64,000 nucleotides of DNA from Eledone cirrhosa (taxonomy: Eukaryota), in assembly GCA_964016885.1 (NCBI GenBank), contig OZ024740.1:344782001-344846000 (forward strand). The letters are read 5' to 3'. A program made the position numbers and the translations under genes. This document shows, in pieces, positions 1-64,000 of this stretch; within the stretch, counting starts at the first letter, position 1; every line of letters starts with the position of its first letter. The notes under the pieces are model-generated. The model worked only from the letters and a program-made list of their open reading frames with translations. It was not told where the DNA came from and made no database searches.

Positions 1-817
1 CTCGGCGCGATTTTACATTTATTGTTCTATACGACACGGTGCATAGGCGCCGATGCTCCATTTTATTAGGTGGGGGGTGAGGCTGACCCTGTACCCAACT
101 TTCTTTACCATTTGTTTGGCATTTTCTAAATCCTCTTGAGATACCGTGAATGCTTCGAATTGTTTTGCCACTATGGCGAAACTGAGGGTCGGTCTTATAA
201 TGTCATTGTTGTTGTTGTTGTTGCTATCGTTATTTGTGTTAATATTAATTTTAGTTTCAGTTGTGGTGGTGGTGACGTCAGTCGTCTTTGGTGCGGAAGA
301 GTCCATTTTGCTTAATTTCATTTCGACATCACGAGTTAATTTATTTTTTTCTTCTTTTGTTTCTGTTGTCGTGGTGGTGGTGGGGGTGGTGGTTGTCGCG
401 GTGGTGGTGGTGTTGGAGGCTTTAACACCTGCAGTCATTGGTAATGGCGGGAAATGAATGTCTGCCTGAGACAAATTTAAAATATTGCTACTGCTTATAT
501 TTTTTTTTGTGTTGGCAAACGTAGTAACATTTACAATGGTGGTGTCGGTGTGAGGTGTTATTTTGTGAGGAAGGGTTTCAGCTGCTTCGTGCAGAGGGGA
601 ATTAGCCATTTTCTTTCAAAGAAATTTTTGGATAATAATAAAAGTTAAAATTTTGGGCACAAGGCCCCAATTTTTTTGGGTGTCCTTTTCGGAAAACAAT
701 GTTTGTGTGCTTATAAACAGTTAACAATAAAATTTTCCATAAATGGCAATTTTTAACAAACGGAAATAACAAACCTCTGCGGAGCTCACGATGATACGAT
801 TTACTACGTAGGTCGCC
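1..817 (-). mobile_element. Probable 5' end (5'UTR and start of ORF1) of an L1/Tx1-like LINE, cut by the window edge
   Basis: Sharp start next to an (AAT)n tract at 818. GC-richer leader with GAGCTCC, then a Thr/Asn-rich ORF (609-19) containing PTLSFAIVAK, similar to the SYA-type motif of LINE ORF1 N-termini. No catalytic domain is visible. Confidence 0.4.
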
Positions 818-862
<45 letters not shown>

Positions 863-1069
863 TTAAAATAAAAAGTGCAAATATTTGGAATAATAAGATA
901 TATGATATATTCAGAATTACCGTTTTTATTCTACTCTCTACATTTTGGAAAGCACATTTTTGGTTGGTAGATCCAACAGTTCTTACTTAACTTATTACTA
1001 TCTATACCGTACAAAACCAGACAAGGAAAACAGCTAAATCCTGAAAATACTATCTATTTTTCAAACTTT

Positions 1070-1478
1070 TCCATGTAATGTGACTATGAAATTTAACATC
1101 GAAAACCAGATATTGTAGTGATCAACAAATTTAACAAACAATATTTGATTTTGGATGCGGCTTGTCCCACTGACAAGAGGTACAAGAATAAGGTTTGCGA
1201 CAAAAACTGAAGAATATTAAGACATACGAACCACTTGCCTAGGAGTTAAAAAATCTGTGAGCAATAGAAAGTGTAGAAGTGACCCCAGGTATAGCCGGGG
1301 CGCCTGGTTTTGTGAGCACCAGAATTGAAAGCTATTTTAAAAAATTTGCAGCGCCTATATCAGAGTAGTGTCCTTACAAAAGGCAATACTATTTCGAACT
1401 GCCATGATACCCAGAAAAGTGCTAGATAATTGAGCATGCCATATCAGTCCAAATCTTTTGCACAATTAGCACCAGAAT
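1070..1478 (+). pseudogene. Decayed 3' fragment (restriction-like endonuclease) of an R4/Dong-type LINE
   Basis: Manual translation gives HRKPDIVVINK..LILDAACP, YEPLA*EL and LQKAIL..RKVLDN*, colinear with the RLE domain at 54610-55170. Followed by a (TAG)n tract. Confidence 0.75.
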
Positions 1479-1490
1479 AATAGTAGTAGC

Positions 1491-1551
<61 letters not shown>

Positions 1552-1790
1552 CTAGTAGTAGTAGTTATAGTAGTAGTAGTAGCATTTCTCCTTATTGTGA
1601 CGTTTGAATTCATGTAATAGCCTTGATGAGGGTGTAGGTTGTAAAACTGAAGCAGTGACTCCGTGATAAAACGATGGTGACTTGTTCATCAAAGTTTTGC
1701 ACCCGTGGATGTGTGAATATCGTGAACTAATCAAGCAACCAAAAATAATATGAAAATATCCTATACAGGAAAAAATGTATCGGCTCCTAT

Positions 1791-1824
<34 letters not shown>

Positions 1825-1825
1825 T

Positions 1826-2248
<423 letters not shown>

Positions 2249-2942
2249 GTTACCTACCTAGCTATGTGTGCTTACACACTTGTAAAAATTATCTCCTGTG
2301 ATTATTCATGTTTATTTATATGTTAATCAATTTCTAGTAATTATATATATATATATTTAATACATTATCAGAGAAAGCTTTAAGAGATACTCTGACCAAC
2401 TCCATCTCACTCAACAAACATTAGGATGCACCTGAGTATATTACCAATTATGTGTTTGGGGTGCTAACTATATAGTATTCCGTGGATAATTAGTTGTATT
2501 ATTTTTTATGGGACATAATTAAATAAATCTCTCTTTTTTTCCATACGATCGTTTCGTTATAAGATTTCTACAAGGTGGGATAAATAATGTCCAAGTTATG
2601 TAGGAACTAGTATATAATCCAAAGATATACACACAAGTGTGCCCTTATAACTCATCAGTGTATGCCCATGCAATATCAATATAAAAAACTACATCGATAT
2701 AATATAATCAGTAATGGTCTCCGTCAGTGCTAGAAGGACTGCTAAGTTTGAAAGCCCAGCAGTCCTTCAAAAGAAATTTCACACTGTCCCCAAAAGGGAA
2801 AGGGGAGGTCATCGTAAAATATAAAATAATATACACAGGTCATTGAAGCCTGTTAGTTATTTTAACCACGTGTTTAATAGCTCAATTGGATATTAAAAAA
2901 ATAAATGTATGTATGTACCATCTATACAGGCATATTGGTATA

Positions 2943-3011
<69 letters not shown>

Positions 3012-3013
<2 letters not shown>

Positions 3014-3409
3014 GGTGTGAGATGCTTAAAGCGTCCGTAAGTGGTATGCCGTTTCAGCACTCGATGCTCTTACAGAGCAGAGTATAATATCACATAGGAA
3101 ACAGAGAATCAGTGGTGCGACGAATAAGATTTATTAGACATATTATAATCGTTTCTCTGGCGACCAGCTAGAGGCACGATGGATGCAATGATGAAACCTG
3201 ACTCAGAACTCGCAAGACCCTCAGATATGTCTCGATTCTACGAAGCAGAGTTTCGTAGAATCGAGACATATCTGAGGGTCTTGCGAGTTCTGAGTCAGGT
3301 TTCATCATTGCATCCATCGTGCCTCTAGCTGGTCGCCAGAGAAACGATTATAATATGTCTAATAAATCTTATTCGTCGCACCACTGATTCTCCGTTTCCT
3401 ATGTGATAT
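3012..3409 (-). mobile_element. Family B fold-back element with a 158-bp near-perfect inverted repeat
   Basis: Arms 3087-3244 and 3252-3409, 7-nt loop, one mismatch seen. Tail 3012-3086 abuts (TA)n. Homologous to 18010-18560 and 62305-62570. Confidence 0.8.
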
Positions 3410-3752
3410 AGGATTATCTAATAGATGTACTAAATGTTACATGAACTATTTGTTTTCTTTTATATTTATTTCAGTGGTATAATCTATCTAAATACAGAGA
3501 TGACAATTCTTTATTTTAAAAATTGTGTCCAAAATATATTATCATCTTAATATATTTACAATGGCGAATAATCTTTCCATTGGAAACCACGCAGCAACGA
3601 ATCATATAATGATCACAATACCGCTTTTTTAATAGTTATACATTCGGCTGTAATCAGCTTAAGCGAAACGATCGCCAGGAAAGACTCTTTTGTTTGCTCT
3701 CTATTTCATAAACTTTTTTGGAAAATGAATAAATAAATTCATGAATAAATAA

Positions 3753-3858
<106 letters not shown>

Positions 3859-4597
3859 CATTAACATTTTCCAATTTTCTTTAAAGACCGTCACAACGAA
3901 TGTTATACGTTAAAGTCTTTCAGCATAATCCGAGGAAAATAATACTAAATATATAAACATAGTAAATTGGAAGAAAAGAAATCGAAAGCTAGCTTAGAGG
4001 GGCAGGGCCTACAGAAATAAATACATGAATTCAACAAAACAACAATAAAAGAAAGTAAATTCAATTCATAGAAAGATTCAAATGTATTACTTTGACATGA
4101 GGAATGAAATATGCATAGGCATACACATACACACACAAACACACATGTATGTATATATCTATGTAAATGTATATATATATAAATATATATATATATACAT
4201 ACCTACATATATACTCATAGGTACCCAGATATAAACAGATACTAACATCCATACACAGAATGTGAAATAAAAAAAATGTCTAAATGTGGAATTGCAATTA
4301 TCTTTCCATCGGAAAATGTAATGCTTTCTAATATAACACAGGAAAATATGTAGTATTCTCTTCGTTTCTCGTCTAATAATGTAATGGACTAAAGGGATAT
4401 ATAGTCGATAAATCAATTGTCGTATACAATATTAGCTCGGTGAAGATATGTAACGTTGTAACGATATAAAACACACGCACAAACACATACCCGCACATAT
4501 ATACAGCCATAGACTCCTACACAGACACTGGCACAAACATTCAACATACATATACATATGTATATATACATATATATACATATATATATATATATAC

Positions 4598-4631
<34 letters not shown>

Positions 4632-4633
4632 GC

Positions 4634-4752
<119 letters not shown>

Positions 4753-4978
4753 TACATATATATTCATGCATATATATAATTATACATATATATAGAGAGG
4801 GAGAAGAAATGAAATGAATTTGCAAATAAAAATAAGGTATTTATGAAGAGGATTTGGGAATCATAAATTGAATTCTAAGTAGATTCTCCTTAAGATAATT
4901 TAATGAAACAGATTATCTTTAACACGAATGTGTTTTGCAAGAGTTATTCATGGAAGTGTATTGCCACAGACACATAAC

Positions 4979-5051
<73 letters not shown>

Positions 5052-5278
5052 ATGTATACATACATATACACACACACACATACATATATATATGTATGAA
5101 TATACATATATACCTACAAATATACATATATATATATACATATATATACATGGATTTTTTTAAAATGAATATTATATGCTCATATATATATTCATAATTG
5201 CAAATATATATTTATACACATAAATATAAATGTACACGAACACTCATCCATATGCACAGATAAATAGGTCTGTGTGTT

Positions 5279-5317
<39 letters not shown>

Positions 5318-5321
<4 letters not shown>

Positions 5322-6012
5322 ACAATAATAAATTTCAAGACTAAAATCCAAAGAGGGCTCGATAAGGATAAGTATATATCAAATATATAAGAACCGTAGA
5401 GCAAATATTTATTAAAATAACAGATTAAACTTTAAGCAAAGAGTCGCTGCTTTCACCCTTAACGGGATCTTCTGAAACTAACAAAGTCAATCTGTAAACG
5501 CAGAAGTGCATATTTCAAAAAAACGTTGCAACGTTTGTATTTATTTACTTTGTTCTTAACTCTGTAGCGGAGATTCATTCGGTCCCCTAGTTAGAATTTT
5601 AGTCTACGACTTCTGCTATACCATTTACGTTGTTTTGTCTTTGCGTGCTATTGTTCTCCACGATCCACATATGACGTATTATCTTCGTTTTTTTCGTTCA
5701 TTGTCAGAGAACGTCTCTATGCACTACCTAAGAGAACATTAGTCTACGACCACTTTTATACCATAAACGTGGTTCTGTCTTTGCGCGTAATTGTTTTTCA
5801 CCGCTCCTATTAATTACGTATTATTCGTTTTTTCCCGTTCTTTGCCAGCGAACGTTTCCACGAACCAAAGTATCGTCCTCCTGTCTTCCTCCGGTTGCAG
5901 CGTTTTTTGAAATATCCACTTCTGCGTTTACAGATTGACTTTGTTAGTTTCAGAAGATCCCGTTAAGGGTGAAAGCAGCGATTCTTTGCTTAAACTTTAA
6001 TCTGTTATTTTA

Positions 6013-6020
<8 letters not shown>
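5318..6020. mobile_element. Family D fold-back element with a variant hammerhead fold
   Basis: Inverted arms 5405-5532 and 5894-6020. The spacer has a diverged ~140-bp tandem duplication. (TA)n on both sides. Fragments recur at 19405-19558 and 46261-46306. Confidence 0.75.
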
Positions 6021-6078
<58 letters not shown>

Positions 6079-6646
6079 TAGTGAGGTTTTTTATATGAAA
6101 TCGTGTGTCGAAACAAATAAAATATATAAATAAATACATACACAAGCACAATAACAACAAGCACATAAACACACACTAGTCACCCAGCAGACACAACACT
6201 GTACACACTAGTCACACAGCAAACATAACACTATACACACACGCAAACGCATGCGCAAAGAAGACAAAATAAAATAAACAAACAAGCAAACAAATAAATA
6301 AATATATAGACAGACTGAATAAAAAATGGCGTAGACATACAACACAACAGGAGGAAAAAAATATAACACCACTGACGATGTTGCAGATGTGCAACGAAAG
6401 ATTTATGTAAATTATGTAAACTATATATATGTGTTTGTGTCTATATTGTATCTGTATTATTTTTGACCGTCGGTCAGTCAATGGCAACGTTGAGGACCGA
6501 GTAAGTTAGATCGCAGATATAAAAGACAGCGAGAAGCGAAAACCAACCAAACAGTGAGTGTGTTCTGTTATTAATTCTGGCAATATTACGCAAATATGAC
6601 CCTCCCCAAGTATAACTATATATATATATATATGTATATGTATATT

Positions 6647-6705
<59 letters not shown>

Positions 6706-7937
6706 GTAGGAGGTGAGTTTTATTGTAGTACAATAAAGCAATGCAGATATCGGATAAGAAGCACTCTACAGTTTGTAGGACTGGAGTATGCATAATATAA
6801 GATCAAAAGATGGTTAAAGGAGTTCCATGTATTTTATTATGCGCATTTCAAAAACAAACATCATCATGCAATAATATTTGTGTTTTATATCAGATAAAAC
6901 AGGAGAACATGATATGAAGGCTAAAAAACACTTGTAGATAGTGCAGTTTTAAATCTACATATGAAAAGTGGTTTTAGATTGATGTGTGATATTGGGAAAA
7001 ATATTTTATTTAGAGAGGGGGGTGGGGTGGAAAGGATGAAAAAGTGGAGGAGATGAGAGGGAGAGATGGGTGATAGAGAGAAAGAGATAGCTTTTATAAC
7101 TGAGAGGAGATATACTGCCCCACACAGAGAGGTTGAAAACCGTTGGAAGATAATGTATAAACCCCCCCAAAAAAAATTTTTGAAAATCAACGAAAGGAGG
7201 ATATGTGCGAGGAAAAAGTATTTTATTTAGGGAGGGGGGCTGGAAAGGATGAAAAAAGGGGGAGGAGATGAGAGTGAAGGTGGAGAGGGAGAGATGGGCG
7301 ATAGAAAGAAAGAGACAGTTTTTATAACTGAGAGAAAGATACATTGCCTTACACAGAGAGGTTGAGAAACCGTTGGAAGATAATGTATAAATTAAAGGAA
7401 TTTGAAAATTAACGAAGGGAATTTATGTATGACGATAGAGAGAAGAAGTAATAATTGTGGATGAATATTCTAACGTCAAAAAAGGGTATGTTGTGGCAAT
7501 TTCAAAATTAACGAAGAGAAAAGTTATTAAGGTTTGTGTGTAGAAGGATTTGAGAAAAATAATGTGAAGTTAAAGTTTGTATATTGGAGGAATTGATAAT
7601 ATATGCGAATAGAGTTAATATGTATTAAGAATGAGTTCGTTGATGGGGAGAAAAAAAAATTAAGGATGAAATTGAGATTAAAAAGATTTATGAGAGAGAG
7701 AAAAAAATATAATGATTGCGGATAAATATTCTAACGTCAAAAAAACAAAAACAAAAAAACAGATGTATATGTTATGAATGATTTTACAAGGTGAAGATAG
7801 AGTGAGGGTAATGAGTAAACAAGTATTATAGAGTGTATAAAGCCCTTTGAAGTATGGTAGGAAGATGGGTATATTTTAAAGAGGTGTATGTATATGTGCC
7901 TTTGAGAAAAGATTCTAAATTGATAAAGAATTGAATA

Positions 7938-10340
7938 TTAACTGTATACTTTGTGAAAAGTTCTATGGAATTTATGCAGGCAGATAGAAAACAAATCTGT
8001 GCGTCTATTTATTATAGAATCTAGGTTAGAGATAATGGTAAATTTTTCATTTAGGCAGAGATTACAGATTTTAGATAGAGAGCTGTTCAAGTATGAGGAT
8101 GCAGAAGAAATCTTCTTCCAAAAGATGGTATATTTAATGTTTTTGTCTTTTAAGGACCATATGAGTTCTGAGAGAGCAGTGTTAGTTCTTTTAAGTTTGT
8201 ATTTGAAAGATGAATGATGATTATAGAGACGAGCTTTAAAAGAGGTGGAAGTGGAGCCAAAATAGGTGAAGGAAATGGTGCTAGTTATAATTTTACATTC
8301 ATAAATTAAGTTTTTATCGAGACAATGGTTGTTGAGAGGACATTTATTTTTAATGCGGCAGTTGCAATTAGAGAGATTATTAATGAGTGATCTAGTGTTA
8401 TCTATAGAAGGAATTGGATTGGAGAAGTTGTTTGCGATAGGAATAATAGGAATAATAGTTTCTTGATTTAGAGTTGGATTATGAACATTTAGCGAAGTTG
8501 TGTTTGACGTTGTATTTGGGTTTACAGAAGTTAGCCTAGGGTTTACAATGACGTCGGGAGTACTATTACTGTTATTATGAAATTCACTATTGGAAGGAAG
8601 AGATTTAGTATTTAGTATTTTATTGTTGTGTTTAGAGATGATGTTGGAAATATTGGAGGATGTAGAATATGAAAATTTGATGGTGTGTTTGTTAAATATT
8701 TTACTATAGATATGTGAGGGAGGGAAGCATTTATTTAAGGCACTAAAAAATAATTTAGGAATATTGTTATTAATAGAGATGGAGAAAGGAGCATTATACC
8801 AGATTATGTTTTTGTATCTAGGTCTTTTATTAAAATTATTGGAATGGTCATGATTAATTATTCTACTGTAAGTTTTTCTAGAATTTGTTTCTTTACTATA
8901 TTTGATTTTATCTGGATAGCCGGCTTTAGAAAGTGCGTTATTATAGTAATTGGCGTTAGCATCAAAGATGTTTTTATTAGAAGATATGTTAGATATTCTA
9001 TTTCCAATATTATTAACTATAGCATTCTTGATATTGGTAGGATGGTTAGATTTAAAGTTAACATAATTAAGGTTCTCATTGTTTTTATGGTAAGGGTAAT
9101 ATAGGCCAGTGTCAAGATTAAGAGATACATCCAAGAAATTAGCTAGTTTGATACTATTATCAAATTCAATTTTTAGGTTATGTTGGTTAAAGAGATTACG
9201 TATATTGTTCTTAATAATATTAAGGTTAACTATATTGCAATTTAGGATAGTAAAGAGTCCATCGTCACGATAAATTCCACCGCGAAGTTGAGGAATTTTC
9301 CGACTCAAAGAGTTCAAAATGAAGATACCAATTAAATCAGTCAATTGGGATGAATCGGATGCTCCCATTGTGATGTCGAAGTTGTTAGAGGTATCGGCTC
9401 TGGTCCAATATTCGTTGTTGAACTCTAGGATGGGTTTACGTGCGGTGAGGATGATGTGAAGTTCATCTGTGGTGATGTCAGAACATTTAAGTGCGAAAGA
9501 TAGAGCATTATTGAGAAGTGAAGGCGAAATGGAGGAATAGTAGCTGGCAATATCAAATTGAATAAATTTTAGTTTGTTTTTATTATCCAATTTGTTGAAC
9601 CAGCCAATCACTTCAGAAGTACCAAACCATAAATTTAGGTTCAAAGAAGAGCAATTAGAACTAACCTGTGGGATAATTCTATCCAAGATGGCTTTACTAA
9701 CAACCCCCAGATCAGATTTAGAGGGGGCGATTAATCTAACAGGTAGTTCAGTGCGAAAATTGTTTTTGTGATCCTTGAGATTTATCCTCGGAGTTCTTGG
9801 GAGGAATGGTTCGGTCTTTTTTTCAATGCCAAGTTTTGACATAATCTCATAGGCTTCAAGGTTTATGCATTCTAAATTTTCATGGTTGGTTTTACGATAC
9901 TTTTTCCTAAGTTCCTTTAGGATGAGGTTGTTATAATTATCCTTGGAAATACCATATAGGTTATTGGTTTTGTCAGAGTGGACTAAAACATTTTTTGAGG
10001 AATTTAGGTTAGAGATTGTGTTCTTGAGATTTACAAGGTGCTCTTGTCCTTTGTAAGGGTATATCTTGAATTTAAGATTTTTTATTATTTTAGTTAATTC
10101 TTCCTCGAATTGTACTAGATTTTTGTTGGAAGGAGGATTTCGTCTAGAATTAAAAAGATGATCGAGGAAGTTGTGTTCTTTGGTATGAAAGTTCCCTTTT
10201 AGGCGCTGGTCATAGAAATAGGCTGTCCATCTAAGTCTTCTTACGAAGGAGTCAGTTTTTTCAATAAGAAGTTTGGTGAATTCAGATTTACCAGGTATAG
10301 GAATGTCTTTAGTTGAATTTGTTATGTTGTAATAATCCAT
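7938..10340 (-). CDS. PLE polyprotein: reverse transcriptase plus C-terminal GIY-YIG endonuclease (~800 aa), uninterrupted
   Basis: RT motifs FIQFDIASYYSSI, ITMGASDS and GIYRDDGL. EN motifs CNCR..CPL..CL..LIY..YFGST..FKARLYNH and CNLCLNEK. N-terminal STKDIPIP and RRLRW are typical of Naiad-like PLEs. First ATG at 10340; the ORF track starts at a TTG at 10400. Confidence 0.93.
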   Translation of the reverse strand: MDYYNITNSTKDIPIPGKSEFTKLLIEKTDSFVRRLRWTAYFYDQRLKGNFHTKEHNFLDHLFNSRRNPPSNKNLVQFEEELTKIIKNLKFKIYPYKGQEHLVNLKNTISNLNSSKNVLVHSDKTNNLYGISKDNYNNLILKELRKKYRKTNHENLECINLEAYEIMSKLGIEKKTEPFLPRTPRINLKDHKNNFRTELPVRLIAPSKSDLGVVSKAILDRIIPQVSSNCSSLNLNLWFGTSEVIGWFNKLDNKNKLKFIQFDIASYYSSISPSLLNNALSFALKCSDITTDELHIILTARKPILEFNNEYWTRADTSNNFDITMGASDSSQLTDLIGIFILNSLSRKIPQLRGGIYRDDGLFTILNCNIVNLNIIKNNIRNLFNQHNLKIEFDNSIKLANFLDVSLNLDTGLYYPYHKNNENLNYVNFKSNHPTNIKNAIVNNIGNRISNISSNKNIFDANANYYNNALSKAGYPDKIKYSKETNSRKTYSRIINHDHSNNFNKRPRYKNIIWYNAPFSISINNNIPKLFFSALNKCFPPSHIYSKIFNKHTIKFSYSTSSNISNIISKHNNKILNTKSLPSNSEFHNNSNSTPDVIVNPRLTSVNPNTTSNTTSLNVHNPTLNQETIIPIIPIANNFSNPIPSIDNTRSLINNLSNCNCRIKNKCPLNNHCLDKNLIYECKIITSTISFTYFGSTSTSFKARLYNHHSSFKYKLKRTNTALSELIWSLKDKNIKYTIFWKKISSASSYLNSSLSKICNLCLNEKFTIISNLDSIINRRTDLFSICLHKFHRTFHKVYS

Positions 10341-10546
10341 GTTGTAGAAGAAGAGGTGAAGGACCATCAAAAGGTATCCAATATCAGAGTAAGCGCTCAA
10401 CCGTTAAGGAGCAAGTTAATGTAGGAGGTGAGTTTTATTGTAGTACAATAAAGCAATGCAGATATCGGATAAGAAGCACTCTACAATTTGTAGGACTGGA
10501 GTATGCATAATATAAGATCAAAAGATGGTTAAAGGAGTTCCATGTA

Positions 10547-10613
10547 TTTTATTATGCGCATTTCAAAAACAAACATCATCATGCAATAATATTTGTGTTT
10601 TCATCAGATAAAA
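10547..10613 (-). ncRNA. Minimal type I hammerhead ribozyme in the Naiad 5' pLTR
   Basis: UUUUAU-CUGAUGA-long helix II-GAAA-UGCGCA-UA/AUAAAA, with palindromic helix III AUGCGCAU. Confidence 0.85.
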
Positions 10614-11760
10614 CAGGAGAACATGATATGAAGGCTAAAAAACACTTGTGGATAGTGCAGTTTTAAATCTACATATGAAAAGTGGTTTTAGATTGATGTG
10701 TGATATTGGTAAAAATATTTTATTTAGTGAGGGGGGGGGGGGGTGGAAAGCATTAAAAAGGGGAGGAGATGAGAGGGAGAGATGGGTGATAGAGAGAAAG
10801 AGATAGCTTTTATAACTGAGAGGAGATATACTGTCCCACACAGAGAGGTTGAAAACCGTTGGAAGATAATGTATAAACCCCCAAAAATTTTTTGAAAATC
10901 AACGAAAGGAGGATATGTGCGAGGAAAAAGTATTTTATTTAGGGAGGGGGGCTGGAAAGGATGAAAAAAGGGGGAGGAGATGAGAGTGAAGGTGGAGAGG
11001 GAGAGATGGGCGATAGAAAGAAAGAGATAGTTTTTATAACTGAGAGAAAGATACATTGCCTTACACAGAGAGGTTGAGAAACCGTTGGAAGATAATGTAT
11101 AAATTAAAGGAATTTGAAAATTAACGAAGGGAATTTATGTATGAAGATAGAGAGAAGAAGTAATAATTGTGGATGAATATTCTAACGTCAAGACGTTAGA
11201 ATATTCATCCACAATTATTACTTCTTCTCTCTATCTTCATACATAAATTCCCTTCGTTAATTTTCAAATTCCTTTAATTTATACATTATCTTCCAACGGT
11301 TTCTCAACCTCTCTGTGTAAGGCAATGTATCTTTCTCTCAGTTATAAAAACTGTCTCTTTCTTTCTATCGCCCATCTCTCCCTCTCCACCTTCACTCTCA
11401 TCTCCTCCCCCTTTTTTCATCCTTTCCAGCCCCCCTCCCTAAATAAAATACTTTTTCCTCGCACATATCCTCCTTTCGTTGATTTTCAAAAAATGTTTGG
11501 GGGTTTATACATTATCTTCCAACGGTTTTCAACCTCTCTGTGTGGGACAGTATATCTCCTCTCAGTTATAAAAGCTATCTCTTTCTCTCTATCACCCATC
11601 TCTCCCTCTCATCTCCTCCCCTTTTTAATTCTTCCCCCCCCCCTCACTAAATAAAATATTTTTCCCAATATCACACATCAATCTAAAACCACTTTTCATA
11701 TGTAGATTTAAAACTGCACTATCCACAAGTGTTTTTTAGCCTTCATATTATGTTCTCCTG

Positions 11761-11827
11761 TTTTATCTGATGAAAACACAAATATTATTGCATGATGATG
11801 TTTGTTTTTGAAATGCGCATAATAAAA
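11761..11827 (+). ncRNA. Minimal type I hammerhead ribozyme in the inverted pLTR copy
   Basis: Same fold as 10547-10613, read directly on the + strand (CTGATGA 11767-11773, GAAA 11810-11813). Confidence 0.85.
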
Positions 11828-11859
11828 TACATGGAACTCCTTTAACCATCTTTTGATCT

Positions 11860-11927
<68 letters not shown>

Positions 11928-11928
11928 T

Positions 11929-12008
<80 letters not shown>

Positions 12009-14105
12009 GTATATGTATATATTTATAATGTATATATATATATGTATATAGTGTGTGTTTGTATTTAGAATTGCTATGTAGGAGAATGTCTTCATTTGTA
12101 TTGTGTCAGTGTTCCACTCCCTAACAATAGGGATGTTACGTGCAATGAACGTTCAGCATTTATCGAGGTGAATATGGGAAATACAAATACGTCCATACAA
12201 AACATACACTCACACGCTAGCACACACACACATGCTCACGCACACAAACCCAAGCCCATCAACCAGCCATTGCTACTGCCCTTCTGAAACATTCTATACC
12301 ACATCGCTGGTAAACTCCTACAAACAGCACTCAGAATAAAACAAAATGTTGTTTTCGAATTCTTTGAAATAATTAATGCTATCTTCCCACCATCTCATAA
12401 TTACCTCAAAGTCGTTAATAGGACGAACAATCGGACTACCCTATCCTACCATTATGATCATTGAACACTTTATAACTACCTTCAAATGTAGACGTCTGAA
12501 AATCCACTCCGAACCGGCAAAATAGCATTATGGCATCACAGAAACATTTCCTAGCAGACACTGAATAACAAATCTAACATTTAATATAGAATAAAGCCTA
12601 TGTCGTGTTTTACACTAATAGTTATTGATAATTATATTTTATTCCAGGTATCCAAATGACCAGTGCCGACTTCCTAATGCTTAATTTGTCTTTCAGAAGG
12701 AAAAGTTCTAGTTGAATTTCAGCTGCCTATTAATTTCATTTATATATGTTTCAAGGCCACCAGTTGTACCATAGCAAATTTTAAATACATTTGTTCATTA
12801 TATTTTATTTATCTATTATATTATTCATTCTAACTTTTGGCGTCTACATTATTCTTGAAATTGAAAATATTTAAGTAAAAACTCAAAATATCTACTTAAC
12901 ACTCTCCAAACAAAATCCTGATATATTTATACGGTGCCATTCATGCACTTTGGTAAAGAATATTAAATGAACTTTCGAAATTGTGAAAATATAAGTATTC
13001 TTTTCACAATTATTGAACCAGCATAAATCTAAAATCTAGTAACAATGGAGCATAATGACTTCTTACAAGCCAGTGTTGTTGAAAAAATGTCAACCATTGG
13101 TTAAATTTGTTTCATAATTGCGTGGCGTAGGGTCGGATGCCAAATGACGACTCCTTGGGCATTTGCTTTTTCTCGTGCTCTCATATTATTCAAAGGCGTT
13201 TGAGTGAAAATAGAGATATATAAATTGGGTGGGTACCTGTAGAATAAGCGCTCCTATTTGGAATGATAGACTTAAGCGTTTCCCAAGCCTAATAATCTCA
13301 GCACTGTGACGTTTTTTCTGAAGATATGCTTTTCTTTCTTAGCAATCTAGGTGGCCTGAAATCTGAAACAAATATAATACCAAACTACGATAAATCGTAT
13401 TCTAGCGCTTATCAAAGTCATTGTTTTCAGTCACAGTGTACACGGGATTACGTTATGTAATATGTTCCTTGTTTTTGAGGAAGGTCATTTTTGGAGTGAA
13501 ATAAACAAATAAGAACCTCATCCCTACTGGGGAAACTGGATGGATAAAGCTGATTATACATTAATAGATATTTCCTTGTTGTCTGTTCATTTGGCAACAC
13601 TCTACCTCATTTTACTGTCTGTTTTTTTTAATGTTAGATTCTATTTTAGTGCGGATTGCACTTGTGTGCGTCAGATGAAGGAACAAGAAATATTGTGTTC
13701 TCTGCAAAGAAATATGTGATATAATGTAAATAAAAACGTTTGGAGAAATTTATCTTTGTGCATATTAGCTTTCATACCATTTAAATATTTTGTGAATATT
13801 CATTTCAATGTGATTGAATGTGCCAGAGACGGTACGTGAGATGTTACTAACCCAGGTTAGAACCAACGCACAATAATCATTAATAGTATATGTCGGTACG
13901 GATAACTTAGGCATTGATTAATATGATCTGCCGTTTCTTTCTAAGCAAACATTTCTTTTAATGATAGCAGCTATTATCGTATCATATAGTCATTTTCCCA
14001 ATGACAAGATGTAGTTTATGGTAATGTTTAAGTGATTTGGCAGTTTTTTGCGTAGTTAATGTTAATTTGGTTAGGAGCCAATTAATTGTGTCAATGACAG
14101 GTCGT

Positions 14106-14186
<81 letters not shown>

Positions 14187-14399
14187 TATTTCAAATCTTG
14201 CCATTACTTCATTATTTTCTCAAACATGAATAGTACAAACATGACTCTTTAGCCCTGTCAAGGATTTACATTCCTTTCTGCATATGCCGCTGTGATGAAC
14301 GTTACGCCCACTTTGGTTCTCCTTTTTTATTTTGGTAAGCTTTCAAAAGGGATCGGTGTCAACCGGCCGAAGCACATTGTTTTCCACACTTCAATAGAC

Positions 14400-15230
14400 A
14401 GAAATGAAAAAGGAGACCATATGTGAGTTCTCTGATGACATCTGAGACCAAATCTATTGAGGCAAACCCGGTCACACGCTTTGCACAAAAACTCATTTTA
14501 AACATCTGAAAATCCAAGTAAAAGAATATCGTGCAGACATTTACGCAAACCCATTCTTAATATTTCATGCTCCACGAGGTTTTTCAAATACCTATTTTCG
14601 GATAAACGTTTACTTACTCCAAGATGGTCGATCTAAGACAATAGCTTCCCAGAAATCTTCCCTGATTGTTTTAATTTTGTGAAATCTTCTTTGGTGCAAT
14701 ATTTATACATGAGGTTTGTCTTTTTTCTTCGGCGTTTGTCTTTACCTTTGACTAACTTACTCTACAGAAAATGCTTGGGAATACGATGATATAGCATCCT
14801 TGAACACACATTCCCATCCAGCAGAATCTATAGTGAAACATGAATTATTTAATATTTTCAAAATGACTTTGTTAGAACACCTCAAAATCAATCATATATG
14901 ATTGCCAATGGATACCGATTATTCGGTGAAGATGCTATTGATGAACATTTTAAAGCATTTTTATATTCTTGTGGTATGTGATATAACCTTCACATGTTTA
15001 AAATGACGACAATGCACATGTTCTGTACACCATTTTCTTTCTATCAATGGAAATCCCATCTAATTTACAAAATCATCATCAAACTCTTTTCACATACTAA
15101 ATGTGCTCTCCGAATACACAACTTTACCAAAAACCTTCCATGTTTTGCCATACACATAAATGCTGGAGTCACTAAAGGCCTTGCCAGAAGCAATATAGAA
15201 GAAAACCTCTTATGTAAAACCCCAATTCGA
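14400..15230 (-). pseudogene. Heavily decayed RTE-clade LINE 3' fragment
   Basis: Manual translation gives KMVYRTCAL, HLHRIIGIHW, RIPKHFL, WEAIVLDRPSW and GLRCHQRTH in RTE order, with many stops. Confidence 0.6.
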
Positions 15231-15762
15231 TGGCAGAAAATTTATGTTGAAATACATACATGCATGCATACATACATACATGCATTCACACATACATACG
15301 TACATATACATTCGTTGCTATATATTAACGCATGTATGATGCAGCTACGTGAAAGTAAAATGATATTGCTTAAGGGAGTTTTGTGAAGTCATTGGAGATA
15401 TCTTGAATATTCCTGAATATTTTCAAAGAGCTAAATTCTATGAGGAAGATAGATATTAAATCCTACTTTTCCCTTCAAACGATACTCACACATATTATTA
15501 TGACATTAACATAATCATATGATATATAACTATATCTGTGTGTGTATGTGTATGTATGTAAATCAGTGTGTGTGTGTGTGTGTGTATGCATGTATGTGTG
15601 TATGTATGAATTCATATATAAATACAAGTTAGAAGGCAATCATCCACTAACTGCCGCGCAAGAAATCTAACTGGATTTAAGTTTCCCACACATATTGTCG
15701 ATACACTTACTCAAACAAATAGTTTCAAAATACTTTTTTCTCACAGATTATTTTATGTACGT

Positions 15763-17258
15763 ATGTACGCCTTCTACCACCTCGTGAAAACACACAAACA
15801 GGGACCCGACCTGAAGATCAGGCCCATTGTATCGAGCGTGAAAGGACCACTCTACAAAATTTCATGGCTCCGAGCCAGAATACTCAAACCCATCTTAGAC
15901 ACCTTGCCGGGACACGTTAACAGCTCCGAGGAGGTGTTGAAGCGCCTGCATTAAATGGATCCCGACACCAGAAAGAATAACAGATATGCCTTCAGCCTTG
16001 ATGTAGTCGCTCTCTACCCCTCGGTCCCGGCACTCCCGACCGTCAATATACTGATGGAACTCGTCCAATCCACCGACCTACACTGCTTTGGGCTCACCAC
16101 CACTGACATCCAACAACTCCTATCCATCGTCGTCGACAACACCTACTTCGGATTCCTTGACCAAATATACCAACAAACCTCGGGTCTGCCCATGGGATCA
16201 AGCCTGTCGGGTGTGCTAGCGATCTCTTACATGGACAACCTCGAGCGCAAGGCACTCAACGCCTGCCACCCCAACGCCGTCGCCTTTTTCTCAAGGTACG
16301 TGGACGGTATCCTCATCCTCACATCTTCACAAGACACGGCGAACAGAATCTATGAGACGTTCAACAACACGAGCGAGAACATTGACTTCAGTGTTGAACA
16401 CCCCAACGAAGACGGGTCACTTGCCCTCCTCGACTTCCGAATCAACATCACGGAACAGGGAGGGATCCACTGCAACTTCTGTCGAAAGGCAGCCTTCAGG
16501 GACTTGTTCATCCAATAAAGTCCGCCCTCCCTAACAGTGCCAAAAGAGGATACATCACGAACGAGATCGCGCGAATCAAAAACAGATGCAGCGATCCCGC
16601 GAGTGGTGTCACTCATACCAAGCAATTCCTCGAGATGCTGGAGACGAACGGGTACCCTACCTCGCTCACAGACAGAGTAGGAGACACCAGACACAATAGA
16701 CAGAGAGGTACCCAAGGCAAGTGCTTCCTTAAAATGCCACGCCTGGGCGAGAATACCACCAACGCTATCCGCGAGGCAACTCGGAGGGAGGGCCTCGACA
16801 TCCACCTGGCCCACTCGGGCCCCTCCCTGCGTAGATGCCTCTCCGGGAAACCCGGGAAATCAACTGACGCGTGCTCCCTCAGAGACTTCCCGATGCGCCA
16901 TGCGAACTGTTGCCTACGCACATACGTCGCGTATAAGAGAGAATGTAACAAGTGCAACCAATACTATATAGGTAGCACACTCAGGCCGTTGCACATCCGG
17001 ATCAAGGAACACACTAAAACCAGGGCCTCGTCTTTCCGGAAACACATAGCCAACTGCGGAAACAAAGACGGAAGGCCCATTGTCACAATCCTAGAGACAG
17101 AAAGAAACATCGGAACGTTACGTATCAAGGGAGCACTTTGGATCTAACGCATATGACCACAATTAAACAACCGATCCGAGAGAAGCGAAATGAGGTGGTT
17201 GGTTTAAGTTAACAAACGATGCAGCAACACACGCACACACACACACAAACGAGACAGC

Positions 17259-17299
<41 letters not shown>

Positions 17300-17892
17300 A
17301 CACACACACATACACACACAGTAGCATTCCACCATACGAACATACTACACTGCCAATACAGAGGAACAAGGCAACAACACACGCACGCACACACACACTC
17401 AAGCGAGACGACAACACACGCACACACACACACACAGAGTAAAATTCAACAAACAGGCAGAGAATGGACTGACAGCTAGCGCCACCCCACTCCCACAATT
17501 AAAAGAACTACTTCGGCCGCTGACCTCTGCCTGACCGACCCCATTTCACGCGCACGCGCGCTCTGCTGAATACCTCAGATAATCAGAACAACGAACAGCG
17601 GAGGACACGTTTCGCACCTTTCCGACAGACACCCTTTCCCCCACCCCGGAAAAAAACGCCCAGTTGAAGGATGTGAATCCGAAATATATAGGGACAATTA
17701 AATCTCTTCCAAGGTAACTCTCTCTCCTGTTGTTATTTTTATTTTTATCCTTTACGCTCTTTCCTTCATTCTACTACACGCCTTATACACGTCACGTATC
17801 TCAACGTACACCCACTTACATCTCTCTCTCCACCACCGGATCTTGTTACCCGGAGATTATCCCATTTGCATTGTCGAGGCTTCCAGACGACT

Positions 17893-17895
<3 letters not shown>
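15763..17895 (+). mobile_element. 5'-truncated, disrupted non-Naiad Penelope-like element (Nematis/Neptune-like) with 3' pLTR
   Basis: RT motifs IRPIVS, FSLDVVALYPSV, GLPMGSSLS and RYVDG (second catalytic D lost). GIY-YIG motif VAY..CNKC..YIGST.R.L..R..EH. Stops and frameshifts split the ORF (15763-17147). Ends at (TA)n. Confidence 0.88.
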
Positions 17896-17965
<70 letters not shown>

Positions 17966-18009
17966 TATAAATATATATAAATATACATATATATATAGAT
18001 ATATATATA

Positions 18010-18560
18010 TAAACTGAGTCCAGATGCACCACTGATTTTTCGTGTTCTTATATTATCCACACTCTGCTCTGTATGAATATTGAGTGCTAATGTTGGCATT
18101 TCGCCTATGGAAGCACCATAGCTACCATTATACACAAGTATATATATATATATATATACTTGTGTATAATGGTAGCTATGGTGCTTCCATTAGCACTCAA
18201 TATTCATACAGAGCAGAGTGTGTATAGTATAAGAAAACGAAAAATCAGTGGTGCATCTGGACTCAGTTTATTGCGTGTTACAATTGTTTCGCCGACAGGT
18301 AGCTCGAGACATGATCACTGTATGGATCTGGCTGATTCTACGGCTGCAGGTTCCCTCGGACACGGACAGTTCGTTCGGAATATTTTTTTTCACAGTGAGA
18401 CACCTGCCGGCGAAACTATTGTAACACGCAATAAACTGTCTCCAGATGCATCACTGACTTTTCGTTTTCTTATACTATCCACACTCTGCTCTGTATGAAT
18501 ATTGAGTGCTAATGTCGGCATACCTCCTATGGATGCACCATAGCGACCATTATACACAAG
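18010..18560. mobile_element. Three alternating-orientation family B copies
   Basis: + copy 18010-18138, short (TA)n, - copy 18159-~18390, + copy ~18402-18560. Confidence 0.8.
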
Positions 18561-18717
18561 TATATATATTTTATTATACTATTATACTATATATATATAT
18601 ATATATATATAAATATATATATTCACTCTAGCATAGCTGATATATAAATGTAAGTATGCACACGTAAACACACACACACGCACACACACACACACACAAA
18701 CACCCACACACACACAG

Positions 18718-18787
<70 letters not shown>

Positions 18788-19404
18788 CAGCATATATATT
18801 TATATATATATACATACAGACACATATTTGTACGTATGAGTTTTATCAAACATTAATAATAATATTCGATTGGTCTGGAAAGAAACGGCCCGATCTGTAG
18901 CTGTCCCGTCCCGATGAGTGATCGTCACTTGTTTGTTCAACACTGGTTTTGAAGAACAATCAACATATTTCTGGGTCATTACCTTTCATCAGGACTGTAT
19001 ACCTTTGCCAGTCTATTGAACGGTTAAATATATATAGTATTTTCTTAAGTACACATCGGCTGTGTAGCCTCATTTGCATACCGAGCCAGCAACGTCTGGC
19101 CTTGCTGAGTATTAAAAACAATATTAAAATTTCATTTCTCGCCCTAGCACATCTGGTCTGCACACGTACATATATATGTATATATATATATATAAAATAA
19201 AATAAAATAAATAAGTCAAATGTTTAAAATTTGGCTTCGTTTATTACTGCTATATATATTTCGGTGACAGTCATCTTTGGCTGTGACCTCTTCCAATCTG
19301 CATACTGAGGTGTTCGTATACAACAAACATATACTCAAAATTTATATATATATATATATATATAATCTACATATAATGTACATATGGGTTATATATATAT
19401 ATAT

Positions 19405-19558
19405 ATATTTATTAAATAACAGATTAAAGTTTAAGCAAAGAATTACTGCTTTCACACTTAAGGGGTTCTTCTGAAACTAACCATATATATATTTAATATA
19501 TATTTATCCTTATCGAGCCCTCTTTCGATTTTAGTCTTCAAATTTATTATTATTACTA
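19405..19558. mobile_element. Internally deleted family D fold-back copy
   Basis: 19405-19481 matches 5405-5481, and ~19500-19558 is the reverse complement of 5318-~5375. Confidence 0.7.
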
Positions 19559-20054
19559 TATATATATATGATATGAGAAAAGTGCAAGGGGATATCGGAT
19601 CTATGCTGTACTACACAACTCAAAGATACAAGAAAAAATGTTAACGAAAAAACATTATTAGTCAAAACAAAGAAGATTCAGAAGTTATTTTCTTTTAAAT
19701 ATATGGTAATGAAATAAAAAGAATAAACGAAATGCATAAAAAGTCCATATATCTTATCGATTTATACAATACCTCCCGATCCCAACTCCTCAAGACCAAA
19801 GTACACCGCATATGTATCCCTTCATATATATGTATTATATGTGTGTGTATGTATGTATGTATGTATGTATGTATGTATGTATGTATGTATGTATGTATGT
19901 ATGTATGTATGTATGTATATTTGTATGAATGTATGTTTATATTTATGTATGTATGTATCTATGCATGTATACAGGTATATATAAATACACACACACATAC
20001 ACACAGATATATATATATAGATAGATAGATATACATATATAATACATATATATT

Positions 20055-20085
<31 letters not shown>

Positions 20086-20641
20086 GTGTGGGTGTGTGAG
20101 TACATACACATATACTATTATATATATATATAATTGTATTTGTGTATATACACTGACACACATACATACACACACACACACACGCACACACACACACACA
20201 TATATATATATACATATATATGATTAGATAGATAGATATAACTGTAGAACTTTCTTAAACTTGTTTTTTTTTCTTTTCTCTAACCATCTCGTCGAATTTC
20301 GACTTCTCTCCTAATCTCATTTCCTTTCTGTATTCTTCATGTCTTCATCTCTTTCAAGCCTCTCTTTAAAATAAAATAAAATGTTTTCTATAGTCTTTTT
20401 TTATTATCTTTATGCCTATCTTTCTATTCATACTTTCTTTTTGACATATTCTCCTACATCTTACACTTCTCAATTTTGTCTTTCCTTCTTTATGGTACTG
20501 GATAGCTACACAACCACACCATCTCAAAAACCACACACTTTCAAATATATATATATATATACTGTATATATTCATGTAAATATATATATAGATAAACACA
20601 CACATTCATATATATTCACACACATATATAAGTATGTATAT

Positions 20642-20798
<157 letters not shown>

Positions 20799-20810
20799 CA
20801 TGTATGTATG

Positions 20811-20862
<52 letters not shown>

Positions 20863-21026
20863 AATATATATATTTCAGTTTTTATTTGTCTGTTTTCTAC
20901 CTTTCTTCTCACTTCAGCTTGTTTTCTCACTATATCTTCAGGATATTCAATAGCAACTTTGCTAATTTAAAAGAAGAATTTTCAATAAATAAATATATAA
21001 ATTACAGGCAAAAGATTGAGAATGTA

Positions 21027-21057
<31 letters not shown>

Positions 21058-21073
21058 GTATATATATATATAT

Positions 21074-21151
<78 letters not shown>

Positions 21152-21793
21152 ATGTAAACATGTATATGCATATATTTATATATATATACTCATGTATATG
21201 AGGGAGAAAGGAACCCCACATCTCCCCACAAAAAATATTTTAACAAAAGTAAAACAATGAAATGCCCATGAAACAGCTGAATAAGAAGAACATAAACAAC
21301 ATAAATTACACGGCCATACACACAAACACGAATACGTAATGCAATCATGTACACATACATACACATATACATAAAAAATGCACGTACACATACATACCTA
21401 CAAGCATACATGCATACATATATATATATATATATACATACATGCATGTAAACACACATACTCAGTCACACACAAGATATCTTGTTTTTCGACTGTTGTT
21501 ATCTCGTGAGTCCAGCTCAATATGCGATGCCTGCAAAGAAGAACACCGAAGGCTCCATAAATGTTTTCTGCTGCTGCAACTGTTGTTGTTGTTATTGTTA
21601 TAATTATTGTTACTGTTGCACTGCTGTTATTGTTTTTACTGTTGTTATTTTTTTCTTGACGATGATGTTTTTATATTTATTTATTTATGAGATTAATCTC
21701 ATTTACGTGATGGTATTTTTTCTCACATATAATAAACATAAATAATAATAACAATAACATTAACAACCACAAAAAATGATGATGATGATGCTG

Positions 21794-21887
<94 letters not shown>

Positions 21888-22591
21888 CAACAACAACAAA
21901 CATCAACGTCAATAACAACACCAACAAAAATATCATGTTTACCACTCAACTTCTTCATGTTAAGCACAACAACGACGGCAACAATACCAGTAAAGACAAC
22001 AGTCGATATATCAAACTTTCGCTTATCAAATTTCACTTGTTCCTTCCAATATGTTGACTTTAAATATTTTCTTTCATTTTCTATCGCTGATCTTATGATT
22101 TCCTTTTTTTTTTTTTTTTTTGCTATTCTCAATTTTCAGATAAAATTCAACATCAACGAACTCCCGCGCAATTCACATGATCATCAAAATCTTTCGGAAC
22201 CTCATCATAATCATGATCAGCAGAAGACGCACCATCATAACCATCGTTATTTTGATCAGGTTCCTGGAGATAAAAATCAAGGGGATGTTATTGATGGTTA
22301 TGATATATCTAAATATGTATATATGCATACAGACTTGCTTATATACACACACACACACAAATATATATATATATATATATATGTGTGTATCTATGTATTT
22401 ATATATAAAATTTATGTCTATCGATATGTGTATGTGTGTATGTTTGTGCGTGTTTGGAAGTATCTGTATGTGTGTAAATATGTATGTATATAAAGAATGT
22501 ATATTTATCACTAAATTTCATCTTGACATAGTTTCTCACTGCTCATAACATGCTGAAGCTTAATATAATAACTATGTGCTTTCTCTCGATA

Positions 22592-22671
<80 letters not shown>

Positions 22672-22744
22672 GTAATGCTGCTCTGCTGTTGCTGCTGCTT
22701 CTTCTTATTCTTATTCTGCTGCTACTACTATTACTGCAATGAAT

Positions 22745-23690
22745 AATGATGATGGCGATAACTTTGATACGAAGATGCATTAAATTAAAAGTTCAGTTTA
22801 CTCGGTCTTCCCAGCGTGCATTCGCTAAGGTGTTTGGTATGGCCGATCCGAAATCGGCAGATCCACCCACAGTGACCGCAGCGAAATACCTTTGTTTTTC
22901 TTTCCTCCATCCTGACCCAGCCCGTCCTCCGTGTTCTCTTCCCTCCCTGGCTTACCCGACGGTTGGCCTCGAATGTGCTCGTGCGGTTCGAAGCGTTGCG
23001 GTCAGCAGTCAGGTAAGTCCATTTCTAGGCTTTCATGTTACATGCTTTCATGGTGATGTTTAACATGTCTTTATACCGTTTCATGGGCGCACCGCTTTTT
23101 CGTCTGAAGACAGTTCTCTTTAGATCACACTCTCCATATTGGAGAAATACCCTACACAGCGCAGCTGTGTCTTCATAAGAGGGGCCTCGATTCTGATAGT
23201 AGTGGTTCTCTCAAGGACCTCTGTTTTAGTGACATGTTCTTTCCAGTGAATGTTAATTATGCTGCGCAGACTTTGTTGCTGAAATCTCTCTAGGATACGA
23301 GTGTTACTGCAATACAAGACACATGTCTCAGTGCTGTAAAAGCGGGTGGTTAGGCTACGGCGCTTTATACTCTGACTTTTGACTCTGCTCCGAGGTTATT
23401 GTTTCTCCACACTCTCTTCTTTAGTCTCCTGAAGGTGCTGCTGGTTTTGCTTAATCTATTATCTATTCCTTATCATTCTAGTTTCAAGGGAAATACCATT
23501 CAAGTGAATGGTATATATCTTGGCGTAAGTTGGTAGAGGATTTCAGTCTTCTTTAAGCTGATCTCTAATCAAAGACACCAGAAGCGTTTGCAAAACATGA
23601 ACTTAGGAATTTCATGTCTCTTTGAGTATGCATAACAAGTGCGTCAACGTCAGAAAACAGGAGCTCTCGGATCACTTTTCAGTTGGTGTA
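22745..23690 (-). pseudogene. Decayed RTE/BovB-like LINE 3' fragment
   Basis: VIRELLFSD (RT motif C remnant), LERFQQQSLRSIINIHW..EVLER..QLR.VG, and a short (CAT)n 3' end. Confidence 0.8.
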
Positions 23691-23901
23691 TGCTTATATA
23701 ACTTCAGTAGTATTACCAGTTATACAATAACAAATGTTATATATATATATATATATATGAATAAAACATAGAACAAGAAACCAGTGCTATCCGTCATCAG
23801 TGAGCTTCTGGCCATCGTGGGTATTTCTTCGCATTAAAGACCAGATGTATCACATTCGCCACAACGCAGCACGCCATTTTTCATTCATAAATATATATAT
23901 G

Positions 23902-23990
<89 letters not shown>

Positions 23991-23993
<3 letters not shown>

Positions 23994-24144
23994 ACCCGTC
24001 CCTCAATCTATCGTATTTCTCATACTTTCTTCTGATGAAGGACTAGCGTCCGAAACGTTAAGACCGTCTTCCTGCTATATCAAGCGTTAACCAAATATAT
24101 CCCTTCCATATACTGTACTGATTGTGTTGTTATTTCTGTTTACC

Positions 24145-24148
<4 letters not shown>
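23991..24148 (+). mobile_element. Solo PLE pLTR fragment with an intact minimal hammerhead (24028-24063)
   Basis: UCUU-CUGAUGA-A-GGAC(UAGC)GUCC-GAAAC-GUU/AAGA, lying between (TA)n and (CA)n tracts. Confidence 0.75.
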
Positions 24149-24241
<93 letters not shown>

Positions 24242-24708
24242 CAAAGAGTTATTTAATTTGTTGGTTATTCAACAAATTTAATTTATACAGATTCGAAGCA
24301 ATCTACAAAATTTATTCTGGATTATAATATCGATGATATTAATAAACGGAAATTATACTTTATAAAACCATACTTATTTTATTATATATATATATAATAA
24401 CAGAAAAACCACCCTTCGGGTTGGTTTTCTGGTTGCATGTGTAATATCGTAATTGACAATATACACAGAAATTGAACGAAGACTGTGTTACACTGTTTTA
24501 TGTAATCAGTAAAATAATCCATGATACATAAAAAAAAAGACGATATTATATATAAACTCCCCTAGGAAAAAATTAGTATGTTTATTCAAGCGATCACCAA
24601 ACGGAAGTGTTGACATTTCAGAAATTTTAAAGAAGTGAATCTTTAAATAAACAAAATATATTTAATCAACAGCCACGAAATTTAGTATATAAATTAGGTA
24701 ATATTCAT

Positions 24709-24856
24709 TGGCAGTATTGGTAGAGGCCCTTGCTATTTTGAGTTCAAATCCCGCCGAGGTTAACTTTGCCTTTCATCCTTACGGGTTCGATAAAATAAAG
24801 TACCAGTTATGCACTGAGTAATTGCTGGCCTTGTGCCAAACGTAGAAACAATTATT
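24709..24856 (+). mobile_element. tRNA-derived SINE (octopus-type), internally deleted
   Basis: A-box TGGCAGTATTGG, B-box GAGTTCAAATCC, core GCCTTTCATCCTTACGGG..GATAAAATAAAGTACCAG and tail GGCCTTGTGCC. Confidence 0.85.
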
Positions 24857-24945
24857 TATTCAAAGTAATCCAACTTATTTTACTAATGGGATAACAAATT
24901 ATAAACCGTACGCAGTCCCGCGCTCCTCTATTTATTATAGTTTAG

Positions 24946-25238
24946 ATTTCAAGTGTACCAACATTTTGGTACGCCCTCATCAGATAAAATACAAAAGTTG
25001 TTTTATAAATATTGACATATCCAAAAAACAAGAACTTATCGTTTTAATTTCACTTTTTCTGAAACTGAACTATCCAAACTGAATTTAAAACGATAAGCTC
25101 TTGTTTTTTGGATATGTCAATATTTATAAAACAACTTTTGTACTTTATCTGATGAGAGCGTACCAAAATGTTGGTACCCTTGAAATATATATAATAAAAT
25201 AAATATGGTTTTATAAAGTATAGTTTCCATTTATTAAT

Positions 25239-25242
<4 letters not shown>
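24946..25242 (+). mobile_element. Family E fold-back element with an intact hammerhead (25144-25199)
   Basis: Arms 24946-25052 and 25080-25186. UUUAU-CUGAUGA-GAGCGUACCAA(AAUG)UUGGUACCCUU-GAAA-UAUAUA-UA/AUAAA. The tail recurs inverted at ~24333-24392. Confidence 0.82.
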
Positions 25243-25310
<68 letters not shown>

Positions 25311-25433
25311 GCTAAACATTGATGCAATTCAATTCAAGCACTCAACGTACTTTTTCCACATAGGAGTGACGGAGTAAATATCGAATAAGGAAAAGCGAAG
25401 TAGTTTCAGATGTTCAAGTCCTTTAATAATAAT

Positions 25434-25507
25434 GCTGTGATATATATTTCAGTGACGAGACTGGCCACACTGTTCTGTGTGCGAATGTCGTGTCATCATC
25501 AGACAGC
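25434..25507 (-). ncRNA. Type I hammerhead ribozyme (3' repeat)
   Basis: GCUGU-CUGAUGA-helix II-GAAA-UAUAUA-UC/ACAGC. The base of helix II is slightly irregular. Confidence 0.75.
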
Positions 25508-26731
25508 TTGTTACATAATAAGCTTATGTTTCCGAGGCAATCCAAATGGGATCGACATGGGAACGGATGAATTGCGTGTTTTTGGGTCTTTCATCCGCTC
25601 CCTTGTGAGTACCAATTCACCCCCACCGGCCTGCGCAAGCGCATGTCCGAAGGAAGTTGACCATTAGCCACCGCAGATTTCAACGAAATTCGCTTAGTCA
25701 GTTCACCCTCTCAGCCAAAACAATGGCCCACCAATGCCTGTACCATATTTTACTGCTACCCATCACGGCTGTGGCAGTCAGCCGAGAGCCAGAGGGGATG
25801 GGAGAGTGTTAGATTTTACAGGTCATAATACTACACCTCTCTAAGCGTTGACGGTACGACTGACCATCACCTTATAAGGGAAAATAAACTTAATTCTAGG
25901 TATCATGGTTTTACGTTGGAAGTTAAGAGTGAGAGTTGGAAATAAAAATTAAAATCCTAAATCAAATATCAGAAATTATAAATTAAACAATTAAGAAATT
26001 AACAATTAGAAATTAAAGAATTTAAACAAAATTCTTTTCAGGTGATAATTCGGATTGAGGTGAGTAAAAATATAGACTGAAATGAGTAAATAATATGGAG
26101 AGAGATGTTTAAGTAATATGTTCTGAGAGGGATTCTAGTGTCACAGTTACTCTATCCACATATTGAACGACAGTGCCGTACATTATAACTGATGGCAAAC
26201 TACAGGGCTCTAGGCATTAGTCAATAATTTCCATCACATGGAACAAAATCAAAGAAAAACAGACATAAAGTACACAAAAGAAAAGAACAGAACCAATAGT
26301 GAATAAATGCAAAAACACAGAGTACATATATGCAAAATGATCCATATGATTGTCCATCTGTCCATGTATAGATTGAATTGAGCGGGCTTCTGTTCAAATG
26401 CGATTTGGTGCAGGAATATAGGGGTTTATCCTATTATTTGTTTCCGCGTATTTATCCTGCTGAAAGTTACTATTATGACCGTCCAGTATAAGGGGTTTCC
26501 ATCCCAATGGTAGAGGGAATTTCCGGGGTAGCTTATGGTTGGTTCCTCTCTTCTCCACCATATCGGTTACATCGTAAAGTGCTCAACTAATTGGAGCTAA
26601 ATTATTAGGGTAAACATTGATGCAATTCAATTCAAGCACTCAACGTACTTTTTCCACATAGGAGTGACGGAGTAAATATCGAATAAGGAAAAGCGAAGTA
26701 GTTTCAGATGTTCAAGTCCGTTAATAACAAT

Positions 26732-26805
26732 GCTGTGATATATATTTCAGTGACGACACTGGCCACACTGTTCTGTGTGCGAGTGTCGTGTCATCATCAG
26801 ACAGC
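26732..26805 (-). ncRNA. Type I hammerhead ribozyme (5' repeat)
   Basis: Same core. Helix II contains ACGACACU/AGUGUCGU and CACAC/GUGUG. Confidence 0.78.
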
Positions 26806-26984
26806 TTGTTACATAATAAGGTAATGTTTCCGAGGCAATCCAAATTGGATCGACATGGGAACGGATGAATTGCATGTTTTGGGGTTTTTCATCCGCTCCC
26901 TTGTGAGTACCAATTCACCCCCACCGGCCTGCGCAAGCGCATGTCCGAAGGAAGTTGACCATTAGCCACCGCAGTATATATATA

Positions 26985-27140
26985 ACTGTTTCATTCGGGA
27001 GAAATCACCAGGAAGCCCTGATAATTTCTCCCGAATGAGACAGTCCTGTCGCAGCCATTTCTATATTAAATATTTATACTCTGCTATGTATTGAGTATCT
27101 TACTTACTGTGATTACCCCCGATTGAACCCGGGATAAACT
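26985..27140 (+). mobile_element. Small fold-back pLTR element with a decayed hammerhead
   Basis: 28-bp arms 26985-27012 and 27017-27044. The arm consensus is CTGATGA..GAAACAGT. The tail has the ACTC..GAGT hairpin. Confidence 0.6.
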
Positions 27141-28280
27141 TATATACATATAACAACTTCAGTCCTCACTTGCAATCGAGTATGACGTGGTAGTATGTAC
27201 CATGATTTCATTAATGTGTTTAGATGCGCATGATTTTGCGATTCAGCGGAACATTCAGGTTGTGATAGCTAGATGTACGTAGCTAAATATAGATGTACAT
27301 TTTCTCCAATCACATTCTACTTTTTTTCAGAAAACGAAGGCACAATGTTTATCATTGTCATGAAAACAGTTTTTTCTGAAACACAATATGATGTTATTGC
27401 TACGCTATGGATCAGATGTTTACTCTAGCAGGCTTCCCCTGTGTCAACAACAATACCAAAAATAATCACAAAAACCATACAAAAATCGCAATGCATATGT
27501 AATTACAAATAACGTTTAATATTTCTGAAAGTGCATTATAGAGGAAAGAAAATGTCTAAAAATTATATCGTATTTTTAAATAATGAAAATTCTAAATGTC
27601 TAAAATAGGACACTAGAAAACAATAGCAAAATTTGTGATTAGAGTATTTTAAAAAATCTATTGCAAACTTCAGCTCCATTATTTATCTCTATTTACCCTT
27701 GTTACTATCCTCAGATGCTTTTGAGATAATATTGTTGATGGGCAGAATCAATGAGCGATAAATAAAGATCAGCTGGTAGCACTGATAAATCAGAAGCTAG
27801 GATTCGATTTGATTCTAGCTTTAGAATCATACTACGGCGCCATTATTGTAATCTACTGCAGGCATAACGTGATTTTAAAGAAACTAACGCCATATTGAAA
27901 ATACACAAACATTTTTGCTGTCATTTATGACAAGCTTTAACAAATTGTTCTCCGATCGAATTTCTTTATCGATTACAAGCCAGTACTAAAGAATGAATGA
28001 GTTAAGAATACACAATAGAAACTGGCATTAATCTGGGGGAAATATAATCTTTTTTAAGAAATATATTTTTGAAATTCGGCTTGAAAGAATAGAATTAGAA
28101 CGACCATATACTTTCGAAAAACATATTAACGGATATATTTACGTTAATATGATTACACACGCACACACAGACACACATGCACACACACGCATATACATAT
28201 GTATATACACACACATATATATATATATATATATACATGTGTGTGTGTATGGATCGGTGTCTGTGTGTGTGTGTGCGAAT

Positions 28281-28375
<95 letters not shown>

Positions 28376-30394
28376 ATATATATATATACAGAGAAAGAGT
28401 CATTGTGTTTTGAGAGTGTGGGTGTTACAATTCCATCGAATCGTGAACATCAATAAGTAAAAAGCTAATGACCAGACAATTGTGATCGATGTAATCGTCT
28501 GTAATTCTCTCAAACTCTCCGACACCGTGCCTTTGTTACAATTCATTATAATGTATCTGAATGGCAAAATACTTAAACTGCCGAATTTAATTTTTGTTTC
28601 AAATTTGGTTTCTTTTGATTTCTGTTTGGCCTTAACAGTGTCTGCAAAATCGATAGCATTTAAATACTGGGATCTATAATATCGAAAGTTCTTGAAGTCA
28701 GAAATGTTAACGTATGCATTTGGGACTAAATACTCGTCTTCAATTTTGGCAAAAAAACAGCAGCTTACAGAGAGGGAGGAATCTGTTATAGCTACCCTGT
28801 TACTATGTTACACCGGATTTTGTCCGAAAAACGGAAGATTCTACCAAAGTATATACGATCGGAACTAAATAGTATGCAAATTATTGCATTTCTTCTCCGT
28901 CCAGTCGAATCTATGAAACAAATAAGATAGCGGAATTTATATGAATTTTTTACGAATAGTGACAACGGTCATATCGATACTAATGTAAGTAATGTGAAAT
29001 ATCTACAGTTCTGAACAATTTACACCGAGAGTAAACTATTCATCGAACTCCCTAGAAACATTTCGATATTTCTACGCAAACATATATTTGTGTATATTTA
29101 TTTAGCGAATCGTTTGCTTAGAAATAGGAAAGTAACGGTTTATGTTTGCTATAGATAGAAAAGCAAAGACATTAAACATTAATAGGATGAGTACTTATAT
29201 CATTTTATTTTGCTTTTCTGGAATCCAAATGAAATTGTAGTATCATTAATAAACTAAACCAGCTGCGTCCATATTTTGGATTATTGTAAATTCTACGTAT
29301 AATGTGTATGTATATAATGTAACAGACATTACATTATGTTCTAGCCAGTGCTCTCTCTTTGCTTAACTCATTTCATATCCATATGTGGTTTTCTCTATCT
29401 TGAATCGATAAATGAAGCAACGTTATCACATTAAAATTGATGCACTCGACTTGAACACCCCTTTTAAATGTCTGGCTTTCTGCCCAATCAAAAGTAATCG
29501 ATTTCAAATTTAAGGAAGCGGTGCGTGAATGTAGTGGTGATAGAATGATAGAGTGGTGTGGTTTAAGATAAAGATGAAGTAGGAATATAGTTTGAAGTAA
29601 GATTTAATCATATAAAAACAAACACTTCAGCGTAAAATCTATAGCAGTTCAAATATGACACTCTAAATATAGAAAAGCAAATAATTGTTTGTTTTCTTAA
29701 TTCTATTGGAACACCGTATATCCTCCACCAATTACACATCTTCACTGTTTTATTTCTAATCTCATTTGTTTGAATATATGTTGTTGGCTTCAAAACTGAT
29801 GAGCAGTTTTTGTTGATATTGTTTGTATTTTATGGCATGTCCAACAAGGGAATATGAATGACCTTTGGTCTCTACCACATATATTATATTAAAAGCTTTT
29901 ACAGATTTAAGCTTATAAATTCGGTCGAGAGATGTACAATTAATTTAATAAATCACATTGATTGAGTAACACTTTTTTTTACCCAAACTTATTAACAGAA
30001 GGGTTGTCTTCTAAGTGATGTGGAAAACCACAAACATTTAGAGGCATTGAATTGATATCTTTGCTACTTCTTTTTGATTTCTGACCCATGCGGTGTTGTA
30101 TAGTGGCCGATCTTGTGCGTTTTCAATAGCATATCTGTTTTTTTTTACTTTTATATATATATGAGATGACAGTGATAGCTTCTCAATAAACCTTACTCTA
30201 CTTTTGCAAAACCGAACACTTTAAGTCGTATTTACAAACATTTTTCTAGCTACAGAGTAGCATATTTCGAGAGGGAGAAGGAGGGAAGTTATGAGAGAAA
30301 GAATCGTAGAAAAAGTGAGAAGAATCAACTTCAGTAGTGGACTTATTTGCATTTATAGAAAAATGTATACTGTAATGAAAATTTCATTTTGTTG

Positions 30395-30482
30395 GCATTT
30401 GAACTCAAAGAGTGACGAGCCGGAACATATATTGTAACGCACTTTATCCGATGCTCTAGCTTATCTGCCAATCTAGCGCCCT
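30395..30482 (-). mobile_element. Old degenerate SINE head
   Basis: The reverse strand shows TGGCAGAT..TAGAGCATCGG and GAGTTCAAATGCC boxes. Confidence 0.45.
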
Positions 30483-33400
30483 AAATCATCGATAAATTAT
30501 AATCAGAGAGTATTGGATACAATTCAATTGGCTGCTCTTCCTAAACAATCTTTGGCATTATGCCTATGTTAGAAATCATTATGCACCTGCTGAAGTGTCG
30601 ATTCGTTAATGTGTTGACTGCCAATATACATTCTAAATTTCAAATAGTCTCGGTTTCTATTTAGCCTTTCATTCTCTACTGAAATGGAATAAGTTAGAAA
30701 TAACTACATAATTCGCATCAAAACTACGAAGCACAGAATAACGTGGTGCGTAATATACGTGTGAAAGATATTAGAATTAGGGACTTCATTTGAAAATTGA
30801 TGTTAAGTGGGGCAAAGTATCAATATTTCTGCTCCCAGTTCACGGAGACCCAAATATATTAGGATTGTTCCTAACGGCAAGAAACATTTCTCTCCTCTAT
30901 TTCTTTCTAACTCCACCCCCTTATTGGTCAAACACCTGGAGGTTATATCCGTAATTAGTAGAGCATTCAATCCAAACCAGTATGGTTTGCAAATATGCTG
31001 TGGAAGTAAGTCTCTCCCTTTCTCATTGTTTATATATCTATATATCTCTATATAGTATATAGTATTTTTTCAACCTAGCTAACTTGGTCATTCGTAATTG
31101 GAACACATGTATACTTATATATGTGTTCATCCCTCTCATATATCCAATTATATATACATATATATATATATGCATTTATTTAGTGATTCAATTACTAAAA
31201 CGGCAAGTAATGGTAAAGCCCCGTTGAACTTCACCAAACGCCTAAATGTCGAGTAATAACTTGAGTACTGAAATGATAATTATCATTTCAGTACTCAATG
31301 ATAATGATTATAACCATTATGATCTGAATTCAAAAATTGTAGCGGAATTAAAACCAAGCCCCAGTAGCTCCTCGCTCAAGCTTTTCTTTTCTCTGAAGAA
31401 AGAGACAACGTCTGTGTCACGAGATTCCTCTTGCCAAAAATGATGCGATTTTGAGAGAGAGAGATGGTGAGAAAAAGGGTGGGAGAGAGAGAGAGAGAGA
31501 GGGGGAAGAGCGCACGCGAGTGTGTTTGTAGGGCTGGGTGTGTGTGTGTGTATGTGCGATATATATATATATGAAAAATATAAAAAAAATGTAGAGCAAA
31601 TATTCTGTTTTGAAGTAATAGGTTTTGTATTGAAACAGTAAAAGGGTGAAAGGAAAACTTGACCTCGGCAGGATTAGAAATGAAAGAGCAGAGAGTAGGG
31701 AAAATAACGCAATGAATAGTATTTGGCTTTCTAACAGCACCGACAGTTTCTGCACGTTTTCATTAATATTAAATATATTAACTTTTGTTGTGGATCTTGT
31801 TGCTGTTTAGAATCAGCACAATTCATGTTGCTAATACCTCTGATCATAGTCACAACAGACATGATTATCACATCCATAAACATATTTTCTTTCTTTCAAG
31901 GGAGGCATAGCTACTATTTCTAGCACGCCATGTGTCTGAGTAAAGGCGTCCTCGCTGTCTCGTTGATTTTTCTAGTAACTTTGCATACCTTCTCTAAATG
32001 GAAATTAGCCACCAAAGGCGGGGCAGAATGCCGAATCAACTGGTTATTTGAAGAGTAGATGAATAACTTATAGTTTGTATGTTTCTTTGAAGGTTACCAA
32101 TGCTGTTCCAGCGTATAAGTGACTGGGGAACAACAGAGGCAAATCACTTCTGTATTCTTCCATGAAATTTGCTCAGCAAGCTATCAAACGTGTAACCTAT
32201 AGGGATGGCACCAGGATGTCTCACTCTGTATAGTTCATCTTAATGTCTCCAAAGTCGTTACGGTTTGAGAATCTGTTTTCTCTACTGTTCACGTTAAACT
32301 ACGTAATTTCATAACAGCTCTTGTTAGCATTAATATTGTATTATTATTATTGTTATTATTATTATTAGTCGCCATAGTAACAGTACTAATATGCACCACC
32401 CCTCCCACTAATATAACAAACAACATCAGCATTTATTGAGATAGATTTAGCAACAGAAATAGTGATAGTGGCGTCACCATCATCATCATCATCATCATCA
32501 TCAGAGCCCCACCACCAACATCCTAATTGTCACAACCATCACCATGAATATTATTATCATTGTCGTTTACGTCGTCGTCGTTATCATCATCATCAACAGC
32601 AACTATAACTCTACCACATATGTTTTTTTTGTTTGTTTTTATGTATAGTCTGTGGTTGTTGATATTTAAAATGTTGATATTTAAAATGCAAATTTAGAAA
32701 GTCGAAATGAAAAAATTATAAGAATTTTTCTTACGTTGGAGGAATTGAAATGAAACTATATGTTATTCTGTGGAAGAAACATAATATAATATTACAATGT
32801 TTAAGGTTTCAACGACAAGAACGAATGACACGTATCCCTGAAGCATTGAATTAAACATTTCACCTCATATTCGTCCCGGACACTCTACTGCAAAACATGA
32901 TCACCATCAAAAACTGGAGGTTAAATGGCAATAGCCTGGCGTCTTAACCACATAGGTGAATTATGCTCTCAGATTTGTCCGGTCACATGAACCCAGTATA
33001 AATTAAGGCCCGATAAGCTTCTAGGTCATCGGTTCCGAAAGTGCGTTCCGGAAGGAGTGTTTGGGAAACCCTGCTCTGGGCTGACGAAAGACGTTGAATG
33101 TGATGTTTATGTACTACCATATGAATTATTGGTGTGTGTTAAAGAATACAAAAAATAATTGCTTGCAATGAAGGACAAAGAAAAACTTATTGACTGAATT
33201 GATTTAGGAATAAAAGAAATGAACTTCCGTCGTTGTCGATAACCTATGTTCCAGGTGTTTGTTCAAGGAAAGAGCCAAGCCCTGGAATCAACATATATTT
33301 GATTGAGGATTCTAGAGATACGTATGCTCTTAATGTATTTCTTGTGGTGAATCTGTATTCAATGTGTGACAGATATCGACAATGCTGTCGATATCTGTAT

Positions 33401-33656
33401 TTCCAATACTTTTACAGTAACACTAAGTATAAATAATATTAACACGAGCCTGCTGTATTAGGCTGGTCCATATAAACAAAGGATATGAAGGGACGTAACT
33501 AAATGCTATAATGCATTTTTACACTTCCAATATTACATGTGCTTAGAATCAAAATCGGATACCCCAAGGTATTTTCCCCAGCACTCCAACGATTATGGTA
33601 GTCAAATAATTTCTAACAAACACAATACTAGCAAGATTGTTACAATCAGTAATTTG

Positions 33657-33731
<75 letters not shown>

Positions 33732-34225
33732 ATGAGGCCAGATTGGTGAATTTTCTTTTATTGTTGCGGACACAATATATATATTCCAAAGACCAGCAGA
33801 ATCCCAATAATTTCCCCGAAAAAGATTTTCTTTTCAAGATACAGGTGGCCGGCCGAACGCATGTTGTTTCTTCGACGGACGTGATTTTAGCCGCGTTGAA
33901 AGATGCATTAATGAGAGTTGAATTCTTGGGAATTAGTTTGCAACCATCGGAGACTTGCATTTCTGTGGCTAGATTGTTGTAGAGTCACTTCTGTAGTCTT
34001 GCTTTCTGATTTTGACTCGCTGTTCCCTGAGACTCATTGTTCCCTAATACCACATATGGGAGAAAGAGATATGCATTCATGTTGTTCTACCAGTATGCAA
34101 TCTAATGATTGCATTTACACACAGCCACAGACACACACACAGACACACACACAGACACACACACAGACACACACACACAGACACACACACAGACACACAC
34201 ACACACACACACACACACACCCACA

Positions 34226-34283
<58 letters not shown>

Positions 34284-34329
34284 AATACTATTCAGTCAAA
34301 CTCATCATCATCATGCCTCTTCATACAAT

Positions 34330-34725
34330 GTGGACTGTGGACAAACCCACAGAAACTCACATACACATACTAACCTACAAAGATGTATATTTATTGACCT
34401 CCTCCTTTGTCTCACTAATATCTATACATTTCTTAAATTACAATCGTATCCATCTTCTTTATTAAAATGGATGACTAACACCATTTACTTTCACCTTTCT
34501 ACTTTCTTGGTTTTTTCCTTTTTTTTTCTTCACCCTCGTAGTTATTGCTTCTCTTCTCTCCCCCAAATGTTTCGAACATCCGATAAAGTACTCGTGCGAA
34601 ACGTCAAAACATATGCACTTCATTGCATGTTAAACTAACATAACCGATTACTATATTGATTTTTACAGCATTATTTTCTTCTTGAATTTTTAAAATATAC
34701 AATGCTTAATTACCTAAGTACGGTA
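34330..34725 (+). mobile_element. Possible decayed PLE 3' UTR/pLTR
   Basis: Degenerate hammerhead CCGATAA-AGTACTCGTGC-GAAACGTC at 34581-34606 in a pyrimidine-rich UTR-like context. Confidence 0.35.
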
Positions 34726-35439
34726 TGTATATGTAATGTAATACTTACAATTCCTGTTGATTCCGCTGAATGACATTACATATAGAAGGCCAAATTTAAA
34801 TAATTCGAATATATAGTGGTACTTAATTTTGAACGTATGAACATATATTCTAATATTCCTGGTTTAATCTTGGACAACGTGCCGTATACACAATTGAATT
34901 TACCCTATAATGATAGTTGATTCTTCTATATGCCCCAGGCCATGAGGAAAGCTTTTAGCCAACTATATGCTCTCTAGGTATTGAAATATTCTGTACTTTA
35001 TCGACCATGAACATATAATATACACTACTGACCGATGTAGGATTTAAAGTTAGAATCTATATAGCCGTGACATATTCAGAAAAGTAGCATGTATTTGGCT
35101 CTAAGAAATCAACAAATCCAACGCCGTTGGCTCAATTTTTAATGAATACATTTATTTCATTCACCTAGAGCAAAATACAAAGTCGATATTGTAATGGCAA
35201 AAGAAAAACCACCGATTTTAACTTGCGTGGGGCTTCCAGATTTTTTTATCAATTTCATTTTCTAAATTGTCGCAGAGTTACACATCTTCATCTAAACAAT
35301 AGGTATTCATATATAGACACGCACAAATATATAGAATATATACATATGTATAAAAACATACAAACGCACATACATAGTGCATATATATATATGATGCACC
35401 AACATCAACAACAAAACACACAACATAGTAAACAGACTT

Positions 35440-38307
35440 AATATTGAAGATAGAACTGAACCTTTGGCACTGAAAAAACCACATTTCAACCTGAAAGATC
35501 ACAAATCTAACTTTAACTCTAATCCTTCTATAAGGCTTATATGCCCTTCCAAATCTGATATTGGCATCATTAATAAAATAATTTTAGATAGAGTCATCCC
35601 ACAATTAAGAAAACATGTTAATTTACCACTCTGGGAAAACACATCCCAGGTAATTAACTGGTTTACTAATATTAGAAATAAATCTTCTGCTTCATTTCTA
35701 CAATTCGATATAGATAATTATTATTCCTCTATATCACCTATACTCCTGAAAAAAGCCTTTAAATTTGCCAAAAATAGATCAAACTTAACTATGGATGACA
35801 TTAATATTATCACACATGCTAGACAAACACTACTGGAATTTCAAAAAGAATACTGGACCAGAAACACATACAGTAATCTATTCGACATTACTATGGGCTC
35901 AAGTGATTCTGCCCAAATTACCGATCTTGTGGGCCTCTTTCTTCTATTTAACATAAATGCTTCTTTTCCCCACCTTAAAGGTGGTTTATATCGTGACGAC
36001 TGTCTTCTTCTTTCCAATACCCTTAGCCTATCAGAAATTGAAAAAAAACAACAACTTATTAGAACTTTCCTCAAAGACTATTATAGTCTAGATATTACAT
36101 TTGAAAACACAAGTAAAGTAGTTAATTTCCTTGATATAACATTAGACTTATCTACGGGTATCTACCAACCTTACTATAAACCTAACCAAAACTTACATTA
36201 CATACACTCACAATCTAATCACCCTAAATCTATCCTTAAAAACCTAGCATATAATATCTCACTCAGAATTTCTAACCTTTCGTCTAACCAGGATGTATTT
36301 GATAAAAATGCGACCTTTTATAACGAAGGTTTAGCTAGAAGTGGCCACAAAAACAAATTAGTATATATACCTTGTACCAATAACACAACAATAATACAAA
36401 CCAATATTACCAACAAACACCAAATGAAATATACACACCTAAATGCCACTCACACTATACCCAAAAATACCAACATAAAACTTAATTTCTCTAACTCTTT
36501 TAATATACAATATAGTAACTTTCAAAAAACTATTCTTCCTAATACTGCAATATATGTTAATAATAAAATTCCTAATAAAGAGGCTAAAACACCTAAATCA
36601 ATGAATCTAACTAAAAATATGTGTAATAAAATCATTAACAATAATTCTCTTAATAAACATTAGGATACATCCTATAAAAATAATAAACAACATCGAAACC
36701 GTAATAGACGAGTTACTTGGGATAATGCTCCATTTAATCTACAAATTAAAGATAATATACCTAAAATTTTTTTTACTATCCTAGAAAAAAACTTCCCGCC
36801 AAACCACAAATACCATCACATTTTAAATAGATCAACGGTTAAATTCTCCTACTCAACAACCAAAAACATACAACAAAATATAAGTGCCTATAATGCATAT
36901 AAATGTAAAAAAAAACATGAATATACCACAATACATCAAACTAACCATAATACTAAAATAAACCACAGCAAACCACCATCTCATTCACATACAAGTCGTG
37001 AAAATTCCACACCTAATTTGACTATCTCCTCTGATACAGCATTCACGAAAGGTTGTAACTGTAGAAACAAAGCAAATTGCCCATTAAAAGGAAATTGCCT
37101 TATTAATAACATAGTATATAAATGTAAAGTTAACACTAAGGACTCAATTTATTCATATATAGGAGCTACTTCTAACCAATTTAAAGTAAGATTTAATACC
37201 CACAAACACAGTTTTAAAAATGCCGCATTGGCTAATACAACAGCTTTAGCTGAAATAATTAATAATTATAGAAAGTGGAATAATAACACTTTTTTTTAAT
37301 TAGTTAACCTATAATTAATATTGTACTACTAATGAACTGCATAATTTTATTTCCCTTTTACAGCTATCTTTTCCTAAAATTTATACCATTAAGTATACAT
37401 ATAAACTATTTTAATTTCAGGTTATGATTCTATGTTCCTTATAATCTATACAAATTTGTTATTTCTCACTAATAAATTGACCCCCCCCCCCCCCATAATT
37501 ATTATTATTATTTTTTATTTTCCCAACGTTTTTAACAGCACTCTTCAATTACATCTAACTCTTATTTATCATATCCATTTGAATTAATATAAATTTATTA
37601 ATATAAATATACCTATCAATTTAATTAGTTTCTCTTTATAACTCCCTATATTTTAAATAAGATTGATATTTTTCACTAACACATTTATCGTAAAATTTTA
37701 TTCTCCTTAGATATTTGCATTGGCATTATTCTTTTATAACATCAATTTTTCGTGTACCTTTTACCGACTTGACCTATTTTCATCCCTAAAATAATCTTTT
37801 CATTCATCATACTCTTTCCATTCAAAACTGAAATCTGCCTTCCTCTACCCCTAAATTAAAGTTCTATTACTACTATTTTACCATCTTGACCATTTACTAC
37901 CTTTCTATTGGTCAATTCAAAACCTGTTCCCAAACAGACCTATTATATTAAATCTTTGTTTTTTTTTTTCAATAAACAAATATAATTATTTCTGAAGACA
38001 GCATATATATGTGTAGGTATGTATATTCCCTCTGATAGTTTGTAAAGATTTTACATAGATCTATATGATATACATACCAACACAAACATATGTATCCTAG
38101 AAACGATCGTAAAATGAGGATTTTTTTAATATAAGGAACTGTTTCTTTGTTTTTATTCATTATTTTTATTAATTTATCTTGACTGTGTTTTCCTGTATTT
38201 TTCATCTGAAATTTTTTTTTGAATACATCCTCTCTTTTCATGATATTCAGATTACATTGAGTTCTTCATACGGATTGGACACTACCGTACATTTTGGTAG
38301 ATTTATC

Positions 38308-38310
<3 letters not shown>
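35440..38310 (+). mobile_element. 5'-truncated, disrupted second Naiad-type PLE with a long 3' UTR ending at (TA)n
   Basis: ORFs 35464-36663 and 37018-37299 are clearly homologous to 7938-10340 (LKDHK, FLQFDID, ITMGSSDS, GLYRDD, CNCR..CPL..YIG). TAG at 36661, a frameshift near 36910, and the EN C-terminus is missing. Confidence 0.9.
37986..38117 (+). ncRNA. Hammerhead with a ~100-nt helix II in the 3' UTR of the second Naiad
   Basis: UUAUUU-CUGAAGA...GAAA-CGAUCG-UA/AAAUGA. Helix II includes GGUAUGUAUAUU/GAUAUACAUACC. Confidence 0.72.
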
Positions 38311-38364
<54 letters not shown>

Positions 38365-38519
38365 GAACTCAGAGCGCAAAGGACCATAACTCTATGCTGC
38401 AAAGCATGGTGTCCGACTCTTTGTCAATTCACCACCCTAAATTCTATGGACAATAATACCATTGGCGTTATAATGCAACTCATGAATAACCAAATCTTTT
38501 CATATATATATATATATAT

Positions 38520-38690
38520 GGAAAGATTCAGGACCCGGACGGCTGAGCTCCGGTCGTTTCGTCAGCTGTCGGAACAGCCATGGCTCAGCCGTCGGGGTCC
38601 TGAATCATGCTACCCACTCTACTATCCCAAGTATCAAGTACTCTGGTGCGTTATGGTACACCTGGTATCTTACCACAACCTCTTTGTTAT
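38520..38690 (+). mobile_element. Family C fold-back element, copy 2
   Basis: Homologous to 2016-2191 and follows (TA)n. Confidence 0.75.
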
Positions 38691-39404
38691 TAGGACAATT
38701 AAAACGCGTAAAGCGAGTGAGACAAGTAAACAACAAAGAGGAAAGCTAACCGTAGATAGGAAGGGAACAAGCTACATAGTTATTCTGTCAGCATAAGCTG
38801 GGTGAATATATGAGCGCTTAGAAAAAAGACCTTTCGAGATGAATCCAAATGTAAGAAAGAAGGAAATTGTATTCGTCGCGAACGGGGTGAAGTGAGAAGG
38901 GGAGAAACAGTGAGTGAGTGAGTGGAAGTGTGAGGAAGAGGTCAGTAGAGAGAAAGTGTTAACTGACATGACAGAGGGGGCGAAAGAAAGTAGGAGAAAC
39001 AGAGAGAACGAGGGAGCAGTAAGAGAGAGAGAGAGAAAAACAGAATCGCAGTTTAGGTAAATATATGTGAAAAAATGGGGAGAAGAATACTGCAGGGTGC
39101 ACATGGATAACATGTTATAAAATGAGTCCCTCATCAGTGATTTGCCAACGATCATAGATATTTCATTGCATTAAAAATCATATACCTCACGTTGGTGCAA
39201 TAATAACTAAGTTAAGTTATTAGGACAATTAAAACGCGTAAAGCGAGTGAGACAAGTAAACAACAAAGAGGAAAGCTAACCGTAGATAGGAAGGGAACAA
39301 GCTACATAGTTATTCTGTCAGCATAAGCTGGGTGAATATATGAGCGCTTAGAAAAAAGAACTTTCGAGATGAATCCAAATGTAAGAAAGAAGGAAATTGT
39401 ATTC
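38686..39404. repeat. 189-bp direct repeat with a 530-nt period
   Basis: 38686-38874 and 39216-39404 are nearly identical. Confidence 0.9.
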
Positions 39405-39892
39405 TCCATAGTCGTTTAAATAAACGGTTGTTTTTCAATTATTTACATATTCATTTGCATTCATTCACACATAAGTTTGAAAAATCCCTAATATATTTCC
39501 ACTATCCAGTGAATATCCAACCGATAAGGTACGATTTTCATGGGTATGTCTCTATTTATGAAACAAACTTTGTATTTTATATGATGAAAATGTGGCTTGG
39601 TACCCATTGTATATATATATATACAATGATATTAAATAAATGGAAACTATATTTATAAAACAATATTTATTTTATTATATATATTTCAAGGGTACCAAGA
39701 CACATTTTCATCAGATAAAATACAAAGTTTGTTTTATAAATAGAGACATACCCATGAAAATCGTACCTTATCGGTTGGATATTCACTGGATAGTGGAAAT
39801 ATATTAGGGATTTTTCAAACTTATGTGTGAATGAATGCAAATGAATATGTAAATAATTGAAAAACAACCGTTTATTTAAACGACTATGGAGA
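39403..39892. mobile_element. Tail-to-tail inverted pair of family E-related pLTRs
   Basis: Arms 39403-39605 and 39690-39892. Minus-strand CTGATGA..GAAATATATATA/ATAAAA at 39670-39720 with a weak helix II. The tail matches 25186-25242. Confidence 0.8.
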
Positions 39893-40418
39893 GAGAGAAA
39901 GTAGAGATAAAAGGAGAAGGATAAAATAGTGCGACAGAAAGAGAATAAAGAAACAAGAGAAGAAGAATAAAAACTCATATAACGTTAATTTGAGGGAAAT
40001 ATATTCTAAGTATATATTTTAATAGTACGTGTAGTTACGATTACTAGTTGTTTAACATTTGTTTATAATATAATATTTTTCTTCCGTTATAAGTAGATAA
40101 ATGAATAAATAAATACATAAATAAATAAATAAATAAATAAATAAATAGATGGGTATATCATGTTATTGATAATTGTTCTAATGAGTTATGAGGGATATTG
40201 GTTTTGTATTTAATGTAAATAAATATTAAGTTAAATTAAATTAAATTAACTGAGTTAATAAGAATATTGATATTTATATGATTTAAAATGGGAAGTTACG
40301 GAAAAAACTCCGGTTTAATTTATTTATTCGTTAGGGTGAGACTATTTAGTCAAAATAACTATAGATGTTAAAAGATACATTTAGCCAGAATCAATTAGGG
40401 GTTATAAATCTATTGAAA

Positions 40419-40598
40419 AATAATTGTTTCTACTTTAGGCACAAGGCCAGCAATTACACAGTACATTACTGGTACTTTATTTTATCGACCCCGTAGGATG
40501 AAAGGCAAAGTTAACCTCGGCGGGGTTTGAACTCAGACTGTAAAGGGACGTACCTATGCTAGAGAGCATGGCGTCCAGCCCTCTACCAATACTGCCAA
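40419..40598 (-). mobile_element. Full-length tRNA-derived SINE
   Basis: Reverse complement of the SINE at 52373-52557, with A-box, B-box, core and tail. Confidence 0.9.
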
Positions 40599-40835
40599 TT
40601 CACATGAAAAAATATTGATAAAGTATTGAAAGAATATTGAAAAAGTATTGACAAATTATTGAAAAATTTGAGAAAATTAAAAAAATAATAATAATTTATA
40701 AGAGATAAGTAATTTTTAAAGAAATAAAAATTAAAGAAATAAAAATAAATAAATAAAAATTATGAGAATTAAAATTGAAATTAAAATTAAAATAAAATTT
40801 TAAAAAAAATTAGAATTATATATGTATAAATTTTA

Positions 40836-40895
<60 letters not shown>

Positions 40896-41019
40896 CGAAG
40901 ATTTGATAAAAAATCTTCAACTTCTCTTTCAAACCTGACATGGAACTTAAAATGCAAGAATATGGACTATTCATTAGCTTGGGAAACAGTTTCAGAGGCA
41001 CCCGCATACTAAAACACAG

Positions 41020-41111
<92 letters not shown>

Positions 41112-41149
41112 CGAAGATTTGATAAAAAATCTTCAACTTTTCTTTCAAA

Positions 41150-41233
<84 letters not shown>

Positions 41234-41523
41234 TCAGAAGATTTGAATATATAACGATATATATGCATACATATGTGTTTATGTGTGTACTGGTCCAGTT
41301 TTATTTTCCTTACCTTTACTACAGTGGTCAAACTGAATTGTATGCACATCATACGTAAGAGATCAATTTCTATACATTTTTATATTTATCCTATTATCGT
41401 ATCAACGGCAAGGCTTTTGGTGCTAAGGAACCAATTACTGATGAATCTTATTCTTGTTTGGGTATTAATGTGTTGCATTATAACACCAACGGCATTATTT
41501 TCTATAGACTTTAGGGTGGTGGA

Positions 41524-41930
41524 TTGACAGTATCGGTGGAGGGTCTGATACCCTGCTTTTCAGTATAGAGTTACGGTCCTTTACGGTCTGAGTTCAAATC
41601 CCGACGAGGTTAACTTTGCCTTTCATCCTTACGGAGTGGTTAAAATAAAGCATCAGTAACGTACTGGGTTCGATTTAATCGACTTCCCCTACCCACAAAT
41701 TAATGTCCTTGTGCCTACAGTAGAAATCATTTTCTATGGAATTTAACAATATTGGATTGGCAGTATCGGTAGAGAGTCGGACACCATGCTTTGCAGCTTA
41801 GAGTTACGGTCCTTTACGGTCTGAGTTCAAATCCTGAAGAGGTTAACTTTGCCTTTCATCCGTACGGGGTCGATAAAATAAAGTTCCAGTAATGCACTGG
41901 CATAATTGCTGGCATTGTACCAAAAATAGC
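41524..41930 (+). mobile_element. Two tandem SINE copies (41524-41731 and 41758-41930)
   Basis: Each has an A-box, a GAGTTCAAATCC B-box and the GCCTTTCATCC core. Confidence 0.88.
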
Positions 41931-44900
41931 AACAATGATATAAGCATCAAATATATATTCTCATTATAAACAAGTGAAATGTTCTGCCTCAACAGATATA
42001 CATTTTCTTTCAAAAGATAACAGTGCTCCACTATCCTACGGAATATTTGCATTGCTGATTAGAAAGCATAAACGTTATAGACAGATATATACATTTTACC
42101 TTTATCTGAAATATCTTCTTGTGGTACAAATAAAATATCCGAGAGAATATATAAAGTCGAATGTTGGGATTTTGTTAGCGACTGAGTAACATTTTTTATT
42201 CAGTAAGATATTCATAAACCCAACACTGTATTAAATCTAGTCCAGCCCTTCCTACATGGTAATATTGTATATAAAGAGAAATACATATGTCTTTACATTT
42301 AGCGCAGGTTGAAAATAATTGTATACTGTAATCCCGTAAATCATTACCACAATAAGTTTTTATAGCAGCAGTAATTTATTTAAAATGACATCGAACATGT
42401 TAACCGTAAAGTTTTACTATCTTGCAGACCTGTTAATAACCACCAGTTATATTTTAGTGCTTTATGAGAAAATTGGTTGGAATACACATGGAGACGGAAA
42501 TGAGTGGACAGCGGTGTATATTAGAAGATGAGTTCTGTATAGCCTAGATGGCGGGAGATTGCGTTCATCCTTACGCAAAAGACCAGCCTCACACTAATTC
42601 ATTCTATTTAAATTTTGAGCAAATGAACATAATACTAATTGCCGCTCACGATAAATAATAATTGATAAAATTGGATAGATTACTCCCGGATCGGAGAAAA
42701 TAGACAGAGGGCCAGCGAGGCATCAAACCCCACATTTCTTAGATGATGTGTAGGGATAAAGTGATTCCGCCCACACAATCCGTATATGTTGGTGATTTTA
42801 AACCCGTATCTAGAAGCGAAATTCTAAATTGTTTTCGCTCACAATGTGGTGGATACCTAAGTGTATTCGTTAGTGAATAACAATAATATTATAATACCAT
42901 AATATGAATATTCATTATTTTTACAAGTAAACAGCCTCATAAAATACCACATGGTAGATGAACAACTTCATCCCTTTGTTCCAGCGGCTGCTGAGAGAAA
43001 ACAATCGACAATATTATTTTGAAATGTTTTGCTCAGTATCAAGATTGTGTATTTTCCTGTCTGCCACTTTATACATATGTATAGATGTTAGGAAGATCGC
43101 TCATATTAAGTCATCATTGTACGACCAACGTCTAGCTCACTCAATAAATTTGCCAACCAGCTGTTCAGGGGGCACACATTTAAGTTAATAGCAGTTGTGT
43201 TTGTGTATGTGGGCCTGTATGTGTATGTAAGACCTAGTACGTTAGACTCTAATTTGCTTGATTATCAAAATAATTTTCATCCAAATCATGATACCATAAC
43301 TGAAATACACTATTAAGCAAGTAATATAAGAATTTGAAAATATTTTTATTATAGGTATAAAACTAAGACAATTTTCACGTTGATATTGCATGATCTATAT
43401 GAAAATATGATTATCTTGTCTGCACCAAAATGTCAATAACATCAATTACTACAATGGTTAAATGGAGAAAATAAAGGAGTCACTAGTACATTTCCTCTCA
43501 GATTTATATACAATTGAAAAATTGTATGTTGAAAAAGATAGTGTAAGAATTACTACATAATGAGAGAAAGTAACAGCGTGAATAATTTTGACAAGTCCTT
43601 ATATATTAGCAACACTTGAAAAAACTATTCTAAGTAAAACAAAACTAGAATCACGCGTACGTATATTATTTTCTTATTATTTGTATAACTATTTTGTTTT
43701 TTGATTTTTGTAAGATAGAACACAGATTTTCATAACCAATGTTGTTTTATAGTGTGTATTTAGTATTCTTCAATTACGTGTTTGTTAATAAATGAATCCT
43801 CTATTGTGTTCATACTTCGTTAGGTGTATAGAATATTTTGTTGAAATGATGAATATATACATCTAGTTAAATGGGTGTTTAATCTTGTTTTTAATGTCAC
43901 TTCATAGCAATATATTTTTTATTGATTCTTGTACCAATATGTTGATATTTTCAAATTGTTTTGAAGCCTTATGCACATAATCATATGTAATTTCTACCAT
44001 AATGGACACAAGACAATGCTATTGTTAGAAAACATAACTATTACGACTCGATCGCTCGAATCTAATGTTATATATTTGGCTAACAAAAGGATCAATCAGC
44101 AATATAAAAATATTATCTCAACTTAATCGTATAATTTCATTTCTGTGTATCTTTGCTGCAAAGCTGTACCAACGGAATGCTTGTTACTTTACATCATAAT
44201 GTCAACAGGTTCAGTGAAGGTAATGCTTTCGTCTTTGACACTAGTAATTAATCTGAATGTGTCTAGCATAAGTGCGTTTTTCATCTAAGTAGCCTGCTTA
44301 AATTTATTCCCAATATTTGATGTAGGGGTTCTACTTTTAGAGAGTTCTATTGCAGCTTGCAAAAGCGGGAACATATGATGATATTCATTGTATCAACTCT
44401 AGAACTCTTCAAGAAAGTGTTTGCTTATACGCTCAACGAAACACATTTTGTTGCAGAAAAGGCTACGGATCAGGACAGCTTTTACATTTAGTTCACAGTT
44501 AACATCCTCACCTAAGAATCATACCACATGAAATAACTGTATTGCTTCCATGAATAGGGAATGCTTCTTAATCTATATTAACATAAGTTATATGCAGCAA
44601 TAAATGAACATAGAAATGAAACGTTTAAATACATGCTCAAAACAATGTACATCGCAGAAATACAGCTCTCCAAACATCACTGACCCTTTATAAATGACTG
44701 ATTGAAATGCCCAAAATATATTAACCTACCCACTTTCCAAATCCTAAGGCTATATTATGGGTTAATACATTAGATTATCTATAGCTTAATGTTCAATAGA
44801 CTAGAAGAATTAGGTAGTACATCACAATATACTAAACTACTATATACACCTTTCAGTTTTACATGTTCACACTCTCACACTACACTCCATAAGATTATTC

Positions 44901-46028
44901 ATTGCATGCCGGATTTTCTACCATGATTTTGAACTATGCAAGTATATGATATATCTGGAACTATAGTTTCCTTGTTAACACCTAATCATTAGTCAACTAA
45001 ATCTGTTAATAGCCTATTCGAGCAGAACTGACTAGTGATTATACAAGTACAGAAACAACCACGTATGATTCATCTCAACATTTCTACAGCTAGGGCACTG
45101 GATTTATTTAGATAAATTCTCCTACGATTGTTTCATTCCAATATTTTGAAATGTTACACTTATCTCGCGGACTCCAAGTTAAGAATCGCTTGTATAAATA
45201 TATTTTACCTAACCCACGCTTTAAGAAGAATGCAGAAACGGCTTAATATATTTAATGCAATGAGCCTACAAAAATCAAATGGAAAATTGTTTTGAGGTGA
45301 GGAAAAGAGAACATTAGCAGAGTCCTTAATGCTGTTATAATTATTTCTGCATGTAATCAAGACATTCTCCCGTTTTTGATAGAATACATGAATGAAGAGG
45401 GATCTACTCTGTATTTGCTGAAGGAGCATTGAGAGGCTCACTATATGTTGTAACATGTTTTTAATTACTCTCTACCGTCACTTGTTTTGAAAAAGAACAA
45501 TAAATTTAGTGATAACAAGTGTAATAAATTTATGAAAACGAATCGGCTTAAACAACTACAGTGTTATTGTGTTATTGTGCTAAAGTACTCTGTCTGGGTC
45601 ATCCATTCAGTCTGTAAATAAATATCACAATTTGTAAAAGTAGAGAATGATAGGAGACAATCAGTGTTTTCAGAGAAAGCATTAATTCATAGAACCTTAA
45701 CAGTTTAACCTTTCATTATACGTTTTCAAGGTTCACAGATAAAAAATAACATCCTCATCTTAACCACAAAAACAACAGCAACCACTCAGTTAATCTCTAA
45801 ATTATAGCAGCAAGGTCTATTGTGACTAAATAAATTATAGATGTCACATTCAAGCAAATGCATTCATAGGTTTGTAGTGTTTGTTATTATTATATATACT
45901 CTTTCCTTTGGAGATTTAATCATTAGACGGTGCCCATTCTGGAGGCACCAACCACCTTAAAGAGATTGTCGTCGATCATATCGACGCAAAGAGAGATTTT
46001 ATCGATCGCAAGCTCATGGTCGCCCACT

Positions 46029-46087
<59 letters not shown>

Positions 46088-46198
46088 TGTATGTATGTAT
46101 GTATGTATGTATACATGCATACATATATATATATATATATGACGTGCTTTTGGATATCAGTGAGCCAAATTCCACTTAACCATATAGTTGTACACTCG

Positions 46199-46266
<68 letters not shown>

Positions 46267-46304
46267 GCCCTCTTTGGATTTTAGACTTCAAATTTATTAT
46301 TATT

Positions 46305-46347
<43 letters not shown>

Positions 46348-46980
46348 TATGTGTATGGATATATGTTGGAATAAGTGGATGCAACATAAATCATGGAGGC
46401 TGACTGCAAAGATACGGTAAATATAATTTAAATGTTTAGCTTCATAATTCAGTGCAACTAGAATGGGATATCACATCGGCAAAAAAAATGATACATTCAT
46501 AAAACATAATTACAAGTGAAATCAAATAAATGATATTTCTAAATAGAGAAAATATTAGGTAGAATATAATGTATAATATTTTAGTCACCTACTTAACTAA
46601 GCGTTATAATAGTTGAAATTCGCATAAGGAATTCACCGTGTAGAATTATGTATATAAATGAAGAAAAACTCAACAATAATAGCAAAATATGAACAATAAC
46701 AAATAATTCAGAAAGAAAGTAAATAAATAAATACAACATAGATAGCTTGAAGGCAGCATGAGCATACTGTGAATCTAATTAACCGTTAAGAGAAGTCTTT
46801 CTATAACCGCTGTTTCTTTTTGTAATTAATCTACCAGACTTCCGGATATAAAAGCAGGCCCTTATGAAATGTCCAATAATTTGCACTTAAGGTTTTACTC
46901 TCAAAATCTACGCCAAGAAATGTTCTCTTACTATACAAAATAAATATACAATATGTATGTGTCTATATATATATATATAT

Positions 46981-47078
<98 letters not shown>

Positions 47079-47157
47079 GCGTGTGTGTGTATGTGTGTGT
47101 GTATGTGTTTAAATATGTGTTTACGTGCGTGTTTGTATTCATCTATAAATATATATA

Positions 47158-47334
47158 TCCGTATGATGTTGACGGCTGAGATAAAGGAGTACTCAATAAC
47201 GAAGTAGAGTTTTAATATTCATTTGTATTAATGCTAAAACGTGCGTCTATTGTGGATTTTCGCCTTGTTACCAGACTGATGACCTTATGATAAACAGAGT
47301 ATCAAAACGTTTTAGCCTTAATACAAATGAATAT
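47158..47334 (-). mobile_element. Small fold-back pLTR element with a decayed hammerhead
   Basis: Arms 47215-47242 and 47307-47334. CTGATGA at 47276 with GAAA decayed to AAAA. Tail hairpin at 47191-47210. Confidence 0.55.
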
Positions 47335-47379
47335 ATATAACTCAATAACACCAGTCAGCGAAGTACTTCAGATAATGAG

Positions 47380-48062
47380 TTCTCAACCTAGTCATACATT
47401 GGCCACCGTCGCCCATTCCAGTGAGGAGTTGTTTTCAGAGAAATCTCCGCGTGTAGGGAGCTTACCCGGGAATTCGTAGAGGAATTTGTCCAGGAAACCT
47501 TTAAATGTTATGGTATCCTTTTCTCTCTTGTATTTCTGTATTATATTAAAGATAGCGTGGCCAGTTGAAGTGAATTAGTTGTGCCGTATCGTTGGTATGA
47601 TATGCAAATTTGATTTTATTGTAGGCGGATAGCACGGAGACCAAGACGTGGGGGGATTTTAAATGTGATGCCGACATCAGTCGGGCAACATCTATGGAAT
47701 AATTTCCACTTCATACAGATGATGTAACACTCACGGCGGCGTTGGAGAGGGTACAGTTTGTATTTTCCTAGTCGACCGCTGTAGTCAAGGCTTGTCTACA
47801 TGTCTATCTTTTTTGTAATTGTCATCAAGGCTGCTTCAAATTTCATATTTCGTTTCATGTGAGACCATAGAAGACAGTTTCAAGGTGGGCCCGAACAAAG
47901 GTAGAATAATGTTGGTAGTTTGTGTGAATTTCTCTAGAGATTCGGGTAAAACATCCAGCGGGCTATGTCAACTTCGGTGTTTATATGAGTACACAAACTT
48001 GTTGTCAACAATCACTCCAAGTTCTTTGCTGTCGTTTGATCACACGGGGGTTTCACCAGAGG
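47380..48062 (-). pseudogene. Decayed CR1-group LINE 3' fragment
   Basis: Manual translation gives KELGVIVDNK, DYSGRL..KLYPLQRRRE.YII and FKGFLDKFL. Confidence 0.7.
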
Positions 48063-48450
48063 GAAGATAATATATGTATATATATATATATGTGTGTACG
48101 TGTGTGTATATACATGATTATACATAGAAACTTGTGCATATTCAGATTCTAATTTCCATTAACGGGTAAATTTGTTCTAGAACCGAGTTAATATGAGAAG
48201 GTTACAACTCATAGAAATTCATTTTCGAAACAGGTGTTACGCATGATTCGATGTTTCTTTCTTAATATAAACACTCTGCATCTTCCCATGCATTGAGTAC
48301 TCCCATGGTTACTTGACACCCCGATCTCAGCACACCAGACTCTCTCTTTTTTTGTCTCTCTCTCTCTTTCTATCTCTCTCTCTCTCTCTTTCTCTTTCTT
48401 GCTCTCTCCCACTGTCTCTCTCTCTCTCACTTTCTCACTGTAAATATATA

Positions 48451-48482
<32 letters not shown>

Positions 48483-48589
48483 CGGGTGAACTGTTAAACT
48501 GTGATAGACTCAGACCATCTTTGTGAAACAGGTATATTCGTATAATGTATTACTAAAATATTATATATACTGTATATATATATATATAT

Positions 48590-48780
48590 AATGGGGAAAA
48601 GTATGACCACGATGGCAGAGCTCAAACCGTTTCGACGGCTATTTAGTTCAGAAATAGCCGTCGAAACGGCTTGAGCTCTGCTGTCGGGGTGATATTTTTC
48701 TCATTACCCACTCTACTACCCTAAGTAATGAGTATTCTGGTGCGTTATGGTCCATCCGGTTCCTTACCACAACTCCTTCG

Positions 48781-48782
<2 letters not shown>
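48590..48782 (+). mobile_element. Family C fold-back element, copy 3
   Basis: Homologous to 2016-2191 but with a longer apex. (TA)n on both sides. Confidence 0.78.
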
Positions 48783-48828
<46 letters not shown>

Positions 48829-49403
48829 AACATAGCATAACACGTGCATATTCATTTATTCATTTTATATTGAAATTACGGGCATCCATGTTAGTCTTTC
48901 CCAAACATGTATTTAGTGGTATGATTTCAGGATTTGCTATATATCTTACCTTGAAGATACAAAGTATGCAAGGTGCGTCTCGTTTTCAAAAATAGTAACT
49001 AAGCAAGTAACTAAAAACAAGGATCATTTTTCTAAATATTTTCACGGAAATAAGATGTTTTTAAACCATTGCTAAAATTTATAGACAAACTAGACTGATC
49101 CATGCCAACAAGCAAGCCATCATTTTGTTGCTAAATCCGCAAGAAATAACAGCTAAATTTCTTATAAGCACATACTCTACCTCCTAAAAGAAAATTATAG
49201 ATAAATATTATAGCATATCCTGATTCTAATATCCACATCGTCTCAAAGTTTGTCTATGGGTCTACAACCTCAATTCAAAAAAGCAACCAGACTCACCCTA
49301 TCAGGTATATTTCGACTGATTGCAAATCATTCAACCTGAATCATATGGGATGTTACAAGATTTCTTACAAGATTTCTCATACATACCATATCAATAACCA
49401 TTT

Positions 49404-49497
49404 CATCTCCCGTACAGACTAAAGATTCAATCTGTTTCGCCCTGAATGAACCGTGTTTGTAACAAGTAATCCGTAGGCATTTCGTCAGCGAAAGATG
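49404..49497 (-). ncRNA. Full type I hammerhead (inverted copy), GUA site
   Basis: CAUCUUUCG-CUGACGA...GAA-ACAGAUUGA(AUCU)UUAGUCUGU-A/CGGGAGAUG. Confidence 0.82.
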
Positions 49498-49982
49498 AGA
49501 TTAAATGTTACACAACACCTATAACGATAAACTCACTAAAGTTTGCACCTCGTGCGTTGAAAGTGATATGCGGTGCGAGTGGTTATGCTAGAAATAAAAT
49601 GATATTGATATGGTCTGTATGAGAAATCTTGTAAGAAATCTTGTAACATCCCATATGATTCAGGTTGAATGATATATAACATTTGTGGTGTAATCTACCC
49701 CCGTAATTTTAGACACGGGATTTACTGTGTTTACTTCTACACATATTAATATTTTAATGTTCAGCATTTATACTTTGAGCTTGTTAATTGCAGGGTAGCT
49801 ATATGAGTTAATAACTCTATATTTTATTTGTATTTCGGCTCCTTATCTATTGAGCTTATAAAAATGAGTGTAAATAGGCTATTATTTCTAGCATAACCAC
49901 TCGCCCAGCATATGACCTTCAACGCACGAGGTGTAAACTTTAGTGAGTTTATCGTTATAGGTGTTGTGTAACATTTAGTCTT

Positions 49983-50074
49983 ATCTCTCGCTGACGAAAT
50001 GCCTACGGATTACTTGTTACAAACACGATTCATTCAGGGCGAAACAGATTACAGCTTTAGTCTGTCCGGGAGAT
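49983..50074 (+). ncRNA. Full type I hammerhead with a stable 8-bp helix III, GUC site
   Basis: Helix I AUCUCUCG/CGGGAGAU, core CUGACGA (49991) and GAAA (50041), helix III ACAGAUUA/UAGUCUGU. Predicted cleavage after 50066. Confidence 0.85.
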
Positions 50075-50335
50075 GAAATTGTTATTGATATGGTATGTAT
50101 GAGAAATCTTGTAAGAAATCTTGTAACATCCCATATGATTCAGGTTGAAAGATATATAACATTTGTGGTGTAATCTACCCTCATAATTTTAGACACGGGA
50201 TTTACTGTGTTTACTTCTACATATATTAATATTTTAATGCTCACTATTTATACTTTGAGCTTGTTAATTGCTGGGTATCTATATGAGTTAATAACGCTAT
50301 ATTTTATTTATTTGTATATATATATATATATATAT

Positions 50336-50440
50336 AATTCAGCCTGTTCAGTTTGTTTACAAACGAACAAAGCGGCGTTATAATAAGCGTCCGCTAAACT
50401 GATGCGTGCATATATGTATGTGTACCTGTATGTATATATG

Positions 50441-50504
<64 letters not shown>

Positions 50505-50943
50505 TGCTACTGTACGTCTGTATACATATATGTATGTACGTATACATACATACTTACATATAAGTAAGTGCCATACTAAGAGTGAGAAATGAAATTTCGT
50601 TTTCATTTTATTTCAACTTATCGTTTTCGGTATGCCTGACCGATTTAACTCACTCAATATGCAAATTAGGCTGCTCAGCCGTTAATTTTCATAAGGAAAG
50701 TATATACTTTCGAACGTTCAACTATCTGGCAGATGGGTATACGGTGCTGATGATAGCTAACAAGCTTGAAACTAGTACATCGTTCCTGTGTCAGAGTTGA
50801 ACAAAAAGGTGACGTGGTTGCCTTAACACCGTATGGCATAAATTCAGACTGTTCGGTTTGTTGACAAACAAACGAACAAAGCGGCGTTATAATAAGCGTC
50901 CGCTAAACTGATGCGTGCATATATGTATGTGTACCTGTATGTA

Positions 50944-51025
<82 letters not shown>

Positions 51026-51139
51026 TGCTACTGTACGTCTGTATACATATATGTATGTACGTATACATACATACTTACATATAAGTAAGTGCCATACTAA
51101 GAGTGAGAAATGAAATTTCGTTTTCATTTTATTTCAACC
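50336..51139 (+). mobile_element. Family G retrozyme-like element: ~1.55 units of ~510 nt with an internal (TA)n
   Basis: 50336-50617 repeats at 50841-51138, with a hammerhead between the repeats and (TA)n on both flanks. Confidence 0.8.
50741..50783 (+). ncRNA. Minimal type I hammerhead ribozyme
   Basis: ACGGUG-CUGAUGA-UAGCU(AACA)AGCUU-GAAA-CUAG-UA/CAUCGU, with palindromic helix III ACUAGU. Confidence 0.85.
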
Positions 51140-52098
51140 TATATATATATATGTAATCTAGTTTACAAATACCGTATGATTATTAAGGCCTTATCGAGAA
51201 ATTCATATATTACTAAGAATGAAATGCATATGTTATTCTATGATCTACTACGCCAACATTTAAATACTGTCACCAATTTATACTAACGAACAATACAATG
51301 TTTCCAAATAACACATGAAAGTGATATACCCACTAATTGTAACATAATGATGTTAATATTACTGGATTTCATTAGGTCCCATATAGTTAATAGCATAGTT
51401 TGTCTTATTTCAAATAAATTACTGTCTGGAACACACTCTGGTGGTCTAGGAACATGTTATTTTGCTCGAATTCACGAAGGATAAAATTTAGATTTTACAC
51501 CTAAATAAAATGTTTACATACGTTAAAATGCTACTTGCTTTCATATCAGTGATATTTCGTAATAATCTAATGTATTTGACTAGCCTTCTGTTAAATCCTT
51601 ATGTTAATATTGTTTTCATAGATAGGTTTTTTTCTCCACCAAATAATGATTAGTTGTGACATGGTCGTCAACATTGGTTTTGTAGTAGTTCATTGAAAGT
51701 ATATTATTCAAAATTACTTTTATTCTAACGTTGACACTAAAGAAAGGAGTAACTTAATAATAGTTTTGTTTTCCTTGGAAATCTATATGAATACATGTAA
51801 ATTCGATTATAATTGTTTCATATTGATTCAGTAAACTTTACCACGATTAGATGGTTATATTTTTCTTAAGTATTTTAATTCAAGTTGACATAGATGCTTT
51901 TGCTTTTATAATCAATTCGGTTCCGACAAGACGCTATATTATATGGTGTATGAAATATTTCTCTTCAATAATCTGAGTTTAACTTCATTCAAGAATGCAC
52001 TTCATATAAACTTGTTTCAATATAATTTATATTCCAATAAGTGATACAATGAGCATTAATATCATTTACATTGTGGAATAGGTTAGAGATATCATTAT

Positions 52099-52557
52099 GA
52101 GTTCAAATCTCGCCAAGGTTGACTTTGCCTTTCATCCTTACGGGGTCGATAAAATAAAGTACCAGTAATGTACTGGGGTTAATTGCTGGCCTTGTGCCTA
52201 AAGTAGAAACAATTATTAGATATATCATAGTTACGTCCCTTTACAGTCTGAGTTTAAATCCCGCCGAGGTTAACTTTGCCTTTCATCCTTACGGGCTCGA
52301 TAAAATAAAGTGCCAGTAATGTACTGGGTAATTGCTGGCCTTGTGCCTAAAGTAGAAACATTTATTATTTTATTGGCAGTATCGGTAGAGGGTCGGACGC
52401 AATGCTTTCTAGCATAGTTACGTCCCTTTACAGACTGAATTTAAATCGCCGCCGAGTGTTAACTTTGCCTTTCATCCTTACGGGATCGACACAATAAAGT
52501 ACCAGTAATGTACTGCGTAATTGCTGGCCTTGTGCCTAAAGTAGAAACAATTATTAT
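52099..52557 (+). mobile_element. Three tandem SINE copies (52099-52217, 52227-52368, 52373-52557)
   Basis: Repeated B-box/core/tail units with different 5' truncations. Confidence 0.9.
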
Positions 52558-53328
52558 TTTCTGTCATTTTTCAAGGGCATCAATAGCATAAGGAAACTAG
52601 CCAAATAAAATAAAATATATTGCAATCTCTATTCGAAAGGAACTTATAGCTTGCTGTTTTCTTAGACGTCAAGAGACTGCTATTTCTAACGTATTCTCTC
52701 ACAGACTCCTGACCATTATATCACGCGGTTGGTATTGATATCATTATAAATAATGAGGTGCAATCCTATAGTGACGATTAGCTACGTGCGTATATATTCC
52801 CAATTCAAGCCTCGGTGAACTCGTTTTTCCCTCCCTATTATTATTATGAGTCATGGTCTATATAATAAAAAAAGGAATCCAGTCTTCTGTCGAGTATTGA
52901 ATCTACATTATAACGGTTTTTGTTTCCGATAACGATGATATTGACGATGGGGATGGTCATGTTGGTGACAGATATGATTGAGACGATGTTGGTGTTGATA
53001 GTGATAATGAAGAAATAGATGAAAATAATGATGATAAGATCGTTGATTACAATGATTATGATGATGATGACGAAGTTGATGATGCAGTTGATTTTTAGGA
53101 TTAGGAAGAAAGAGTGAAGAAGTAGAGCAGGAAGGAAAATATGTCGATAAACATAAAGATGATGATGATGAAAACATGTAGAAGAAGGTGATAAGATGAC
53201 AATAATGAAGATGATTATATCCATGACCTATTTTATCTCTTGCACGTTCTACGTTATTTTTTCCTCTACTCTTTTAACATTCTAATTTTTATATTTTAAT
53301 TTTGGCGACGTTTTCCAAATATTTGCAA

Positions 53329-53425
53329 TTCTTCTTCTTCTTCTTCTTCTTCTTCTTCTTCTTCTTCTTCTTCTTCTTCTTCTTCTTCTTCTTCTTCTTC
53401 TTCTTCGTCTTCTTCTTCTTCTTCT
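53329..53425. repeat. (CTT)n microsatellite
   Basis: About 32 near-perfect trinucleotide units; representative of the many (TA)n, (CA)n, (TAA)n, (TAG)n and (TATG)n tracts in the window. Confidence 0.95.
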
Positions 53426-53521
53426 CTCTTTGCTCATCACCTTTCCTCTGAATTTTTTATTTACTCTACATAAATTCCATGACATCCATTCTCTGTCACA
53501 TTATCACTCACTCCTTACACA

Positions 53522-53627
<106 letters not shown>

Positions 53628-53881
53628 CATATTTATACATAATTTAGTTACATTTCTCATGGAATTCTACTATCAAACTTATAGGTTATTCTACTATAGG
53701 AATTCTAATATCAAACTTAGAGCTGCCAATGTTATTAAGAAATCACTGCACTTTTTAGTCACATTGTCATCACGATCAGTATCTACAAACGTCAATAACA
53801 GCAATTGTGGCATCATGGGCCATATATGTTTCAGAAGCAAATCAGCAAAGGTCCTTATTATTGCTCCAAATATATGTATAA

Positions 53882-53916
<35 letters not shown>

Positions 53917-54082
53917 ACGCGAACTGACACATATTCACCCAGAGACATGCATACGTGCATATACAGAAGCACAAATATATATGCATGCGCTAGCATCGTT
54001 ATCATTATTATAATTAAATTATTGTTGTTGTTGGTGGTGGTGTTGTTGTTGTTGTAATTATTATTATTATTATTATTATTAT

Positions 54083-54452
54083 TTGAAAAGGAAAATCAGG
54101 TTAGAGAGGGAAGTGCTCTCTACCGAGCATTTTGTTGAAAGATGGGTGAGAGAGGCAAGAATGGCCCGAGTGGATGGGCCTACTCTGAGTATGTATCTGT
54201 AAATTAAAGGTGGAAAACTGGGAGAGGGCACTTGCCCTGGTGGTCAGGGTCACTGTGGCTTTTTAATGGGATTTCTCCACGAATGTCCCTCGGAAGTCTC
54301 CCCCTATTGGGGAATTTTTCATTGTTATTTTTTTGTTACATCCTCTGTTTTTGTTTTTTACACGCAGAAATGCCCATTTGTACCGTCCTGTATTGTACTG
54401 TACTGTCCTTAATGTCTAATTTATGTAAACCCTTGTGGTTAATAAAGAAGGC
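54083..54452 (+). mobile_element. 5'-truncated L1/Tx1-like LINE 3' end inserted in (ATT)n
   Basis: LKRKIRLEREVLSTEHFVERWV..* (stop 54200-54202) resembles Tx1 ORF2 C-termini (R..E...F...W). AATAAA at 54441. (ATT)n on both sides. Confidence 0.55.
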
Positions 54453-54473
54453 ATTATTATTATTGTTATTATA

Positions 54474-54523
<50 letters not shown>

Positions 54524-54609
54524 GTTATTGTTATTCCTTGAATCTCAGTCATTGATGTTGGTTAACTGGAAAGTCCGTTGGATTGAATATCAAGCCACTA
54601 CCTGCAGCC

Positions 54610-57600
54610 TCAGATATTCAGGACGTATCGGAGGGTTCTTGCCGTTCCAAGCAAGCATGCCTTTTGAAGCGTTCCAAAAAGCGTGAAGGGGCCGATTTTC
54701 TTTAACCATCCCTGGAAACCTTTGGAGATAGTCCCCAGTGCGCCTATGACAATCGGGATCACTTTGACTTCATGGCAGTTCCAAATCCTTTTCACCTCCC
54801 ACTTTAGGTCCTGGTATCGGTTAATTTTCTCCCTCTCCTTCTCTTGCACTCTCGTGTCGAACGGGCAGGCCACATCCACAATCAGGCACGATCTTTTTTC
54901 TTTGTCCACAACCACCAGGTCAGGTCTATTGTGTTCCAGTTTTTTGTCCGTCTGTATCCTAAAATCCCACAGCACCTTCACCTGACTGTTCTCCATCACC
55001 GCCTCTGGCCTATGCTCATACCATTTCTCAGAATGTGGTAGATTGTTTACTTTGCACAGGTGCCAGTGGATCACCCTGCCCATCACATCGTGTCTCCAGC
55101 CCTTATAGTGGGTCTGGGCTAGGTGTTTACACTCGGACACAATGTGAGCCAGTCTCCTCTCTCTCTCCACAGATCCTGCACAGTGGGCTAGCCTCCTCCT
55201 TGTAGATATGGTGCTTCAACCACTTCGTTTTGAGGGCCTGCTCCTGCGCAGCCATTAGCATTCCTTCTGTAGCCTTTTTGAGGTCTCCTCTTCTCAACCA
55301 GTTCCATGTCTGTGGATCTCTAAATTCAGTTTTCTCAAAGAAGGTACTATGAAGGGATTTTCCCTTAAGGCTGCTCTTCCTCCTTGATGTTATTTCCTCC
55401 TTGAGTATCCCCTGGCCTACTGTCCCCTCCTTCAGTACAGCTCTGAGCATTGGCTCCTTACTATAGGTCACGTATTTGTATAGGTTGTTTTTCTCCATCT
55501 GAACACAGTCCTCTATGCTGATAAGACCTCTTCCACCCTCAGATCTCCTTAGGTAGAGTCTATCGACATCACTCCTCTTGTGGAACATGTTGTAGATAGT
55601 CAATAGCTTCCTAGTCTTCCTATCCATTTCTTTTTGTTCAGCAACATTCCATCTCAGAATTCCCGCACTGTACCTAATAATAGACACAGCTCGGGAATTT
55701 ACTGCGCTTATGGCATTTCTGCTGTTCAGATGTGACTTCAATACGCTCCTTACTCTCCGAATGTATTCAGTTCTTAACAATTCCTTCATTTTTTTGTTCT
55801 TTATGCCATCAGCCTCCAGAACGCCCAAATACTTGTATCCTTCCTCAGAGTCAATTTCCTTTATCATCTCACCTGTTGGTATCTGGATCCCGTTACTTCT
55901 GCTCAACCTACCCCTCCTCATCACAATGACTCCACATTTACCAATACCAAACTGCATACATATATCACTGCTGAAAATACGGACAGTGTCAACAAGCACA
56001 TCCAACTCCTTCTCACTTTTCCCGAAGAGCTTAAGATCGTCCATGAAGAGGAAGTGATTGATGGTAAGCTCTCCCCTTCCCAACTTGTATCCTGCTCTCA
56101 CTTTTCGCAGCATAATGGTCAAGGGCATCAGGGCAAGGACAAACAACAGAGGGGACAGGCTATCTCCCTGGAAGATACCTCTCTATATCTTCACGCTTCC
56201 CAAGGATACTCCAGTTGATGTCAACTCTGTCTCCCAGGACCCCATACTCCTGCCCAGCAACTGTCTGATGTTATCTGCCACCCTGAAGATCTCCAGGCTT
56301 TTGGTGATCCAGGAATGAGGCACCATGTCAAATGCCTTTCTGTAGTCTATCCATCCCATGGCAAGATCAGTGTGTCTCCTCCTGCAATTCCCCATTACCA
56401 TCTTATCAATAAGCAACTGGTCCTTTGTACCACGTGACTTCTTTCGGCATCCTTTCTGTTCGTCCGGCAACAAGTTGTTTGTGTGGAGGTGATGGTAGAT
56501 TTCCTCAGACACAATGCTCGTCAACAGTTTCCACATTACGGGCAGACATGTGATAGGTCTATAGTTGGTAACATCATTACCCTTGATTCGGTCTTTCATT
56601 ATCAGAACTGTGGTACCTTTTGTCAACCACTCTGGCACCTCACCCGACACCAAGCAGTCATTGAACATGGCCGTCAGCTTCGGGTGGAGGGATGTTAAAT
56701 GTTTAATCCAATACCCCTGCACACCATCTGGGCCTGGTGATTTCCAGTTGGTTAGTTTTTTGGCTTGCCCCTTAAGAGTTTCAACTGTGATACTCAAATC
56801 AGTCTGTTGCTGTGCCTGCTCACCGATCTCCCTCTGTACTGTCTCAATCCACCCTGCCTGGGCATTGTGTCTAACATCCTGCTCCCATATTCCTCTCCAG
56901 AATGTTTTAGCTTGTTCCGCCCCAGGGATCAAGTCGGTGCCTCTTTCTTTCCCCTCAAGCTGTCCAAACAACATCTTCTGGTTGTTGTCGAACATGCGGT
57001 TCTGTTTATACTGACTGACTCTGTTCTCGTATCGCCTGATTTTGGCACTCTTTGCTATAATGCGTTGCTTCAATTCCTCTATGATAATATTTAGCTTTTT
57101 ACTCCTAGTTTTGTATTTTATTTCCAGTCTATTTTTAGTGCCTATGTTTTTTAGTGTCCCATTCAGTAGTGACTCAAGCTTTCCTATGTCATTTCTCATT
57201 TCCCCGATTTGCCCACTCAGTCGCTTCTTCCACCACGGCTCTGCTCTTTCTTGTCTGTTGTTTCCTCTCGCTTTTATACCAAGTAGTTTCCTCACCGTAT
57301 TTGCTGTTGCTTTGAGGATATTGTTGCACTGGTGAAGACTCCTCGCCTCAAGGTATGGGATGACTTTGTTTACCTTAGCTGTTGTTTCTTTTAACTTTTT
57401 CCTGTCTACAAATCTTAGGTTCATAGGTCTCCCACTATCATTGTTCAACTCATCTACCACTAAATTTAGGATGTCAACCGAATCTTGTCCTAGCCCGTCA
57501 GCATTCATCTCCTCAGTGGCCGTATCTCTGTTCCAGGTATTATTTATCTCAGTATTCAGATCATTGTCTGCTTCGGGTGGTTCCTCCGCTCTCAGGACCT

Positions 57601-58000
57601 CCTCACCTTCATTTCCCGCCGGCTCGCTTGTCTGGCATACTACACCCGCCATCTCCAAGCCATTCTCTCTGCTCAGTTCCTCCAGTTCCAGCTTGCTTAT
57701 CCACCCATTAGTTCTTATTACCCGAGCCTGCCCGGCCAATTTTTGTTCATCTAATTTAAATAAACCAATCTCGTTCCAGATGTTATGCATCCGTCTCCTG
57801 TAGCCCCTCTCCTTGGGGTTACTTTTCAGGTAGCATTGCATAACAGTTCTATTCAATTCTTTCGTCCAGTTGGTTCTGGCCCCTTTCCTTCTTCTTCTTC
57901 CTCCAACATCAGCAGTATTCCGTTGACAGTCAGGTTCCTGCTGCTGAGCCAGGGGGCACCTGTTGGGTGAGAGTCTGTCACATGACGTTCTAGTCTCCAT
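54610..58000 (-). pseudogene. R4-clade ORF (~1130 aa): N-terminal domain, RT, CCHC knuckle and restriction-like endonuclease, with one nonsense codon and one frameshift
   Basis: KSPGPDG, NYRPITCL, WIDYRKAFD, QGDSLSP, FMDDLK, CRIC..H..SEC, RHD and RPDL..IVDVACP. TAG at 56183-56185 and a frameshift near 55150. Confidence 0.93.
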
Positions 58001-58569
58001 TTCACCGTTATTCGAACTGTTTATGTTCGATATTTAAACACTCTTATCGAGGATTGGCGAATGTATGTTTACATAGCCATCTGTGGATCCGCCATCCCAC
58101 TTGGCCCTTGTGTGGCATTATCACCACGCTGTATACGGACACACATAAACAAACAAACACACGGGCAGAAAGGGCCCCAAAAATGAATAAGCATAAGTTT
58201 CATTGTAATGTAGTATTCGAATGTCTGACTTAGTTTTTGTTTTTTAAGTTTTACTTTTTCCCCCCTCTTCTCTGTCCGTCCGCCTGCTTCTCTCTTCATT
58301 CTTATTTTCTTTACGTTTTTGGGGTTTCTTTTTTTGTTTTTGTTTTTCTCTGTTTTTCTCGTTTTTTACTGTTGTTGCTGTGCTGCTTTTGTTGTTTGTT
58401 TTTTCTTTTTTCTTTTGAGTCTATCTATATATTTTGATGCCTTCCTCTTTGTTAGTAGTAGGAATTCTATAATGTGGAAGTGGTAGCCAGCAGAGACTGG
58501 CGGCGTTGGCGATACTGAGACAGTGGTGGTGGTGATGTCGATACCGAGGCAGTGGTGGCGGTGATGCGA

Positions 58570-59212
58570 CCGTATTACTGTAGTGATGGTGCTGTAGCGG
58601 TGGCAGCAGCAGTGAAGGAGTCAGGGGGTGGTGGCGGCGGTGATGGGATAGTGGTGCTAATGATGGCCGTAGTGAGCGGTGGCGGTGAAGGTGAAAATGC
58701 TGTTGTGTTTAGTGTACACAGATGATGGGGTGAGTGGTGTATCTAGTTTCTGGTGTTGGTGAGTTTCGCTGTCCTATATAGTGTAGCCAGAGGAGAGGAG
58801 GGGGGGGGTTCTTCTTCTTCCATTTATAGCCATTTTATTTTTTTTTGGATATACAGTGTACAATACAAAGTTGAATATTTGAATATTTGAGCCGTATTAC
58901 TGTAGTGATGGTGCTGTAGCGGTGGCAGCAGCAGTGAAGGAGTCAAGGGGTGGTGGCGGCGGTGATGGGATAGTGGTGGTAATGATGGCCGTAGTGAGCG
59001 GTGGCGGTGAAGGTGAAAATGCTGTTGTGTTTAGTGTACACAGATGATGGGGTGGGTGGTGTATCTAGTTTCTGGTGTTGGTGAGTTTAGCTGTCCTATA
59101 TAGTGTAGCCAGAGGAGAGGAGGGGGGGGGGGTTCTTCTTCTTCCATTTATAGCCATTTTTTTTTGGATATACAGTGTACAATACAAAGTTGAATATTTG
59201 AATATTTGAGCC
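58570..59212. repeat. 322-bp tandem duplication in the leader of the R4-type element
   Basis: Units 58570-58891 and 58892-59212 are nearly identical. Confidence 0.92.
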
Positions 59213-59399
59213 TTATAACAATATATTTTGGGTCCGAATTTTTTGGGGCTCAAGCCGGGTGCTTTACGTAGCATTTGTACTAAGAGTTGTTATTTCACAA
59301 ATGATTTAAATATGTTAAAAATTCAAAACTTACGGGAGCGATTTCATGACCTCCGTCACCTCGTGCGTCTTCTTCCCTTATTCCGTGCGTCTTCTTCCC

Positions 59400-59476
<77 letters not shown>

Positions 59477-60132
59477 TTTGTCTTATACTGAACTTTCCAG
59501 AAAATAAGTTGAAAGGAGAAGTAAATTATCTTTACACAATGTTTTTGAATATATTTCTGTGAATAGATAACGATATCCCGCAGCTAAGTTTCGGCTTCAA
59601 CATTGCAAAAGGATTTATTTTTTTCAATAAATTTCCATAGCTTCTGGGAGAATGAAATTTTTAAAAACAGAAGACATATACGCACAAAACTCTGTGTCAT
59701 TTCTCCGTGTGATTGTTTGTAAGTGTTGATATTAGTATGTGTTTTTCTGTGTATTTGTGTGCGTGTTCGTGCATGTATGTAATTCTCGGAGTAACAATCC
59801 TATAACAAGAGATACAACAATGATACGATAAGTCACAGCACACGTGTAGTTACCTATGCTTTCATTTCAAACGCACACAGATAGGCACTCATAGACACAC
59901 GCATATTTGTATATATATATATATAATGTGTATATGGAAATATATATATATATATATACTGTATATATGTAATATATGGAAATATATATATATGTATATA
60001 TATGTATATATGTATATATATATATATGTATATATATGTATGTATATATATATATATATATATATGTATATTTGTATATATATATATGTATTTATATATA
60101 TATTTATATATATATATATACATATATATATG

Positions 60133-60177
<45 letters not shown>

Positions 60178-60222
60178 ATATGTATATATATATATATGTT
60201 TGTATATGTATATATATGTACA

Positions 60223-60417
<195 letters not shown>

Positions 60418-60419
60418 AG

Positions 60420-61378
60420 GAGGTTATAGTTCACTTGAAGCATTGTGTAATGAGGTATAAACGTTTGTATATGTATAATAAAGCCAAAATAATGCAGGTA
60501 TGGACATAGAGTTAAGATTACGTGGATAAAGAGTAGTCTCCCTTTACAAGTTTTTTTTTGTTTTTAGTTTTTTTTTTTTTTTTTATATACATGCCTGTTT
60601 AAGTGTGTGGGAGAATGCATGAAGGCGTAAGTGTGTGTGAGTGTGAGAAGATATGTCTATTCGTAAATGTGGGGGATAGGTGTTATCTCGTGTTAGAACT
60701 GGTTTTGTGTGTGTATGTGTGAGAGAGAATAAGTGGAGATGTAAGCGTGTGTGTGTGTGTGTGTGTGTTTGCGTGGGTGTGTGTGTGGGGGGGATATGGG
60801 GCTAGAAGCTCTATCAAGTTATAAATTGGGTGTTGAGTTCTAGTCTTTTATTGATTGGTGGTTGTGTTTTGTCTATAATTAGTGCTTCCTTAATTCTAAG
60901 ATTGCTGAGGTTTCTTTCCTTGGTTTCTATCCTAACTGTTATGGTTTTGTCGGTGTTTTTGCATTTAGCTAGGTGTTTCTTAAATGAGGAAGCGTTAGCA
61001 TTGAGGTTTTTCTTTTATTCTTATGTGGAGTGGTCTGGTGGTGCTACCTACGTAGAAGTTGTTGCATTTGTCACAATCTAGTCTGTATACGACGTAAGCC
61101 TGGTAGCATAGGTCTGTGTCGTTGATGGGGCAGTTGGCTAGTTGGCAGCAGTTGTCATGTCTGGTGGAGTGTCTTTTGGTTAGCTAACCGCGTAGAGAAG
61201 GACCTGAGTGGGCCAGTTGGATATCTAGTCCCTCTCGTCTGATAGCTCTGCGGATGGCTGTTGTTGTTTCTTGACTGAAGTGTGGGAGCTTCAGGAAGCA
61301 AGTGTTAGTGCCTCGAGTGTGGTGTCCTCTGTTCTTTCTGGCACGGTTTGTGGTGGATGTCGTGTATCCGTTCATACA
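60420..61378 (-). mobile_element. 5'-truncated PLE fragment (GIY-YIG and 3' UTR) related to 15763-17895
   Basis: FLKLPH..AIRRAIRREGLDIQLAHSGPSLR, VVYRLDCDKC..YVGSTTRPLHIRIKE and LRIKEALII. The 3' boundary is approximate. Confidence 0.85.
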
Positions 61379-62168
61379 GACCCACAGATACACACTCATA
61401 CACACACACAGACAGACACACACACAGACACGCAGACACACACACTCACACGCAGACACACACACACACACACACGTGTGTGTGTATATATATTTATATA
61501 TAAATACGTGCGAAAATATATTTAACACCAGTATGTAATTATATAGATAAATATGTACGAAGCAAATTATATTTATATGAGAAAACACACTATTCATTCT
61601 TTTTAAGGAATACTTACTCTAAAAAATATATTCCACATACAGCCCCACCACACACACACTAAGACGCACGTAAACTGAAAACACACAAACGTACGCAGGA
61701 AGTCTGAAACAAACAATTAAAACAAAGCACACCCAAATGCAAGAGATGTATATACATACATAAATCAGGAACCAATATAAAGATTAAAGAAAAGAAAATT
61801 CTTCAAGCAGCACCTTATCCTGTCACTACATGTGAATAAAAATCTCACCCTTTTTCGTTTACGGGTAAAAATCATCATGAAATAGGAAGTAGAAAAGAAT
61901 TATGAAGGAAATATCTATGAAAAATTCATCTGTTAGTGTATATGATTAATCTCCCTGCGATTCAAACAGAAAAATAGACCAGAACTTAGATAGCGGAAAT
62001 ACAATTAAGAAGCTTTTAGTCTTGCCGAAATTTCTAAAGGAATAATGATTAAATGGAATTAATTCAGTGTCGGTATATATATTACTTGAAGGAAATGAAC
62101 GTAGATAAAAGTTGAATGAAATTATTTATTGTTATATGAAATTAAGAGCAACCGGTCATACTATAATG

Positions 62169-62221
<53 letters not shown>

Positions 62222-62304
62222 TGTGTGTGTGTCAATGTCTATATATGTATGCATGTATGTATGAATGCATGTATATATGTATGTGGTTATATATATATAT
62301 ATAT

Positions 62305-62570
62305 ATATAATATAAAACGAAAATCTGTGATGCATCTGAACTCACACGATCATTGTGTGGATCTGTCTGATTCTGGATCCGCAGGTTCGACGGACACGTC
62401 TAATGATTTCGGAGCAAATTCTCTCGGAAACAATTGTAACACACAATAAATTGAGTTCAGATGCATCACTGATATTTAGTTTTATATTATATCATACTCT
62501 GGTCTGTTAGAACATAGAGTGGTCAACTGGCATACCGCCTATGGAAGCATCTTAGCTACCATCAGACACA
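62305..62570 (+). mobile_element. Family B fold-back element, diverged copy
   Basis: Inverted part ~62305-62410 and direct part 62427-62570 are homologous to 18159-18560. (TA)n flanks. Confidence 0.75.
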
Positions 62571-62606
62571 CACATATATATATATTTAATATATATATAT
62601 ATATTT

Positions 62607-62648
<42 letters not shown>

Positions 62649-62650
62649 TT

Positions 62651-62785
<135 letters not shown>

Positions 62786-64000
62786 AATATATATATATGT
62801 GTGAGTGTGTGTAATGTTCCCACTTTATACCAAATAATAAGCAAATATTAAAATAACAGAGTCACGCCATATATCTCATATAACATCAAGTTAAATTCGA
62901 AAAAATTACAACACGCACACAGAGAATTAATTTCCACCACAATAATACAAAAACAATACAATTATATATATTTATATTTTTTTACCAAATGTCTACTAAA
63001 ATGAAACTTACTCTCCTGTAATTCATAAATTTACTGTATAATATTCTGTATGTTATGGTTCCCATAATAAAATAATATATAAATGAATATTCTGCTACTT
63101 CAGTTTTATAATATTACGTTGTAAATATTTCTTGGCTTGCAAAGTGATTTTTAATTAAATATTCCATTTTTCATTTAATATTTTGAAAATTCGAATAACC
63201 CAATTACGATTTAGTTGTTTATATGTAGAATGTATATTAAATAATGCATTCTAATAATTTAATTAATTATTAATTCGTTCAGTATTGTCATTTATGTTAT
63301 ATTTGTAACATTTCATGCAAATATAACTATTCTATATATTGTTATGATTTCGAAACATTTGACACTTTTCGCTTGAAATTTTATGACAATTTTTAGTATA
63401 TTCGTGTCTACTTTCTAATATCATACCCAATTATTTCCTTTTAATATATTATAAATATTTATAATTCAGTATATATTGTATAGACTTTTTCACTCTAAGC
63501 AGTTATCTATTGCATTCTATTTTTTCTTCATTTCTTTCCGATGTAGATATAATGACTTTGTTAATAATTTTAACAGCGTCTTTTTTTAAACGGTCTTTAA
63601 AATTAGTATATCATGCAGCTATTGTATTTATGAGGATGCAATTTTAAGAACGATACTTTCGTAATCCAATTCATTTTTAGTCACTATTTCCTTCAAAGTT
63701 CAGTTTCTAAACAATATATGCATCCATTTAGAGTTTTCAATTTCACACGTTTTATTAGTAAATATCAAAAAGTCATAATCAAATTTATTTCAAATAACAA
63801 CACTGGAATAACAATGGAAAAGGACGGGATAGTTGCGGAGTCTAGGGACACAGAATAATGTGAGGTGGAAAGGAGGGTCATAGGTCGTTGCAGTGTGGGC
63901 AACAGCCAACGAACCACGCAGGGCCCCTTTCTCCTGCGGGCTGCTGACGTTCCAACTTGCGGAGGAACTCGGTAGTACGGAGTCCAAGTACACCTGAGGT

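Follow-up and report, generated by a model that had tools for sequence, protein, structure and literature searches.

The reverse transcriptases (RTs) of Penelope-like elements (PLEs) and those of telomerase form sister groups, so an RNA element that positions the template in PLEs would be of wider interest. Stringent LINEs and their partner SINEs (e.g., eel UnaL2 and UnaSINE1) carry a single 3′ stem-loop, which lies upstream of the start and is copied into each insertion. In L1 twin priming, two target-strand primings produce an inverted insertion: the internal site of the second priming varies, and the two arms are free of overlap.

Within the PLEs, Craig 2021 (PMC8557442) describes a Hydra clade with a C-terminal GIY-YIG lacking CCHH, the motifs CxxC/CxH, DKT, CxCx5C, and RWK, a hammerhead, and insertion into (TA)n; Naiad elements there have an N-terminal GIY-YIG, DKA, and no canonical hammerhead. 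The same study, which already noted the one-sided tail in qualitative terms, called for an in vitro system. In PAc, a Poseidon PLE, reverse transcription starts at two internal sites that flank the tail, each target strand is extended, the reaction depends on RNA 3′ of the starts, and a dimer is predicted (Frangieh 2024, PMC11167929); the binding motif is left undefined in that report and is only hypothesized to lie within the first 172 nt of the ORF. A circular monomer was proposed for PLEs earlier, in work on their minimal hammerheads (Cervera and de la Pena 2014, PMC4209133), and non-LTR retrozymes are non-coding, hammerhead-bearing PLE derivatives with short units in tandem repeats and circular RNAs of ~170 to 400 nt (Cervera and de la Pena 2020, PMC7229834).

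How PLE RNA is recognized, and why the tail occurs at one end only, are the open questions that we address here. In Hydra elements of the window (the whole 64,000-nt stretch of Eledone cirrhosa DNA analyzed) and beyond it, a small hairpin occurs twice in tandem downstream of the hammerhead, as hp1 and hp2, ~55 to 100 nt apart. Copy ends are bimodal: short ends lie just before hp1, and long ends lie 63 to 85 nt past the hp1 start, depending on the family. Cis-acting stem-loops and PLE tails are known kinds, but a duplicated, downstream-acting, clade-wide start signal appears to be new, and the link between the one-sided tail and paired hairpins is our addition. We found no earlier description of the motif in the text of the open-access literature: “stem-loop” is absent from the main text of Craig 2021 (PMC8557442), and both “hairpin” and “stem-loop” are absent from its supplement text (in which one figure page is textless) and from the main texts of PMC7229834, PMC4209133, and Li et al. 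(bioRxiv 10.64898/2026.07.22.740005).

Hydra1 and its relatives in the window

Judged by its encoded motifs and its pLTRs, the element with the ORF at 7938–10340, Hydra1, fits the Hydra clade of PLEs. Its DKT occupies residues 123 to 125 (HSDKT in the ORF), its CxCx5C linker reads CNCRIKNKC, and, by translation and alignment, its GIY-YIG-like block has CxxC and CxH around a conserved E and N and no CCHH; the hammerhead in the pLTR and the (TA)n insertion are both present. The alignment gives RWT for Hydra1 and RWK for most relatives covering the site. The earlier note on this DNA had called the element Naiad, an identity ruled out because the endonuclease is C-terminal and a hammerhead is present, its core intact in most pLTRs, with DKT instead of DKA. 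A SECIS, an idea from the Naiad literature, was dropped because the Hydra1 ORF has no in-frame stop.

Hydra1 agrees with the Hydra clade of Craig 2021 (PMC8557442) in domain order, its DKT, CxCx5C, and CxxC/CxH motifs, hammerhead, (TA)n targeting, inverted pLTR, and one-sided tail. It differs in tail length (63 to 85 nt here, 30 to 40 nt there) and in its unit of 3.7 kb (3719 nt; ~3.5 kb in family C, below), which is above the published tendency of <3 kb. A Pfam scan returned no match for Hydra ORFs, Hydra1 included, and the viral contigs searched contained no relative; Hydra elements occur on short contigs of two bacterial MAG records (L201–L203), probably as host-animal contamination. No RNA data set was listed as carrying the pLTR/5′UTR stretch, a result that does not bear on expression. 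The Hydra1 family is young: there are at least 79 near-identical copies of the ORF (79 of 79 scored matches are 98 to 100% identical), and these provide test material. Its parts in the window are as follows.

7938..10340, minus strand: Hydra1 ORF, intact, 800 aa; RT first, GIY-YIG C-terminal; RWT, DKT, CxCx5C, and CxxC/CxH motifs
6763..6787, minus strand: hp1 of the downstream pLTR, with (TA)n behind the long end at ~6703
10478..10502, minus strand: hp1 of the upstream pLTR
10395..10412, minus strand: hp2, overlooked previously; starts 6 to 8 nt past the long-end position and ends 55 nt before the ATG
10545..10615, minus strand: predicted minimal type I hammerhead of the upstream pLTR, read from the sequence; predicted cut at ~10553, 51 nt before hp1
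6830..6900, minus strand: hammerhead of the downstream pLTR, its core mutated in the window copy
11192..11866, plus strand: inverted arm, short-ended 4 to 7 nt before the expected hp1 start, followed by (TA)n

Related families and copies of the window are listed next.

3010..3409, minus strand: family B, from another Hydra ORF family: an inverted insertion consisting of pLTR only; hp1 at 3059–3083; one long and one short end
18014..18562, no strand assigned: diverged B-like copies; hp1 at 18061–18085 (plus), 18195–18219 (minus), and 18483–18507 (plus); includes a long/long pair
62427..62570, plus strand: decayed B-like copy; hp1 at 62496–62520
48590..48782, plus strand: family C, from a third Hydra ORF family: an inverted insertion of the pLTR end; hp1 at 48710–48733 (other family C hp1 copies, with one stem change each, at 2120–2143 and 38616–38639)
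5318..6016, minus strand: family D, from a fourth Hydra ORF family: an inverted insertion, truncated; hp1 at 5357–5402
25308..26975, minus strand: 1298-nt non-coding Hydra-type element; hammerheads at 25439–25502 and 26737–26800, hp1 at 25340–25375 and 26638–26673, hp2 at 26581–26597
26980..27140, plus strand: “singleton,” a pLTR end whose Hydra ORF family is multicopy; hp1 at 27078–27096; hp2 atypical
47151..47343, minus strand: small inverted insertion; weak hp1 at 47191–47210
49596..50310, plus strand: further family, read from the sequence; weak hp1 at 49759–49780 and 50239–50260; hp2 at 49838–49855, just past the long-end position
35395..37299, plus strand: Hydra2, a broken copy of a second Hydra ORF family; hp1 and hp2 degenerate

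Frequency, structure, and spread of the hairpin

All 11 coordinate ranges in the earlier note contain the sequences it gave, although the copies at 18061, 62496, 47191, and 5357 (family D) are decayed and fail a strict scan of the masked window (ACTC, at least three upper pairs, a 2-nt 3′ bulge, and GAGT). That scan returned nine hairpins, whereas 150 block-wise dinucleotide shuffles averaged 1.45 and reached 5 at most; with a bulge of 0, 1, or 3 nt instead of 2, it gave 0, 1, and 1 matches. Because the strict pattern was post hoc and the window copies are related, we turned to held-out DNA, namely, 60 evenly spaced 10-kb stretches of the 3.0-Gb genome. Two of these (L033 and L080) were dropped as satellite arrays with units of ~52 to 56 nt, which match the hairpin pattern through repetition and thereby inflate naive hairpin counts. 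In the remaining stretches, 24 of the 44 ACTC hairpins with a 2-nt bulge sit 25 to 80 nt before a (TA)n run, compared with 0 to 4 for each of 11 permuted and 2 reversed lower stems, and with 0/23, 1/14, 5/17, and 0/7 for bulges of 0, 1, 3, and 4 nt, respectively.

The consensus is RCUC-Y-stem-loop-R-UN-GAGY-RCU. In a set of 59 hairpins picked by anchor sequence alone (three rows are spurious anchors but were kept in the count), upper pair 1 is formed in 57 of 59 (C-G in 30, U-A in 25; shuffle mean 40.5, maximum 46), pair 2 in 39 of 56 (24.3 and 37), and pair 3 in 35 of 43 (17.5 and 29); at other bulge sizes, only 3 to 20 hairpins of this set are paired at upper pair 1. In the hairpin alignment (A3), 95.8% of cells pair, a value reached by none of 500 shuffles (a test that ignores relatedness, with two window rows shortened and misaligned) and compared with 23 to 55% in slid controls. 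The hairpin is thus real, covarying, and above chance, and the persistent pairing and 2-nt 3′ bulge that were first noticed in the window stand, the pair counts exceeding the shuffle maxima. What does not stand is a bulge of two free bases, since the first is U in 57 of 59 hairpins (UU 35, UC 14, UA 8).

Folded alone, the sequences at 6758–6793, 3054–3089, 48704–48738, and 5352–5408 have the bulged hairpin or a register variant of it as the minimum-energy fold; those at 25335–25381, 27072–27101, and 47185–47216 do not, and within 136 nt of context the minimum-energy fold is a different one as well (z −0.38). Thermodynamically the hairpins are of low stability, and hp2 often has only one or two upper pairs. 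Among the Rfam matches listed (150 of 159), none reaches the gathering score, and nearly all are to miRNA models on microsatellites or inverted repeats.

Hydra elements of other organisms carry the same motif. By eye, it is clear in three of six published Hydra consensi, one from a coral (Hydra-2_Amil) and two from sea cucumber (Hydra-2_Ajap and Hydra-1_Ajap, the latter showing it twice ahead of the ATG). It carries a single mismatch in Hydra-1_Crog, from a copepod, is weak in Hydra-1_Amil, and is not seen in the Hydra-1_Obim consensus, which is without a pLTR. We further collected 83 Hydra-like loci from other organisms, representing 64 families, of which 34 are testable (a hammerhead with enough sequence behind it). 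A strict hairpin follows the hammerhead within 110 nt in 19 of the 34 (shuffles average 0.055), 28 to 56 nt past the hammerhead cut site; controls gave 0, 0, 1, and 2 for bulges of 0, 1, 3, and 4 nt, 1 on the reverse strand, and 0 on the upstream side. Among the 15 families that fail the strict pattern, ~8 have a shorter or once-mismatched version by eye, two reach (TA)n before the hairpin position, and the others show little or nothing. A stricter hammerhead-anchored scan (29 matches in 7 clusters) was set aside as too strict. The one other clade compared, a non-Hydra PLE family with a DKG motif (window 15622–17147), has no hairpin of its own in any of 20 loci, the single match being an inserted family C copy. 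Taken together, these comparisons indicate that the hairpin motif is clade-wide in Hydra PLEs.

Copy ends and a proposed start signal

We mapped 171 TA-junctions over five families, part of the set having been fetched by patterns ending at long ends. Long ends make up 83 of them, within 20 nt before hp2, and 75 of these start the TA run at −6 to −8; short ends make up 54, within 20 nt before hp1, and 46 of these lie at −5 to −10. The other 34 fall outside both intervals, 16 of them in family D. In three families from other organisms, the end lies at −6, −6, and −7 relative to the hairpin, and TA starts at −9 to −4 in 42 of 52 outside hairpins, against 17 to 30 in three equal-size upstream intervals. 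The hairpin had been placed near the 3′ end, which is correct for hp1 before long ends; hp1 itself, however, marks the short end, one of a pair.

On the strength of Hydra1 and the 1298-nt element, we predicted hp2 behind the long ends of the other families before looking for it there. The search (long end, 2 to 10 nt, then RCTC; a minority of matches are chance RCTC after TA runs) gave 374 matches for family C, 492 for D, 11 for B, and 3 for the B-like form, with reversed controls at 0 each, and a full hp2 is visible in most fetched loci of these four families. In read-through copies of the window, hp2 lies a few bases past the long end both in Hydra1 and in the 1298-nt element (26581–26597). 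A family-blind hp2 pattern based on the motif only gave 104 matches (control, 0): of the first 30 loci, which represent only three families, 29 have a Hydra ORF just downstream and 20 have hp1, such that the motif finds Hydra elements without protein homology. The spacing from hp1 to hp2 is 76 to 99 nt in the E. cirrhosa genome and mostly 54 to 74 nt in outside loci. There are two exceptions: Hydra2 long ends precede a degenerate hp2, and the hp2 of the 27078 family is an unbulged variant.

Both end types meet in single insertions. Both ends are visible in 12 of the 21 full-length Hydra1 loci (the window copy and 20 fetched ones), and all 12 have one long and one short, the main copy being long in 7 and short in 5. 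Among 30 further inverted pairs, 24 are long/short, although two of these are apparently a single locus that was duplicated; 2 are long/long, none is short/short, and in 4 one end is unclassified. Overall, 35 of 37 classified inverted insertions have one end of each type, compared with about half expected if the ends were chosen independently (binomial ~5e-9, calculated by hand). The arms have independent 5′ truncation points; in 6 of the 12 full-length copies, the inverted arm extends further 5′ than the adjacent direct arm and therefore is not a fold-back of that arm, ruling out simple fold-back as a general origin in these six. Fold-back may account for some copies, including the window Hydra1, whose two breakpoints coincide. 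Upstream and downstream pLTRs differ at 0 to 3 of ~255 nt in 15 of 19 loci (the window copy is one of the four outliers), compared with a median of ~2% between loci, which fits one template read more than once.

We consider it probable, if far from settled, that each hairpin binds the element protein and sets an RT start just upstream, that each target strand uses one hairpin, and that the tail is the interval between the two starts. The protein would nick both strands of a (TA)n target; each 3′-OH would pair with the UA beside one hairpin, the hairpin placing this upstream UA at the active site; and two cDNAs would run outward from the same template and be joined head to head, leaving as the tail hp1 plus the spacer up to hp2. 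Less firmly, a protein dimer might occupy both hairpins of one RNA, and the template might be a hammerhead-cut monomer, possibly circularized. Long-ended full-length copies require an hp2 behind the downstream pLTR, where a typical genomic copy has none; such a monomer could supply it, as could a tandem array (compare the 3.5-kb arrays of family C). More tentatively, and with somewhat less than even confidence, we propose a built-in twin-priming for Hydra in which the RNA is cut by the hammerhead and probably circular, a dimer clamps the two hairpins at its head, and the subunits prime one nicked (TA)n strand each, 6 nt upstream of their respective hairpins. As in L1, two target-strand primings would then give an inverted insertion; unlike in L1, both sites are fixed and the arms overlap.

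The outline in Frangieh 2024 (PMC11167929), though from another clade, lends this two-start model support by analogy: in PAc/Poseidon as in our proposal, the tail is delimited by two RT starts that lie downstream of the hammerhead, and the reaction needs RNA 3′ of them. PAc/Poseidon differs in having an AC-rich stem loop and a cis-signal left undefined, and the text of that report (PMC11167929) describes start sites that did not differ between the strands, with no duplicated motif or one-start-per-strand rule. A circular-template model for pLTR formation is likewise shared with the PLE and retrozyme literature (PMC4209133, PMC7229834). What the Hydra data provide is a conserved motif of ~20 to 30 nt, a spacing rule (a proposed start 5 to 10 nt upstream, at UA), and a pairing rule (one proposed start per strand). 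If the twin-priming proposal is true, one two-part RNA element would explain the tail, the inverted pLTR, and mobilization in trans, and the closest relatives of telomerase would gain a defined template-positioning RNA element.

Could the hairpins act in DNA instead? Formed in single-stranded cDNA or as cruciform arms, they would direct the GIY-YIG to cut at TA 5 to 8 nt away and so resolve an integration intermediate, and the ends would be cut sites, not RT starts. The tail has been ascribed to EN-mediated resolution (Craig 2021, PMC8557442), the Drosophila virilis tail is needed for EN recognition, and the PAc enzyme favors AT-rich DNA (both recounted in Frangieh 2024, PMC11167929); moreover, the element TA upstream of each hairpin resembles the (TA)n target. 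Upper pairs 1 to 4 include 10 G-U and 5 A-C, and the outer pair adds 4 A-C, with no clear strand bias that would tell folding in RNA from folding in DNA. Nonetheless, we find this main rival unlikely: the only PLE reconstituted so far has tail ends that correspond to RT starts on RNA (PMC11167929), the independent 5′ truncations of the two arms are as expected from two RT runs, and the GCTC and GAGC arms are variably spaced (total hairpin length 16 to 41 nt), which is hard to reconcile with a double-stranded palindromic site of fixed form.

The hairpin was originally likened to LINE/SINE stem-loops, that is, to a single 3′-terminal recognition signal that recruits the protein, with copying from the RNA 3′ end downstream. 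Part of that likeness survives, in that a small cis stem-loop is common to autonomous and non-autonomous partners (Hydra1 and the 1298-nt element) and hp1 sits 28 to 63 nt before the long end in coding and non-coding elements. The Hydra motif, in contrast, comes as a pair, and each end is marked by a hairpin located downstream of it; hp2, which a single stem-loop leaves unexplained, is not copied at the long end, and short-ended full-length copies lack hp1 at that end. Distances also point the other way, since the interval from the hp1 start to the long end varies from 63 to 85 nt by family, whereas that from the long end to hp2 is nearly fixed at 6 to 8 nt. A single recognition stem-loop is therefore improbable.

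We hold it to be highly improbable that the hairpins serve only the processing of the RNA, be it the folding of the hammerhead, ligation of a circle, stability, or translation, and that the ends are set by AT microhomology alone. The position of the hairpins, 28 to 56 nt past the hammerhead cut site and just before the ATG, would suit such a role, the PAc hammerhead is protein-assisted (Frangieh 2024, PMC11167929), and stem III of published Hydra hammerheads often reads ACTC-n-GAGT. Stem III varies between families, however, while the lower stem of the hairpin is constant, and pairing between the two was rejected on this ground; furthermore, the pLTRs hold many other TA tracts, yet ends cluster at the two hairpin-linked sites, and the long/short pairing is left unexplained. 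Finally, chance or shared ancestry of the flanks without a selected structure is scarcely credible: the motif has few bases, and families that are related do not count as independent, but it persists, with compensatory changes, across families ~35 to 60% identical in protein whose flanks are unalignable, and it passed the held-out and blind tests.

Coding and non-coding families

The hairpin had been described as shared by one autonomous element and six non-coding families. Behind hp2, however, families B, B-like, C, D, and 27078 run into Hydra ORFs ~35 to 45% identical to the Hydra1 protein (for 27078, at one locus, L251), and the B-like form at 18014–18562 belongs to an ORF family with hp2 elsewhere in the genome. 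These five are truncated ends of ORF-bearing Hydra families, and the read-through loci rule out their non-coding status; in genomes of this kind, many of the short repeats taken for “non-coding” are thus coding families cut down to their ends. A tight pattern found no read-through parent for the insertion at 47191. The hairpin had also been reported, without coordinates, as not clearly present in families E, F, and G. The hammerhead family at 24931–25235 and 39635–39794 has no hairpin in the window only because these copies are short-ended, as long copies elsewhere have hp1 and one has hp2.

The 1298-nt element alone is shown to be truly non-coding: its longest frame is 87 aa, with no similarity to 19 Hydra proteins. 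Its 45 matches, from 40 scored candidates, have the hammerhead, hp1, hp2, and both end types, and, because it retains the hammerhead and both hairpins, it would be mobilized in trans. A structured, end-linked cis-signal common to coding and non-coding elements is thereby upheld for Hydra1 and the 1298-nt element, though not for six non-coding partners. The element resembles retrozymes (PMC7229834) in being non-coding with a type I hammerhead and differs from them in its 1.3-kb unit, its pLTR and inverted structure, and its lack of a short tandem unit.

Several further observations concern individual families. Family C occurs head to tail in arrays with four or more ~3.5-kb units (C1:91476611–91487271 and C1:437200339–437210965); in the family C locus L214, the N-terminal frame is open and the hammerhead core appears altered. 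Hydra2 (35395–38313; L103 and L105) has three hairpin-like elements, of which two are degenerate and the third is near-canonical, ~35 nt before the ATG and behind an internal TA-rich tract. The motif-only search (L313–L342; window 19290–19342) brought up further Hydra families ~48% and 43% identical to Hydra1, and at least eight Hydra ORF families coexist in the E. cirrhosa genome.

The non-Hydra PLE (15622–17890) is broken, with DKG, a TTGA-type hammerhead core, and at least 150 copies, and a TA run marks its end too. Other repeat ends that have a hammerhead but no hairpin, likely from other PLE clades, lie at 24033–24140, 18923–19080, and 50658–50935. An abundant SINE-like repeat is often tandem and often inserted into the PLEs (24735–24863, 40413–40603, 41494–41942, and 52094–52560). 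The window also holds a non-LTR retrotransposon-like RT in pieces (54610–58033, minus strand) and, at its start, a Thr-rich open frame (19–615, minus strand).
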